Source of the DNA: an uncultured Actinomycetes bacterium
GTDB taxonomy: Bacteria > Actinomycetota > Thermoleophilia > Solirubrobacterales > Solirubrobacteraceae
Length of the DNA stretch: 64,000 bases
NCBI GenBank assembly: GCA_963721255.1
Contig: CAVRIM010000004.1
Location: 81,190 to 145,189 of the forward strand
Direction: 5' to 3'
Below are positions 1-64,000 of the stretch, one piece after another. The stretch's first letter is position 1. Every line of letters begins with the position of its first letter. Both the position numbers and the translations under genes were made by a program. The notes under the pieces were generated by a model, which was given only the letters and a program-made list of their open reading frames with translations, did no database searches and had not been told where the DNA came from.

Positions 1-300
1 CGTGACGCCGGCACCCTCGCCGTTGTGCGCCGCGCCGGGCGGGCCCTCGGTCATCGGCGGTGCCGGCGCCGCGATCCCGCCGCTCTCCTGGAGCAGGTCG
101 ATCCCCTGCTCCTCCAGGTGGCCGTGCAGCTCGCGCACCTGTTCCTTCGTGACGTCGACCTCTTCGAGGCAGGCGGTCACCTGCTCGATCGTGAGGTAGC
201 CGCGTTCCTGGCCGCCGGCGATGAGCAGCCGCAGCTCATCCAGCTCCCAGATCGGCGCTTCGTCTGCCAGCAGACCTTCGGGCTTCGTTGTGGTGCTCAC
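1..300 (-). CDS. RNA polymerase sigma-70 family factor, 5' fragment (region 1.1); the gene runs off the window start
   Basis: Own minus-strand translation from GTG at 298-300 stays open to position 1: VSTTTKPEGLLADEAPIWELDELRLLIAGGQERGYLTIEQVTACLEEVDVTKEQVRELHGHLEEQGIDLLQE... This is the acidic region-1.1 pattern of primary-like sigma factors. It is absent from the ORF track because the window edge truncates it. Confidence 0.55.
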   Translation of the reverse strand, partial: MSTTTKPEGLLADEAPIWELDELRLLIAGGQERGYLTIEQVTACLEEVDVTKEQVRELHGHLEEQGIDLLQESGGIAAPAPPMTEGPPGAAHNGEGAGVT

Positions 301-545
301 GCCCCCGCATCCCTCCTGGACCTCTTCGGACGGCCCTCCCAGGCCGCCCCCCTCCCCACCTACAGACTTCGTCCAGCGATCCGGCGTTCGCGACTGTGTC
401 GCAGTGGCTGAGCCATGGTGTCCTCTCGCTCGTAGACGGAGGGGCCGCAACCGAAAAGTGCGTGATTGATAGCACAAGCTCGGTGAAGGGCCCGATACCC
501 TCGACTTACGCACGCCACCCGCGTCCGCCGGAAGGATCACCCGCC

Positions 546-1544
546 ATGGAGCCCGTCTCGCTCTCGCACTCCCCCGACGTCCAGAATCGCGCGCCGACCG
601 TGCGCCTGTCGCTCTCGCGCGTCGGCGTCACCGGCGTGGAGAAGGTCATCCGCATCGGCGCCCCCGGCGCCGAGCAGCTCTTCCACGCCAAGCTCGACTG
701 CTTCGTCGATCTCGGGCCGCGGCAGAAGGGCGCGCACATGTCGCGCTTCGAGGAGGTCGTCAACGACGCGATCGGCGAGACCGTCGTCGGCGGCTCGGCA
801 TTCCGGGCGGAGGATCTCGCGACCCGGATCGCCGAGACCGTGCGCGATCGCCAGGGCGCGCTGCGCGCCGAGGTGACGATCGCCGCGCGCTACCCCGAGG
901 ACAAGCCGGCGCCCGTCAGCGGGATCACGACGCAGGAGATGTACACGCTCTTCGGCTCGGCGATCGCCAGCGAGCGCGGCACGCGGCAGCTCGTCGGCGT
1001 CGCCGCGCAGGGCATCACGGCGTGCCCGTGCGCGCAGGAGCTCGTGGCCGCGTCCGCGCGCGAGCGGCTGACCGGCGAGGGCTTCTCGGACGAGGACATC
1101 GAGCGGATCCTCGAGGCCGTTCCCGTGGCCACGCACAACCAGCGCGGCCTCGGGACGCTCTACCTCGGCTGCGTCGAGGGGAACACGATCCCCGTCGAGG
1201 CACGTGACCTGCTCGACATCGTCGAGGGCTCGATGTCGAGCGAGATCTACGAGCTGATGAAGCGCTCGGACGAGGCGGCCGTCGTGGAGAAGGCGCACCG
1301 GCGCCCGCGCTTCGTCGAGGACTGCGTGCGCGAGGCGGTGAACGACGTCGTCGAGCGCTTCGGCGGCCTCGACGACGGGACCTTCGTCATGGCCCGCCAG
1401 GAGAACCTCGAGACGATCCATCAGCACAACGTCGTCGCCGAGCGCTTCGGGCTGCTCGGGGAGCTGCGCACCGAGCTCGTGACCGGCGAGCACCTGCCGC
1501 ATCACACGTCGATGCGCGAGTGGCTCGACGGCGCGTCGGCGTAG
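546..1544 (+). CDS. folE2: GTP cyclohydrolase I type 2 (FolE2/MptA family)
   Basis: Lies within ORF 288-1544. ATG at 546 gives MEPVSLSHSPDVQNRAPTVRLSLSRVGVTGVEKVIRI...KGAHMSRFEE...ACPCAQEL, the typical FolE2 signature. Intact. Confidence 0.85.
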   Translation: MEPVSLSHSPDVQNRAPTVRLSLSRVGVTGVEKVIRIGAPGAEQLFHAKLDCFVDLGPRQKGAHMSRFEEVVNDAIGETVVGGSAFRAEDLATRIAETVRDRQGALRAEVTIAARYPEDKPAPVSGITTQEMYTLFGSAIASERGTRQLVGVAAQGITACPCAQELVAASARERLTGEGFSDEDIERILEAVPVATHNQRGLGTLYLGCVEGNTIPVEARDLLDIVEGSMSSEIYELMKRSDEAAVVEKAHRRPRFVEDCVREAVNDVVERFGGLDDGTFVMARQENLETIHQHNVVAERFGLLGELRTELVTGEHLPHHTSMREWLDGASA

Positions 1545-1969
1545 GCCGCTACGCGTCGATCTTCAGCGCGCAGCCCAAGCAGCACCTTGCGGTCGGGCGT
1601 CTCCAGCGCGACCGCCGGGAAGCGGCCCGGGCTGTCGTAGACGCGCCGGCCGACGTCGCCGCTCCGCAGCGACGGCGTGTCCCCGTTCCAGAGCGCGAGC
1701 ACGGCGTAGTCGCCCTGCGGGCCGGCGAGCAGCACGGCGTTCGTGTGACCCCAGTCCCAGCGCCGCCGCACCCTGAGGTCGCCCGCCGCGGCGTCGGGGC
1801 GCACGAGCGCCAGCGCCTCGGTGCTGCGCGCGAGCGTCAGGCCCTCCTTGCGGATGCACGCCTGGACGTCATCGGGGACCGGGTCGCGGTTGTCGAAGAC
1901 GACGTAGACGCCCACGCCGACGGCCGCGAGCGCGCAGACGATGACGAAGCCGATCAGGACCTTGATCAC
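1502..1969 (-). CDS. hypothetical membrane-anchored protein
   Basis: ORF 1502-1969. N-terminal TM helix (MIKVLIGFVIVCALAAVGVGVYVV). The GTG start overlaps the pgsA stop (GTGA), so it is probably co-transcribed. The 3' end overlaps the folE2 3' end by 43 nt. Confidence 0.55.
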   Translation of the reverse strand: MIKVLIGFVIVCALAAVGVGVYVVFDNRDPVPDDVQACIRKEGLTLARSTEALALVRPDAAAGDLRVRRRWDWGHTNAVLLAGPQGDYAVLALWNGDTPSLRSGDVGRRVYDSPGRFPAVALETPDRKVLLGLRAEDRRVAAYADAPSSHSRIDV

Positions 1970-2544
1970 CGCGGAGCCTCGGCCCCGCGGTGTGCCGCGC
2001 GGCGCGCCTCGGCCTCACGCAGCAGCTTGCGCATCCCGAAGAAGTAGTCGATCCCGCTGATGATCGTGACGGCGACCATCGCGTAGACGAGCACGTCGAC
2101 CCAGGTCGGCGAGGGGTCGAAGAGGATCAGCAGGAAGATCGTCAGCATCTGGACGAGCGTCTTCGCCTTCCCCCACCAGTTCGCGGCGATCACGACGCCC
2201 TCCGCGCGCGCCTGCAGACGGGCGACGGTCACCGCGAACTCGCGCGCGATGATCACCATCGCCACCCACGCCTCGAGCCGGCCGAGCGACACGAGCGAGA
2301 GCAGCGCGGCGATCACGAGCAGCTTGTCGGCGACGGGATCCATCAGCTTGCCGAAGGTCGTCACCTGCTCGCGCGAGCGCGCGATCCAGCCGTCGATCGC
2401 GTCGGTCACCGAGGCGATCCAGAACACCGCGGCCGCCAGCACGTCGCTCGCCTCGCCGCCGGCGCCGAGCAGCGCGACGACGAGCACCGGCACGAGCAGG
2501 ATGCGCAGGACCGTCAGGAAGTTGGGCAGGTTGAGGCCGAACAC
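1966..2544 (-). CDS. pgsA: CDP-diacylglycerol--glycerol-3-phosphate 3-phosphatidyltransferase
   Basis: C-terminal 192 aa of the 707-aa ORF 1966-4089, starting at GTG 2542-2544. CDP-alcohol phosphotransferase motif DAIDGWIARSREQVTTFGKLMDPVADK. Multiple TM segments. Confidence 0.88.
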   Translation of the reverse strand: MFGLNLPNFLTVLRILLVPVLVVALLGAGGEASDVLAAAVFWIASVTDAIDGWIARSREQVTTFGKLMDPVADKLLVIAALLSLVSLGRLEAWVAMVIIAREFAVTVARLQARAEGVVIAANWWGKAKTLVQMLTIFLLILFDPSPTWVDVLVYAMVAVTIISGIDYFFGMRKLLREAEARRAAHRGAEAPR

Positions 2545-2585
2545 GCCGCGGCCAGTATGGCGATCCGGGCCCCGCGCGCCGCACG

Positions 2586-3507
2586 TCAGGCGTCGATCGA
2601 CGCCTCCGCGCTGGCCGGCGACGCGGAGCTGCGCGTCACGCCGATGCTCGCCGCGACGACGAGCGTGATCGCGACGAGCTCGCGGGCCCCGAGCGACTGC
2701 GAGAGGATCAGGAAGCCCGCGAGCGCCGCGAGCGCCGGCTCGAGCGACATCAGCACGCCGAAGACGTTGGCGGGCATCCGCCGCAGCGCCTCGGTCTCCA
2801 GCGAGTAGGGAATGACGCTGCTGAGCAGTCGCGACGCCGAGGCCCGCGGCGAGCAGGCCGGGCGCGAGCAGATCGGTGCCCGCCTGGGCGATGCCCGGGA
2901 CGAGCGGGATCGCCGCGGCCCAGACCATGGCGATCGCCAGGCCCTCGCCGCCGTCGAACACGCGGCCGGCACGCTGCGCGAGCAGGATGTACATCCCCCA
3001 GAAGACCGCGGCGGTCAGCGCGAGCGCGACGCCGACGCCGTCGAGACCGCCGCCCTGCTGCCACGGTGCGGCGAGCAGCAGGATGCCGGCCGTCGCGAGC
3101 GCCACCCAGACGAGGTCCAGCCGGCGACGTGAGAGCAGCGTCGCGACGGTGATCGGCCCGAGGAACTCGATCGTCACGGCGACGCCGAGCGGGATCCGGT
3201 CGAGCGCCTCGTAGAAGGTGAGGTTCATCAGGCCGAGCGTGATGCCGAAGATCGCCGCGAGCCGCAGATGCACCGGGGCGTGGCGGTGGCGCCAGGGCCG
3301 CCACACGATCAGCAGGACGATCGCGGCGAGCGAGAGGCGCAGCACCGATGTCCCCGCCGGCCCGGCCTGGTCGAACAGCGTCGCGGCCAGCGCCGCACCG
3401 AACTGGATCGAGGTGACGCCCGTGAGCACGAGCGCGACCGGCGGGATCGGGTCGAGCGCCGCGATGCCGCGGCCGGGCTCGAGCGTGGGCTTGCGCGCGG
3501 CGGGCAC
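2586..3507 (-). CDS. EamA/DMT-family transporter, reading frame interrupted once (~2822)
   Basis: The N-terminal half is in the 1966-4089 frame (LTGVTSIQFGAALAATLF...MNLTFYEALDRIPLGVAVTIEFLGP). The C-terminal half is ORF 2586-2972 (LLSSVIPYSLETEALRRMPANVFGVLMSLEPALAAL). One extra base (gtcgcgActgctc) separates GLGVA from LLSSVIPYS. Proposed start is GTG 3505-3507. Confidence 0.75.
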
Positions 3508-3579
3508 TGCGATCGAGGCTAGTACCCGGGGGTACAGGGGATCGAAAGCCCGGTCCAGGCGGGGAGTAGCGTTCGCCGG

Positions 3580-4566
3580 ATGAACCACCGCACCCTCGGC
3601 GACGGCCTCTCCGTCAGCTCCATCGGCCTCGGCTGCATGGGCATGAGCGCCTTCTACGGCACGACCGACGAGCCGGAGGCGCTCGCCACGATCGACCGGG
3701 CGATCGAGCTCGGCTGCACGCTGCTCGACACGGCCGAGATGTACGGGCCGCACACGAACGAGCAGCTGCTCGGCAAGGCGCTCGCCGGCCGTCGCGACGC
3801 GGTCACGCTCGCGACGAAGTTCGGCATCCGCTGGGCGCCGACCGAGGACAATCCGACGCGGCGGCTGATCGACGGGTCGCCGGAGAACGTGCGGCGCTCG
3901 ATCGAGGGCTCGCTGCAGCGCCTGGGGACCGACCACGTCGACCTCTACTACCAGCACCGCATCGACCCGGGCACGCCGATCGAGGAGACGGTCGGGGCGC
4001 TCGCCGAGCTCGTGACCGAGGGCAAGGTCCGCCACATCGGCCTGAGCGAGGCCTCGCCGGAGACGATCCGCCGCGCGCACGCCGTCCATCCGATCGCCGC
4101 GGTGCAGACCGAGTACTCGCTGTGGTCACGCGACGTCGAGGCGGAGATCCTGCCGACGCTGCGCGAGCTCGGCATCGGGCTCGTCGCGTACTCGCCGCTC
4201 GGCCGCGGGTTCCTCAGCGGCCGCTTCAGCTCCACCGAGGAGCTCGACGAGAACGACTTCCGCCGCCACCAGCCGCGCTTCTCCGACGAGAACATCGAGG
4301 CCAACCGCCGGCTGGTCGAGAAGCTCGGCGAGATCGCCGCCGAGCACGAGTGCACGACCGGGCAGCTCGCGCTCGCGTGGGTGCTCGCGCAGGGCGACGA
4401 CATCGTCCCGATCCCCGGGACCAAGCGGCGTACGTATCTCGAGGAGAACCTCGCCGCCGCGGACGTCGTGCTCACCGGCGATGACCTCGCCCGCATCGAC
4501 GCCGACCTCCCGCCCGTCGCGGGCGAGCGGTACGACCGCACCGGCATGACGACGCTCAACCACTAG
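3580..4566 (+). CDS. aldo/keto reductase family oxidoreductase
   Basis: ORF 3580-4566. [11 protein letters not shown]...[20 protein letters not shown]...[10 protein letters not shown]...IGLSEAS, typical AKR11/13-like motifs. Intact. Confidence 0.9.
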
Positions 4567-4575
4567 GGTCCGTTC

Positions 4576-5157
4576 ATGCCTCTCGTCCCCACGGTCATCG
4601 AGCAGACCGCGCGTGGTGAGCGCGAGTACGACCTGTACTCGCGCATGCTCAACGACCGGATCATCTTCCTCGGCCAGCCCGTCGACGACCCGATCGCGAA
4701 CCTCGTCGTCGCCCAGCTCCTGCACCTCGAGTCGCAGGATCCCGAGAAGGACATCTCGATCTACATCAACTCCCCGGGCGGCTCGATCTCGGCGGGGATG
4801 GCCGTCTACGACACGATGCAGTTCATCAAGCCCGACGTGTCGACGATCTGCTGCGGGATCGCGATGTCGATGGGCTCGCTGCTGCTGACCGCGGGCGCGC
4901 CGGGCAAGCGGATGGCGCTGCCCAACAGCCGGATCCTGATCCACCAGCCGTCAGCCGGCTACGAGGGGCAGTCCTCGGACATCGAGATCCACATGAACGA
5001 GATCCTCAAGACGCGCGCGAAGATCGACGAGCTCTACGCCCACCACACGGGCAGGTCGCTCGAGCAGGTCCACGACGACATGGAGCGCGACCGCTTCTTC
5101 ACCGCCGAGCAGGCCGTCGAGTACGGCCTGATCGACCGCGTGCTCGAGTCACACTGA
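4576..5157 (+). CDS. clpP: ATP-dependent Clp protease proteolytic subunit
   Basis: ORF 4576-5157. [33 protein letters not shown] (Ser), ILIHQP (His), [18 protein letters not shown] (Asp). Intact. Starts 9 nt after the AKR stop. Confidence 0.95.
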
Positions 5158-6673
5158 GCTGAGGTCGTAGAGCGCGCCGTACTTGGCGCTCAGGTAGTCC
5201 AGCAGCGGCGCGGGGTCGAGCTCCTGGCCGGTCGCCTGGCGCAGCAGGTCCGGCGGGTCGAGCACGCGGCCGTGGCGGTGCACGTGCTCGCCGAGCCAGT
5301 CGCGCACCGGCGCGCAGTCCCCCGCCGCGAGCGCGTCGCGGGCGCCCGTCACCTGCTCGCCGATCGCCGCCCAGAGCTGCGCGCTCATGACGTTGCCGAT
5401 CGCGTACGTCGGGAAGTAGCCGAGCTCGCCGAACGCCCAGTGGATGTCCTGCAGGCAGCCGCGCGTGTCGTCGGGAACGGTCACGCCCAGCAGGTCGCGC
5501 ATGCCGTCGTTCCAGGCCGCCGGCAGGTCCGCGACCTCGAGCGTCCCCTCGAGCAGCGCGACCTCGAGCTGGAAGCGCAGGATCACGTGGAGCACGTAGG
5601 TCGCCTCGTCGGCCTCGACGCGGATCAGCGTCGGCTCGACGACGTTGACGCTGCGCAGGAACGCGTCGAGGTCCAGGCCGGCAAGCGACGGCATCGCCTG
5701 CTGCGCGCGCGGGAGCCAGTGGCTCCAGAACTCGCGCGAGCGGCCGACCTGGTTCTCCCACAGCCGGCTCTGCGACTCGTGTACGCCGAGCGAGACGCCC
5801 GTGTCGAGCGTCGTGCGGGCGAGCGACGTGCCGACCTGCTGCTCGTAGAGCCCGTGCCCGACCTCGTGCAGGACGGCGAAGATGCCGCTCAGGTCGGTGT
5901 CGTCCCAGCGCGCGGTGACGCGCTGGTCGCCGGCGCCGACCGACATCGAGAAGGGGTGGGTCGAGTCGTCAAGCCGCCAGCCCTCGTCGTCGAAGCCGAT
6001 CGCGCGCGCCATCTCGAGGCCGATCGTGCGCTGGGCCTCACGCGGCAGCGGCGCGGGGAGCGGCGGCGGGACCGGGCGCTCGGCGATCTGCGCGATCAGC
6101 GGGACGAGCCCGGCGCGCAGCTCGGCGAACACCTCGCGCACCGCGGCGGTGGTGGCGCCCGGCTCGTAGCTCTCCAGCAGCGCGTCGTACGGGTGCTCGA
6201 CGTCCGGGAAGCAGGCCGCGACCTCGCGCCGCAGGGCGACCTGGCGCTCGAGGTGCGGGCGGAACGCGGCGAAGTCCGACTCCGCGCGGGCGGCGGCCCA
6301 GACCGGGAGCGCGGCGGCCGTGGCGCGCGCCATCTCGGCCGTCAGCTCGACGGGGATGCGCACCGCGCGGTCGTGATCGCGGCGCACGACCCGGACGATC
6401 GCCGCGTCGTCGCCGCCGGGGTCGCCGGCGCTCTCCGCGGCGGCCGCGTCGAGCAGGTCGGCGAAGGCGCTCGCCGGCGAGCCGCTCGTGCGCGAGCTGC
6501 TCGAGCGTGGCGGTGGCCTCGCCGCGGGTGTTCGCGCCGCGCGCGGGCATCATCGTCTCGCGGTCCCAGCCGAGCAGCGCCCCCGCCGAGCGCAGGTCGG
6601 AGAGCACGGCGAGCTGCTCGCGCAGCGCGCTCGCGGCGGTGCCGCGCGGTCCGGCCTCAGTCGACGATGCCAT
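5149..6673 (-). CDS. carboxypeptidase Taq (M32) family metallopeptidase, frame interrupted once (~6478)
   Basis: N-terminus is in ORF 6038-6673 ([31 protein letters not shown]). The rest is in ORF 5149-6387 ([10 protein letters not shown] = HEXXH; [10 protein letters not shown]; [15 protein letters not shown]). The upstream extension of the second frame reads ...[35 protein letters not shown]. The two frames are 1 nt out of register just after HER. Confidence 0.85.
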
Positions 6674-7444
6674 GCTCGATCCTCCCCAGTCCCTCGATCT
6701 CGATCCGCACCACGTCGCCGGGCTCGAGGAAGCTCGGCGGGTCGAGCGCCATGCCGACGCCGCTCGGCGTGCCGGTCAGGATCAGGTCGCCCGGCTCGAG
6801 CGTGATCGTCTCGGCGATGAACGCGATCAGCTGCGGGATCGAGAAGACGAGATCGCTCGTCGACGCGTCCTGGCGCAGCTCCCCGTTCACCCACGTGCGC
6901 AGCGCCAGGTTCTCCGGATCGGCGATCTCGTCGGCCGTGGTCACCCACGGGCCCGAACGGGCAGAAGCCGTCGGAGCCCTTCGCGCGCGTCCACTGCGGC
7001 TCGCGCCGCTGCAGGTCGCGGGCGCTGACGTCGTCGGCGACCGCGTAGCCCGCGACGGCTCCGCCGGGGCCCATGACGACCGCGAGCTCGCCCTCGTAGT
7101 CGAGGCGCCGCACGACCGCGGGGCGGCGCACCGGGCCGCCGGGCGGCGCGACGGACGAGGGCAGCTTCATGAAGACGATCGGCGTCTCCGGCGGCTCCAG
7201 CCCCTGCTCGGCGGCGTGCGCGCGGTAGTTCAGGCCGATGCCGAAGATCGCGCGCGGCACGTGCGGGGCGAGCAGCGTGACGTCGGCGAGCGCGTGGGCC
7301 GCGCCGCGCGGCGGCGGTGCGGTCGCCGCTGCGCAGGCGCTCCGCGACGGTCGAGCCGTCGTCGAACGCCACGACCTGATCTCCGCGGACCTCGCCCGCG
7401 AGCGGCTGAGCCGCGCCCGGCGGCAGGAAGGTGGCGAGCTTCAC
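6657..7444 (-). CDS. fumarylacetoacetate hydrolase (FAH) family protein, frame interrupted twice (~7320, ~6950)
   Basis: Three collinear pieces. ORF 6941-7444: MKLATFLPPGAAQPLAGEVRGDQVVAFDDG. ORF 6550-7260 frame: HALADVTLLAPHVPRAIFGIGLNYRAHAAE...DYEGELAVVMG...REPQWTRAKGSDGFCPFGP. ORF 6657-6944: TTADEIADPENLALRTWVNGELRQDASTSDLVFSIPQLIAFIAETITLEPGDLILTGTPSGVG. Confidence 0.85.
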
Positions 7445-7449
7445 GGCGG

Positions 7450-7877
7450 TCAGCCTACGGATGCGAGCAGCGCCTCACGGACGGCGCCGTCGCGCACCTG
7501 GGCCTCGGCGTCGGTCCAGCGCCAGTCGACGCCCGCGGTGATCGCGAACGTCGGCCGCTCGTGGCGGCGCGTCAGGTCGACGGCGATCTCGACGCCCGCG
7601 ACGCCTTCGGCGCCGGGAAGCGGATCGGCGACGACGCGCGCCGCGCCGTGCGCGGTGAACGCAAGGTCCGGGCCGGCCATGACGGTGAGCGCGACGCGCG
7701 GGTCGCGCGCGCAGGCGCTCCAGCGACCCGCGCGTGCGCGCGAGCGCGAGGACGATCCGGTCGTCGCCGACCCGGATCGCCGTCGACACCGGGATCGCGT
7801 GGGGCCCGTCGGCGCCGCTCGTCGCGAGCACGCACACGGTGCCGGCAGGCCAGTCGGGCAGGGCGGCGTCGGGCCAT
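7450..7877 (-). CDS. pyridoxamine 5'-phosphate oxidase-like (FMN/F420-binding split barrel) protein, frame interrupted (~7708; possibly also ~7873)
   Basis: ORF 7475-7837 gives VLATSGADGPHAIPVSTAIRVGDDRIVLALARTRGSLERLRA. The 3' end of the 7450-8514 frame gives DPRVALTVMAGPDLAFTAHGAARVVADPL...RPTFAITAGVDWRWTD. The start is either GTG 7837 or ATG 7877; ATG 7877 needs one more indel (atgGccc). Confidence 0.6.
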
Positions 7878-7902
7878 GGCCCGCGACAGTAGCCTGCATC
7901 GC

Positions 7903-9199
7903 ATGACCGTCACCGGCCTGATCCTCGCCGCCGCAGGTGGCGGCTCGTCCGGCTTCGGCGGGGGCGGCGGAGGTGGCGGCGGCTTCTCCGGCGGAGGCGG
8001 CAGCGGCGGCGGGACCGGCGTCTACGTCGGCGGCGGAGCGATCAGCGGCTGGATCGTCGTGATGCTGCTCGGCCTGTTCCTGGCCTTCGTCCTGTTCGCG
8101 ATCGTCAGCACCTGGCTGACGGTCCGCCGCCTGCGCCGGCGCCTGGACGAGCGCGACGTGCAGGTGCGCACCGCCGCGGCGGAGGCCGCCGAGGACGACG
8201 AGGCGTTCGCCGCCGACCGCGTCACGCAGGACGTCACCGTCATGTTCCACGCGATCCAGGGCGCGTGGGACGCGCGCGACGAGAACGCGCTCGGCTCGAT
8301 GGTCGGCGACGACCTGCTGATCGAGTGGCGCCGCCGGCTCGACGACTTCGCGCGCAAGGGCTGGCACAACCGCGTGCGCGTGATCACCGGGCCGGACGTG
8401 CGCTACGTCGGGCTCACGAACCGCGAGCGCGACGACGAGGACCGCATCGTCGTCCACGTCTGCGCGAGCCTCGAGGACTACGTCGAGGGGCCGGACGGCA
8501 TGCGCGTCATGCACGCCGGCACGACCACGACGACCACGCAGCTGCGCGAGTACTGGACGCTCGCCAAGCGCGAGCGGCCGCTGGATCCTCGTCTCGATCG
8601 AGCAGGACGCCGAGGGCAGCCATCAGCTCGACGCCCCGCTGGTCGCCTCGCCCTGGGCCGACGAGCGCGTGCGCGACGAGGCGCTCGTCGAGGGCGCCGT
8701 CGCCGACGCGGCGCTGCCCGGCGTCGCGACGGCCGAGCTCGTCGACGTCGACCTCGCCGCGGATGCCCGCACGCAGGCGCTCGACCTCTCGCTCGCGGAC
8801 GCGCGCTTCGGCCCCGACGTGCTCGCCGCCGCCGCGCGCCGCGCCGCCGAGGCGTGGTCCGACGCGGTCGACGGCGACGACGCTCCGCTGATCGCCGTCG
8901 CGACCACCGAGGCGGTCGACGCGCTGCTCTACGGCGGCGACGCGAGCCACGACAGCCGGCTCGTCGTCCGCGGCCCGCGGATCGACGGCGTCACGATCGA
9001 GCAGCTCGAGGCCTCGCCGGAGCCGGCGCGGATGACGCTCGCCGTCCACGTCCGCGGGCGGCGCTACGTCGAGGACCGCGACACCGCCGCGGTCCTCTCC
9101 GGCAGCAAGGACCGCGAGGCGGCCTTCACCGAGCGCTGGACGATGGCGCTCGACGGCGTCGACGCGACGCCCTGGCGGCTCGTCGGCGTCGCGGCCTGA
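7903..9199 (+). CDS. Tim44-like domain membrane protein with Gly-rich N-terminus, frame interrupted once (~8577)
   Basis: Embedded in the spurious 1452-aa ORF. ATG 7903 gives [37 protein letters not shown], a TM segment, then ...FHAIQGAWDARDENALGSMVGDDLLIEWRRRLDDFARKGWHNRVRV...REYWTLAKRE. It continues in the frame of ORF 8669-9199 (WILVSIEQDAEGSHQLD...RWTMALDGVDATPWRLVGVAA). There is an extra base in cggCCgc. Confidence 0.65.
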
Positions 9200-9263
9200 C
9201 CGCGCGCCGGGCTGGACAGTCCGCCGTGCCACGGTGGACAATGGCCCCGGCGGACGTGTGCCG

Positions 9264-9287
9264 CGGCGGCCGCCGGAGCGGCCGCCG
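9264..9287 (+). terminator. candidate intrinsic terminator hairpin (10-bp GC stem, 4-nt loop, no U-tract)
   Basis: cggcggccgc-cgga-gcggccgccg, 65 nt after the Tim44-like stop. There is no T-run, which is common in high-GC actinobacteria. Confidence 0.3.
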
Positions 9288-9346
9288 ATACGCACTAGGC
9301 TGCCGCAATCGTTGGACGATCTGTCCGGCGATGGAGCGAGGTGTCG

Positions 9347-10427
9347 ATGACGAGCGAGGAGATCCGGGGCCCTGCGGCCGCCACGATGGCGGACGCCACG
9401 CCGGTGCCCGACATCCGCCTCGTCGATCTCGTCAAGCGCTTCGGCGACTTCGCCGCCGTCGACCACATCAGCCTGGACATCGCGCGCGGCGAGTTCTTCA
9501 CGATGCTCGGGCCGTCCGGGTCGGGCAAGACGACGACGCTGCGCCTGATCGCCGGCTTCGACGTCCCCGACGCGGGCAGCGTCGAGCTCGCCGGCGAGGA
9601 CGTCGCGCGGCGCCCGCCGTTCGAGCGTGACGTCAACACCGTCTTCCAGGACTACGCGCTGTTCCCGCACATGAGCGTGCTGGAGAACGTCGCGTACGGG
9701 CTCAAGATCAAGAAGGTCGGCCGCAGCGAGCGCCGCAGCCGCGCGCAGGAGGCGCTGGAGATGGTGCGCCTGCACGACGTCGGCGGCCGCCGGCCGAACC
9801 AGCTCTCCGGCGGCCAGCGCCAGCGCGTCGCGCTCGCCCGCGCGATCGTGAACCGCCCGCGCGTGCTGCTGCTCGACGAGCCGCTCGGCGCGCTCGACCT
9901 GAAGCTGCGCGAGGAGATGCAGGTCGAGCTCAAGCAGATCCAGCAGGACGTCGGCATCACGTTCGTCTACGTGACGCACGACCAGGACGAGGCGCTCTCG
10001 ATGAGCGACCGGATCGCCGTCTTCAACAACGGCCGGATCGAGCAGGTCGGCGCCCCCGCCGACGTCTACGAGCGCCCGCTGACCGAGTTCGTCGCCGGCT
10101 TCGTCGGCGTCTCGAACATGCTCGAGCGCGACGGCCGCCGGTTCACGATCCGCCCGGAGAAGATCCGCATCCTGGCCGCGGACGACACCGCCGACGGCAT
10201 GCACGCCGAGACCGGCACGGTCGTCGACGCGAGCTACGTCGGCCAGGCCACACGCTTCGAGATCGAGCTCGACCAGGGCGGCCGCCTGCTCGCCACCCGG
10301 CTGAATCTCGAGACATCACGTGACGAGGCCCGCGATCTGCGCGGGACGTCAGGTACGGGTCGCATGGCGCGAGGATCAGACCTTCGCCGTCGGCCGCGCA
10401 CACCCCCCGGAACAGGAGGAAGCATGA
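9347..10427 (+). CDS. potA: spermidine/putrescine-type ABC transporter ATP-binding protein, frame interrupted once (~10345)
   Basis: First part of ORF 9341-11641. GPSGSGKTT (Walker A), LSGGQRQRVALARA, LLLDEPLGALD, TOBE-like tail. Removing one G from cgcGGGac restores LRGRQVRVAWREDQTFAV...EEA* with its stop overlapping the next ATG (ATGA). The start could also be GTG 9341. Confidence 0.88.
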
Positions 10428-11615
10428 AGCGCCTGCTCGCGTTCGTCGTCCTGGCGATCGCACTATCACTCGGCGTCGCCGCATGTGGCGGCAGTGACAA
10501 CAACAGCAGCAGCTCGAGCTCGGGTGAGTTCAAGGTGCCGGACATCCCGGTCGTGAACTCGATCGGAGCAGGCGAGGGCAAGCTGAACATCGTCGTCTGG
10601 CCGGGGTATGCCGAGGACGGATCGACCGACAAGAGCGTCGACTGGGTGACGCCGTTCGAGCAGGAGAGCCAGTGCCAGGTGAACGCGAAGGTCGCGAGCA
10701 CCTCGGACGAGATGGTCACGCTCATGCGCACCGGCCAGTACGACGGCGTGTCCGCGTCCGGCAACGCCTCCGTGCGCATGATCGCCGGCGGCGACGTCGC
10801 CCCGATCAACACGAAGCATCCTCACGAACTACCCCGACATCGCACCGTTCCTGAAGAACCAGCCGTACAACTCGGTGAACGGCCAGATGTACGGCGCGCC
10901 GCACGGCTGGGGCGCGAACCTGCTGGCGTACAACACGAAGGACGTGACGCCGGCGCCGACGAGCTGGAGCGTGATCTACGACCCGAAGTACAAGGGCAAG
11001 GTCACGATCTACGACGATCCGATCACGATCGCCGACGCCGCGCTCTACCTCAAGGCGACGCAGCCGGACCTGAAGATCAACAACGTCTACGAGCTCGACC
11101 AGAAGCAGTTCGACGCCGCGGTCGCGCTGCTGAAGAAGCAGCGTCCGCTGATCGGGCAGTTCTGGGCCGACGTGACCAAGCAGCAGCAGGGCTTCACGCA
11201 GGGCGACCTGCAGGTCGGGTCGATCTGGCAGTACACCGCCAACCTGCTGACCGCCGACAAGCAGCCGGTCAAGACGACCGTGCCGAACGAGGGCGCGACG
11301 GGCTGGTCGGACACCTGGATGCTGTCCTCCAAGGCCGCGCATCCCAACTGCATGCTCAAGTGGATGAACTACATCCAGACCCCGAAGGTGCAGGCGCAGG
11401 TGGCGGAGTGGTTCGGCGAGGCGCCGGCCAACCTCAAGGCCTGCGACGTGACCTCGGACAAGACCCACTGCGACACGTTCAGCGCCAAGGACAAGGCGTT
11501 CTACGACAAGGTCGCGTTCTGGGCGACGCCGACGCGCAACTGCCGCGACGACCGCGGCAACGTCTGCGTGGACTACTCCAAGTGGGTCCAGGCCTGGACC
11601 GAGATCAAGGGCTGA
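10424..11615 (+). CDS. ABC transporter substrate-binding lipoprotein (PotD/PotF-like), frame interrupted once (~10817)
   Basis: MKRLLAFVVLAIALSLGVAACGGS (lipobox)...KLNIVVWPGYAEDG...DVAPINTK, then ORF 10875-11615 and its upstream extension (LTNYPDIAPFLKNQPYNSVNGQMYGAPHGWGANLLAYN...). Confidence 0.82.
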
Positions 11616-11647
11616 CCGCGGCGGCGCGGGCGGAGACCTAGGGACGC

Positions 11648-12552
11648 GTGTCCGCCCAGCCCGCACCCGCGCCTGACAAGGGCCCGGCGAGCCATCAGAC
11701 CGCTCGCCGGGCTCTTCTGGCGCATCCGCAGCCTCCAGGTCGGGTCGCTGCTGGCCGCTGCCGCTGGGCTGGCTGGGGATCGTCTACCTCGGCTCGCTCG
11801 TCGTCCTGCTGATCACGGCGTTCTGGACGCTGAACGACTTCACGGGCCTGATCGTCAAGGGGTTCAGCCTCGACAACTTCAAGCTGATCTTCACCGAGCC
11901 GGTGTACCGCAGGATCGTCCTGCGGACGGTGTCGCTGGCGGCGCTCGTCACCGTCACCGACATCCTGCTGGCGTTCCCGATCGCGTTCTTCATGGCGCGC
12001 GTCGTGGGCGCGCGGACGAAGGGCCTGCTCGTCGTCGCGGTGCTGATGCCGCTGTGGGCGAGCTACCTCGTGAAGGTCTACTCGTGGCGCACGATGCTGT
12101 CCACGAACGGCGTCATCAACTGGTTCCTCGATCCGCTCGGCCTGCACGTGCCGACGTCCGGCTACATCCGCGTGTGGATCGTGATGGCGTACCTCTGGCT
12201 GCCGTACATGATCCTGCCGCTGTACGCGGGCCTCGAGCGGATCCAGGACTCGCTGCTCGACGCCTCCGGCGACCTCGGCGCGCGCCCGTGGCGCACGTTC
12301 CGCAGCGTCGTCCTGCCGCTCGCGCTGCCGGCGATCGTCGCCGGCTCGATCTTCACCTTCTCGCTGACGCTCGGCGACTACATCACGCCGCAGCTCGTCT
12401 CGAACACGCAGTTCATCGGCAACGTCGTCTACGCCAACGTCGGCATCGCGAACAACCTGCCGCTCGCGTCCGCGTTCGCGACGGTGCCGATCGTGATCAT
12501 GCTCGTGTACCTCCTGATCGCGCGCCGGCTCGGCGCGTTCGAGGCACTCTGA
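11648..12552 (+). CDS. ABC transporter permease (PotB-like), 5' part interrupted about twice (~11690, ~11755)
   Basis: ORF 11902-12552 and its upstream in-frame extension (LPLGWLGIVYLGSLVVLLITAFWTLNDFTG...), with the EAA-type loop LLDASGDLGARPWRTFRSVVLPLALPAI. The extreme N-terminus (RPLAGLFWRIRSLQVGSLLA) lies in another frame. The start (GTG 11648) is uncertain. Confidence 0.75.
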
Positions 12553-13386
12553 TGCCCGTCTCCGGCGGCACGCGGTGGATCCTGCGGATCGGCTCGGCGA
12601 TCACGCTGGCCTTCCTCTACCTGCCGCTGATCGTGATCGCGATCTACGCGTTCAACCCGACGCGCTCGCAGGCGTGGCCGACCGACGGCTTCTCGACGAA
12701 GTGGTTCAGCGAGGCGTTCAACAACCCGGGCGCGCGCGACGCGCTGTGGACGAGCGTGCGAGGTCGGCTTCGCGGCGATGGTGCTCGCGCTGATCCTCGG
12801 CACGCTCGCCGCGTATGCGCTCGCGCGCTACGACTTCTTCGGCAAGGAGTCGATCTCGTTCCTCGTCATCCTGCCGATCGCGCTGCCCGGCATCGTCACC
12901 GGCATGGCGCTGAACGCGACGTTCACGCAGATCCTGCACGTGAACCTCGCGATCTGGACCGTCGTCGTCGCGCACGTGACGTTCTGCATCGTCGTCGTGT
13001 TCAACAACGTCGTCGCGCGGCTGCGGCGAACGCCGGCCTCGCTCGAGGAGGCGGGCGCCGACCTCGGCGCCGTGCCCGCGCGCACGTTCCGCGACATCAC
13101 GTTCCCGCAGATGCGCTCGGCGCTGATCGCCGGCGCGCTGCTCGCGTTCGCGCTGAGCTTCGACGAGGTGATCGTCACGACGTTCACCGCGGGCAGCACC
13201 GAGACGCTGCCGATCTGGATCCTCTCGAACCTGTCGCGGCCGAATCAGCTGCCGATCGTGAACGTCGTCGCGGTCGTCGTCGTCGTGCTCTCGATCATCC
13301 CCGTCTACATCGCGCAGCGGCTGTCGAACGATCCGGTCACCGCGGCCGGGACCGTGCACGACGTCCCGGCCGAGCCCGGGATCTGA
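12552..13386 (+). CDS. ABC transporter permease (PotC-like), frame interrupted once (~12757)
   Basis: ATG 12552 overlaps the previous stop. MPVSGGTRWILRIGSAITLAFLYLPLIVIAIYAFNP...ALWTSV, then ORF 12778-13386 (VGFAAMVLALILGTLAAYALARYDF...LEEAGADLGAVPARTFRDITFPQMRSAL). Confidence 0.82.
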
Positions 13387-13390
13387 CCGT

Positions 13391-15305
13391 TCAGACGGTG
13401 CGCAGAGCCTCGGTCGGGGAGAGCCGCGACGCACGCACCGACGGGTAGAGGCCGGCGATCGCGCCGATCAGCAGCGCCGCCACCATGCCCCCGACGATCG
13501 CGAGGATCGGGACCACGGTCGGCTGCCCCTGCGCGGTCGAGTAGATCGCGGTGACGACTGCTCCGAGCGCGGCGCCCACGGCCCCGCCGATCGCTGCGAG
13601 CAGGAGCGACTCGGTCAGGAACTGCGCGGAGATGTGGCGCCTGGTCGCGCCGAGCGCACGGCGCAGGCCGATCTCCGACCTGCGCTCCAGCACCGAGATG
13701 ACCATGACGTTGGCGATGCCGACGCCGCCGACGAGCAGCGCGACGGCGCCGAGCCCGAGCAGCAGTGAGGTGAACGCGCCCTTGGCGGCGGCCTTGGCCT
13801 CGAGCGCGTCCGAGGGGCGGCTGACCTGCACCTCCTCGGGGTGCTCGGGGTTGACGGTGCCGGGAATCAGCTCGCGCACGGACGCGAGGTCGCCGTCGGC
13901 GGTCCGCACGTACTGGCTCGAGGGATGTGCCTCGGTGCCGAATGCACGCGCGCGCCTGCGGCAGGCCGATCAGCGCCGCACGATCGATCGAGGTGGCGAG
14001 CGTGACCGACTTCAGGATTCCGACGACCGTGTAGTACTGCCCGCCGATGTAGATCGCGGGGCTGCTCTTGACGGACGTGATGCCCAGGCGCTGCGCGGCG
14101 ACGGAGCCCAGCACGACGGTCGGATATCGCGCCTCGGCGCTCGTCAGGAAGTGCCCACTCGCCAGCTCGGCGCTGAGCGTGACCGGAAGGTTGAGATCGG
14201 TCGCGTCGACGCTGAGACCGCTCGTGTCGTTCTCGTCGACGAGGGCGTTTCGGCGCGCGGTCGCCCCGGTGACCGTGTAGACCGCGGAGGTGTCGTCAAC
14301 GCCGCGCATCGACGCGATCTTGACCCCCGTCGTCTTGGGCAGCTCGGCGCTGCTGCCGAGGAACGACTGGCCGGCCTGGACGGTCAGCAGGTTCGTGCCG
14401 AGCTTGTCGATCGTGCTCAGCAGATCGGCCTGCGAGGAAGCCGAGATACCGAGCACGGCGACCATCGAGGCGATGCCGATCGCCACGCCGACGGCCGAGA
14501 GCGCCGCGCGGAGCTTGCGGGTACGCAGGCCGACCGACCCGACGGCGAACAGGTCGGAGCCGAGCAGCCGGCTCGGGAGGAGCACCGGCGGGCTCATGCC
14601 GCGACCGGATCGTAGATCGGCGCTGTCGTCGACGATCTCGCCATCGCGGACCTGCACCTGGCGGGGGAGGGCATCGGCCAGGTCGCGATCGTGGGTGATG
14701 ATCACCAGGGTCGCGCCGTCGCCGTTGAGCTCACGCAGCAGCTCGATGATCTCGCGACCGGTCCTGCTGTCGAGCGCACCGGTCGGCTCGTCTGCGAAGA
14801 CGATGGCCGGGCTGCCGACGATCGCACGCGCGATCGCCGTGCGCTGCTTCTCGCCGCCGGAGAGCTGATTGGGCTCGTGGTCGAGGCGGTGGCCCAGGCC
14901 GACGCGCACCAGTGCTTCGCGTGCGCGCTCGCGGCGCTCGCCGAGATGAACGCCGTTGTACAGCAGGCCACCGGCGACGTTGTCGACCGCGCTCATGCCG
15001 TCCAGCAGGTAGAACTGCTGGAAGACGAAGCCCATGCGGTGTGCGCGAAGCGCAGACAGCTCGTTGTCCGTGGCCGTGGAGGCGTCGTAGCCGTCGACCA
15101 TCACGTCGCCCTCGGTGGGGCGGTCCAGGGTGCCCATGATCTGCAGCATCGTGGTCTTGCCGGAGCCCGAGGGCCCGACGATGGCGGCCAGGCCGCCACG
15201 CTCGATCGCGAGGTCGACCCCCTTGAGCGCCTCGACACCGCCGGGGTAGCGCTTGCTGACGCCGCGCAGCTCGAGCGCGTGACCATCCTCGGTATGGAAC
15301 ATCAC
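13391..15305 (-). CDS. MacB-type fused ABC ATPase/FtsX permease, frame interrupted once (~13943)
   Basis: ORF 13305-15305. [34 protein letters not shown], then a periplasmic domain with no stop in between. ORF 13391-13909 supplies the FtsX C-terminus ([30 protein letters not shown]). The frames join at ...[25 protein letters not shown], in a gcgcgcgcg run. Confidence 0.85.
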
Positions 15306-16934
15306 TGCACCGCAGCGTTCGTCACGGTCATTCCGGGCTCGAGGCCCTCGCCGTTGATCTCGACGTAGCCGCTCGTGTAACTCCCCGGCGTGACCTTCAC
15401 AAGCCGGTGCTTGCCGTTCTCGACGACCTCGACGGCAAACGTGCCGCCCGGCTGCGCGAGCAACGCCGTGACGGGGATCGCGAGCACGTCCTTGGCGCGG
15501 CTCTGCTCGAACGTGACGACCACCGGTGCCTGGTCGAGCGCGGTCCCGCGGGAGAACAGGCTGATCGTCACCGGGATCGTCGCCTTCGTGCTCGTCGACG
15601 AACTGTCGGTCGACGAGGAGCTCTCCTTCGTCGCGACCTTCCCGACGTCGGTGATCCGCCCGTGGACGCTCTTCCCGGACGGGAGCTCCACACTCACGCG
15701 CGCGCCGACCTTTGCCAGCGTCGACTTCGTGGTCTCAAGGTCAACGGTCACGACCTTCCGGGTGGAGGTCGTGGTGAGGACGGTGTTCGCCGGTGACGAC
15801 GCGGCGGTCGAGCTCGCGCCGCTGCTGCCGCCGCCACCGCTGCCGCCGCCACCGCCGGCGCTCGCCGCGGCCGGCCGACGGCGCCGCGGCTCCCGACCGG
15901 CTGCTCGTTGTCTGCTGCGGCGCAGATGCCTTGCCGCCCTTGGAGGGCTGCTGGTTCGTGCCGCCGCCCGCGGTCCCGGACCCGGTGCTCGGTGTGCCCG
16001 AGGTCGTCGGCGTCCCCGACGACGTCGGCGTCCCGGAACTCGTCGACGGCGTGGTCGTCGTGGCCTGCGCCGCGTGCGCCCGCGCATCGCCCGTGTAGAC
16101 CGCTGAGACCAGCGTGGCGCTCCCGGTGGAAGCCGGGTGATAGGCAGCGGTGACCGTCGTGCCACGCGCTGCGACGTCCGGTCGAGGCGCTGGCCGTCGC
16201 GGCACCCGTGGATCCGGCCGACGTCTGGGCGGACGCGCCCGAGCTGCTGCTGGAGCCTCCGAGCGACGACCTTGACCGATGCGACACGACGCGTGTGGGA
16301 CTGGAAGACGATGCGTCCGAGCTCGATGACGCCGTCCTCGGTGAGCCCGTGGGCACTCTGCCAGCGCTCGACCGCCGCTGTGGTCGCGGATGTCCAGTCG
16401 CCGTCGACCTTCATGTTCTTGTCGGGGTCGTAGCCCAGTGCGCGCAGGTCGTGCTCGAGCTGGGCGACGTCCGTCCCCGAGGAACTGGAGGAGCTGCTGA
16501 GCGTCCGCCACGCCGGGCGCGTCCCGTTCATCAGGATCACCGGCGTTGCATCAACCTTGTACAGCGCGTGGTCCGGGTGTACGACGGCGCCCTCGGCCGG
16601 GACCCAGGTGACCGTCCCGGTGAGGTGATTGATGACGTCCTGTGAGTCGGCGTACCCGAGCGTCCCGGTCTCGCTGTCGGTCTCGACGAGGTCCTGGCGC
16701 TTGATCTGCGTGGTCGCCACGGACGTGCTCGCTGAGTCGCCCGACGCGCTGCTCGATCCCCCACCCGAGGTCGCGACGACGATCGCCGACGCACGCCACG
16801 ACCGCGACGACGACGGCCGCCGCGACACCGCGGCGGCTGAGTCGTGGCCGCCGGGAGGCGACGTCCTCAGCGCCGGCCGTCGACGCGGCGTGCTCCCGGT
16901 CAGCCGCGGCCTCCTGCTCATCCTGGATCGCCAT
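15302..16934 (-). CDS. efflux periplasmic adaptor (MacA/HlyD-like) with peptidoglycan-binding domain and long Ser/Thr/Gly linker, frame interrupted about 4 times
   Basis: Start is in ORF 16551-16934 (MAIQDEQ...[19 protein letters not shown]). The ORF 15302-16921 frame gives [21 protein letters not shown]...[17 protein letters not shown]...[19 protein letters not shown] (PG_binding-like), and the C-terminus [10 protein letters not shown]...[53 protein letters not shown]. The S/T/G-rich middle is spread over ORFs 15748-16356 and 15741-16511. Breaks are at ~16795, ~16265, ~16170 and ~15865. Confidence 0.75.
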
Positions 16935-16936
16935 GA

Positions 16937-17460
16937 TCAGCTTCCGCCGCCGCCGCCGGGGCCGCCAGGGCCGCCCTGGCCGCGCTGCGGAAGCTTGTCC
17001 TGGCAGGCCTTCGTCGCGGCCTGGACCTTCGGGTCGCTCTGATCGAGCCGGCCACCGGCCGGCGGGCCGCTACCGGACCCCGGGTCCGGGACGTCGACGC
17101 CGTTCTGGCGCATGCACGCCGAGAACTTCGCAAACGCGTCCTGGAACTCCTGCCGCTGCGCGTCGCTGATGTTGCCGACCGCCGCCTGTTGGTACTTCTG
17201 GCAGGCCTTCGCAGCAGCCTGGAGCTTCGTGCGATCGATGTTCGGCCTGCCGCCCCGCCGCCCTGCCCGGGGTTGTCCGGGATGTCGACGCCGTTGTCGC
17301 GCATGCACTGCGTGAACTTCACGCGTGCGGCGTCCTGCGAGGTCGTGCTCGCGGTGGCTGATGAGGACGACGAGGAGGAACCGCATCCGGTCGCAACCAG
17401 GGCGATGAGAGCCGACATGAGGGCCAGGGCGGTCACCCGGCGAGAGATGGAGAAGGACAT
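16937..17460 (-). CDS. secreted lipoprotein with duplicated F-x2-CMR-x-NGVD-x-PD motif, frame interrupted once (~17250)
   Basis: ATG 17458-17460 gives MSFSISRRVTALALMSALIALVATGCGSSS...VKFTQCMRDNGVDIPDNPGQGG (ORF 16918-17487). It continues in the frame of ORF 16937-17572 (IDRTKLQAAAKACQKYQ...FAKFSACMRQNGVDVPDPGSG...KVQAATKACQDKLPQRGQGG). First gene of the MacAB operon. Confidence 0.65.
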
Positions 17461-17706
17461 GACCGCCAGGGTGCAGCCGCAACCCAAGGATCCCGTCAGC
17501 GCAGACGAAGAGTTGTCGAAGAAGCCGCGCGTCCCGCTGCCCGACAGTGGACGCTCTTACGCAGTCCTTCATCGCAGCACACGTGACTCTTCGGGTCAGC
17601 GGATCTGATGTCGGGTGCGCCAGCTCTCGGCAGTCGGCTTCGACTCGGTGGGGCGCCGAACCTCATGAACGCTCGAACGACCTCGCGACCTGGGAGCATC
17701 GACGCG

Positions 17707-18387
17707 GTGAGGATCCTCGTGGTCGACGACGAGCCCGCGGTGCGCAGCGCGCTGGACCGCGCGCTGCGCCTCGAGCACTACGACGTGCGGCTCGCGGGCG
17801 ACGGCGCCGACGCGCTCGCCCAGCTCGCCGAGCTTCCAGCCGATGCGATCGTCCTCGACCTCGCGATGCCGGGGATCGACGGGCTCGAGGTCTGCCGGCG
17901 CCTGCGCGAGGCCGGGGATCGCACCCCGGTGCTGATGCTGACCGCGCGCGAGACGGTCGACGACCGCGTCGCCGGACTCGACGCGGGCGCCGATGACTAC
18001 CTCGTCAAGCCGTTCGCCCTGCGCGAGCTCCACGCGCGGCTGCGCGCCCTGCTGCGGCGCACCGACGAGCCGGGCCCCGGGCAGGGAGTACTGCGGTTCG
18101 CGGACCTTTCCCTCGATCCCTCGACGCGCGAGGTCCATCGGGGCGAGCGGCTCGTCGAGTTGACGCGCACCGAGTTCGAGCTGCTCAGCCTGTTCCTCGA
18201 GCACCCCCGCCAGGTCCTCACGCGGTCGCAGATCTTCGAGCAGGTGTGGGGCTACGACTTCGGCGCGACGTCGAACGCGCTCGGCGTCTACGTGGGCTAC
18301 CTGCGCCGCAAGACCGAGGCCGGCGGCGAGCCGCGGCTGCTCCACACGGTCCGCGGTGTCGGCTACGCGCTGCGGGAAGCGCGCTAG
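17707..18387 (+). CDS. OmpR-family two-component response regulator
   Basis: ORF 17608-18387. [16 protein letters not shown]...[11 protein letters not shown]...ADDYLVKPF..., with winged helix [22 protein letters not shown]...[12 protein letters not shown] 17707 has GGGAG about 10 nt upstream. ATG 17665 is an alternative start. Confidence 0.9.
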
Positions 18388-19777
18388 TTGCCGCTGCGCC
18401 GCCGCATCGGGTTGCTGACCGCGCTGGCCGTGGGAATCACCGTGCTCGTCGCGGGCGTGATCACGTACGTCGTCGTGCGTGCCGAGCTGCGCGGCCAGGT
18501 CGACGACGCGCTCACGGCGCAGGCGGACCGCGCCCGCGACGTCGCTCGCACGCCTCCGGGATTCCGCGGCCCTCCGCCGAGCGGGAGCACGACCGTGCCG
18601 CTGCCGCCGCCGTCGGTGGGCGCGCCCACGGCGATCCAGATCATCGAGGCCGGCGGCCCCGTCGTGCGCCTGCCGACGTCCCAGGTCGAGGTGCCCGTCA
18701 CCGCCGGCGACCGTGCCGTCGCGACCGGCTCGCGCGCGTTCTTCAGCGAGCGCGTCGCCGGCGGCACCCAGCTCCGCGTCTACACGTTCAGCCCCCGCCC
18801 CGGCGTCGCCGTCCAGCTCGCACGGTCACTGGACGGCACGAACAACGTGCTGAAGCGCCTGCGGCTCGTGCTCGCGGCGGCGCTGCTGCTCGCGGTCGCC
18901 GCGGGCGGCCTCCTCGGCCGGCTCTTCGCCAACCGGGCCCTGCGCCCGGTCGCCGACCTGACCGACGCCGTCGAGCACGTCGAGCTGACCGGCGACCTGT
19001 CCCCGCGGATCGCGGTCGACGAGCGCGGCGAGCGCGACGAGGTCGGGCGCCTGGCCGGGCGCTTCAACGCGATGCTCGGCCGGCTGCAGACCTCACGGGC
19101 GGAGCTCGACGCCTCCGTCGAGTCCCAGCGCCGGCTCGTCGCGGACGCCTCGCACGAGCTGCGCACGCCCGTGACGAGCATGCGCACGAACGCCGAGGTG
19201 CTGCGCGCGCAGCCGGACCTTCCGGCCGCCCAGCGCGGCGAGATCCTCGACGACGTGGTGGCCCAGGCGGATGAGCTCGGGCTGCTGGTCGCCGACCTGA
19301 TCGCGCTCGCCCGCGACGGCGAGCCGCCGAACGCCGCCGAGCGCGAGGACGTGCGCCTCGACGAGCTCGTCGCGGAGGCCGTCACGCGGGCACGCCGCCA
19401 CGCGCCGGGGCGGGAGATCGCGCTCGACGCGCAACCCGTCGTCGTCGAGGCGCACCGCGAGCGCCTCGGCCGCGCCGTGAACAACCTGCTCGACAACGCC
19501 GTCAAGCACGGGCCGGACAGCGGCGCCGTCGAGGTGCGCGTCACCGCCGACGGGCACGGTCACCGTCCGCGACCACGGCCCGGGCATCGCGGAAGGCGAT
19601 CGCGAGCACGTCTTCGACCGCTTCTGGCGCGGGCCCGAGGCGCGTGCGCGGCCCGGCTCGGGCCTCGGCCTGGCGATCGTGCGGCAGGTCGCGGAGAGTC
19701 ACGGCGGGTCGGTCACCGTCGAGGCGGCGCCGGGCGGCGGCGCGCTGTTCCGGCTGTCGCTGCCGGTCGCTGCCTGA
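18388..19777 (+). CDS. sensor histidine kinase (HAMP-HisKA-HATPase), frame interrupted once (~19553)
   Basis: First 390 aa of the 987-aa ORF 18388-21351. Two TM segments, HAMP, and H-box ADASHELRTPVTSM, NLLDNAVKHG. After one extra c (gacgggCacg) the third frame gives TVTVRDHGPGIAEGDREHVFDRFWRG...GSGLGLAIVRQVAESHGGSV...LSLPVAA*, with the stop at 19775-19777. TTG start directly follows the RR stop. Confidence 0.88.
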
Positions 19778-20061
19778 GCCACGGCGCCGGGCGCGCCGAT
19801 CAGCTCCAGCAGCTCGCCGATCCCGTGGTGCTGCTCGAGCGGATGGCGCAGCGGCAGCTCGCCGTGCACCTCGTAGTGGTTGCGGCGCCCCTCGCGCCGG
19901 CGGCTGATGTAGCCGGTCTCGACGAGCTCGGCGACGATCCGCTGCGCGGCGCGCTCGGTGATGTCCACCTCGGTCGCGACGTCGCGCAGGCGGATCCCCG
20001 GGTCGCGCGCGATGCACAGCAGCACGTGGGCGTGGTTCGTGAGGAAGGTCCAGGAGCTCAT
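19699..20061 (-). CDS. winged-helix (ArsR/MarR-like) transcriptional regulator
   Basis: ORF 19699-20061. FLTNHAHVLLCIARDPGIRLRDVATEVDITERAAQRIVAELVETGYISRRREGRRNHYEV. Its 3' end overlaps the kinase 3' end by about 79 nt. Confidence 0.7.
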   Translation of the reverse strand: MSSWTFLTNHAHVLLCIARDPGIRLRDVATEVDITERAAQRIVAELVETGYISRRREGRRNHYEVHGELPLRHPLEQHHGIGELLELIGAPGAVAQAATGSDSRNSAPPPGAASTVTDPP

Positions 20062-20121
20062 GCGGCGCCTTGCGTCGTGCGCGGAGCGTATCCCGATTCG
20101 CGTAGCGCGATAGACGAAAAG

Positions 20122-20508
20122 TCAGTCGCGTGCCGGTTGCGGCTCGAGCCTCACCGTGACGGCGTCCGCCGTCTCGTGAAGCTCGGCGACCGCCTCGCGC
20201 CGCCGGCCCGCCAGCGTCACGCCCACGCGCGTGCCCGGCTCGCGCAGGTTGCGCCACCAGAGCTTGCGCTCCGGCCAGCCGACGGTCACCAGCAGCGCCT
20301 CGCCGTCACGCTCGTACTGCACCGGGATCGTGTACTGCGCACCGCTGCGGCGGCCGGTGTACGTGACCAGCAGCAGCCTGCCGCTGAGCAGCCGGTGCGC
20401 CGGCGAGCGCAGCACCGCACGGACCAGGGGGTTGGGCGCGTGGAACAGCAGCCGCTGGGCCGCCGTGCGGCGGAACGCGAGCGGTTGCGGCGACGGTTCG
20501 CTGAGCAT
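20122..20508 (-). CDS. deazaflavin(F420)-dependent nitroreductase-family protein (DUF385-like)
   Basis: C-terminal 128 aa of ORF 20122-20928, from ATG 20506-20508. LLLVTYTGRRSGAQYTIPVQYERDGEALLVTVGWPERKLWWRNL. Confidence 0.65.
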   Translation of the reverse strand: MLSEPSPQPLAFRRTAAQRLLFHAPNPLVRAVLRSPAHRLLSGRLLLVTYTGRRSGAQYTIPVQYERDGEALLVTVGWPERKLWWRNLREPGTRVGVTLAGRRREAVAELHETADAVTVRLEPQPARD

Positions 20509-20620
20509 CAGGCCGCAGGCTACGCCTCGGCCCTGTCCGCCCGCGCCAGCGGCTATCGTCGCCCGCAATGCAGGATGCCCCGGCCGCGGCCGGTGACCCC
20601 CACTCCCCCGAGGCCGCGCG

Positions 20621-21962
20621 GTGACCGCGCTCGGGATCCTGGGTGTCCTGGCGCTCCTGCTGGCGAACGCCTTCTTCGTCGTCGCCGAGTACGCGCTGCT
20701 GACGGCCCCGCGCGCGCAGGTGGAGGAGCTGGCGCAGGACGGCAGCGGCGGCGCGCGCGCCGCGCTGCGGCTGCTCGACGATCCGGCGCGCTTCGTCGGC
20801 ACCGTGCAGATCGGCATCACCGCGCTGAGCATCGCGCTCGGCGCGGTCGGCGTTCCGGTCCTCAGCGACATCTTCGATCCGGTTGTCGCCGCGGGCATCT
20901 CGTTCGTGCTCGCGTTCGCGATCGTCACCTACCTCAGCGTCGTGCTCGGCGAGCTCGTGCCGAAGGCGATCGCGCTGCACCGCGCGGCGCGGGTCGCCGC
21001 GTTCGTCGCGCGGCCGATCGCCCTGCTGCAGCGCCTGTTCGCCCCGTTCGCCTGGGTGCTGCAGGGATCGGCCCGGCTGCTGCTGCGCCCGCTCGGCGTG
21101 CCCGCGGCCCCCGCCGGCGCGACCGTCCACACCGTCGACGAGCTGCGCGGCATCGTCGCCGAGGCCGAGGACTCGGGCCTGATCGAGGAGGCCGAGGAGG
21201 AGATGCTCTACCGCATCTTCGACTTCGCCGGCCAGGAGGTCGCCGACGTCATGGTGCCGTGGTCGGAGGTGGTCTCGCTGGACGCCTCGCTGACCGTCCG
21301 CGACGCGGTCGCGCGAGGCGCTCGAGGCGCCGCACAGCCGCTTCCCGGTGATCCGCTCGTCGATCGACGACGTCGCCGGCGTGCTCGCGCTGCGCGACCT
21401 GACGACGGCGCTGCACGCGGGCGACGAGCGCACGATCGAGCCGCTCGCACGCGAGCTGCTGGTCGTCCCCGAGACCAAGGACGTGGGCTCGCTGCTGCAG
21501 GAGCTGCGCAAGGGCGGCGCGCAGATGGCACTTGTCGTCGGGGAGTACGGGCGCACGATGGGCATCGTCACGCTCAACGATCTCGTCGAGGAGATCGTCG
21601 GCGAGATCGAGGAGGAGTACGGGCTGCCGGACGAGTCCGTCCGGGAGCTGCCCGACGGCCGCGTGCGCGTGTCCGGCACGTTCACGACCGACGACTTCAA
21701 CGAGACCTTCCACACCGCGCTGCCCACCGATGCCTACCGCACGCTCGGCGGCCTCGTGTTCGGCGAGCTCGGCCGCGCGCCGCGCCGCGGTGACGTCGTC
21801 ACGGTCGCGGACGTCGAGCTCGCGGTCGAGCAGATCGAAGGGCCGCGGATCGAGAAGCTGCTCGTGCTGCTGCCGCGGCGGCCGCGGACGACAGGCGCTC
21901 CTGATCAGGCGGTCGGCTCGGGCGGCTCGAAGGCGATCTCGCCCTCTTCCGAGCTGATGTAG
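20621..21962 (+). CDS. CNNM/HlyC-CorC family transporter (DUF21-CBS pair-CorC_HlyC), frame interrupted once (~21311)
   Basis: ORF 20621-21793 gives the N-terminus (LLANAFFVVAEYALLTA...QIGITALSIALGAVG...LGELVPKAIAL...EEEMLYRIFDFAGQEVADVMVP). ORF 21348-21962 and its extension give EALEAPHSRFPVIRSSIDDVAGVLALRDL...MALVVGEYGRTMGIVTLNDLVEEIVGEI. Confidence 0.85.
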
Positions 21963-22516
21963 ACGGTGCGCGTCGGAGCGCCGCCCGTGACGCGGAGCCC
22001 GTGCGGCGTGCCCGGTGGCACGATCAGCGTGTCGCCCTCCCCGAGCCGGATCAGCTCGTCCCCGACCTGCGCCTCGACCGCGCCCTCGAGCACGATCACG
22101 ATCACCTGCCGGTCCGACGTCCGCTGCGGCATGCGGTGTCCCGGCCCCCCGGAGCTCAGGAGCACGGTCGCGACCGGTGTCCGCGCCGCGACCCGCACCT
22201 CACCGTCCGGGTCGTTCCCGGCGTCGAGCGCGAAGATCGGCGCCTCGGCCGCGCGGACGACGCGGGCGCTCTTCTCCTCCTGCACCGCGAGGCCGAACAG
22301 GTCGGCGCCGTGCAGGTCGAGCTCCTGCACGATGCGGGTCAGCATCGCCATGCTCGGGCTCGCGAGGCCCCGCTCGATCTTGCTGAGGTGGGCCGGCGAG
22401 ATCTCGCACTGCCGGGCGAACCCGCGCAACGTCAGCCCGAGCGCCTGACGGCGCCGGCGAATGATCGCGCCGACGGCTTCGGCGCGGTCGCTGGTTGGTG
22501 TCGCGGTTGGCTGCAT
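21905..22516 (-). CDS. XRE-family HTH regulator with C-terminal cupin domain
   Basis: From ATG 22514-22516 inside ORF 21905-23395. [46 protein letters not shown]..., then cupin (VIVIVLEGAVEAQVGDELIRLGEGDTLIVPPGTPHGL). Confidence 0.85.
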   Translation of the reverse strand: MQPTATPTSDRAEAVGAIIRRRRQALGLTLRGFARQCEISPAHLSKIERGLASPSMAMLTRIVQELDLHGADLFGLAVQEEKSARVVRAAEAPIFALDAGNDPDGEVRVAARTPVATVLLSSGGPGHRMPQRTSDRQVIVIVLEGAVEAQVGDELIRLGEGDTLIVPPGTPHGLRVTGGAPTRTVYISSEEGEIAFEPPEPTA

Positions 22517-22539
22517 CTGGCATCGCTGAAGCGCGGATC

Positions 22540-23395
22540 CTACGTCCGCAGGATGAGGCGATTCTGAGACGGATCGGCGACGAGGAATCCCGGCCTCGTC
22601 GTCGAGCGTCGTGAGTCCGGCGTTCGTGAGCCGCGCGAGCGCCTGATCGAGCGCCGCGGCGTCCGGCAGTACGACCTCGAAGGCGTCGAGACCCAGCGCG
22701 CCCGCGGGCGGGGGCGGCGCGCCCGGGCCCTCCCAGGTGTTGGAGCCGATGTGGTGGTGGTAGCCGCCCGCGCTGAGGAAGAGCGCGCCCGGGTAACCGC
22801 GGGTCGTCACGTCGAAGCCGAGCGCGCCGGCGTAGAAGTCCTCGGTCGCGCCGATGTCGGCGACGTTGAGGTGCACGTGCCCCAGGACGGTGTCGCCGGC
22901 CATCTGCGGGGTCGCCGCGTCGGGCAGGTCGGTCATCACCGCGGGGACGTCCAGCGGCAGCGTCGCCATGCGCACCGCGCCGTCGTCCCAGTCCCACTCC
23001 TCGGGCAGCCGGTCGCGATAGATCTCGATCCCGTTGCCCTCGGGGTCGCGCAGGTAGACCGCCTCGCTGACGAGGTGATCCGAGGCGCCGGTGAACGACC
23101 AGCCCGCCTCGGTCACGCGCCGGATCGCCGCGGCGAGCTGCGCGCGGCCCGAGACGAGCAGCGCAAGGTGGAACAGCCCCGTGGTCCCGTCCGGCCGCGG
23201 ATCCGCCGCGGAGCGGTGCAGCAGCTCGACGAGCGGCTCGCCGTCGCCGGCGCCCAGGACCACGCGGTCGTGCGAGCGCTCGAGCGCGCGCAGGCCGATC
23301 GCGAGCTCGTAGAACTGCGTCATTCCCTCGAGGTCGTGGACGCGCAGGCGCACCCGGCCGAGACGAGTCCGAGGATCGATGCTCGAGGTCTCCAC
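22540..23395 (-). CDS. VOC-family (glyoxalase/extradiol dioxygenase-like, two-domain) protein, frame interrupted once (~22590)
   Basis: N-terminal 270 aa of ORF 21905-23395 (RVRLRVHDLEGMTQFYE...HLALLV...LGHVHLNVADIGATEDFYAGALGF...GGYHHHIGSNTW). After gggattCctc the alternative frame reads LVADPSQNRLILRT*, a typical family C-terminus, with the stop at 22540-22542. Confidence 0.8.
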
Positions 23396-23428
23396 GCGAG
23401 AGACGCTAGCGCGTCATCCTGTGGCCTG

Positions 23429-23930
23429 ATGAGCGCCTCGATCGCACCGCCCGGAGACTGGACCGTCGACCCCGCGCGCTCGCGCGTCGGCTGGTCGGTC
23501 AAGCACCTCGGCGTCAGCACCGTGCACGGCAGCGCGGGTGATTTCAGCGGGGCGCTGACCGGCGGTCGCGCGACCGGCACGGTCGCCGCCGCGTCGCTGC
23601 AGACCGACGATCCCAAGCGCGACGAGTACGTGCGCTCCGAGGACTTCCTCGACGCGGATGCGTTCCCGCAGCTGCGCTTCACCGCCGACGTGTCGGACCT
23701 CACCGACGGGGCGCTGCCCGGCGAGCTGACGATCCGGGACGCGACCCTGCCGCTGACGCTGCACGTGCAGCGCTCGGAGGCCGGCGAGGATGAGGTCCGC
23801 CTCGAGCTGACCGGAACCGCGCTGCGCCGCGCCTACGGTCTGCGCTTCCCGCAGGCGTTCGGCGCCGCCGACCGCTCGGTCACGGACGAGGTCGAGCTCG
23901 TGCTGGACCTCGTGCTCGTGCCCCGCCTGA
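23429..23930 (+). CDS. YceI-family protein, probable 1-nt insertion just before the stop (~23922)
   Basis: ATG 23429 inside ORF 22751-24379. WTVDPARSRVGWSVKHLGVSTVHGSAGDFSG...LQTDDPKRDEYVRSEDFLDADAFPQLRF. Removing one C from gtgCCCCgcc gives ...LVLVPA*, with the stop at 23928-23930. Otherwise the frame runs antisense through the next gene. Confidence 0.7.
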
Positions 23931-23938
23931 GCCGCCGG

Positions 23939-24295
23939 TCAGTTCACCACGATCAGGACCGCGGTCGCCAGGCCCAGCACGGCGGCGCCCAGCAGCGTCC
24001 CGACCATCACCCGGTCGTCGGCGTGCACGTACTCGCCGAGCGGCAGCGCGCGCTCGAGGTCACGCCGGCGGAGCACGGCGTAGGCGAGGATGACGACGCC
24101 GAGCACGGCGTAGCCGGCGCCGATCACCTCGTACGGCCAGGCCGTCGTGCTCTCGGACACCGACGGGACGAGCTTGCCGATCGCGAGCGCCACCGCCGCG
24201 AAGCCGAGGCCGGTGCGGATCCAGGCGAGCCAGGTGCGTTCGGCGGCGAGCCAGGTGCGCCGCGTCGCGTCACCGGTGTCGAACGGGTCGGCCAT
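23939..24295 (-). CDS. DUF202 (YidH-like) small membrane protein
   Basis: C-terminal 118 aa of ORF 23939-25036, from ATG 24293-24295. RRTWLAAERTWLAWIRTGLGFAAVALAIG, then two further TM segments. Confidence 0.7.
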   Translation of the reverse strand: MADPFDTGDATRRTWLAAERTWLAWIRTGLGFAAVALAIGKLVPSVSESTTAWPYEVIGAGYAVLGVVILAYAVLRRRDLERALPLGEYVHADDRVMVGTLLGAAVLGLATAVLIVVN

Positions 24296-24345
24296 CGCGC
24301 CGCAATCTTCGCAGGCCGCCCGGGGAATCTGGGAGAGTCGGATCC

Positions 24346-25138
24346 ATGCGCACGCTCTGGATCGTCGTGCTGGCCGTGACGGCGGCGCTCTGCGGTGACG
24401 CCGTCCGCGGGCGCGATCGAGTCGATCCAGCGCGTCGACGGCGGCGCCGTGCCGAACATCTCCGGAACGAAGGCCCGGCCCCGCGCGGTCGCCCTCACGG
24501 TCCACCTCTTCTTCGACTCGATCGCCCCCGACCTCGACCGGGGCGTCCAGTTCGCGACCGCCCACGGCGACGTCTACTTCCCCAAGGAGGGGCTCACGAA
24601 CAACAAGCTGTTCCCGTCCTGCGCGCCGGCCACGGTGCTCGTCGACGAGCACCGCTGCCCGGCCGGCTCGCGGGTCGCGACCGGCACCGCCCGCGGCGTC
24701 GGGCTCGGCCTGGACGAGGACGTCACGCTCACGTTCTTCAACCTGCCCGACGGCAAGGGCGACGCCGTCCTGGTGGTCGGGAACAGCCCGCTGATCATCC
24801 GCGACATCGTGATCGTCAACCTCACGATCCTGACCAGGGATCCGATCTACAAGTACCGGCTCTCGTTCGACGTCCCGAAGGATCTGCAGTCGCCCGCCCC
24901 GGGCGTCATCGCCGCCATCAAGGACCTGCGCGTGTTCGTGCCGATCCAGTACCTGAAGCGGAACGGCAGGTACGTGAAGAAGCGCAACGGCCAGCGGATC
25001 CCCTACATCGCCACGACCGGCTGCGCGGCGGGTCACTGGATGGCCAAGTACGTGGCGCAGTACACGACGTCGTTCGACGGCGCGATCGAGAGCTCGCAGA
25101 CGATCGAGGACTCGGTCCCCTGCGCGCAGGGGAAGTAG
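24346..25138 (+). CDS. hypothetical secreted protein, frame interrupted once (~24392)
   Basis: Signal peptide MRTLWIVVLAVTAALCG (ORF 24346-25224), then ORF 24395-25138 (TPSAGAIESIQRVDGG...). No family recognised. Confidence 0.55.
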
Positions 25139-25144
25139 CGGCCG

Positions 25145-25942
25145 TCAGGCCGCGGCGCGGCTGCGCAGCGCGTCCGCCGTCGCGGCGTCGAGCGGGAAGA
25201 ACGACTCGATCGCGAGCTCGCTGACGGTCACGTCGACCGCCGTCGAGAACGTCGTCGCCGTGCTGATGAAGCGCAGCTCACGGTCCTCGTGGCGCAGGAC
25301 GATCGGGATCGCGATGCCGCCGAGGTCCAGGTCGGCGACGGCCGCCGCGTCGCCGCCCGGCAGCGCGGCGAGCTCCTCGTGCAGCGCCGCGAGCGCCGGA
25401 TCCCCGCTGAGCACGGCCTGGCGACCGAGGCCGTCCAGCAGGTGCGCGCGCCACTCCGCGAAGTTCACGATCCGCGGCGCGAGCCCGTCGGGGTGCAGGC
25501 TCAGGCGCATCACGTTGACCGGCGGCTCGAGCAGGTGCGCGGCCACGCCGTCGGTGAACAGCGTGACCGCGCTGTTGGCGAGCACGAGCCCCCAGTGGCG
25601 GTCGACGACGATCGCCGGGTAGGGCTCGTGGCCGGCGAGGATCCGCTCGAGCGTCTCGCGGACCGGCCCCATCTCCGGCTCGTCGAGCCCGCGCTGGGCG
25701 AACGCCGGCGCGTAGCCCGCGGCCAGCAGCAGCGCGTTGCGCTCGCGCAGCGGCACCTCGAGCTGCTCGGCGAGGCGCAGCACCATCTCGGTGCTGGGGC
25801 GTGAGCGGCCCGTCTCGATGAAGCTGAGGTGCCGCGACGAGACGCCCGCCTCGAGCGCGAGGTCGAGCTGGGTGAGCCGGCGCCTGCCGCGCCACTCGCG
25901 CAGCAGGTCGCCGATGCTGGGGCGGATCGCGACGTCGCTCAT
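25145..25942 (-). CDS. MmyB-like helix-turn-helix transcriptional regulator
   Basis: ORF 25145-25942. LREWRGRRRLTQLDLALEAGVSSRHLSFIETGRSRPSTEMVLRLAEQLEVPLRERNALLLAAGYAP. Intact. Confidence 0.85.
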   Translation of the reverse strand: MSDVAIRPSIGDLLREWRGRRRLTQLDLALEAGVSSRHLSFIETGRSRPSTEMVLRLAEQLEVPLRERNALLLAAGYAPAFAQRGLDEPEMGPVRETLERILAGHEPYPAIVVDRHWGLVLANSAVTLFTDGVAAHLLEPPVNVMRLSLHPDGLAPRIVNFAEWRAHLLDGLGRQAVLSGDPALAALHEELAALPGGDAAAVADLDLGGIAIPIVLRHEDRELRFISTATTFSTAVDVTVSELAIESFFPLDAATADALRSRAAA

Positions 25943-25951
25943 GCCCGGACG

Positions 25952-26389
25952 CTACCGGCCGCGCGCACGGCGGACGCCGAGCAGCTGCGCGTCGGCGAAG
26001 CCCGCCACGAGCAGCCCCTGCATCACGATCCAGACCGAGCCGGTCGTGGTCGGCGAGTGCCAGCCCGCGATCACCAGGGCGATGCTCGCCGCGCACCAGA
26101 CGAGGTTGCCGATCGCGATCAGCCGGCTCGTGCCGAGCGAGACCCGCGGCCGCGATGCGGTGAACCAGGCGTACGCGGCGTAGGCCACGCTGAACGCGCC
26201 GACCGCGCGCAGGAAGCCGCTCGGCAGGCCGAGCAGGTCGCCGATCGGGCCGGCCGCGACGACGTACGCGACGCCGGTTCCGGCGCTGGCGACGGCGTCG
26301 ACCCGCAGCGCCGCGCGCAGCAGACCGTCGCGGGGCCTCGCAGCGGCTGCGGCGCCGGTCGCGGGAAGTGCCTGTGTCTGGGTGCTCAT
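25952..26389 (-). CDS. hypothetical 4-TM membrane protein
   Basis: C-terminal 145 aa of ORF 25952-26770, from ATG 26387-26389, preceded by GGAGGA. Hydrophobic segments. Lies 9 nt upstream of the MmyB-like regulator, so probably in the same operon. Confidence 0.6.
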   Translation of the reverse strand: MSTQTQALPATGAAAAARPRDGLLRAALRVDAVASAGTGVAYVVAAGPIGDLLGLPSGFLRAVGAFSVAYAAYAWFTASRPRVSLGTSRLIAIGNLVWCAASIALVIAGWHSPTTTGSVWIVMQGLLVAGFADAQLLGVRRARGR

Positions 26390-26513
26390 GAGTCCTCCGT
26401 TCGGGTGGTCGTCATCGACATGACCCAGGCTCCCGGACGGCGTGCGGCGCGTCGATGACCTCGGAGGTAATGCTCGGAGTGAGGCGATCCGAGGCCCTGT
26501 GGATACTCCACGC

Positions 26514-29500
26514 ATGTCGCCTCGGAGCGTTCTGCCCGTCGTCGTCCTCACCGTCGCGCTCGCCGTGCCCGGCGCGGCCGGCGCCGCGATCCTCGGGCCC
26601 GGCGAGAACGCGCTCGTCTCGATCCCCGATGGGTTCGGCGGTGCGCCCGCACCGTCGGTCGGAACGAGTCGTACGGGGGCCACGGCCGCGAGCGACGACG
26701 GCTGCCGGATCGCCTTCAACTCCCAGGCCGACGACCTGTCCACCGGCGACGACGACAGCGTCACCAACATCTACGTCCGCGACCGCTGCCAGGCCGTACC
26801 GACCACGACGCTCGTCTCGCGCGGCACGGGAGCCGCCGGCGTCGGGGCGAACGGCGATTCGATCTCTCCGTCGATCTCCGCCGACGGCACGGTCGTCGCG
26901 TTCAGCTCGGCCGCGACGAACCTCGCGGGCGCGAGCGAGAATCCCGTCGCTGACGCCAACGGCGTCGACGACGACGTCTTCGTCCGCGACCTGACCACGA
27001 ACAGGACCTACCTCGCGACCCGGCAGACCGGGCTCGCAGGCGCGATGGCCACCAGCGTCGACGCGACCTCCCCGGTCGTCACCGTCGCGGGCGGCAAGAT
27101 CCTCGTCGTCTTCGACGCGTTCACCGATGCATTGGCCGCCGGTGACACGAACGGCAGGCGCGACGCGTTCCTGCGCAACGTCACCGACGGCATCACGAGC
27201 CTCGTGAGCGCGAAGAACGCGACGGCGGCAACCGAGAGCACGACCGGGTTCGCCACCAACCCGGCGATCTCCGAGGACGGCGCCTGGGTCGCGTTCAGCT
27301 CAAACGCCACCGACCTCAACGCGCTCGACACCACGGGCTCACGAGACATCTACGTGCGCAACGTCGCCGGGACCAACCAGACGCTGCTCGCGAGCCGCAC
27401 CGCGGCGAACGCTCCATCGAACGGCGACGCGGGGCGCCCGGCGATCAACGCGAACGGGACCGTAGTCGCGTTCACCTCGAACGCGACGAACCTCCAGCCG
27501 CTTGTGGACGCCGACACGGGCAGCGACATCTACGCGTCGGTGCGCGCAGCGGACTTCGGCGCGGCGCAGCTCATCAGTCGCGCGACGGGAGCCGCGGGAA
27601 CACGCGCCGACGACGAGTCGTTCGGACCGGCGATCGACGACGCCGGGCTGCGGATCGCATTCCAGACGCGGGCGGGCAACCTCGCGGCCGGCGACGCCAA
27701 CGCGGACATCGACATCTACATGCGCAACCGCGCCGACGACTCGACGACGCTACTGAGCCGGACAGCGGCGGGCGACACGACGCTGCTGGGCACGTACGCG
27801 GACGCCGCGCTCTCCGGTGACGGCCTGCGCGTCGCCTTCGCCGCGCTGGGCGCGGATGCCTACACGCCCGACGCCGACGGGGACGGCCCGGTCGTGCTGA
27901 CGCGCACGATCGGCCCGCCCCTCGGGACATCCGAGCTGGTCTCGCGACCGGCGGGCAGCGGCCCGTTCAAAGGGCTCGCGGGGGAGAACAGCGTGGCCGG
28001 TCCGCTCCCGGTGGTCTCGCCCGACGGGCGCTTCGTGGCGTTCACGTCCGCGGCGGACGCGCTGCCGACGTTCGGCTCCTCCACCGCGCAGCACGTCTAC
28101 CTGCGCGACATGCTGCTCGGAACGACCACGCTCGTCTCACGCGCCGACGGCGCCGACGGGGCGGCGGCGGGGGCGGCCAGCTTCGCGGCGGCGACCGCGG
28201 TCAGCGCCGACGGGCGGAAGGTCGCGTTCGTCAGCAGCGCGGCCAACCTCGTGAGCGGCGACACGAACGGGAAGCTCGACGCGTTCGTCCGCGACCTCGG
28301 CGCGGGGCACACGACGCGCCTGGGCCGGCCGGCCGCCGGTTCGCCCCCCGGCTTCGTCGAGATCGCGCAGGGCGCGCCGGTCCTGAGCGCCGACGGGACG
28401 CTCGCGGCGTACGCGACGGACGCGTCGCTGTCAGCAGCTGATGCGGGGACGACCACTGACGTCTACGTCGAGAGCCTCGTGACCGGCGCCCAGACCCTTG
28501 TGAGCCGCGCCGCAGGCCCCGGCGCGCAGGGCGACCAGCCGTCCTACTCCCCGTCGCTGAGCGCCGACGGCAGCCGCGTCGCGTTCGTCAGCACAGCGGC
28601 GAATCTCGTCACCGGCGATGCGAACGGCACCAGCGACGTCTTCGTCCGTGACCTCAGCTCCGGCTCGGTGACACTCGCCTCGCGCTCGGACGGCGCGGCC
28701 GGCGCGCTGGGGACGGCGGACTCGCGACAGCCGTCGCTGAACGCCGACGGCTCGCGCGTGGCGTTCCAGAGCTATTCCGACCTGACCGGTCCCACCGCCT
28801 CGAGCGGCAACATCTTCGTGCGCGACCTGACCGCCGGCACCACCGTGCTCGCCAGCCGCGCCGACGGCCCGGCCGGGGCGTCGGGGGACCAGGGCTCGGC
28901 CGACCCGTCGCTCAGCGCCGACGGGACGCGCGTGCTGTTCGGCTCGGCGGCCACGAACTTCCCCGGGGCGACCGCGCCCGCGAGCCTCTACCGCGTCTTC
29001 CTGCGCGACCTGACGGCCGGCACGACGGAGCTCGTCTCGCGAGGCCCGGGCGTCACCGGAACGCCCGCCGTCGCCAGCGCCGGGGGCGGCGCGGTCAGCG
29101 GCGGCGGCACATGCGCCGTGTTCGCCACGAGCGCTCCCGAAATCGTCGCGGGCGTCACGCACTCCGACGGCAGGCTCGTCTACGAGCGCGGTCTCCGCGG
29201 CGAGTGCCCGGCCGTCGCGCCGGACACGTCGATCACGTCGGGCCCGACCGGTCTCACCCGGGACCGGAGTCCCGCGTTCGGGTTCGCCTCCGATGAGGCC
29301 GGGGCCACGTTCGCCTGCGTCATGGACGGCGGCGCCGCGCAGTCATGCACGCCCGGCTTCAAGCCCGCGGTGCTGAGCGACGGCGCACATGCCCTGCGCG
29401 TGACGGCCCGCGACCCTGCGGGCAACGCCGACCTGACGCCGGCGGAGCGTGCGTTCACCGTCGACGGAACCGCGCCGGTCATCACGCGCGTCGCGGCGAA

Positions 29501-29891
29501 GCCGTCGAAGTTCCGCGTCGTGGCGGCGAAGCGCCGCGCCAGGCGGTCTGCGGCGACCGGCGGGACGAAGCTCGGCTTCCGCCTCAGCGAGCCGGCCGCC
29601 GTCGCGGTCGCGGTCGCGGTCGAGCTGCCAGGGCGCAGGTCCGGCAAGCGCTGCGTGGCGCCGCGCAAGGGCCGCCCGGTGCCGAGGCGCTCGCGCTGCG
29701 TGCGCCTGCAGACGGTGACGACGCTGCGCAGCAGCCTGGCAGCGGGGACGCACTCCGTCAGCGTCACGGGACGCTTCGGCAAGAAGGTGCTGAAGCCCGG
29801 CAAGCACCGGCTGACGATCACGGCCACCGACGCAGCCGGGAACTCGAGCGCGGCGCGATCCGTCCGCGTCACGGTGCTGAAGCCGCGCTGA
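26514..29891 (+). CDS. large secreted protein: 14 PD40/TolB-like beta-propeller repeats plus C-terminal Ig-like domains
   Basis: ATG 26514 within ORF 26442-29891. Signal peptide MSPRSVLPVVVLTVALAVPGAAGA. I counted 14 repeats of the pattern S-x-S-A-D-G-x-x-V-A-F-x-S-x-A-x-N-L...D-V-F-V-R-D-L. The tail reads DTSITSGP...FACVMDGG...HALRVTARDPAGNAD. No frame break in 3.4 kb. Confidence 0.85.
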   Translation: MSPRSVLPVVVLTVALAVPGAAGAAILGPGENALVSIPDGFGGAPAPSVGTSRTGATAASDDGCRIAFNSQADDLSTGDDDSVTNIYVRDRCQAVPTTTLVSRGTGAAGVGANGDSISPSISADGTVVAFSSAATNLAGASENPVADANGVDDDVFVRDLTTNRTYLATRQTGLAGAMATSVDATSPVVTVAGGKILVVFDAFTDALAAGDTNGRRDAFLRNVTDGITSLVSAKNATAATESTTGFATNPAISEDGAWVAFSSNATDLNALDTTGSRDIYVRNVAGTNQTLLASRTAANAPSNGDAGRPAINANGTVVAFTSNATNLQPLVDADTGSDIYASVRAADFGAAQLISRATGAAGTRADDESFGPAIDDAGLRIAFQTRAGNLAAGDANADIDIYMRNRADDSTTLLSRTAAGDTTLLGTYADAALSGDGLRVAFAALGADAYTPDADGDGPVVLTRTIGPPLGTSELVSRPAGSGPFKGLAGENSVAGPLPVVSPDGRFVAFTSAADALPTFGSSTAQHVYLRDMLLGTTTLVSRADGADGAAAGAASFAAATAVSADGRKVAFVSSAANLVSGDTNGKLDAFVRDLGAGHTTRLGRPAAGSPPGFVEIAQGAPVLSADGTLAAYATDASLSAADAGTTTDVYVESLVTGAQTLVSRAAGPGAQGDQPSYSPSLSADGSRVAFVSTAANLVTGDANGTSDVFVRDLSSGSVTLASRSDGAAGALGTADSRQPSLNADGSRVAFQSYSDLTGPTASSGNIFVRDLTAGTTVLASRADGPAGASGDQGSADPSLSADGTRVLFGSAATNFPGATAPASLYRVFLRDLTAGTTELVSRGPGVTGTPAVASAGGGAVSGGGTCAVFATSAPEIVAGVTHSDGRLVYERGLRGECPAVAPDTSITSGPTGLTRDRSPAFGFASDEAGATFACVMDGGAAQSCTPGFKPAVLSDGAHALRVTARDPAGNADLTPAERAFTVDGTAPVITRVAAKPSKFRVVAAKRRARRSAATGGTKLGFRLSEPAAVAVAVAVELPGRRSGKRCVAPRKGRPVPRRSRCVRLQTVTTLRSSLAAGTHSVSVTGRFGKKVLKPGKHRLTITATDAAGNSSAARSVRVTVLKPR

Positions 29892-29906
29892 GCGACACGT
29901 GGAGCT

Positions 29907-32175
29907 TCAAGGGGTCGGACTCGTGCGCCTGGCCTCGAAGCGGCGCAGCCGCAGGGCGTTGGCGACGACGCTCACGCTGGAGCAGGCCATCGCCGCGGAG
30001 GCGATGACCGGGCTGAGCAGGCCGATCGGCGGCGAGCGGAATCGCGGCGACGTTGTAGCCGAACGCCCAGGCGAGGTTCTGCTTGATCACGCGCAGCGTC
30101 GCGCGGCTGAGGCGAAGCGCGTCGGAGGCGGCTGCGCAGGTCGCCGCTGACGAGCGTGAGGTCGGATGCCTCGATCGCGACGTCGGTGCCGGTCCCGATC
30201 GCGAGGCCCAGGTCGGCCTGCGCGAGCGCAGGGGCGTCGTTGACGCCGTCACCGACCATCGCGACGACCCTGCCCTTCGCCCTGGAGGCGGCGGATGACG
30301 TCGGCCTTGTCCGCGGGCAGCACTTCGGCGATCACCTCGTCGATCCCGACCTCGGCGGCGACGGCCTGCGCGGTCGCCAGGTTGTCGCCGGTCAGCAGCA
30401 CGGGACGCAGCCCGAGCTGCTTCAGGCGCGCGACGGCCTCGGCGGACGTCGGCTTCACGGTGTCGGCGACCACGAAGACCGCCCGGGCGCTCCCGTCCCA
30501 GCCGGCCGCGATCGCGGTCTGCCCGCGGCGCTCGGCCGCGGTGCGCGCGCGGTCGAGCTCGGGCGGAAGCTCCATCCCCCAGTCGGCCAGCAGCGCCGGG
30601 CGCCCGACGACGAGCGCGTGTCCGTCGACGACGCCTTCGACGCCGAGGCCGTCACGGCTCGTGAAGGCCTCGACGGTCGGGCAGCGCGCCGAGCTTCGCC
30701 AGCGCCTCCTGCGCGATCGCCTGGGCGATCGGATGCTCGGACGCGTTCTCGAGCGCGCCGACGAGCCGCAGCGCCTCGTCGGCGCGTCGACGCCGTCGGC
30801 GACGGTGACCTCGGTGAGGCTCATCCTGCCGGTGGTGACGGTGCCGGTCTTGTCGAGCACGATCGTGTCGACCTTGCGCGTGGACTCGAGGATCTCCGGG
30901 CCCTTGATGAGCAGCCCGAGCTGGGCGCCGCGCCCGGTGCCGACCATCAGCGCCGTCGGCGTCGCGAGGCCCAGCGCACACGGGCAGGCGATGATCAGGA
31001 CCGCGACGGCCGCGGTGAACGCGAACGTCGCGCCCTCCCCCGCTCCGAGCCAGAAGCCGAGCGTGGCGACGGCCAGCGCGATGACGACCGGCACGAAGAT
31101 CCCGGAGATGCGGTCGGCCAGGCGCTGGATCGGCGCCTTGCCGGTCTGCGCGTCGGTGACGAGGCGGGCGATCTGCGCGAGCGCGGTGTCGGCGCCGACC
31201 TTCGTGGCGCGCACGATCAGGCGGCCGCCGAGGTTGACGGTCGCGCCCGCGACCTCGGAGCCGGGGCGCACGTCGACGGGGACGGACTCGCCCGTCAGCA
31301 GCGCCATGTCGACGGCGGAGATCCCGTCCTCGACGACGCCGTCGGTGGCGACCTTCTCGCCCGGCCGCACGACGAAGCGGTCACCGGCGTGGAGCTGGTC
31401 GATCGGGACGCGGCGCTCGGCGCCGTCCGGCTCGAGCAGCGCGACGTCCTTGGCGCCGAGCTCGAGCAGCGCCTTGAGCGCGGCCCCGGCGCGGCGCTTG
31501 GCGCGCAGCTCGAAGTAGCGGCCGGCGAGGATGAAGGTCGTGACGATCGAGGCGGTCTCGAGGTAGATCTGGCTCGACCCGTCGCCGGTCTGCGGGAGCA
31601 GCTCGAACTGCATGCGCATGCTCGGCATCCCCGCGTCGCCGAGGAACAGCGCGTACATCGACCACAGCCAGGCCGACGAGCGTGCCGAGGCTGATCAGCG
31701 TGTCCATCGTCGCGGTGCCGTGCCTCAGGTTCGCCCAGGCCGCGCGGTGGAAGCGGCCACGCGCCCCAGAGCACGACCGGGCGTCGCCATCTGCAGCGAC
31801 AGCCACTGCCAGTTGTCGAACTGGAGCGCGGGGATCATCGACATCAGCAGCACCGGGATCGACAGCGCGGCGCTGAAGATCAGGCGCGTGCGGTACGGCG
31901 CGCTCGGGTCGTCCTCGGGCGCGTCGCCCGCGGGCTCGCCGCTCGGCTGCGGGAAGGCTCGCCCGGTAGCCGGCGGCCTCGACGGCGCCGACGAGCTCGT
32001 CCGCGCCGACCGCCGCGGGATCGAAGTCCACCGTCGCCTTCTCGGTCGCGTAGTTGACGCTCGCCGTGACGCCCTCGAGCTTGTTCAGCCGGCGCTCGAT
32101 CCGGTTCGCGCACGATGCGCAGGTCATCCCGGTGATCGGAAGTTCGACGTGCTCGGTGTTCGTCGCGGAGGTCAT
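29907..32175 (-). CDS. copA: copper-translocating P1B-type ATPase, reading frame interrupted about 9 times
   Basis: Collinear pieces in all three frames (ORFs 31381-32175, 31295-31774, 30249-31658, 30652-30981, 29972-30259, 29869-30252, plus my third-frame tail [38 protein letters not shown]). Motifs present: [57 protein letters not shown]. Breaks are at ~31925, 31775, 31755, 31665, 30785, 30675, 30270, 30135 and 30030. Confidence 0.85.
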
Positions 32176-32202
32176 GGCGGTGGTCCTCGGTCGCGGGGTG
32201 GT

Positions 32203-32419
32203 TCAGGCGACGTCGTAGCCGGCGTCGTCGATGGCGTTGCGGATCGGCGGCGTCGTCGAGGGCGGCGCCGGTGACGACGACCTTCTTGGCCGCGAGGTCG
32301 ACGGCGACGGCGGAGACGCCGTCGAGCTTCGCGACCTCGTCCGTGATGGCGACGCGGCAGTGCTCGCAGCTGACGCCCGGGACGGCGTAGGTGATCTGGG
32401 TGGTGGCGGTGTCGGTCAT
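32203..32419 (-). CDS. copZ: copper chaperone (HMA domain), frame interrupted once (~32243)
   Basis: ATG 32417-32419 gives MTDTATTQITYAVPGVSCEHCRVAITDEVAKLDGVSAVAVDLAAKKVVVTGAALDDAA. The alternative frame then gives IRNAIDDAGYDVA*, with the stop at 32203-32205. Confidence 0.82.
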
Positions 32420-32444
32420 CGGAGTCGTCCTTGCTGGTGGTGGT

Positions 32445-33363
32445 CTAGCGGGCGGTTGCGTCCTGCGTGAACGCGGCGGTGTGCACGCGCCCACCGGTCT
32501 GGAACTGGACGAAGAGGCGGTAGGACCCCGGCTTCGGCAGCTCGGCGTCGAACGTGATCGTGCCCGCCGCGAGGTCCTTCGACGCGGGATGCACGTGCGA
32601 GTACTCGAGGCCCGGCGCGTGCAGCGCGACGAGGTGCCCGTAGGCGCCGAGGTAGGGCTGAAGGTCCGTGACCGGCCGGCCGTGGCGGGTGACGCTGAAG
32701 CTCAGCGTCGACTCGCGCCCCGCGGTCAGCGTCGCCGGCCGGTGGAGCGACACGCGGTAGCCGTCGACGCTCGCGGTCGTCGACGCGCCGGGCAGCGGCA
32801 CGGTGCTCGCTGCTCCGGGAGCGCGTCAGCTCGGTCCCGAGGACGTAGCGCCGGCCGCCGGTCGTGAAGTCGGCGAGCGCGCGGTAGCGCCCCGGCTGCC
32901 GCAGCGTCATGTCGACGGAGAACGTGCCGTCGGGGGCGAGCGCCGGATGAAGGTGCTGGTAGCCGGTGAGGTCCGAGCGCACGACGATGAGGTGCACGAG
33001 CTTGGTCTGATCGCGCGTGAAGCTGCGCACGGCGTCGCCGTTGCAGTCGACGATGCGAAAGCGCCAGGTGGCGCTGCGGCCGGTGGGCAGCGTGCGCGTG
33101 CGGGGGTCGAGCGTGAGGCCGCCGAGCTTCGAGCGCGAGCCGTCGGCGCCGGCGACCATCGGCGCCATCGACGCCCCGCTCTCGGCCTGCCCGGCGTTGG
33201 ACATGCCGCCGCCCGCCATCGCGCCGCCCTGGCCGCCGGACGCGACCCGCAGGCAGTTCTGGAACGGCGGCGTCGCGTCGGTCGCGCTGCCGATGGCGGC
33301 GGCGCCGCCGCCGATGACGGCGAGGCCCAGGGCGAAGGAGGCGAGTCGGGTGGCGGTGTGCAT
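32445..33363 (-). CDS. secreted copper-island protein with two Ig-like (YtkA/FixH-like) His-rich domains, frame interrupted once (~32815)
   Basis: ORF 32416-33363 gives the N-terminus (signal; ...KLVHLIVVRSDLTGYQHLHPALAPDGTFSVDMTLRQPGRYRALADF). ORF 32445-32801 gives the second copy (DLQPYLGAYGHLVALHAPGLEYSHVHPAS...PKPGSYRLFVQF). The domain name is a guess. Confidence 0.65.
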
Positions 33364-33391
33364 GAGGATCCAGTCCGTCGTGCTGATCGGG

Positions 33392-33406
33392 TACCCTACG
33401 GGGGTA
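33392..33406. promoter_or_regulatory. candidate CsoR operator 1 (TACCCTACGGGGGTA)
   Basis: GC-core pseudo-palindrome of the TACCC-N-GGGTA type, in the divergent intergenic region between the copper operon and csoR. Confidence 0.55.
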
Positions 33407-33420
33407 TCTGATGGAAACCT

Positions 33421-33447
33421 ACACTATACCCCCCTAGGGTATAGTGT
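33421..33447. promoter_or_regulatory. candidate CsoR operator 2 (ACACTATACCC-CCCTA-GGGTATAGTGT)
   Basis: Perfect 11-bp inverted arms around a 5-nt centre, 40 nt upstream of the csoR ATG. It resembles published actinobacterial CsoR boxes (ATACCCC...GGGGTAT). Confidence 0.65.
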
Positions 33448-33486
33448 GATGTGCACCACACAGGCACCGAAGAGGAACGCGCACGC

Positions 33487-33780
33487 ATGACACCGACGAC
33501 CGAGACGCACGGCTACTCCGGCAACAAGGACCCGCTGATCAAGCGCCTGCGGCGCATCGAGGGCCAGGTCCGCGGGATCGAGGGCATGGTCGACGGCGAC
33601 CGCTACTGCATCGACATCCTCACGCAGATCTCCGCGGTCCAGGCCGCGCTCGACAAGGTCGCGCTCGGCCTGCTGACCGATCACGCCGAGCACTGCGTCA
33701 TCGGCGCCGCGCAGGACGATCAGCCCGAGAAGACGCAGGAGCTGATGACGGCCGTCGCGCGCCTGATGCGCCGCGGCTGA
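33487..33780 (+). CDS. csoR: CsoR-family copper-sensing transcriptional repressor
   Basis: ORF 33451-33780. ATG 33487 is preferred (GAAGAGGAA 8 nt upstream; the GTG 33451 start would overlap the operator). LIKRLRRIEGQVRGIEGMVDGDRYCIDILTQISAVQAALDKV...DHAEHCV, giving the C-H-C ligand set. Confidence 0.92.
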   Translation: MTPTTETHGYSGNKDPLIKRLRRIEGQVRGIEGMVDGDRYCIDILTQISAVQAALDKVALGLLTDHAEHCVIGAAQDDQPEKTQELMTAVARLMRRG

Positions 33781-33784
33781 GACC

Positions 33785-33807
33785 GGTGCGCCGTGTTTCG
33801 GCGCACT
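33785..33807 (+). terminator. candidate terminator hairpin after csoR
   Basis: gtgcgcc-gtgtttc-ggcgcac, a 7-bp stem that starts 5 nt after the csoR stop. No U-tract. Confidence 0.3.
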
Positions 33808-33829
33808 GATCTGCGGGAAAGCCCGTGAT

Positions 33830-34189
33830 ATGTCGATCCGCGCCGCGGCGCACCAGCGAAACGTCCGAAGGCCGTCGGATGATGCACGTGCAGTGGCACG
33901 AGATCTGACGATCTGCAGCGCCTGCGGTGGCCACTTCGTCTACCCGCTCGACTGGGCGGCGGTGGGCACGCAGCACTGGCGCATCGAGCTGCGCTGCCCC
34001 GACTGCGAGGCGCGCGGCACGATCGTCGAGCGGCAGCCGGTCGTCGATCGCTTCGACGAGCTGCTCGAGCAGGGATCCGCCGAGCTGGCCCGCGCGCTCC
34101 ACGCGCTCGTGCAGAGCGACATCGACGCCGAGGTCGCGCAGCTGCACGACTCGCTGGCCACCGGCCGCCTGCGTCCCGAGGACTTCTGA
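33830..34189 (+). CDS. hypothetical small zinc-ribbon-like protein (CxxC...CxxC)
   Basis: ORF 33830-34189. ICSACGGHFVYPLDWAAVGTQHWRIELRCPDCEARG, then a helical acidic tail. No family recognised. Confidence 0.5.
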   Translation: MSIRAAAHQRNVRRPSDDARAVARDLTICSACGGHFVYPLDWAAVGTQHWRIELRCPDCEARGTIVERQPVVDRFDELLEQGSAELARALHALVQSDIDAEVAQLHDSLATGRLRPEDF

Positions 34190-34194
34190 GCCGG

Positions 34195-37100
34195 CTAGCT
34201 CACGTACGTGCTGATCGCCGGCGCCTGCGCGGACACGTTGCCGGCGGCGTCGAGCGCCTCGACCGTGTACGTGTAGGTCCTGCCGTTGGAGAGGTCGATG
34301 TCGGCGTAGCTCGTGGCCGTCGGCTGGGCGATCATCGTGTACGCACCGGTGTTGACCTTGCGGTAGACGCGGTACTTGGTGACGGCGATGTTGTCCGTCG
34401 AGGCCGTCCACGAGAACGTGATCGAGTGGTTGGAGGCGTTCTTGACGAGCGCGAGGTTCGTCGGGACGGTCGGCGCCTGGGTGTCGCCGGGCGTGACGGA
34501 GACCTGGTTGCTCGCCGCGCTCAGGTTCCCCGCCGCGTCGGTGGCCTTGACCGTGTACAGGTAGGCGGTGCCGTTGGTCAGCCCGGTGTCGGTGTACGAC
34601 GGGCCCGACGGGCGAGCCGACGAGCACGCCGCCGCGGTAGACCTTGTAGCCGGTCACGCCGACGTTGTCCGTCGACGCCGTCCAGGTGAGCGACGCCGAT
34701 CCCGTGCCCGGGGTGCCGACGAGGCTCGCCGGCGCGCTCGGAGCGGTGGTGTCCGGGACGACCGGCGCGACGGGCGTCGCCGAGACGGCGCCCGACTGCG
34801 CGGACGCGTTGCCCGACCCGTCGACCGCCGCCACCTTGTAGCTGTACGCGGTGCCGTTCGTCAGGCCCGTGTCGACGTAGTACGGCGTCGCCGGGGACGC
34901 GACGAGCACGCCGCCGCGGTAGACCTTGTAGCCGGTCACCGCGACGTTGTCGGTCGACGCCGTCCACGACAGCGCGACCTGCGCGTCACCCGGCGTCGCG
35001 GTCAGGCCGGACGGCACGGTCGGCGCCGTCGTGTCCGCCGGCGTCGCCGCGACCGCCGCCGTCTGCGCCGAGGCGTTCCCCGCGGCGTCGACCGCGGCGA
35101 TCTTGTAGCTGTAGGCGGTGCCGTTCGTGAGGCCGGTGTCGGTGTAGCTCGTCCCGGTGGGCGCGGCGATCAGGACGCCGCCGCGGTAGACGCGGTAGCC
35201 GGTGACGCCGACGTTGTCGGTCGAGGCCGTCCACGACAGCGCGACCTGCGTGCTGCCCGGGGTCGCGGTCAGGCCCGCCGGCACGCTCGGCGCCGTGGTG
35301 TCGGGCGGCGCGACGGGCGTCGCGGATGCCGCGGCCGACTGCGCCGAGGCGTTCGCGGAGCCGTCGACGGCCGCCACCTTGTAGCTGTAGGCGGTCCCGT
35401 TCGCGAGGCCCGGTGTCGGTGTAGTACGGGCGTCGCCGGGGAGGCGATCAGCACGCCCCCGCGGTAGACCCTGTAGCCGGTCACCGCGACGTTGTCCGTC
35501 GACGGCGTCCAGCTCAGCGAGACCTGCGTGTCACCCGGGGTCGCCGTGAGGCCGGACGGAACGGTCGGCGCCGTCGTGTCGGCCGGCGTGGCCGACGCGC
35601 TGCTCGCGGTCGAGACGTTGCCGGCGGCGTCGCGCGCCTTGACCGTGTAGCTGTAGAGCGTCCCGTTCGTGAGGCCCGGTGTCGGTGTAGGACGTGCCGG
35701 CCGGCGAGGCCACGAGCACGGCTCCGCGGTAGACGTCGTAGCCGGTCACGCCGATGTTGTCGCTCGACGCGCCCCAGGACAGCGCGACCTGGCGGTCCCC
35801 GGCCGTGGCGGTCAGCCCGGGCGGCGCGCCCGGCGGGGTCGTGTCGATCACGATCGGGGCGACGGGCGTCGCGGACACCGGCGAGCTCTGGGGCGAGGTG
35901 TTGCCGGCGGCGTCGGCCGCGGCGATCCGGTAGCTGTAGGAGGTCCCGTTCGGCCAGGCCGGTGTCCGTGTAGAACGGCGTGCCCGGCGAGGCGATGAGC
36001 GCGCCGTCGCGGTAGACGCGGTAGCCGGTGACGGCGACGTTGTCGGTCGACGGCGTCCAGCTCAGCGAGACCTGCGTGTCACCCGGGGTCGCCGTCACGG
36101 AGCCCGGGGTCGTCGGCGCCTGCGTGTCGGCCGGCGTCCCGGAGACGGGGCTGCACTGCGCGGAGGCGTTGCCCGCCGCGTCGACCGCGGCGACCCGGTA
36201 GCTGTACGCGGTCCCGTTCGTCAGGCCGGTGTCGGTGAACGTCGTGCCCGACGGCTGCGCGATCAGCGCGCCGTCGCGGTAGACCTTGTACCCGGTCACC
36301 GCGACGTTGTCCGTCGACGCGGTCCAGTTCAGCGCGACCTGCCCGTTGCCGGGCGTCGTGGCGAGGCCCGCGGGAACGCTCGGCGCGGTCGTGTCCGAGG
36401 ACGATCGGCGCGACCGGCGTCGCGGAGACCGCGGCCGACTGGGCGGAGGCGTTCGCCGAGCCGTCGACGGCCGCCACCTTGTAGCTGTACGCCGTGTCGT
36501 TCGTGAGGCCGGTGTCGACGTAGTACGGCGTCGCCGGCGAGGCGACGAGCACGCCGCCGCGGTAGACGCGGTAGCCCGTCACGCCGACGTTGTCCGTCGA
36601 GGCCGTCCACGACAGCGCGACCTGCGCGTCGCCCGGCGTCGCGGTCAGGCCCGCGGGCACGCTCGGCGCGATCGTGTCGGCCGGCGTGGCCGACGCGGCG
36701 CTGGCGGTCGAGACGTTGCCCGCGGCGTCGCGCGCCTTGACGGTGTAGCTGTAGAGCGTCCCGTTCGTGAGGCCCGGTGTCGGTGTAGGAGGTGCCGGGG
36801 ACGACGGCGACGGGCGTCGCGCCGCGGTAGATCTCGTAGGCGGTGACGGCGGTGTTGTCCGTCGACGCGTTCCACGCGAGGGCGACCTGGCGGTCTCCGG
36901 GCGTGGCGGTGAGGCCGGGCGGCGCGCTCGGCGGGGTCGTGTCGAGGATGATCGGCGCCTGCGGCGTCACCATCACCGCGGTCGACTGCGCGGACTCGTT
37001 GCCGCTGCCGTCGACGGCGGTCACCGTGTAGCTGTAGGCGGTGCCGTTCGTGACGCCCGTGTCGAGGTGGTAGGGCGTCGTCGGCGAGGCGACGAGCACG

Positions 37101-38048
37101 CCGCCGCGGTAGACGCCGGTAGCCGGTGACGGCGACGTTGTCGGTCGGCGCCGTCCAGGTCAGGCTCACCTGCGCGTCACCCGGTGTCGCGGCGAGGCCG
37201 GTCGGGGTGCCCGGCGCCGTCGTGTCGGCGGGGGTCGCGTTCGCGGTCGCCGCGACCGACACGTTGCCCGCCTGGTCGAAGGCGAGGACGGTGTAGGCGT
37301 AGCCGGTGCCGTTGACGAGCCCGGTGTCGGTGAACGTCGTGCCCTCCTGGAAGCTGATCGGCGCGCCGTCGCGGCGCAGCTCGTAGTAGACGACCTTGAC
37401 GTTGTCGGTGGAGGCGCCCCAGCTCAGCGCGACCTGCCGGTCACCGGCGACCGCCTGGAAGCTCGGCGGGCTGCTCGGCGCCTGCGTGTCGGCGCCCGCG
37501 CCCGGGGCGACCGGCGTCGAGGAGACCGTCGCCGGCGCCGAGGCGTTGCCCGCGGCGTCGACCGCGGCCACCTGGTAGTCGTAGCGCGTCCCGTTCGCGA
37601 GGCCGGTGTCGGTGAACGACGTGGACTGCACCGTCGAGACGACGGCGCCGTTGCGGGACACGCGGTAGCCGGCGACGCCGACGTTGTCGCTCGAGACGTT
37701 CCAGACGAGGACGACCTGGCTGCGGCCGGGCGCGGCCTCCAGGCCGGACGGCGTCGTCGGCGGCGTCCTGTCCCCGCTCGCGGCGTTGCTCGGAGGAAGC
37801 ACGGCGCAGACGAGGACCCAGCGCTTCTTCCAGACGCGCTTGCGCTTCAGCTTCCCGTGAACGCGGACCTTCACCGTCACGCGCACGCGCTTCTTCACCT
37901 TCGTCAGCGTGGTTCCGGCGCGGCACTTGGGCGCCTTCGCGGCGCCCGTGGCGAGCACCCCGCCCGTGACCACGCCGAACGCGATCGGGGCGAAGATCGA
38001 CGTCATCAGCATGAACAGCGCGAGGACCGCTGTGAGCTTCCGCAACAC
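34195..38048 (-). CDS. giant membrane-anchored/secreted protein with 13 tandem fibronectin type III domains, frame interrupted at least 8 times
   Basis: Pieces are in ORFs 36645-38168, 36329-37099, 36079-36660, 35514-36299, 35531-35878 and 33698-35377, plus my third-frame C-terminus (...[56 protein letters not shown], stop at 34195-34197). I counted the unit DTxAPxxPxGLxAxPGDxQVxLSWxASTDNVxVTGYxVYRxG...TDTGLxNGTxYxYxVxAxDxAGNxS 13 times. Proposed start is GTG 38046-38048 (GGAG 8 nt upstream), then a TM segment [27 protein letters not shown]. Confidence 0.8.
34200..37760 (-). repeat. tandem coding repeat array, about 285-290 nt period x 13 (FN3 modules), with several copies near-identical at the DNA level
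   Basis: Recurrent strings, e.g. gtagaccttgtagccggtcac-gcgacgttgtc-gtcgac and gccgttcgtgaggccggtgtcggtgta, at about 290-nt spacing. Confidence 0.8.
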
Positions 38049-38373
38049 GGGAACCACTCCATCGGGGGGAGGGACGGGGTTCCGCGGCCATCGTCCGGCC
38101 GGACACCCGACTTGAGCGCCCGGCGGAACTGCCGCCGCGCCGCCCGAATAGCGGTGCAATGCCTGCAATCGGCGTCACGCGGCGAGCGGTCCGGCGCGGC
38201 GCGCCCGGCGGCAGAACTTCCTGCAAAGCGGCGCATGATTGCGTGCGTCCGGTGCGGGTTTCCCGGCCCACGGGTGGTGGTGTCCCGCAGCGGGTCCATC
38301 CACTTCCACCGGATGAATCGGCGGTCCTCGTGCAGCACGATCGAATCGTCCGGTGAGATCAGGGAGGCTTGTG

Positions 38374-39220
38374 ATGCGTGCCGTGCCGATGGACCGTCCT
38401 CGACGCGTCCTCTGCGTGGCGTCCGTGGTGGCCGGACTGGCGGTGCTGGCGCCCGCTGCGGCGCGCGCGTCGACCGTCGTGTACTCCGGAACGACCGCCG
38501 CCGATCAGTACCCGCTCGTCATGAGCGTCAGCGGTTCGCGCATCGTCGGGATCACGTCGATGTGGCACGCGGTCTGCAGCTCGGGCAAGGGGTACAGCTT
38601 CGGCAAGAACATGTCGCTGGCGAAGGCCCCGATCGCGATCGGGAAGGGAGGCCGGTTCTCAGGCTCGGCGATCGTTCCCGAGCAACTCGGGGGCGGTGAG
38701 AGCGGGCTCGTGACGCTCACGTTCAAGGGGGCGCTCAAGGGCTCGAAGCTCACCGGGACGCTGACCGGTGCGATGGCCGTCGGCAGCGATCCGAGCGGCC
38801 CGTCGGACACCTGCGTCGTGACCGAGTCTGAAGTTCAGCCTGCTCCACAAGCCCGGCACGGAGTACGGCGGCGTGACCAGCCAGGGGCTTCCGGTCGTCG
38901 TGGAGCTCGGCAGCGGGCGCGCCACGATCCGGCACCTGCACGTCGGGTGGCGAACGACATGCACCTCCGGGTATGAGTTCGAGTTCGCCGACTTCCTCGG
39001 GGGCGGCGCACTCGTCGCCGGGCGCTTCGGCGGCACGTTCACCACGAACGAGGCGCGATCGGGCGGCGGGAGGATGATCTCGGACTACGAGGTCTCCGGC
39101 AGTCTCTCCAAGTCTGCGGGCAGCGGGACGCTCAAGCTCACCGTCACGCCAAAGGACGCGGCGGGGACGGCCGAGGACACCTGCGCGACGCCAGCGGTCA
39201 CCTTCCGGGTGCGCGGATGA
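38374..39220 (+). CDS. hypothetical secreted protein, frame interrupted once (~38830)
   Basis: AGGGAGG, then ATG 38374. MRAVPMDRPRRVLCVASVVAGLAVLAPAAARA... (ORF 38353-38976). It continues in the frame of ORF 38873-39220 (LKFSLLHKPGTEYGGVTSQGLPVVVELGSGRATIRHLHVGW...). Confidence 0.55.
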
Positions 39221-40631
39221 GAACGCCCCGCGCATCCCGGACGCTCCGGGCCGCCACCGCCGGCCTGCTGGCGGCGGCGAGCCTGGCGTCCGCCGCCCCC
39301 GCCGGGGCGGCCGGCTGGTCGGCGCCGCAGAACGTCTCGGCGAGCGCCAACGACCTGTTCCAGAGCGCGGTCGCGGTCGACCGTCACGGCCGCGCGCTCG
39401 CGTCCTGGCCGGCACTGCGCTGGCAGAGCGCGAGCCCGCACGGCCACTACGTGCTCGACGGCTGGCACACGGCGACGCGCGCGCCGGGCGCCGCCGCGTT
39501 CTCGCTGCCGCGCAGCGCCCCGACCTTCGTCGCCGGCCCGGTGCTCTACGGCGTCTCGCGCGCGGTCGGCCTGGACCAGCGCTCGCTGGGCTGGCAGCGC
39601 TGCGGCGAGCGGGCGACGCTGCGCGCGCGCTTCGGCACGTCGTCGGGGGTGTTCGAAGCGCCGATGACGATCGCCACGTCCAAGGGGCCCGGGAACAACG
39701 GCGACCCGGCCGTCGCCGCCAATGACGCGGGCCAGGTGCTCGCCGCATGGGCGGCCGCGAACGCCGACTGCAGCAGCTCGAGCATCCAGGTCTCGATCCG
39801 CCGGCCCGGCGGCTCTGGATTCAGCTCCCCCGTCACGTTGCGCGGCAGCGGGCGCTCGGAAGCGCCGTCGGTCGCGGTCGGCGCGGGGGGCGACGTCGTC
39901 GTGGCATGGGAGCGGCGGCTCGGCGAGAGCCGCACCGCGATCGAGGCGCGGTTCCGGCCGGCCGGGCACAGCTGGGGGCCCGTCGTCCGGCTCGGCGACG
40001 GCACCGTGGCCGGTCCGCTGACCACCGCGGTCGCCCAGAACGGCCGCGCCTACGTCGCCTGGGGATCGCAGACGATCTCCGAGTCGACCGGTCTCAGCGC
40101 GGCGTCCTTCGTCGCCGTGCGGCCCGCGGGCGCACGCTCGTTCCGCTCAGCGCAGACGCTCGAGCGCGTGCACAGCGCTGTCGCCTACCTCCCGCGCCTC
40201 GCACCGGTCCTGGCGCTCGCGGGGACGGGCGCGTACGTCGCGTGGACCGGGCACGACAGCGCCTGGCGTGCGCGCGTCTCGACCACCGACGCCGGCGGGC
40301 GCTTCAGCGCGCCGCAGACAGCCGTCGCCCGCCGGCACGAACGTCGTTCTCGGCGACCTCGCCGCGCTCCCCGACGGGACCGCGACGATCACCTGGTCAG
40401 GGCTGGACCAGGAGTACCTCGTCCAGAACGTCGTCGCGGCCTACCACCCCGCCGGCACGGGGATCGTTCGGCGCGCCCGAGCTCGTCAGCGCCGGCGCCC
40501 TGCGCCAGCCGTCGGTGGCGATGGACCCGACGACACGTCAGCCGACGATCGTGTGGCCGCAGCGCCTCGGACCGGTGACCAGCGTCGCGACGATCACCGC
40601 GTACGTGCGGGCGTCGACGCGCGGCGGCTGA
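39217..40631 (+). CDS. hypothetical secreted protein, frame interrupted twice (~40322, ~40470)
   Basis: ATG 39217 overlaps the previous stop (ATGA). Signal RAATAGLLAAASLASAAPAGAAG. ORF 39217-40578, then the frame of ORF 40268-40672 (VSPAGTNVVLGDLAALPDGTATITWSGLDQEYLVQNVVAAYHPAGTG), then the end of ORF 39747-40631 (FGAPELVSAGALRQPSVAMDPTTRQPTIVWPQRLGPV...). Confidence 0.55.
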
Positions 40632-40645
40632 CCGCGGCGCGTCGC

Positions 40646-43099
40646 CTACTCGACGACGCGCAGCGATCCTGAGAGGTCCGTGCGTCGCAGGCGGCGCAGG
40701 GTCAGGAGCGGTGCGATGCCGACCACGACCATCCCGGCGACGATGGCCAGGGCGTAGGTGGCCGGTGCGACCGCGTTGATGATGCCGAGGTCGGGCATCG
40801 TCTCGGGCACGCTGGTGGTGAGGATCCACGTGAGCACGGCGTGCCCGGCGGCCACTCCGACGGCGGTGCCGAGGGCGCCGATGAGCAGCGCCTCGATGAT
40901 CTCGCCTCGCATGGCTCGTGCAACAGGGACGCCGTGCGCGAACATCGTCGCGTGCTCACGAGTGCGCTCGTCGGTGTTGATCGCCGTGGCGTTGAACGCT
41001 ATGAGCAGGGCCATCGCGGCCGCGATCGCGACGGTGACGACGAGGATCTCGTTGAACTGTTCCAGGGTCTTGTCCACGGCGTCGGTGGTCGCCGCCGCGC
41101 CCTGCACCGCGGTGATCTCGGGGAGGCGCAGGAGCTCGGCCTTGACGTCGTCGGCGGATCGCCCGGTCGCCGGGACGACCGAGAAGCGGTTGACGAGGCC
41201 CGGAACCCCGAGGGCCGCCGCGCCCGCGCTGTTGGTGTAGGCCAGGAAGCGCAACGGGCTGGTGTGGATCCCGGTGACGGGCAGCCTCGTGCTGACCAGC
41301 CGGAATGTTCGCGGGCCGGTCGGGACGGGATGGACCACCCGCACACGGTCGCCGACCCTGACGTGAAGCGTGTCGGCGGCGCGTTGCGCGATGAGCAGGC
41401 CGGGTCGGCCGCGCGGCAGCGCGCCGGTCTCGAGCGTCGGTTGCCAGAGCGGCCGCCGATCCGCCACCGTCTCGAGCGCCACGTCGAGCCGTCGGCCGCC
41501 TGCCAGGAGAGTGGAGGCCAGGCGCAGCGACGGCTGGCTTGCTCCGACGCTCGCCGCTCCGGTGACCCTTCGCGCCGTCGTGCTGTCGCTCCGCTGCACG
41601 CTGGTGAGATCGGCGGTCAGGCGTTGGGTCGAGCCGGCGAGCGCCTCGTTGCGGCTCGCCCGGAGCGTGGCGTCGAAGGAGTCGATCATGCCCGCCATCG
41701 CGATGACGATCGTCACGACCGCTCCGATCCCCAGCAGGGTCATGATCGTGCGCCGCGGGGTGCGCAGCACGTTGCGCAGGGGAAGGTTGGACAGGGCGCC
41801 GCCCGGGACGCGCAAGCCCTTGACCAGCCAGGCCAGTCCGCTGCTGCGAGCGGCGCGCGCGCCGACCTGGATCGCGTCGATCGGAGACACGCGCAGGGCG
41901 CGCCAGACGGGGACGGCGGCAGCGACGAGCGGTAGGACGAGTCCCAACACCGCGCCGCGGACGAACACGCCCGTCTGGAAGTCGACCGACACGACCGGGA
42001 GCGGGAAGAACTTGTCCAGGACCCCCGTGAGCCATGCGTCGGCGGCGAGGCCCACAGGGATGCCGAGCAGCACGCCCAGGAGCGCGATCTGCGCGCCCAG
42101 CAGGAGCGGGCGGCGTGCCAGCTTCCGTGGCGGGACACCGAGCGCCATGCCGATCCCGATCTCGCGACGCTGCGCCTCGACCGTGCGGCTGATCAGGTTG
42201 AACGCCGCGAACGTCGCCGCGGCCAGCATCAGGAAGGCGAAGATGCTGAGCATCTCCTGATCGCCCTCGGCGTCCTTGTAGATCATCCGGTGCGCCGGTT
42301 CGTCGGCGCGCGCGGTGACGGTGAAGCCGGCCGTCGGGAGGGCTGCGCGCAGGGCGCGCCGAGACCTGTGCGCGCACGGCGCGCGGGATCGGCGCCGGGG
42401 CGCAGCGCGGAGCACCAGCTGGTTGACCCGCCCGGGCTGGCCGGCGAGCGCCTGGACGGTGGGCAGCGGCGCGAAGAGGACCGCGAACGTCGACTCGGCG
42501 CCGAAGCCCGCGCCCGGCGCCGTGACGACGAAGTACTCGGGCGCCAGGGCCTGGCCGGTGTAGGCGACCCGCTGCCCGCCGGCCAATGTGAGCGCGCCCG
42601 CAGCGGGCAGGGAATGCGAGCGACCGAAGTTGTACTCCAGCGCGACGGCTGGACGGCCGGGCCCACCGGCAGCGGGCAGGCGTCCTCGACGCGCGTCGAG
42701 CATGTCGACCGCGGCTCCGACCGGCGTGCCGACGATGCGGCCCGGCACGATGATCGTGCGGCCCCCGGTGGACGCATCGACCTGCGTTGAGACGACGAGC
42801 CGCTCGGCAGCCGCCGCGACGTCAGCGCGCACCCCGCTGCGTGCGAGCGCCGAGCGCAGCCTGCCCTCGGGAGCCGTACTCCCCTCCACGAGCGAGAAGC
42901 GCAGATCGTGCATGTGCAGCGCGGCGAAGCTGCTGTCCGCGGAGTCGACCCGCCAGATCGACATGCTGCTCATGGACGCGTACATCCCGACGCCGAGAGC
43001 GAGCAGCACGGCGATCGACAGCACCTGAAAGCGATGCTGGCGGGCATCGCGCACCGCCCAGCGGATCCACAGCCGTTCGCGGTGCCAACGGCCCATCAC
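40646..43099 (-). CDS. ABC transporter permease with two FtsX domains (about 817 aa)
   Basis: ORF 40646-43099, intact. TM segments, large extracytoplasmic loops, and two FtsX-type C-terminal 4-helix modules. Confidence 0.85.
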   Translation of the reverse strand: MMGRWHRERLWIRWAVRDARQHRFQVLSIAVLLALGVGMYASMSSMSIWRVDSADSSFAALHMHDLRFSLVEGSTAPEGRLRSALARSGVRADVAAAAERLVVSTQVDASTGGRTIIVPGRIVGTPVGAAVDMLDARRGRLPAAGGPGRPAVALEYNFGRSHSLPAAGALTLAGGQRVAYTGQALAPEYFVVTAPGAGFGAESTFAVLFAPLPTVQALAGQPGRVNQLVLRAAPRRRSRAPCAHRSRRALRAALPTAGFTVTARADEPAHRMIYKDAEGDQEMLSIFAFLMLAAATFAAFNLISRTVEAQRREIGIGMALGVPPRKLARRPLLLGAQIALLGVLLGIPVGLAADAWLTGVLDKFFPLPVVSVDFQTGVFVRGAVLGLVLPLVAAAVPVWRALRVSPIDAIQVGARAARSSGLAWLVKGLRVPGGALSNLPLRNVLRTPRRTIMTLLGIGAVVTIVIAMAGMIDSFDATLRASRNEALAGSTQRLTADLTSVQRSDSTTARRVTGAASVGASQPSLRLASTLLAGGRRLDVALETVADRRPLWQPTLETGALPRGRPGLLIAQRAADTLHVRVGDRVRVVHPVPTGPRTFRLVSTRLPVTGIHTSPLRFLAYTNSAGAAALGVPGLVNRFSVVPATGRSADDVKAELLRLPEITAVQGAAATTDAVDKTLEQFNEILVVTVAIAAAMALLIAFNATAINTDERTREHATMFAHGVPVARAMRGEIIEALLIGALGTAVGVAAGHAVLTWILTTSVPETMPDLGIINAVAPATYALAIVAGMVVVGIAPLLTLRRLRRTDLSGSLRVVE

Positions 43100-43894
43100 T
43101 CACCAGCGCAGGTCGGAGATCTCGACCTGGCCACCCTCGGGGGGACCCAGCCGCACGACACGCCCGCTGGAGAGCTCGACCACGCGGTCGGCGACGCGCG
43201 CGATCTCGCGGTTGTGCGTTACGACCAGGACGGCGCGGCCTGTGTGCGCCTGTGCGTGCAGCAGCTCGAGGATCTGGACGCCGGTCCGGAAGTCGAGCTC
43301 CCCCGTCGGCTCATCGGCCAGAAGTATGGGGTTGCCGGACGCGAGCGCCCGGGCGATCCCGACACGCTGCTGCTCGCCGCCCGAGAGCTCGTGCGGGAAG
43401 TGCCCGAGGCGGTCGCCGAGACCGACGCGCTCGAGCATCTGCCCCGCAACCCCCGTCGGGTCGGCGCGACCGGCGACGTCCGCGCCGAACTCGGCGTTCT
43501 CCAGCGCCGTCAGCGCCGGGAACAGGTTGAACGTCTGGAACACGAAGCTCACGCCGTGACGACGGAACTCGAAGAGCTCCTTGCGCGAGGCGTGCGTGAT
43601 GTCCTGGCCGGCCACCATGACCCGGCCCTCGGACGGCGAGTCAAGCGCACCGATCATGTTGAGCAGCGTCGTCTTTCCAGACCCGGACGGGCCGAGCACG
43701 ACGATGAACTCCTCCGCGCGCACCTCAAAGGACACGTCGGCCAGCGCGATGACCTCGCTTCCACCCACGTGGTAGCGCCGCCCGACGCCCTCCAGGCGGA
43801 CCAGCACATCCCCCGCCGACGGAGCGGGCGTGACCGGTTGGGCGTCAGTCAGGCTCACGGTCCGACGGTAAGCCGTAGGAACCATCGCCGCCAA
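43100..43894 (-). CDS. ABC transporter ATP-binding protein (MacB/LolD-like)
   Basis: ORF 43100-43894. [53 protein letters not shown]. Its stop abuts the permease start. Confidence 0.9.
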   Translation of the reverse strand: MAAMVPTAYRRTVSLTDAQPVTPAPSAGDVLVRLEGVGRRYHVGGSEVIALADVSFEVRAEEFIVVLGPSGSGKTTLLNMIGALDSPSEGRVMVAGQDITHASRKELFEFRRHGVSFVFQTFNLFPALTALENAEFGADVAGRADPTGVAGQMLERVGLGDRLGHFPHELSGGEQQRVGIARALASGNPILLADEPTGELDFRTGVQILELLHAQAHTGRAVLVVTHNREIARVADRVVELSSGRVVRLGPPEGGQVEISDLRW

Positions 43895-44016
43895 CCGCGG
43901 CGGTCCGACCAGCGTGTCCGGGGAAAGTACGGACCGTCAGCCGACGATTCCGTGGTCTCGCCGTTGCTCGGCGGACATCGTGTTCACGCCCAACAGCGGC
44001 GACGGCCTCTTCGACA

Positions 44017-44241
44017 TCACAGCGCGCTCGAGAACTCGTCAACGGCGTCGGGGGTGTAGGACGCGTCCGGGTCGGGTGCGACCTCGCAGGCCGCCCAGTG
44101 GGCGCCACCCTCGTACATCCAGTCGCGATCGTTGACCTCCTTCTTGCCCACCAGGTGCTTCGCCGTGTAGCGGGCGTACCCACCGAGCTGGGCCTGAAGG
44201 CAGTGGAAGATCTGGCGGACCGTCTCCCGACCACGCCGCAC
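44017..44241 (-). CDS. hypothetical small protein (74 aa)
   Basis: ORF 44017-44241, GTG start. Non-Arg-rich composition (IFHCLQAQLGGYARYTAKHLVGKKEVNDRDWMYEGGAHWAAC) suggests real coding. No family recognised. Confidence 0.4.
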   Translation of the reverse strand: MRRGRETVRQIFHCLQAQLGGYARYTAKHLVGKKEVNDRDWMYEGGAHWAACEVAPDPDASYTPDAVDEFSSAL

Positions 44242-44412
44242 GCCACACGGATGGGGGCAGGAGAGCGGCGGGCACCCTCAGCTCGTGGTGTGTGGTTGCG
44301 GCCAGACCCGCGCCGACCGCTCAGGCTCGCGCCCCCGGGGTCGCGGCGTCTCCGCGCGGGTGGCCTGCGCGCGTGAGTGACGCGTCCACCATCTCGGGGT
44401 AGCGTTCGTTCC

Positions 44413-45180
44413 ATGGTCAGCGCGCCAGCTGCTGCTTCCGACACTCGAGTCCGCCGGCTCATGACCCCTGCGGCGCGGCGGGTGGTGACCGAGACCGCGC
44501 CGGGCGTGCTCGACGCGCTCGGTGGCGGGGACCCGACGGGAGCGCATCCCGGCCAGCAGCTCATGATCAGCCGCGCGCTGCCGCTCGTCTATGAGCGTTG
44601 GTGGCGGCCATTGGGCGCTCGGGTGTTCATGCTCGGCGGCCCGGGGCAGCGCGGCGAGGAGCGGATCGCCACGGCGATGCTCGCGCTGCATGATGAGGAC
44701 CGGGTGCTCGACGTCGCGTGCGGTACCGGCGCCTTCAGCCGCGCCTTCGCCCGGGCCGTCGCGCCCGGTGGCCTGGTCGTCGGCCTCGATGCGTCCGCGA
44801 CGATGCTCGAGCGCGCCGCCCGCGCCGAACGCCCGGCATGTCTCACGTACGTGCGTGGCGACGCGATGCAGCTCCCATTCCGGGATGGCTCATTCGACGC
44901 CGTCTGCTGCTTTGCCGCGCTGTACCTGATCGACGACCCGTGGCGCGCCATCGACGAGATCGTCCGCGTTCTCGCTCCCAACGGACGCGTCGCACTCCTG
45001 GCCAGCGTGCACCGGGGACCGCTCCCGGCCGCCCCGGCACGCACCGCGCTGAAGGCGCTCAGCGGAGTGCGGCTCTTCACGCGCGACGAGCTGGCAGACG
45101 GCCTGCGAGACCGCGGACTCAAGCACGTGCGCGTCCGGATACACGGCCTGGCGCAATTCGTCTCCGCCCGCCGCGACTAG
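44413..45180 (+). CDS. class I SAM-dependent methyltransferase
   Basis: ORF 44377-45180. Motif I VLDVACGTGAFSR; DAMQLPFRDGSFDAV; LAPNGRVAL. The start is ATG 44413 or GTG 44377. Confidence 0.85.
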   Translation: MVSAPAAASDTRVRRLMTPAARRVVTETAPGVLDALGGGDPTGAHPGQQLMISRALPLVYERWWRPLGARVFMLGGPGQRGEERIATAMLALHDEDRVLDVACGTGAFSRAFARAVAPGGLVVGLDASATMLERAARAERPACLTYVRGDAMQLPFRDGSFDAVCCFAALYLIDDPWRAIDEIVRVLAPNGRVALLASVHRGPLPAAPARTALKALSGVRLFTRDELADGLRDRGLKHVRVRIHGLAQFVSARRD

Positions 45181-45208
45181 GTCACGCGGCTCGGACGCCG
45201 TCCTGCCT

Positions 45209-45604
45209 TCACGTGACATCCGTGGGAGGCAGCGCGTCCTTGCACCTGCGCGGCAACCCATCGCGCACCAGGTCATAGGAATCCTCCACCAGCTCCTTCA
45301 GCAACGAGGGCGAGAGCTGCTCGCCATCCCCCTCCGTCGCGTGCAGCTCAGCGGTGATCCAGTGACGCTTGTTCATGTGGTACCCGGGGGTGATCGCCGG
45401 GTACTGCCCCCGGAGATCGGCGCCACGCTCCGGCTCGACCTTGAGGTTGAGACGGCCACCGGACTCGCCGAAGAAGGCGATCGCAAAGATCTTCCCGCCC
45501 ACCTTGTACACATCGGTCTCATCCCCGAACGGATGCTCCAGCGTCGCGCCGGGCTGAGCCAGGCACAGCTCACCGGTCAGGCGTTCCCAATCACTTGCAA
45601 GCAC
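45209..45604 (-). CDS. MmcQ/YjbR-family DNA-binding protein
   Basis: Last 131 aa of the chimeric ORF 45209-49048, from GTG 45602-45604. LCLAQPGATLEHPFGDETDVYKVGGKIFAIAFF...ITPGYHMNKRHWITA. Confidence 0.7.
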   Translation of the reverse strand: MLASDWERLTGELCLAQPGATLEHPFGDETDVYKVGGKIFAIAFFGESGGRLNLKVEPERGADLRGQYPAITPGYHMNKRHWITAELHATEGDGEQLSPSLLKELVEDSYDLVRDGLPRRCKDALPPTDVT

Positions 45605-45624
45605 GCGTCGGCCCGCACCTCCCC

Positions 45625-46614
45625 CTAAGGATCCGTGAACGGCTGCACGGGCAGCCCGTGCGTCGTCTCGCGCATGCCGAGCTCGTAGGTGCCGCCGTGG
45701 GCGGTCCGCAGGCGGACCGGCTCCTGGCCGTCGAGGTGGAGCACCGCGTCGAGCGCGGCGATCGAGCAATTGGCGACGTGGTGCTCGCGGCCGTCCGGGT
45801 CCGCGTAGCGCCAGACGACCGTCTGCTCGCGCGGCGAGCGCGCCGTGAGCTCCAGGCGCGCACCCTTGGCGCCGACGGCGAGATCGAGCGCGAGCGGGTC
45901 CTCGGCGACGCTCGGGCGGTGCACCGGACCGCCCAGCGCGATCCGCTGCCCGTCGATTGAGACGACGCCCGCTGCGATCCACGGCGTCGTCACCGAGGCA
46001 ACCCGCACACGACCGATCGACAGGTCGAGCCACGCGTCCGGGCGATCCTCGAAGAGGACGCCGTGGAGCCAGATCCAGCGCTCGGCATGCTGGGCGCCCC
46101 AGTTGTGGCCGATCATCCCGGCCCAGCCGTCGAGCTCGACCGCCCGCTCGCCGACCGCTGCGCAGCCGCTGAACGCCGCCGAAGGCAGCGGGCTCTCGAG
46201 CTTGGTGCGGGGCAGCCGTGAGCGGTACATCCACGGTCTGGGCAGATGGCGCAGCACCGGCTCGTCCCCGCGCCAGGTCAGATCCCACGACGCGGGCCCC
46301 GCCGCGCCGCGCACGCCCTGCGGCCCGAACGCACTGTCTCCGATGCGGATCCAGCCGTCCACCTCCGGGCCTGGGACCGAGAGCTTGTGCGCCGCGGGCG
46401 CAGTCGCCTCCGCGTCGAAGACGACCGCCCAGATCGAGCCGACCCCCCTCTCCCCCGGCGCCTTGTGGACCGTGTGACGCAGCCACACAGCGCGTGGGCT
46501 CGACGGGTCGACGGCGCGCAGGTAGAAGGACTCGTAGCCGCCGTCGCCGATCGCGAACGAGGGGAACTGCGGGGTCGCCTCGGGGACGGGCATAGGCCGG
46601 ACCATCGCACTCAT
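45625..46614 (-). CDS. hypothetical protein, possibly tocopherol-cyclase-like fold
   Basis: ORF 45625-46614, intact. GMIGHNWGAQHAERWIWLHGVLFED recalls the E-K-N-W-G...W-x-W motif of the tocopherol cyclase family. This is from memory only. Confidence 0.6.
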   Translation of the reverse strand: MSAMVRPMPVPEATPQFPSFAIGDGGYESFYLRAVDPSSPRAVWLRHTVHKAPGERGVGSIWAVVFDAEATAPAAHKLSVPGPEVDGWIRIGDSAFGPQGVRGAAGPASWDLTWRGDEPVLRHLPRPWMYRSRLPRTKLESPLPSAAFSGCAAVGERAVELDGWAGMIGHNWGAQHAERWIWLHGVLFEDRPDAWLDLSIGRVRVASVTTPWIAAGVVSIDGQRIALGGPVHRPSVAEDPLALDLAVGAKGARLELTARSPREQTVVWRYADPDGREHHVANCSIAALDAVLHLDGQEPVRLRTAHGGTYELGMRETTHGLPVQPFTDP

Positions 46615-46689
46615 CCAAGTCGCTTGGCAACGTGCGGGAGCAGCGGACTTCCCTCAGGACCGTCAGGTCGTTTCGGCGTGAGGCCTGCG

Positions 46690-49600
46690 CTATCGCTTCC
46701 ACACGGGTGTGGAGAAGCGTGCCAGGTCGAACTGGACGCCCTTGGACTTCGGCACCAGGTAGACGTAGTTGGCGCCCTTCTTGAGCGCACTCGACCTTGA
46801 CGCTGGTGCGCCCGCTCACGGGCAGGTTGCTGCGCAGCAGCTTGCCCGGCGCCTTCTTGGACGTTGCGGCGTACAGCGACAGCCGGGTGCCGGCGGGCAG
46901 GTATCCCGAGCTGCGCCATGAGACCACGATGCGGGTGGTCTTCTTCGGCAGCCGCCGGCCCTTCGTGCTGCGCGGCGTGATGCTCCGCGGCTTCACCTTC
47001 CCGAGACCGCGGATCGCCTGAACCGAGAAGCGCGTGTGCTTGTCGGTCAGCGACCGCAGCCGCCAGGTGCCGGCCCCGGGGTGGTAGACGACGACGCCGG
47101 TGACCTCGCCGATCGTCTGGCTGAACGTGTCTCTGCGCTTGGTGCCGGGCCGGTAGGGCGTGCCGGACGGCGAGACGAGCTCGAAGTCGCGGGCCTCCGT
47201 GCCGCGGGCTTCGACATAGAGGAACGGCCGTCCCGGCTTGACGGTGAACTCCCGCGTGGACGCCGCGCTGCGCCCGCGCACACGGGCGCTGTTTGCGGTC
47301 AGCGTCACGTACTGGTTGGTGTCCGACCCGATGTAGTCGATCTTCGGCGGGAAGCTCGACACCTTGCTCCAGGTGAGGCCGGCGCCGACCCAGTAGCAGC
47401 CGAACCACCCGAAGCACAGGCGCGTGGTCGCGCCGATGCCCTTGTCGGAGATCACGCCGTTCCCCGACGCCACGTTCCAGCCGAGCACGCTGCCGCTCAC
47501 GCCGCCCTGGGCGGTGAAGTGGTAGCGGTTCAGTGCCGCGGAGGCCGAGATGGTCGCGCTCACCGCGACCGCGTTGAAGGTCGCGTTGAGCGTGCCGCTG
47601 GCCAGGAACGTCGGGCTGATCTGGATCGTCAGCGACGCGGTGCCCTTCACCAGCCGGCCCTCTCCGTCGAGGACGTCGACCTCGCCGGAGAGCGTCCCCG
47701 ATCCCGCGGTGTTGATCGTGAGCGTGACGTCCTTGATGTGCAGGATCCAGTTGAACGGTTCCGGGGCGTTGGTCTTCGTCCAGCCGCCGCCGACCAGCGC
47801 GCTGATGATGAGTGGGTTGTTCTCCCCGCCCGACAGGCCCTTCAGCGAGCCGCCGAAGGTGTCCATCATGATCCCGGTCGTGCCGAGCGGCACCCCGGGC
47901 GTGGTGATCTTGATCCCGATCTGGTCGAGCCGCCCGCTGCTGAAGGCGCCGGAGACCTCGGCACCGGTGCCGGTCGGCAGGAACGGCGCCTCGAACTTGC
48001 CCGAGAACGTGAACAGCGACGGCGGGCCCTCGGCGTAGCCCACGCTGAACCCGAGCTTCCATGCGCTCGAGAGCTGGATCGTGTCCCACTTCACCGAGCC
48101 GCCGAGGACGTTGAACGGCTTGGAGCTCGTCCGGTTGATGCCGACCGAGAAGCTGCCGGTGGGCAGCGTCGCCCCGGCGAGCGGGCCGAGCAGGTCGAAC
48201 GACGGGCGGCCGGTGATGATCACGCCGCCACCGTCGGTCGTGTCGAGGTAGTTCGACAGCAGCGGCACGAACGGCACATTGGCCAGGGCGAACGTCAGCG
48301 GGCTCTGGATCGTCAGCACGCCCAGGCCGGAGCGCCCGGAGACCGGGTCGTTGACGCCCGCGGCGCCGACGACCATGGTCCCCGAACCGACCGTCACGGG
48401 CGTCCCTCGCTGCACGGTCACGGTCACGCTCGAGGACGAGGTGATCTCCTGCAGGCTGTCGTTGATGACCACGTCCCCGCTGACGGCGACGCCGGTGTTC
48501 AGGACGACGTTGCCGCTGGCCGTCCAGCGCCCGGAGGCGTAGGTCAGCTGATCGGCACAGACACCGACGACGCCGACGGTGTGCCCGACGCGCCCGCAGC
48601 CCGCCGACCCGCCCGGGTCCGGCCACGTCGTGAACGTCCGGTCCTCCCCGGTTGCGACGACCGAGCCGCCGCGCACGGCGACCAGCCGGTAGTGATACGT
48701 CCGCTCGGCCATGAGCCCCGTCAGCGCACCGGTGGCCGCGACATCGGCCGACCCCGAGCCGGCATCGGTGAGCGTGGTCGTGCTCCCGTAGCTCGTCGTC
48801 GCGCCGTATTCGAACCGGTACTGCGTCGCGGTGCCCTGCGGGTTGACCGTGCCGTTGAGCGTCCCGACGAGCCAGGTCACGCCGGTCGCCGTCGCCGGTG
48901 CTGACCGTCGGCAGCGCGATCGGCACCCTCGCCGTACTTGACGATGCGGTCGTTGTCCGCGTCCGCAACGTAGAGCGTGGACGAGGGGCCGCTGGCCACG
49001 TCCATCGGCCCGCTGAAGTTCAGGTTCCCGGATCCGGTCGTGCCCCACTTCCCGAGGAATGTCCCGGTCGAGGAGAACTTCTCGATGCGGTTGTTCTCCC
49101 AGTCAGCGACGTAGACATCGTTGTTGGCGTCGGCGTCCAGGCCCTGCTGGAGCGCGCCGAACTGCCCGTTGCCGGTGCCCGGGCTCCCCCAACCGTCGCC
49201 GGCAGCCCGAGCGCGTCGAACTTCACGACCCTGGAGTTCCCCTGGTCGGAGACGTAGACCGCGCCGCTGGTGTCGGTCGTGACGCCGATCGGCGTGTCGT
49301 ACTGGCCGGCCCCGGTACCCCCGGATCCGATCAGTGCCTGCCAGGTCCCCGTGGTCGAGAAGCGCTGCAGGCGCGGGGTGGGCGAGCTCGTCGGCCCCGT
49401 GTCGACGACATAGACGTTCGTGCCGTCCGTGGCGATCCCGACCGGTTCATCGAAGACCCCGTGAACACCGCTGTTGTCGAACTGCGAGAGGTACCCGCCG
49501 GTCGTGTCGAATTTCTGGACCCGGTTGTTGTTGAAGTCGACGACGTAGACGCCGGTGGCGTCGACCGCGACATCGCGCGCGCAGTCGAACTGGCTGTTGC

Positions 49601-49883
49601 CGGTTCCGCCGGTGCCCCACTTCGTGAGGTAGGCACCGTTCGCGTCGAACTTCTGCACGTCGTTACGCGAACAGTCGGCGACGTACACGTTCCCCGACGC
49701 GTCGGTGGCGATCCCGAACGGTGCCTGGAACTTCCCGTTCCCGGTTCCCGAGCCGCCCCACTGGCCGAGATAGCCGAACGCTCCGAGCGCCGACGCCGCG
49801 AGAACGAGCGCGAGGAGGACGACAAGGCCGAGGGCTACGGCCCTCGCCAACATTGCAGTGGTGCGGCCAAGCGTCCGGGACAC
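46690..49883 (-). CDS. large secreted protein: 6 NHL repeats, an FN3-like module and an uncharacterised domain of about 650 aa; frame interrupted about 4 times
   Basis: ORF 49020-49883 gives a signal/TM and the NHL blades (GKFQAPFGIATDASGNVYVADCSRNDVQKFD...). My alternative-frame read gives GDGWGSPGTGNGQFGAL...VYVADWENNRIEKFSSTG...LYVADADNDRIVKYGEG. The body of ORF 45209-49048 gives TWLVGTLNGTVNPQGTATQYRFEYGATTSYG...YHYRLVAV...; the C-terminus SSALKKGANYVYLVPKSKGVQFDLARFSTPVWKR* stops at 46690-46692. Breaks are at ~49195, ~48925, ~48900 and ~46795. Confidence 0.75.
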
Positions 49884-49986
49884 TCAACCATCGTGGTCCC
49901 GAGATCACCCGCATACCACCGTAGGAGTCGCGGGTCACCACCGCTCGTGACTACGGATGCCGCGCCACGCCACCGCTCCTGCTTTC

Positions 49987-50494
49987 CTAGCCCGGCCCGC
50001 TTCCGCAGCCGGTCGCGCCGACGGCGTCGGCGGCCGCCACGGCCTTCTTCAACACGGACTGGGAGTCCCCGGTGACCTTCGCGATCTTGGCGACGACCTT
50101 GGTCTTGGCCGCGGCCTCCAACCGTCCGATCACGTCAGTGTTCCCCTGGTCGGCGACGACGAACGCGTCCCACTGCGGCTTGGTCGCGTCGTCGGGCGTG
50201 AGCGCGGCCAGTTCGGCGTGTCGCTGCCTGGAAGAGGTCATGCGAGGCCGCCGCGTACGTCCCGACGCCCGTCAGGTCGGTCAGGTCGCTGGGCAACTCG
50301 ATGTCCAGGAACTTGCTGCGATAGGTCGCGCAGATCGCGTCGGCCTTTGCGACCAGCGCGCCGCGGTCGAGAGTCTGCTGGTTACTGGAACCACTCGTCG
50401 AGTCGCGGTTCCCATCACTTGAGCCGCAACCGGCCAGCACGGGTGCGGCGAGCGCGAGGGCAGCGAGCGTGACGAGAGCGAAGACCCTGGACAT
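49987..50494 (-). CDS. hypothetical lipoprotein, frame interrupted once (~50235)
   Basis: ATG 50492-50494 gives MSRVFALVTLAALALAAPVLAGCGSS... (ORF 50135-50530), then ORF 49987-50241 (RQRHAELAALTPDDATKPQWDAFVVADQG...). Confidence 0.55.
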
Positions 50495-50649
50495 GCGACC
50501 GAAGGTACTCGCGTCACGGTCCGCTGCCAACGGTAGGCACTACGGACCCCCGGGCGTAGCCGGTTCGGATGGGCGGACCGCCCGCAAGCGTCATCGTGCG
50601 TAGGGACCGACCGGACCGGACAGCGTCCGGTCACCTTTAAGGGGGAACC

Positions 50650-50958
50650 ATGCCAAGGAATCTCGCTCTCAGTCTCGTCGTGCTCGCACTCGTCGTCGTG
50701 GGCGCTGCGGCACCGACCGCGCAGGCCTACGTTCGTGGCTGCGGCTCCCGGAGCGGCTACTACGTCGCGGTGAACTCGGTCACGACCTGCCCGTTCGGGT
50801 TCAACGTCGCTCGCGCGTTCGCCCAGGGCAAGCGCAACCCTTACGTGTACTCGCCCGTGACGCATCGCTCATATCGCATGTACTGCACGCGCAGGAGTTC
50901 GCGCACGTGGGTCTGCAGGGGCGGGAACGACGCGTACGTGCGCCTGACCCGTCGCTGA
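50650..50958 (+). CDS. small secreted Cys-containing protein (102 aa)
   Basis: ORF 50650-50958. AAGGGGGA RBS. Signal MPRNLALSLVVLALVVVGAAAPTAQA. Four Cys residues. Intact. Confidence 0.6.
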   Translation: MPRNLALSLVVLALVVVGAAAPTAQAYVRGCGSRSGYYVAVNSVTTCPFGFNVARAFAQGKRNPYVYSPVTHRSYRMYCTRRSSRTWVCRGGNDAYVRLTRR

Positions 50959-50967
50959 GGCCGGAGT

Positions 50968-51836
50968 TCAGCAGCGCGCCCGCGTGCTGAGGCGGCGGAC
51001 ATCGACGTGACCGACGACCCAGCGCGCGAGGGTCGTGAGGTTGCGCAGGCCGGTGTCGTGGCTGCCGCTGGCCGGACGTGAGGCGAGCGTCACGGCCAGC
51101 TGCCGGTCCTGCACGGTGATGACGCCCATCTGGCGGTCGATGTAGCCGCCGTTCACCCCCGGCAGCGTTCCGGGACCCCACCCGCCCTTGAGCTGTGCGG
51201 CGACACCTGCGGCGCCCAGACCCCAGCGCTGGCCCGCGACGACCTGGCCCATCAGGCGGAGTACCTGCCTTCCGGCGGTGGTGCAGCTCATCCCGGCCGT
51301 GAATCGCGCCTGGTTCCCGAGGGTCCAGGTCGTCTGCCCGAAGGGCGTGAACGCAGCACGCAGCCGCCGCGACTCGATGCGCGTCTGCCGGTCGCCCGCG
51401 GCACGAAGCTGGGCGTCGGCGGCCCGGGCGGCTGTCCGGCCACTCCCGAGGCTGCGCCAGAGGCGCTCCGCCGCTGCGTTATCCGACGCGGTGATCGCCT
51501 GGACGAGGTCCTGCCGCTGTGCCCGCCCTTGGCCGGCGGCGATCACGGCCATCGCTATCGGCACCTTGCTCGTCGACCACGCGACCGCCGAGCGCAGCGA
51601 ACCCAGCGCTTCGACTCGCTGTCCCCGGCCGAGCGGCGAGACCGCGACACCAACCGGGCCGCCAAGCGAGCGCTGCGAGACGCGCGAAGCTGTCGGCGTC
51701 CCGCGACGACAGCAGGTCCGCTGACGATGCGGCGGTGGCCGATGACGGCGACGTCCCCGCGCCGATCAGGGCGAGAGCGGCGAACCAGCGCGACGCCGCC
51801 GGACCGGCACAGCTGTGAGCTCGTGGGGATCCTCAT
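50968..51836 (-). CDS. class A beta-lactamase-like serine hydrolase, frame interrupted twice (~51790, ~51690)
   Basis: ORF 50968-51564 with its upstream extension: LGGPVGVAVSPLG...AVAWSTSKVPIAMAVI (SxxK), ITASDNAAAE (SDN), LKGGWGPG (KTG-like). The signal-peptide pieces MRIPTSS... and WFAALALIGAGTSPSSATAASS lie in the other two frames. Confidence 0.7.
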
Positions 51837-51979
51837 GGAACGGATTCTCCCGTCCTGCGAACGCCGATACTGCGGCGAAAACCTGCAACTGCACTGCGGT
51901 GCGGCACGGATGAAGCACGGCGGGTGGCGACCTACGGTGGGAGTCACCCCACCAGTGGAGATCTGTTCATGACGACGAG

Positions 51980-52829
51980 TTGCGTGTCCCGTTTCACCCG
52001 CGCCTGCCTCTGGCCCTGTTGATTGCCGTCGCCGCGCCGGCGGCGGCGAGTGCCGTGGCGCTGCCGTGCCAGGTCCCCGAGACCGATCGTCACACGATCG
52101 ACGAGGATCAACCTCGACACGGACCGCGCGAAGGAGCTCGTCGACGTCTTCAACTTCGACGGAGCCGCAACGCCGGTGACCGAGCTGATGGTCTGCAACT
52201 CCGTGCAAGGGGCAGCTCGTGCGCGCGAGTCTCAAGCCGATCTGGGGCCCCAGTCCCGGGAGCCGCGAGAGCGGGCTGCGCGCGGCGTGGGTCGGAGACC
52301 TCGACCGCGCCGACGGCCGCGTCGAGGTCGCGGCGCGCAACCTCATCACCCCCTCCGCCGGCGAGGAGCTCGTGATCCTGCGGCAGTCGAGCACACGGCC
52401 GCTGAGCTTCGCGCGCCTGCAGACGATCGCCGCGGACACGGTCACGATGACGCGCCCCGCGGGAAGGCCGCCTACATCACGGCATCTGTGAAGGCGACGC
52501 ACGCAAGCGACGGCAAGTCCCACAGCGAACGCTGGACCTACAGCTCCGCGCGTCGCCGCTGGTCGTGCACAAAGAACTGCTTCGGCCGTCCCGAGTACAC
52601 GATGACGGCGTGCAACGCCGACGTACAAGGTCAGCTCGGCACGGCGGCCAGGGGGATCCGCGTGCTCGGGATGTCCTGCGCGAAGGCAAGGCGCATCATC
52701 GCCAAGTGGATGGCAAAGCCGAGCCTCACGACGGTCGAAGGGTTCCGGATCACCGCCCCGCAGCGGTACCGCGTGCTGGGCAGGTCAGGAACGCAGGCGT
52801 TCTGGTTCGCACTGTCCGGAACGGACTGA
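51980..52829 (+). CDS. hypothetical secreted protein, frame interrupted about 3 times (~52112, ~52212, ~52460)
   Basis: TTG 51980 gives MRVPFHPRLPLALLIAVAAPAAASA.... Then INLDTDRAKELVDVFNFDGAATPVTELMVCNSVQG (52023 frame), then QLVRASLKPIWGPSPGSRESGLRAAWVGDLD...DTVTMTR (ORF 52219-52491), then PRGKAAYITASVKATHASDGKSH...FWFALSGTD*. The start is uncertain. Confidence 0.5.
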
Positions 52830-52855
52830 CGAAGCCGACGTGGGAGGCTCGATAC

Positions 52856-53835
52856 GTGCGCATCCTGCTCCTCGTCGCGGCGCTCGCCCTGGTCCCGCTG
52901 GTCCCCGCACAGGCCGGCGCCACCACGACGATCGGCACGAACCTGAGCCGCGTCCCCGACGATCGCATGGTCGACTGCACCACCCTGCCGATCTACGGCG
53001 TCCCGACCTACCAGACCACCTGCACCTGGTACAGCACGATCAGCAGCACCGAGAACCACATCGTGCCGGAGGGGGTGGGCGTGATCACCCGCGCCAGGGT
53101 CCGCGTGGGCAGGACCACGGGCCTGATGCAGTTCGCGGTCGGGCGTGCGCAGGTGGACCGCAACAAGCCGATCGGCCAGCAACTCCTGTGCTGCGTGTGG
53201 CGTGCTTCGGGACCCACGTTCACCCCGGCTCCGAACTCGATCACGGAGGTCACGCTCAACGAGCCGGTCGAGCACGTGCGCGACTTCCAGAGCAACCAGG
53301 ACCTGTTCGACAACCTCGCGCTGTCCATCCTGGAGCCCGGCGTGCCGATTCCGGCCGCCCCCACGGTGAGCGGGATCGGCAGCACCTCGACGGGCGGCGC
53401 CTGCTGGCCGGCGGTGCAGCTCGGCAACACCTACTGCATGCCCGGCGGCCCGGGGAACTACGCCGTGCTCTTCAACGCCGACTGGGAGCTGAACCTGAGC
53501 AACAGCGTCAGGCTCGCCGCACAGATCGGCGCTGGTACGAAACAACGCGGCGCTGGTGCCGCTCATCTGCAGGCTCGTGCAGGAGTGCGCCGGACTCCTG
53601 CGGCTCCAGAACGCCAAGGCCCCGGGGGCGGCGGCCGCGCGCCAAGACCGTCACCTACGGCAGCGCCCGCTTCAAGATCGCCGCCGGCAAGACCAAGAGC
53701 GTCAAGGTCAAGCTCGGCACGACGGGCCGTCGGCTGCTGCGCAAGCACCGGAAGGTCAAGGTGTGGGCCAACAGCACCGTCGGGAGCGGAACGGCACAGC
53801 GGGTCGTCAGCGCACAGCTCACGCTCAAGCGCTGA
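52856..53835 (+). CDS. hypothetical secreted protein, frame interrupted twice (~53532, ~53640)
   Basis: GGGAGG, then GTG 52856. VRILLLVAALALVPLVPAQA... (52565 frame), then VRNNAALVPLICRLVQECAGLLRLQNAKAPG (53556 frame), then AKTVTYGSARFKIAAGKTKSVKVKLGTTGRRLLRKHRKVKVWANSTV...LTLKR* (52840 frame). Confidence 0.55.
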
Positions 53836-53859
53836 GCCGCCCCGGGATGGCCGCCGCCG

Positions 53860-54963
53860 TCAGCGAACCATGAGTTCGGCCGACCAGCGGTTCAGCACCT
53901 GTCCGGCGTCCTTGGCGCTGTTCAGGTAACGCCCGCGAACCTTCACCCGGTCACCCGAAGTCTTTGACTCGAGAATGTCGCAGGCGTCCTTCATCGACGT
54001 CACGCTCGCGCCCTCGATGCTCGTCACGAGGTCACCGAAGATGATGTTCGCCTTCTGCGCCGTGGAGCCGGTATCGCTTCCCAGAACGAACATCCCGTCG
54101 ATTCCGGATCGCTCGAGCGTCGCCTGCGTCTCCGCGCCGAGCCGCGCGCGCCCACTGGCCTTCCAGTCCGGGTCGCTCGCGAACACATCGGCCACCGGCA
54201 CGCTCGCAAGCGGCGCAAGGCTCCAGCCGATGTAGGCACTGTCCTTCCCGGCTGTCAACGACGGCAGGAACCGCTTGGCGTGGTTGATCGAGATCGCGTA
54301 GTACTGGCCCTGCACCGCGCGGTTGTTCTGCTCGGTGTTCGCGAGCGTGTTGATGCCGACGAGCTTGCCGTCGTCGTCGACGAGCGCGCCGCCCGAGTTG
54401 CCCGGGTTCACCGGCGCCTGATGCTGGATCGTCGACGCATACCGCGGCAACGACGGGTCGGGCTCAGCCGCCACGTCGGTCGAGGAGACGGTCCCGTCGG
54501 TCGCGACGACACGCTGCTGTTCGGGATTCTCGAACGACACCGGATAGCCCAGCGCCGTCACGTGCTGCCCGAGCTTGACCTTCGACGAGTCGCCGAGCGC
54601 GAGCGCCTTGAGCCCCGGGGTCCGCTCACTGAAGGCGATGACCGCGAGATCCTCGCACGGTGCCTGGGCAACCACGCGCGCCGGGCCCTCCGTCGCCGCC
54701 CGGTCCCCGGCCTTCGCACGCAATGCGGACGCACCGGCGATCACGTGCGCGTTCGTGAGCACGTAGCCACGCTTGGCGTCGATCACGACGCCCGTACCCG
54801 ACGATGTGCTGTCACCAACGCGGCCTGTGATCTGCACGACACTTGGGCGAACCTGAGCGATGATCTGCTCCTCGGAGAGCTTGTCGCTCCCGCCGCAGGC
54901 GGCGAGCGGTGCTGCCAGAATCACAGTCACGCTCACGAGGATGCGAGACGACGGGCGCTGCAT
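53860..54963 (-). CDS. HtrA/DegP-family trypsin-like serine protease with PDZ domain (lipoprotein signal)
   Basis: ORF 53860-54963, intact. AAPLAACGGS; GYVLTNAHVI (His); NPGNSGGALVD (Ser); C-terminal PDZ-like region. Confidence 0.88.
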   Translation of the reverse strand: MQRPSSRILVSVTVILAAPLAACGGSDKLSEEQIIAQVRPSVVQITGRVGDSTSSGTGVVIDAKRGYVLTNAHVIAGASALRAKAGDRAATEGPARVVAQAPCEDLAVIAFSERTPGLKALALGDSSKVKLGQHVTALGYPVSFENPEQQRVVATDGTVSSTDVAAEPDPSLPRYASTIQHQAPVNPGNSGGALVDDDGKLVGINTLANTEQNNRAVQGQYYAISINHAKRFLPSLTAGKDSAYIGWSLAPLASVPVADVFASDPDWKASGRARLGAETQATLERSGIDGMFVLGSDTGSTAQKANIIFGDLVTSIEGASVTSMKDACDILESKTSGDRVKVRGRYLNSAKDAGQVLNRWSAELMVR

Positions 54964-55074
54964 CGGGGACCTCCTCTGGGGAACCGAGCAAGGATCACGT
55001 GCCTCCGCGCTCCCCGCATCGCGGGTTTCCCCCAGACGGAGTCCGCCGAAAGCCGCGGCAAAGCGTAGGCTCCG

Positions 55075-56436
55075 GTGATGTCAAACGATCCGGGTGACCG
55101 TCTCCGGCTCGCCGGGATCGCGGTGCTCGCCATGCTCGCGGGCGTTCTGGTCGCGGCACCGGCCGGAGCGGCGACGCCGAGCGTCATCGGCACGGTCGCC
55201 GGCAAGGTGCCGTCCGCCTCGCGCGCGGCAACCGAGATCCGGGCGATCGAGCTCGGTGGCGCCCGGTTGGCCGCGACGGCGACGGTGAGCGCGTCCGGGG
55301 CGTTCCGGCTGCCGCTGCCGCCCGGCGGGTACCTCCTGGACGTGAACATCACCCCGCGGCACGGGCACGCGAGCGCGGCGCTGAGCACGATCGTCCCGGT
55401 GTCGGTCGCGGCAGGACAGCGACGGCGCGGGCTGCGGATCTCCAAGCCCGCGGCGAGGCGCGCCGCGGCGGCCGCCCCGTACGCACGGGCGGCCCACTCG
55501 CAGGAGAGCGGCGCGATCACGCCCGGGCGGATCGCGTTCTCGGTCGAGAACTTCTCCGGAGCGACCGGGGACTTGAGCGTCTTCAACCGCGGGCTGACGG
55601 CGATGCTCGAGACCGACCTTGTGAGCACCCCGTGCCGCACGAGCGAGGTCGCCAACTCCGCTGACCGCGTCCTCGTCCAGCAGGAGCTCCGGCTCCAGCG
55701 GTCCAGGTACTTCGATCCGGCAACGCGGGTGAGGCGCAACTTCGTGATCCCCGACATCGTCGTCCGGGGGCGCCTGCAGTCGCGCGGTGAGAACCTCGGC
55801 TACACGCTGACGCTCACCGATTCGCGGACCGGCACGACGCTGGAGACGCTTGCGGGGACCATGTCCGGCAGTGACCTGTTCGGCGCCGAGCAGCAGCTCG
55901 CCACGCGGCTCGCCCGACGGATCTGCGCGTACGGCGAGGTCTTCGAGGTCACGTTCACGGGAACCGGGACGGGGCGCTTCGCGACGCATTCGGCGACCGG
56001 CGTGCTCGGTGCCGAGGCGATCGTCGCCAAGCCGAAGGCGCGCGACGCCGGGGGCGCGACGTCGTGGGAAGGCTCGGCCCCGCTCAGCTGGACGAACGTG
56101 ACCACGATCAGCACGACCGACTGCAGCTACCGCGACCCGCTGTCCGGGGGCACATGGACGGCGAAGCTCGAGCGCGCCGGGGAGACGATGCGCGTCCAAT
56201 GGCTCGCCGACGGCGGAACGACCGGAACGGCGACCGTGGCGTGCCCGAGCGACCGGGGCGAGGTGCTCATCCCCGGCCAGCCCACGACCTCGCTGATCGG
56301 CAGCACGCCGGGAACCTTCATCCTGCCATCCACGGCACGGCAACCGATCACCGGCGGACTGCAGGATCAGGGCTACGGCTGGGACAACACGCTGGAACTG
56401 AAGATCCGCACGATCAAGGTGCAGCCACTCAGCTAG
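55075..56436 (+). CDS. hypothetical secreted protein: CarboxypepD_reg-like N-domain, CsgG/LpoB-like middle domain, unknown C-domain
   Basis: ORF 55075-56436, intact. Signal; GTVAGKVP...GAFRLPLPPGGYLLDV; IAFSVENFSGATGDLSVFNRGLTAMLETDLV...IVVRGRLQSRGENLGYTLTLTDSRTG. Domain names are guessed from sequence pattern. Confidence 0.65.
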   Translation: MMSNDPGDRLRLAGIAVLAMLAGVLVAAPAGAATPSVIGTVAGKVPSASRAATEIRAIELGGARLAATATVSASGAFRLPLPPGGYLLDVNITPRHGHASAALSTIVPVSVAAGQRRRGLRISKPAARRAAAAAPYARAAHSQESGAITPGRIAFSVENFSGATGDLSVFNRGLTAMLETDLVSTPCRTSEVANSADRVLVQQELRLQRSRYFDPATRVRRNFVIPDIVVRGRLQSRGENLGYTLTLTDSRTGTTLETLAGTMSGSDLFGAEQQLATRLARRICAYGEVFEVTFTGTGTGRFATHSATGVLGAEAIVAKPKARDAGGATSWEGSAPLSWTNVTTISTTDCSYRDPLSGGTWTAKLERAGETMRVQWLADGGTTGTATVACPSDRGEVLIPGQPTTSLIGSTPGTFILPSTARQPITGGLQDQGYGWDNTLELKIRTIKVQPLS

Positions 56437-56624
56437 GCGGGAGCGGGCTCCAGCACAAGCACCGAGTTCCAAGGCGACTCGGCGGGCAATACCGAGATCA
56501 CGTGTTCCACCCAGCACCCGGTCGTCCAGGCGAGGAAGGCGTCACGAGCACGGTCTGGACGGGAGATCGCGGGTTTATCCCGATGATCGCTGACGGCGAA
56601 GCGTTCACGCTCGGTCAGACCGCC

Positions 56625-57044
56625 ATGGCGCACGTTCTCATCGTCGCTCACCGCACCGCCGCCACGCCCAGGCTGCTCGCTGCCGTCGCGTCGCGGGCGC
56701 ACCGCGGGCCGTGCATGTTCACGCTCCTCGTTCCGCGGCCGTATTGGGATCCCGAGACCAACGAGGCGCACGCGACGCTTGAGCTCGCAATCCCGTTGCT
56801 CGACCGGGCAGCGGGTTCCCACGTCCACGGCCTCGTCGGGCCGACGGACCCGTTCGAGGCCGTTCGAGAACTGTTCGGGCAGGAGCGCATTGACGAGGTG
56901 ATTGTCTCGACGCTGCCGGCGCGCATCTCGCGCTGGCTGCATCTGGATCTCGCGCACCGGATCGAGCGGCTCGGCGTTCCAGTGACAGTCGTGACCGCGG
57001 AGCAGTCGGAACGGGCAGTTGGCTCCATCGCTCCTCAGGGGTGA
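56625..57044 (+). CDS. hypothetical small alpha/beta protein (possibly USP/Rossmann-like)
   Basis: ATG 56625 inside ORF 56064-57044. MAHVLIVAHRTAATPRLLAAVASRAHRGPCMFTLLVPRPYW...IDEVIVSTLPARISRWLHLDLAHRIERLGVPVTVV. Confidence 0.55.
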   Translation: MAHVLIVAHRTAATPRLLAAVASRAHRGPCMFTLLVPRPYWDPETNEAHATLELAIPLLDRAAGSHVHGLVGPTDPFEAVRELFGQERIDEVIVSTLPARISRWLHLDLAHRIERLGVPVTVVTAEQSERAVGSIAPQG

Positions 57045-57057
57045 GGGCGCGAGGGGT

Positions 57058-57600
57058 TCAGGTCTCGTAGGTGGGAATGAGTGTCGCGCGGGCCAGGGTG
57101 TGACCGAACATGTGAAATCCCATCAGGGCCGGTGTGGCGTCCGGGTCGATGCCGAGTCGCTCGACGTCGACCGCGTGGACGGCGAACACGTAGCGGTGCG
57201 GACCGTGACCGGCCGGCGGTGCCGCACCGATGTAGCGTGCGGCGCCGGCATCGCCTCGCAAGGTGATCGCCGCGGCAGGTAGGCCGGGGCTGTCCGGGCC
57301 TCCGGCGCCTACCGGGAGTTCGGTGACCTCGGCTGGGATGTCGGCCACGGCCCAGTGCCAGAAGCCGCTCCCGGTCGGTGCGTCAGGATCGAAGCACGTC
57401 ACCGCGAAGCTCTTGGTCTGCGCCGGGAACCCCGACCAGGACAGCTGCGGGGAGATGTCCTGCCCCCCGGCGCCCATGACGCCGGAAACCTGCGGCGGCG
57501 ATAGCGGCCGCCCGTCCGCGACATCAGCACTCGTCAACGTGAACGATGGAACCTCAGGCAGCACCTCGTAGGGGATCGGGGCCCTTGTGGCAGCAGTCAT
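57058..57600 (-). CDS. YbhB/YbcL-family Raf-kinase-inhibitor-like (PEBP) protein
   Basis: ORF 57058-57600, intact. [36 protein letters not shown]...[15 protein letters not shown]. Confidence 0.88.
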
Positions 57601-57671
57601 GGCAACTCCTTTGTGGCGCTCGAGTCGGCGTCGAACTCCACGACGCCGAGGACGTATGGGGGGACTGCGGC

Positions 57672-57992
57672 TCAGCTTCCGGGTGGGCGGTATTCGACCG
57701 AGCGCTTGGCGGCGGCGTCGATCTCCTCCGGTGTCAACAGCACGACCGTCTTCACCGTCGCGCCACCACCGGTGTTGACGGCGATCGCGACCGCCGCAGC
57801 GCTCTCGTTGTCGGGAAGATCGACGACCACGTACGCATCGTTGTCGCCGAAGGCGAAGTAGAAGCTCTCGAGCTTGCCCCCAACGCTCTCGGCGACCTTG
57901 GCCACCGCGTCACGCCTACTGCTGCCGCCGGCACTCTGGACGCCCTTCGCGCCCTCGAGGGTGTACGAGGCTTCGAACAGAAACTTGGGCAT
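57672..57992 (-). CDS. GYD domain-containing protein
   Basis: Last 106 aa of ORF 57672-58139, from ATG 57990-57992. [19 protein letters not shown]...[32 protein letters not shown]. Confidence 0.8.
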
Positions 57993-58077
57993 GAGCGCGC
58001 CTCCAGACGTTGACGGTTGTCGAGCGACCCTCCCACTCCGCGGCGTGCAAGGCAAACGCACCGTGCCGAGCCAGACT

Positions 58078-58175
58078 GAGCCCGTCAGCAACGGCGCCCT
58101 CCGCCAGCCGTCGGTGGCGATGGACCCCACACCACGCATCAGCCGACCGTCGTGTGACAGCGCTCTTGGATCCGT
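58078..58175 (+). pseudogene. relic of the 3' end of a paralogue of the 39217-40631 gene
   Basis: About 95 nt with roughly 80-85% identity (by eye) to 40479-40575. It encodes EPVSNGALRQPSVAMDPTPR, compared with ELVSAGALRQPSVAMDPTTR. There is no upstream body, and it lies in the gap between the GYD and FHA genes. Confidence 0.5.
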
Positions 58176-58271
58176 TCTGGCTCCTTCTTTTCGTCTCTCA
58201 CGATCACGCCAACGCCGACGAGCGGGCGCTCGGTTTGCACCCCCGTCCGTGCCTGCGTAGAGTCACTCAGG

Positions 58272-59960
58272 ATGTCGCACGAACGCATCGTCGTCGTCAG
58301 CGGGGCGGCAGCGGGCAGCACCTTCGAGGTCGACCACGAATTCGTGGTCGGGCGCGGCGAGAGCGGCATGGGCAATCTCCGCGGCGACTCGGAGATCTCT
58401 CGCCGCCACGCCCGCTTCTACCGGGGTGAGGACGGCCGGCTCCTGATCGAGGATCTCGGCTCGACCAACGGGACGCTCGTCAACGGCCGGACGATCACCG
58501 GGCCGCGACTGCTCGCACCGGGGGACGAGGTGCAGGTCGGCGAGACGGTGTTGCGCTACGAGGCCGCGGCGACGCAGGTCGGCGAGACCGTGATCGGGGC
58601 ACGCCCAGAGGGTGCCGCTGCTGCCCCGCCCCCACCGGTCACGCCATCTGCAGCCCCGGCCCCGCAGCCGGCCGCCGCCGCGCACCCGGAGTCCGGGGCC
58701 CGCCGCCGCGCGCTGCCGGCGCTGATCGCCGTGCTGCTCGTCGCCGCCGCGCTGGTCGGCGCATATCTCATCGGCAAGAACAACGGCGACAGCACCACGT
58801 CGACCACCAGTGCCGCCGTCCCGGCCACGGGTGCCGGGAGCGCGTCCGGCGCCGCCGGGATGGTGTACACCGAGTCCAACGGCGCCGCCGGGAACTCGGT
58901 GATCGCTTTCGCGCGCGCGTCCGACGGCAAGCTGACGCAGGTCCAGTCGATCTCCACCGGCGGCAAGGGCGGTCTGCAGCCGCAGCCGGGCTGTGACCCG
59001 CCGGGCGGCTGCCCGATCCTGGACACCCAGGGTGAGGTCGCGCTGACGAAGGACCGCAAGCTGGTGTTCGCCGTCAACGCCGGGAGTGACACGGTCACCT
59101 CGTTCCGCGTCACGCCGAGCGGCCTGGAGCGAGGCAGCACAGTCAGCTCGGGCGGCAAGTTCCCGAACAGCCTCACGGTCCGTGGGCATCTGCTGTACGT
59201 GCTCAACTCCAACAGCCTCAACATCGCCGGCTACACGTTCTCGGACACGGGCGCCATGACGCCGATATCCGGGTCCAACCAGCCGCTGGTCGGCGGGAAG
59301 GTCCCGACGCTCGCGCGTCAGGTCGGCTTCGACAACACGGGCTCCACGCTCGTGGTGTCGCTGTTCGGCAACCCGATGAAGCCCGCCGGCGCGAAGTCGC
59401 TCAACACGTTCCCGGTCTCCGCGAGCGGCGCGGCGGGTGCGGGCACGGCGTATGACGCGTCGAGCGCGCTGCCCTTCGGGTTCGCGTTCGACCCGGTCCA
59501 CAACAACCTCGTCGTGTCGCAGGTCACCGAGCTGACACCGGGCGCGGGCCAGACCGGGAGCTACCGCCTCTCGGGCGGCGCGCTGACGTCGATCTCGACG
59601 CAGCCCTCCGGCGGCACGGCGCCGTGCTGGGTCGTGATCACGAAGGACGGCAAGTTCGTGTTCGTTGTCAACACGGGTGGCGGTGCGCCGGGCGGCTCGA
59701 GCGTCGCGCGCTATTCGCTGGCGGCCGACGGCACGCTGACCGAGCTCGGCGTCAACAGCCAGTCGAGCTCCGAGTTCGCCAAGACGGACGCGGTCCTCAG
59801 CGAGGACGATAAGTACCTGTACGTGCTCAACCCGTTCGTCATGGGCCAGGACAAGAGCCGGATCGACGAGTACAGGGTGACCAGCTCAGGCGACCTCACC
59901 CTCATGGGCCAGACGCCGTCGAACATGCCGGTGGGCGTCAGCGGCCTCGTCGGCTACTGA
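58272..59960 (+). CDS. FHA domain - TM - extracytoplasmic lactonase-like 7-bladed beta-propeller protein
   Basis: ORF 58272-59960, intact. FHA: FVVGRGES...SRRHARFYRGEDGRLLIEDLGSTNGTLVNGRTI...GDEVQVGETVL. Pro/Ala linker; TM LPALIAVLLVAAALVGAYLI; then repeats such as KLVFAVNAGSDTVTSFRV, HLLYVLNSNSLNIAGYTF, KFVFVVNTGGG...VARYSL, KYLYVLNP. Confidence 0.85.
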   Translation: MSHERIVVVSGAAAGSTFEVDHEFVVGRGESGMGNLRGDSEISRRHARFYRGEDGRLLIEDLGSTNGTLVNGRTITGPRLLAPGDEVQVGETVLRYEAAATQVGETVIGARPEGAAAAPPPPVTPSAAPAPQPAAAAHPESGARRRALPALIAVLLVAAALVGAYLIGKNNGDSTTSTTSAAVPATGAGSASGAAGMVYTESNGAAGNSVIAFARASDGKLTQVQSISTGGKGGLQPQPGCDPPGGCPILDTQGEVALTKDRKLVFAVNAGSDTVTSFRVTPSGLERGSTVSSGGKFPNSLTVRGHLLYVLNSNSLNIAGYTFSDTGAMTPISGSNQPLVGGKVPTLARQVGFDNTGSTLVVSLFGNPMKPAGAKSLNTFPVSASGAAGAGTAYDASSALPFGFAFDPVHNNLVVSQVTELTPGAGQTGSYRLSGGALTSISTQPSGGTAPCWVVITKDGKFVFVVNTGGGAPGGSSVARYSLAADGTLTELGVNSQSSSEFAKTDAVLSEDDKYLYVLNPFVMGQDKSRIDEYRVTSSGDLTLMGQTPSNMPVGVSGLVGY

Positions 59961-59992
59961 TATGGAGGGTGGTCCGGGTGGCCGCGCGGCCG

Positions 59993-61554
59993 TCAGTGCC
60001 CGGCGCCCTCCGTGGGGAACTTCAGATCCTCCCCACGGATGAGCACGACCGTCGAGATCGCCCCGATCAGGGCGACGGCACCGGCCACGATGAGGATCTC
60101 CTGTAGGCCTGCCACATAGCTCACGTGTGCGGCGTCGATGAGCGCGAGGCGCGTGCTCTCGTCGGGCACGGTGGCGGCGACACTCTGCGTGAGTCCGCCC
60201 GAGATCGCGTCCGCGATATCGGTGGTGTTCCCGCCCAGCGTCGTCCCAGCCAGCGAAGACTGGACGTCCGTGCGCACGCTGTGCTGGAGCAGGGTCCCCA
60301 GTACGGCGATCCCGGCTGTCTGCCCCACCTCGCGGAAGGTGTTGTTGATGCCCGAGGCGATGCCGCCCTGTGACGGCGGGACCACGCCGAGCGACGCCGC
60401 GGCCATGATCGGGTTCACGATCCCGGTCCCCCATCCGCCGAGGATCATCCCGGGGATGATCGCCGTCCAGGTCGAGCTCGAGTCCAGCACGAACGTCATG
60501 GACAGCGAGCCCGCGGCGATCAGCACGAGGCCGAACGTCAGGGTGATCCGCGGGGACACCTTCTCCGCGATCGCGCCGGCGATGGGTGCGACGGACAGCG
60601 CAGCCCCGGTGAAGACGACGAGGCGCAGGCCGGCGCCGATCGGCGAGTACCCGAGGATCGACTGGAACCAGACCGTCAGGAAGAACAGGAGCGTGATCGA
60701 CGCGAACGACATCGTGAACGCGGCCGAGTTCGCGCCGACGAACGTGCGGTTCCGGAACAGGCTGAGGTCGAGCATCGGCTGTCTGCGGCGCGTCTCGATG
60801 ACGATGAAGGCGATGAAGAGGACGACCGACCCGCCAAAGCATCCGAGGATCAGCGGGCTGGTCCAGCCCGCGGTGTTGCCGCGGATCGTCGCGTAGATCG
60901 CCAGGAACATCGCGCCGGAGAACGTCACGACGCCGGGGAAGTCGACCCGCGTCGGGCGGCCGGGGATGTTCACGAGCTTTCGCTGGATGACGATGAAGTG
61001 ACGATCCCGATCGGGAGGTTGACGTAGAAGACGGCCTCCCAGCCGAAGGCGTCGGTGAGCAGGCCGCCGACGATCGGCCCGAGCGCGACCGCGACGCCGC
61101 TCGCAGCGCCGAACGCGGCATATGCCACGCCGCGCTCCTGCGGCGGGAACTCCTGCACGATCAACGCGAGCGCGGTCGCGAACATGACCGCGGCACCGAT
61201 GCCCTGCACCGCGCGGGCGATGTCCAGGAACACGGCGTCGGGTGCCTGGGCGCACGCGACCGAGGCGACGGTGAAGATGACCAGCCCGATCACGAGCAGG
61301 CGTTTGTGCCCGAAGATGTCGCCCAGCGAGCCCGCCGTGAGCAGCGCCACGGAGAGGGTCAGCGTGTACGCGTCGACCACCCACTGCAGCTCCTCGAACG
61401 ACGGATTCAGCGCGTCCGCGATCGACGGCCGCGCCACGGCCACGATCGTCACGTCGAGCAGCAGCATGAACGAGCAGACGACGACCGCCGCGAGCGTCCA
61501 CCACTTGCGGTTGCCCGATTCCGCGGCGAGCAGCGCCACGGGCTGGCTGAACAC
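59993..61554 (-). CDS. DHA2-type (14-TMS, EmrB/QacA-like) MFS transporter module, frame interrupted once (~60997); apparently continuous with the upstream tandem-FHA module
   Basis: ORF 60970-61881 frame gives NRKWWTLAAVVVCSFMLLLDVTIVAVARPSIADAL...LTAGSLGDIFGHKRLL...NLPIGIV. ORF 59993-61504 gives FIVIQRKLVNIPGRPTRVDFPG...SLFRNRTFVGANSAAF...LGGWGTGIVNPIM.... An independent GTG start at 61552-61554 is possible. Confidence 0.85.
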
Positions 61555-62317
61555 CTCGCGAACCCGGGAGGGTTGCGGGGGCAGTCCGGGCCGCCTGTGC
61601 AGGCTCGTGAGCTGCTCGCCGCGCGGGACCTCGCCCACGATGTCCGGCGGCTCGCCCGGCCGCCGGCGAGCGACCTGTGGGCTCGGTCGTCGACCGGCAG
61701 CGTCAGCTCGATCATCGCCATGCCGATCTGGATCCGGTCGCCGCCGACAAGGTTCTCGTGCTCCACCGACGCGCTCACCGTTGATGTACGTGCCGTTCGT
61801 CGAGTGGAGGTCGTCGATCCAGGCCTTGCCGTCCTGCACCGTGACCTTCGCGTGGCGCCGGGAGACCTCGGAGTCGATCACCCGCAGGTCGCTTCCCTCG
61901 TCACGGCCGATCGTCGCACTGCCGTGCAGCGTCGTCGACTCGCCCGCGCCCCACCCGCTGACGATCGTCAGCGCGCCTTCGCCGCTCGCTTCCGGAGCGC
62001 GCCGCGGCGGGTGCGGGGGCGGGCACGAACTCGAGCGTGCACCCGCCGAGCTCGACCTTGTCGCCGGCGCGCAGCGCGTAGGGCCCGTCGAGGCGCTCGC
62101 CGTTCACGAACGTGCCGTTGCTGGAGCCGAGGTCCTCGAGCACGGCCTCCGTGCCACGGATCACGATCCGCGCGTGCCGTCGGGAGACCTCGCCGCTGGG
62201 ATCGGTGAGGACGACGTCGGCGCCCGTGTCGCGGCCGAGCACGACGTCCGACACCAGCTCGAACGTGCGCTCCGCGCCGTCGCCCTGCGCGATGCGCAAC
62301 GTCCCGATCGCCGTCAT
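61555..62317 (-). CDS. tandem FHA-domain module (FHA1 - linker - FHA2 - Pro-rich linker), frame interrupted about 3 times; no stop before the MFS module
   Basis: FHA1 is ORF 61901-62317 (VVLGRDTGADVVLTDPSGEVSRRHARIVIRGTEAVLEDLGSSNGTFVNGERL...GDKVELGGCTLEF). FHA2 is in the ORF 60970-61881 frame (TIGRDEGSDLRVIDSEVSRRHAKVTVQDGKAWIDDLHSTNGTYINGERV), with its last strands in ORF 61449-61778 (VEHENLVGGDRIQIGMAMIELTLPVDD). It then returns to the 60970-61881 frame (PSPQVARRRPGEPPDIVGEVPRGEQ...). Breaks are at ~61985, ~61772 and ~61690. Confidence 0.75.
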
Positions 62318-62557
62318 GCGCCCCTACGGACGAATACGCTCGAGCCTGTTGACGCGCACATGCGCCCGAACACCGGTATCACGGCGCGATTCTCGTGAAT
62401 CGGGAGAGTCACGTCAACTTCGCGGAAGAAGCAATCGAATCAACCTGCCGCAAGGCGGGCGTGGCGACAGGCGGGATATGCTGGCGCCCCGAGCCGAAAC
62501 GCTTCGCCACCGACGTGCCGTCGGTCGCGCTGAAGCTCGTCAAGCAGGACATAGCGC

Positions 62558-63010
62558 GTGATGAGACCTCCACACGCCTCCATTGGCGAACGAGCGTCGC
62601 GCACGCCCGCCCGCTCGCGGAGCCTGAGGGCCTCCCGACCTTTGCTGCCGGCTCTCGTCGCCGTTGCGCTCCTGGCCGCTGGGTGCGGCACCCGGGCGCA
62701 CCCGGCGCCCGTCACCCGTGGGTCGAGCGGACCGGTGCAGGTCTTGATGAAGACGCTGGAATTCACCCCCGCCGCCGTCCACGCCAACGTGGGGCAGCGG
62801 GTCGTCTGGATGAACGACGACAGCTCGCCGCACAACGTGACGTATGTGAGCGGCCCGCGGTTCACGTCCTCGCGGCTGATGCGACCGGGCGCGACGTTCT
62901 CGATCGGGCTCACGGCGCCCGGGACGATCCACTACTTCTGCACGATCCATCCGTGGATGAAGGCGACGATCGCCGTCTCCCGCGTGACGAGGGGGCGGAT
63001 CAGAGTGTGA
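62558..63010 (+). CDS. cupredoxin (plastocyanin/amicyanin-like) blue-copper lipoprotein
   Basis: ORF 62558-63010. LVAVALLAAGCG lipobox. VVWMNDDSSPHNV...GTIHYFCTIHPWMKATI supplies the His, Cys, His and Met type-1 Cu ligands. Confidence 0.8.
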   Translation: MMRPPHASIGERASRTPARSRSLRASRPLLPALVAVALLAAGCGTRAHPAPVTRGSSGPVQVLMKTLEFTPAAVHANVGQRVVWMNDDSSPHNVTYVSGPRFTSSRLMRPGATFSIGLTAPGTIHYFCTIHPWMKATIAVSRVTRGRIRV

Positions 63011-64000
63011 TCCCGAGCAGGTGGCACAGCAGTGCGAACCGATCCTCCCCCGGCGTCGCGGCGAGCGCGACCGACGGATGGAGCGCGACAGCGTACGTCG
63101 TGACGGAGCGGCCGGAGCCGGCCGTCGCGGTCGACGTCGCCACCAGGTTGCCGCAGAGCGCCGGCGCGGTCGCCTCCCCGGGCAGGCTGCGCTTGAGTTC
63201 GCTGCGATCCAGGACGTTGTCGTAGATCCCGTTGTGGTTGTAGTCGATGCCGTGCACGATCACGATCGCGTTGTTCGCGCGGATCGCCGCGGCGACCCCG
63301 GCGGGGACGGTGATCTTGCGCGAGTAGCGGATCGTCCCCGTGGTGGGAAAGCGCGGGAAGTTGAGGATGCTCTTGGGAGTGGTGTCACCACTCGAGGTCA
63401 GCGCCACCTGCGGCGGCCCGTAGAACGCGATCCCGTTGCTCGTGCTGATCGCCGCGTGCCCGTTGTGCAGGCGCGCCGCGGAAGCCGGCGGGCACTCGCC
63501 CTTACCGCCCGCGTGGATGTGCATCGCGTGTGGCGACCCGTTGAGCAGCCCGGCGGCATCGAGGGTCACCGCCGCGACATTCCCGTCGAGCCGGACGGTC
63601 GCGGCACCGCCGCCCGTCACCCGGTTCGTCGGCACGGGCCGCTGGGCGGACTCGAAAGGCTGCCCGGCCGGCTTCGGCTTGGAGGAGTCGTTCGAGCCCA
63701 ACACGACCACGGCGACGACGGCCAGGCCGGCGACCAGCGCCAGGGCCGCCGCGATCCCCAGGCCTCGACGGCGCCGGCGTCTTGTTGGGGTCGTGCCCGC
63801 GGGGCCCGCCGCGGCCGCTCCTGGTGCGGCGAGGTCCGCGGCCGGTGATGGGAACCCGCCCAGCGTCGCCTCCAACGGCCGAACGGGCTCCGGGGCCGCT
63901 GCGCGAGTCTCCGCGCCATCCCGCGCGGCCGCTGCGCTCGCCGGCTCGCTCTCCGCGCCCGGGCCGGCCGGGGTCGCCGCCTCGTCGGGTGCGGCGAGCG
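63000..64000 (-). CDS. CHRD-domain-like membrane-anchored protein; the 5' end is unresolved and may run off the window
   Basis: ORF 63000-63875. TM GIAAALALVAGLAVVAVVVLG, then AATVRLDGNVAAVTLDAAGLL...HAMHIHAGGKGECP...IVIVHGIDYNHNG. The track start at 63875 is a TTG. The frame stays open with no ATG or GTG all the way to position 64000. Confidence 0.55.
   Translation of the reverse strand, partial: LAAPDEAATPAGPGAESEPASAAAARDGAETRAAAPEPVRPLEATLGGFPSPAADLAAPGAAAAGPAGTTPTRRRRRRGLGIAAALALVAGLAVVAVVVLGSNDSSKPKPAGQPFESAQRPVPTNRVTGGGAATVRLDGNVAAVTLDAAGLLNGSPHAMHIHAGGKGECPPASAARLHNGHAAISTSNGIAFYGPPQVALTSSGDTTPKSILNFPRFPTTGTIRYSRKITVPAGVAAAIRANNAIVIVHGIDYNHNGIYDNVLDRSELKRSLPGEATAPALCGNLVATSTATAGSGRSVTTYAVALHPSVALAATPGEDRFALLCHLLGITL

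Follow-up and report, generated by a model that had tools for sequence, protein, structure and literature searches.

The question raised by this locus is whether two FHA domains and a 14-helix MFS transporter are encoded as a single protein and, if so, whether phosphothreonine might control what the transporter exports. To our knowledge, direct FHA/phosphothreonine control of a transporter has been worked out for one protein only, the ABC exporter Rv1747 of Mycobacterium tuberculosis, which has two N-terminal FHA domains and is regulated by the kinase PknF. A first-pass annotation of the window (the whole stretch of 64,000 nt of DNA that was analysed) had proposed two N-terminal FHA domains joined to a 14-TMS DHA2 MFS, and the domain content, order and coordinates that it gave were all confirmed by Pfam and by translation. 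Our preferred reading, which we consider reasonably probable as a whole, is that the window carries an orthologue of a Solirubrobacterales-type FHA-FHA-DHA2 family, that its indels are most probably errors, and that export by the family may be under phosphothreonine control. Along the minus strand from 62317 to 59993, the order is FHA1, FHA2, a disordered Pro/Arg/Thr linker and a 14-helix DHA2 (EmrB/QacA/EfpA-like) MFS, and the features of the gene are as follows:

62389..62417, minus strand: promoter-like site TTGACG-17-GAGAAT, about 70 nt upstream of the ATG (consensus match only)
59993..62317, minus strand: whole FHA-FHA-DHA2 MFS gene, with five single-base indels; corrected product 773 aa
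62018..62317, minus strand: FHA1, residues 1-100; Pfam FHA 1.1e-20, beta-sandwich in the AF2 model
62236-62231, 62185-62174 and 62119-62111, minus strand: pThr-binding residues of FHA1, respectively G28-R29, S45-R-R-H48 and N67-G-T69
61984..62017, minus strand: inter-FHA linker, residues 101-111 (PAPAAARSGSD), pLDDT below 50; holds the inserted base 61985
61692..61983, minus strand: FHA2, residues 112-208, with pThr-binding residues G137-R138, S152-R-R-H155 and N174-G-T176; the inserted base 61768 divides it between two frames
61513..61691, minus strand: FHA2-to-TM1 linker, residues 209-267, disordered and Pro/Arg/Thr-rich; holds the inserted bases 61683 and 61676
61678-61666, minus strand: T213-V-A-R216 motif in the FHA2-to-TM1 linker
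60977..61512, minus strand: MFS TM1-6, with DHA2 motifs; one base missing at 60998/60999
60041..60940, minus strand: MFS TM7-14, in another raw frame than TM1-6

As deposited, the window copy of the gene is broken in five places. Because the coding frame changes along the gene (2 to 0 to 1 to 0 to 2 from 62317 to 59993, by translation and GC3 frame plot), no single ORF spans the raw sequence. The indels, placed by comparison with two orthologous metagenome contigs that are intact and have 95 and 92 per cent nucleotide identity to the window, are window-specific and comprise one extra base each at 61985, 61768, 61683 and 61676 and one lost base at 60998/9. A frameshift between TM6 and the central loop, which splits TM1-6 from TM7-14, was absent from the first-pass account. 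The linker quoted there was mostly in frame, apart from its first residues (‘PSPQ’), which were out of frame; after correction the linker reads VDDRPTVARRRPGEPP. Due to these single-base indels, the public annotation breaks the gene into fragments, and the gene call for the source genome at this locus is a 222-aa MFS fragment starting at 61638.

Among the raw minus-strand ORFs, Pfam identified FHA in 61901-62317 (1.1e-20), a partial FHA (6e-11) together with the N-half of MFS_1 (2.1e-36) in 60970-61881, and the C-half of MFS_1 in 59993-61504. The corrected 773-aa protein contains two FHA stretches (PF00498, together 132 bits where the cut-off is 20.7) followed by MFS_1 (3.7e-50), and it aligns without gaps to the intact orthologue P0001 at 96 per cent identity (89 per cent to a second intact orthologue, P0002).

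Judged from its orthologues, this fusion is a genuine conserved gene design rather than a product of the frame correction. One or two FHA domains and MFS_1 lie in one ORF in 116 of the 120 best database clusters, and the four FHA-less matches are contig-end truncations or frameshifted assemblies. Within these best 120 clusters, we found no orthologue with FHA2 separated from the transporter. The first-pass annotation had favoured a real fusion over separate proteins, and the orthologues bear this out, with neither a stop between FHA2 and the MFS nor genes that are always separate. Intact single-ORF orthologues were found at 95 per cent, 88 per cent and lower identity, and about thirty-two GTDB species representatives, all Solirubrobacterales-type MAGs, have a full-length match, the best in that scan being only 75 per cent identical. 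In more distant relatives, one of which bears the label Limnocylindrales, the number of FHA domains ranges from one to three. In the forms with a single FHA domain, a T-R-x-R motif is present at the N-terminus, and a distinct FHA gene lies upstream and is translationally coupled. Our literature searches gave no characterised example of an FHA-MFS fusion and no paper on one, matching the first-pass annotation, which knew of none; the architecture is a real family and, as far as these searches showed, hitherto unstudied.

By its sequence, the transporter part is a DHA2 (EmrB/QacA) MFS (TIGR00711, TCDB 2.A.1.3). DHA1 transporters have twelve transmembrane helices and DHA2 transporters fourteen; signatures of the latter include D2 in TM1 (lDxTvxnvAlP), motif A (GxLaDrxGrkxxl) and the antiporter motif C (GPxxGG) in TM5. 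The translation contains LLDVTIVAVARP in TM1, GSLGDIFGHKRLL in the TM2-TM3 loop and ALGPIVGGLL in TM5, and D287, D332, G412-P413 and G416-G417 are invariant in forty-two members. The DHA2 model TIGR00711 matches residues 274-754 of the corrected protein with 255.4 bits (curated cut-off 230.2), and the AF2 model of intact P0001 (mean pLDDT 80.4) has fourteen long helices over residues 268-758. The best sequence and fold matches for residues 268-765 are QacA, EfpA and EmrB (E 3e-47 to 4e-34), with Foldseek TM-scores, normalised to the target, of 0.83-0.87 (0.87 for QacA and EfpA). All substrate-specific NCBIfam models (TcmA, LfrA, SmvA, QacA and others) fell far below their cut-offs for the corrected protein, and identity to EfpA, QacA and EmrB is only 22-27 per cent, so their substrates are not transferable. 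Family membership predicts proton-coupled efflux (drug/H+ antiport) by FHA-MFS proteins.

In both FHA domains, the window copy keeps all of the canonical pThr-binding residues. Across the family these residues are invariant in 42/42 aligned members for FHA2 and in 35/35 two-FHA members for FHA1, except R46 (34/35, with one Gly). Both domains are thus probably competent to bind phosphothreonine, judging from these invariant residues. The closest solved relatives of FHA2 are GarA, OdhI and FhaA (E about 1e-10). The Rv1747 FHA structures 6cah and 6ccd score 1.2e-5 and 2.2e-5, below these three as well as a GGDEF-FHA protein and EmbR.

The linkers are the candidate sites for phosphorylation. At the inter-FHA linker, orthologues read PA(P/T)TR(S/T)GS, the Thr of which is replaced by Ala in the window copy. 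The FHA2-to-TM1 linker has pLDDT below 50 over residues 209-242 of the AF2 model and short helices at 251-262, and it includes a conserved juxtamembrane segment, PPQPSRVREVFSQPVALL. Short Thr motifs abound in the linkers of the family, where T-[RK]-x-R occurs 138 times versus 5.6 +/- 2.4 in shuffles and T-x-[AVI]-R occurs 201 times versus 20.6 +/- 4.5 (about 10-fold). Each protein has zero to nine copies, up to nine of them in tandem, and the motif is also found in relatives at 34-38 per cent identity, including one labelled Limnocylindrales. T-[RK]-[AV]-R is the form that prevails across the family, and the window clade has P-T-V-A-R. The strict T-[RK]-x-R misses the window clade; the broader T-x-[AVI]-R covers it, yet 34 of the 120 proteins have no match, and many members of the window clade are without a strict T-x-[AVI]-R match.

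Three genes near the transporter gene bear on its possible partners:

63000..64000, minus strand: C-terminal part of a Hanks-type Ser/Thr kinase (transmembrane segment and extracellular region); the kinase domain lies beyond the end of the window
62558..63010, plus strand: cupredoxin (plastocyanin/azurin-like) gene, between the kinase and the transporter; inserted base 62983 shifts the stop codon
58272..59960, plus strand: FHA plus TM plus lactonase-type 7-bladed beta-propeller, a convergent neighbour, intact, 562 aa

The kinase stretch aligns without indels, at 95 per cent nucleotide identity, to the closest relative of the window locus (L001), where the complete kinase gene encodes 632 aa (Pkinase, 1.7e-49). 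Only in the window and L001 does a kinase gene adjoin the transporter, and the opposite-strand cupredoxin gene between them means that they do not form an operon. No kinase gene was present within 8 kb in L002, L003 or most other loci, and three further loci have kinases 3-7 kb from the FHA-MFS gene. With adjacency confined to the window and L001, kinase synteny is weak as proof of a cognate pair and was rejected as such. L021 and L027-L029 have homologues of the FHA-TM-beta-propeller gene no more than 8 kb from their FHA-MFS gene; in L001 the syntenic convergent gene is truncated (235 aa called), though its DNA is 95 per cent identical to the window's beta-propeller gene. In a sister clade, a biotin carboxylase (accC) gene is found upstream of the FHA-MFS gene, no more than 8 kb away, in 22/33 genome loci; a small FHA gene comes before the FHA-MFS gene in about eighteen loci and an MMPL gene after it in about fifteen. 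Because acetyl-CoA carboxylase, small FHA and MMPL transporter genes are nearby, the substrate exported in the sister clade could be a lipid or envelope precursor.

With two N-terminal FHA domains that read phosphothreonine, these pumps are probably under the control of protein kinases. By analogy, the FHA module may place transport under phosphothreonine control, in a manner resembling the tandem-FHA module of Rv1747 and the intramolecular pThr switch of GarA and OdhI. Hanks-type Ser/Thr kinases would phosphorylate Thr in the short linker motifs (T-[RK]-[AV]-R, or P-T-V-A-R in the window clade), and the FHA domains would bind the linker pThr in cis or between neighbouring molecules, or else pThr on the kinase or another partner. 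Such binding would make the transporter change its conformation, or oligomerise or cluster differently, and would thereby alter its activity. We suggest more tentatively that the family is the MFS counterpart of Rv1747, in which multivalent binding of its FHA domains (one to three) to as many as nine tandem T-[RK]-[AV]-R phospho-sites in its own disordered linkers might give kinase-tuned self-association or two-dimensional condensation of the exporter and so switch export on or off.

The FHA module could instead be mainly a docking scaffold that holds the pump at a site in the cell or beside phosphorylated partners, such as an activated kinase or proteins of lipid synthesis and export, with the linker Thr motifs incidental or used for kinase docking only. 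Bacterial FHA proteins are often adaptors, among them FhaA and GarA, the best solved matches here, and the gene neighbourhoods would suit such a role: in the sister clade the accC gene (22/33 loci), the small FHA gene and the MMPL gene, and in the window clade the FHA-TM-beta-propeller gene and the kinase gene. We nevertheless find a purely docking role rather doubtful, as the 10- to 25-fold enrichment of the Thr motif in the proteins' own linkers, its tandem amplification and its cross-phylum recurrence argue for self-recognition. Docking and gating are compatible with each other.

Under our preferred reading of phosphothreonine-controlled export, the nearest functional model is Rv1747, in which phosphorylated linker threonines T152 and T210 bind the FHA domains and lead to compaction, oligomerisation and clustering (PMC8339232, PMC3138270, PMC13046807). 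The first-pass annotation had called the window protein an MFS analogue of Rv1747, and for the layout the analogy holds: two cytoplasmic FHA domains precede a membrane exporter on the same polypeptide, the linkers are disordered and bear Thr, and, in the window and L001 only, a Hanks-type kinase gene lies beside the transporter gene. It fails in other respects. The membrane domain is MFS_1/DHA2, predicted to be a secondary proton-coupled transporter rather than an ABC ATPase, and the corrected protein has no match to ABC_tran. The FHA domains show no specific kinship to those of Rv1747 (E about 1e-5, versus about 1e-10 to GarA and OdhI), so the fusion arose independently. The inter-FHA linker is short, about 11 residues in the window clade versus about 100 in Rv1747, and the long disordered segment lies instead between FHA2 and TM1. 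Finally, unlike PknF with Rv1747, the kinase is outside the transporter operon and its adjacency is not conserved.

Other known systems share parts of the design. GarA has an N-terminal ETTS phospho-Thr motif, and its FHA domain binds its own pThr as an intramolecular switch. The one-FHA members of the family likewise place a Thr motif (e.g. PQLTRVRSV) roughly 20-30 residues before the FHA domain; GarA and OdhI, however, are small, soluble proteins that act on metabolic enzymes, whereas here the FHA domain is fused to a transporter and the motif differs. EfpA of mycobacteria, QacA of Staphylococcus aureus and EmrB of E. coli are 14-TMS DHA2 exporters with the same motif set, but they have no FHA domain or large N-terminal regulatory module. 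In the plant SPX-MFS vacuolar phosphate transporters (PHT5/VPT1), an N-terminal cytoplasmic ligand-sensing domain gates an MFS; these are eukaryotic, belong to another MFS subfamily and sense inositol pyrophosphates rather than phosphothreonine.

The FHA/phosphothreonine regulatory design known from Rv1747 is thus predicted to have been assembled independently on a secondary, proton-driven exporter. Such an exporter would point to Ser/Thr-kinase control of efflux, possibly of lipid export, in the Solirubrobacterales, which are abundant soil Actinomycetota and largely uncultured. The natural variants (one to three FHA domains, zero to nine copies of the Thr motif, FHA1 fused or split) offer a comparative series for how multivalent pThr-FHA contacts tune the activity and clustering of a membrane protein.

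The five indels of the window copy are most probably sequencing errors, namely consensus errors of a long-read metagenome assembly, and the organism therefore most likely makes one 773-aa protein. Sister MAGs were sequenced with Nanopore only (PMC12313526), and P0001 and P0002 sit on Illumina-type JGI contigs. The idea that indels are limited to the transporter gene was rejected: across the transporter, cupredoxin and Cu-ATPase genes there are eight insertions and two deletions, every one of a single base, and other genes of the window are broken in several places. Since similar single-base insertions break these genes as well, assembly error is likelier than pseudogenisation.

It seems to us unlikely that the indels are real and that this member of the FHA-FHA-MFS family has recently been inactivated and turned into a pseudogene. 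The five frame-breaking indels fall within 2.3 kb and none is in a homopolymer, only one frameshifting indel (62983) was seen in some 2.1 kb of coding DNA that flanks the gene and is shared with L001, the loss of the conserved inter-FHA-linker Thr is specific to the window, and the deposited gene call is only the 222-aa fragment, all as might be expected of a decaying gene. Natural decay of bacterial pseudogenes, however, is biased toward deletions of variable size. The indels here are all single-base and four of the five are insertions, and the same +1 type recurs in the cupredoxin gene and, three times in a span of 100 nt, in the Cu-ATPase gene, with a fibronectin-repeat gene of the window also spread over several frames. 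GC3 stays at coding level along the whole gene, and the window branch has four to five indels against only twenty-one substitutions. These substitutions (nine synonymous and twelve nonsynonymous, omega about 0.5) show no neutral signature and give the same value as the branch of the intact L002 orthologue, though with so few changes dN/dS does not decide between pseudogene and error. Four other members of the window protein's 90 per cent cluster have intact genes.

We think it very improbable that the locus holds two genes, a soluble FHA-FHA protein with an Arg/Ser-rich tail in frame 1 and an MFS started from an internal GTG, either 61554 (proposed in the first-pass annotation) or 61638 (from the public gene call). 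The raw sequence has no single ORF, the gene caller placed its 222-aa MFS fragment at 61638, and a separate small FHA gene precedes the transporter in the sister clade. The alternative frame after FHA2 had also been described correctly as Arg/Ser-rich and ending inside TM1, the frame 1 tail stopping at 61449. Yet every sufficiently complete orthologue has FHA2, linker and TM1 in one ORF, the FHA-less matches being truncations or frameshifts, and FHA2 is still fused to the MFS even where a separate FHA gene exists. GC3 tracks frame 0 through the linker from about 61650 on, the protein sequence of the linker and juxtamembrane segment is conserved, and two separate genes would leave the breaks inside FHA2 and inside the MFS unrepaired. 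Separate FHA and MFS genes were rejected on this orthologue evidence.

Programmed ribosomal frameshifting can be dismissed, even though the indels sum to +3 and so leave the first and last frames the same: it would take four or five separate shifts, some forward and some backward, the sites have no slippery sequence, and orthologues at 92-95 per cent nucleotide identity have no shifts there. As single-base indels fragment the gene in annotation, surveys of gene calls from long-read MAGs will undercount fusions of this kind.

The minus-strand target gene (62317-59993), in a window of 71.7 per cent G+C, is divided among three overlapping ORFs that hold FHA, FHA and MFS halves in order:

61901-62317, minus strand: ORF with a complete FHA domain (Pfam, 1.1e-20)
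60970-61881, minus strand: ORF with a partial FHA domain and the first half of MFS_1 (Pfam)
59993-61504, minus strand: ORF with the second half of MFS_1 (Pfam)

Three-frame translation and a third-position GC plot located four changes of coding frame along the gene (2 to 0 near 61985, 0 to 1 near 61770, 1 to 0 near 61680, and 0 to 2 near 61000), and the C-terminal third of FHA2 (LVGGDRIQIGMAMIELTLPVDDR) occupies a frame of its own. Compared with both L001 and L002, the contigs encoding the intact orthologues P0001 and P0002 (95.1 and 92.3 per cent nucleotide identity to the window), the window CDS carries four additional bases (61985, 61768, 61683, and 61676) and is one base short at 60998/9. 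All five indels are single-base and four are insertions, two of which fall exactly at a T213-V-A-R216 motif that the window keeps. Undoing them yields a protein of 773 aa with gap-free alignments to P0001 (96 per cent) and P0002 (89 per cent); it contains two FHA stretches and MFS_1 in Pfam and scores 255 bits against NCBIfam TIGR00711 (DHA2/EmrB; cut-off 230). The first-pass annotation was therefore right to place FHA1, FHA2, and the MFS on one minus-strand stretch after frame correction. It had also described the alternative frame after FHA2 as Arg/Ser-rich and ending in TM1, where we find a stop at 61449. Its linker needs amending, since the ‘PSPQ’ it contained is out of frame; the corrected linker is VDDRPTVARRRPGEPPDIVGEV.

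The gene belongs to a conserved family of single-polypeptide fusions, with one to three competent-looking FHA domains on a DHA2 exporter. When a conceptual 775-aa protein stitched from the frames was searched against 5.8 billion proteins, one family accounted for all of the best 120 clusters, including the intact single ORFs P0001 (773 aa, 95 per cent identity) and P0002 (773 aa, 88 per cent). Two FHA domains are present in eighty-seven of these clusters, one in twenty-nine, and none in four, which are explained by contig-end truncation (P0023, P0024) or frameshifted assemblies (P0042, P0117). The true fusion proposed from the sequence is thus borne out by many intact single-ORF orthologues. 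When one genome per GTDB species was scanned, about thirty-two loci matched the whole query, FHA1 through C-terminus; their labels are Solirubrobacterales, Solirubrobacteraceae, or ‘uncultured Actinomycetes’, with the sole exception of the truncated L056, from a MAG labelled Terriglobia. Matches in Streptomyces, Nocardia, Gordonia, and Gaiella span the MFS part alone (residues ~268-764). The MFS-domain tree interleaves one-FHA and two-FHA forms, so on at least two occasions FHA1 was lost or became an independent gene.

Distant fused relatives (34-38 per cent identity), in which MFS_1 is preceded by one to three FHA domains, came from an exhaustive phmmer search over 1.84 billion representatives; one of them is labelled Candidatus Limnocylindrales. 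Another carries the JGI name ‘pSer/pThr/pTyr-binding forkhead associated (FHA) protein/MFS family permease’, so annotation pipelines have already met this architecture; we found no paper describing it in the literature searched. What the pipeline catalogues hold would be a type of FHA-regulated transporter built on an MFS rather than an ABC scaffold. The representative search also returned P0234 (914 aa), which has seven consecutive FHA domains and no other Pfam domain.

An AlphaFold2 model of P0001 (mean pLDDT 80.4, pTM 0.72), whose input was a family alignment of 42 sequences, has the following parts:

Residues 1-100 and 112-208: FHA domains, beta-sandwich
Residues 101-111 and 209-242: disordered segments
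Residues 251-262: short juxtamembrane helices
Between residues 268 and 758: fourteen transmembrane helices

By fold, the model is most similar to QacA and EfpA (target-normalised TM-score 0.87) and then to EmrB (0.83); by sequence, too, these three are the best matches. The pThr-binding G-R, S-R-x-H, and N-G-T residues of both FHA domains are invariant in the family and kept in the window, the lone exception being a Gly at R46 in FHA1. FHA2 is nearest to GarA, OdhI, and FhaA (E ~1e-10), whereas the FHA domains of Rv1747, the tandem-FHA ABC exporter of M. tuberculosis, match it more weakly (~1e-5). The fusion thus converged on the Rv1747 design and does not descend from it; the parallel drawn in the first-pass annotation holds for architecture but not for homology.

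The disordered linkers bear an amplified Thr motif. These cytoplasmic segments, which lie outside the domains, have a high content of Pro, Ala, Arg, and Thr, and the commonest family form of the motif is [QLV]-T-[RK]-[AVI]-R-x-[IV]-P, with zero to nine tandem copies between the FHA domains (nine in P0028, mostly in VTKAR repeats of type ARQVPDDLGVTK) and a single copy at the N-terminus of one-FHA proteins. In counts that come from related, non-independent sequences, the 9,591 linker residues contain 138 copies of T-[RK]-x-R (5.6 ± 2.4 in shuffles) and the 58,113 MFS residues just two, and T-x-[AVI]-R reaches 201 copies (20.6 ± 4.5 in shuffles) and is present in 86 of 120 proteins. The motif also appears in P0135, which has three FHA domains and is labelled Limnocylindrales, and in P0270 of the same cluster (labelled Verrucomicrobiota), as APTRVRERP and GATRVRARP. 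Its varying copy number and presence in distant relatives argue for a function. In the window clade the inter-FHA linker is short, PA(P/T)TR(S/T)GS, and (R/Q)PT(V/A)(I/V) units are repeated between FHA2 and TM1; the inter-FHA linker Thr of the orthologues is replaced by Ala in the window. The inter-FHA linkers of P0028 (residues ~120-270), P0025, P0030, P0037, P0044, and P0053 are built of as many as nine near-perfect ~12-residue tandem repeats, each with one Thr, such as ARQVPDDLGVTK or VTKARDIPDDIQ.

By analogy with Rv1747 and the pThr-switched regulators GarA and OdhI, Hanks-type kinases may phosphorylate the linker Thr residues. The FHA domains would bind the phosphorylated sites in cis or in trans, and this binding could govern transporter conformation, self-association, or partner recruitment. 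Rv1747 compacts, oligomerises, and clusters in response to phosphorylated T152 and T210 in the linker between its FHA domains (PMC8339232; PMC13046807). A live alternative is that the FHA module is a pure scaffold, a role compatible with phospho-regulation.

The window and L001 share a gene order of kinase, opposite-strand cupredoxin, FHA-FHA-MFS, and convergent FHA-TM-beta-propeller gene. The kinase is represented as follows:

L001: Hanks-type kinase, 632 aa (Pkinase 1.7e-49)
63000-64000: non-catalytic C-terminal part of the kinase, the sole part inside the window

The transporter gene is preceded by a 240-nt region of its own that contains a promoter-like site, so it does not share an operon with the kinase, and kinase adjacency was not found in L002, L003, or most other loci. 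The sister clade (~55 per cent identity) has a different recurrent neighbourhood in L004 (823-10969), L009 (6601-13118), and about twenty further genome loci: phosphoketolase, TPR protein, acetyl-CoA carboxylase carboxyltransferase, BCCP, biotin carboxylase, a small FHA protein, the stop codon of which overlaps the following start by 4 nt, FHA(-FHA)-MFS, and then an MMPL transporter. Across thirty-three loci, biotin carboxylase lies upstream in twenty-two and the small FHA gene in about eighteen, and MMPL follows in about fifteen. This neighbourhood hints at Ser/Thr-kinase-linked lipid export. Together with the EfpA-like similarity, its acc and MMPL genes make a lipid or envelope precursor a candidate substrate, as a lead and nothing more.

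In two clades, a gene encoding FHA, TM, and a lactonase-type beta-propeller (58272-59960, plus strand, in the window) lies no more than 8 kb from FHA-MFS genes; in L028 (10724-12538) it follows immediately, in the same orientation, and in L027, L021, and L029 it is near the 3' ends. The convergent stop codons in the window are separated by a 32-nt spacer (59961-59992). Within it, a 24-nt segment without counterpart in L001 contains the palindrome GGCCGCGCGGCC, a possible small hairpin or terminator.

The window itself holds a broken copy of the gene, probably through assembly error, with long-read consensus errors the most probable source. It is unlikely to be a genuine pseudogene: natural pseudogene decay is deletion-biased, unlike the single-base, insertion-dominated spectrum seen here, and similar events affect the cupredoxin and Cu-ATPase genes. 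The cupredoxin stop is displaced by an inserted C at 62983, which changes AVSR* in L001 to AVSRVTRGRIRV* and makes the product 9 aa longer. Two larger genes are also divided:

29869-32494, minus strand: copper P-type ATPase (two HMA domains, E1-E2 ATPase, HAD hydrolase), its coding sequence falling into four or more frames
33698-38168, minus strand: large fibronectin-type-III repeat protein, distributed among four or more ORFs that differ in frame (33698-35377, 35514-36299, 36079-36660, 36645-38168)

Relative to L148, a related metagenome contig whose protein is 97 per cent identical over the ATPase segment used as query, the ATPase gene has +1 insertions at 31777, 31753, and 31678, all inside a 100-nt stretch of a conserved membrane segment. 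The fibronectin-repeat gene looks frameshifted at several places, resembling the target gene. Nor does the window branch carry a neutral signature: a three-taxon count gives nine synonymous and twelve nonsynonymous changes, and its omega of ~0.5 equals that of the intact L002 branch. The indels are present in the deposited assembly, since the public 222-aa P0291 (NCBI, ENA), from a 180,530-nt contig, is identical to a window ORF fragment, including the frameshifted tail ...IVTSSSSSESS; its 90 per cent cluster also includes four intact proteins of 773 aa. Among the genome-level relatives, ‘MFD’ MAGs make up the majority; these are Nanopore-only assemblies polished once with Medaka (PMC12313526). 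Several long-read MAG loci (L010, L019, L023, L024, L056, and L061) have no intact ORF across the family gene, so frameshifts are common in such data.

A C6-to-C5 homopolymer difference lies at 62990, in the short spacer beside the kinase stop. The window has a cluster of copper-related genes: a CsoR-type metal-sensitive repressor (33451-33780, plus strand), a YtkA-like gene adjoining the Cu-ATPase (32445-32801, minus strand; a weak match under Pfam’s cut-off), and the cupredoxin adjoining the FHA-MFS gene (62558-63010, plus strand). A MacB/FtsX-type ABC permease with its ATPase (40646-43894, minus strand) and an HtrA-like trypsin-PDZ protease (53860-54963, minus strand) both look intact.
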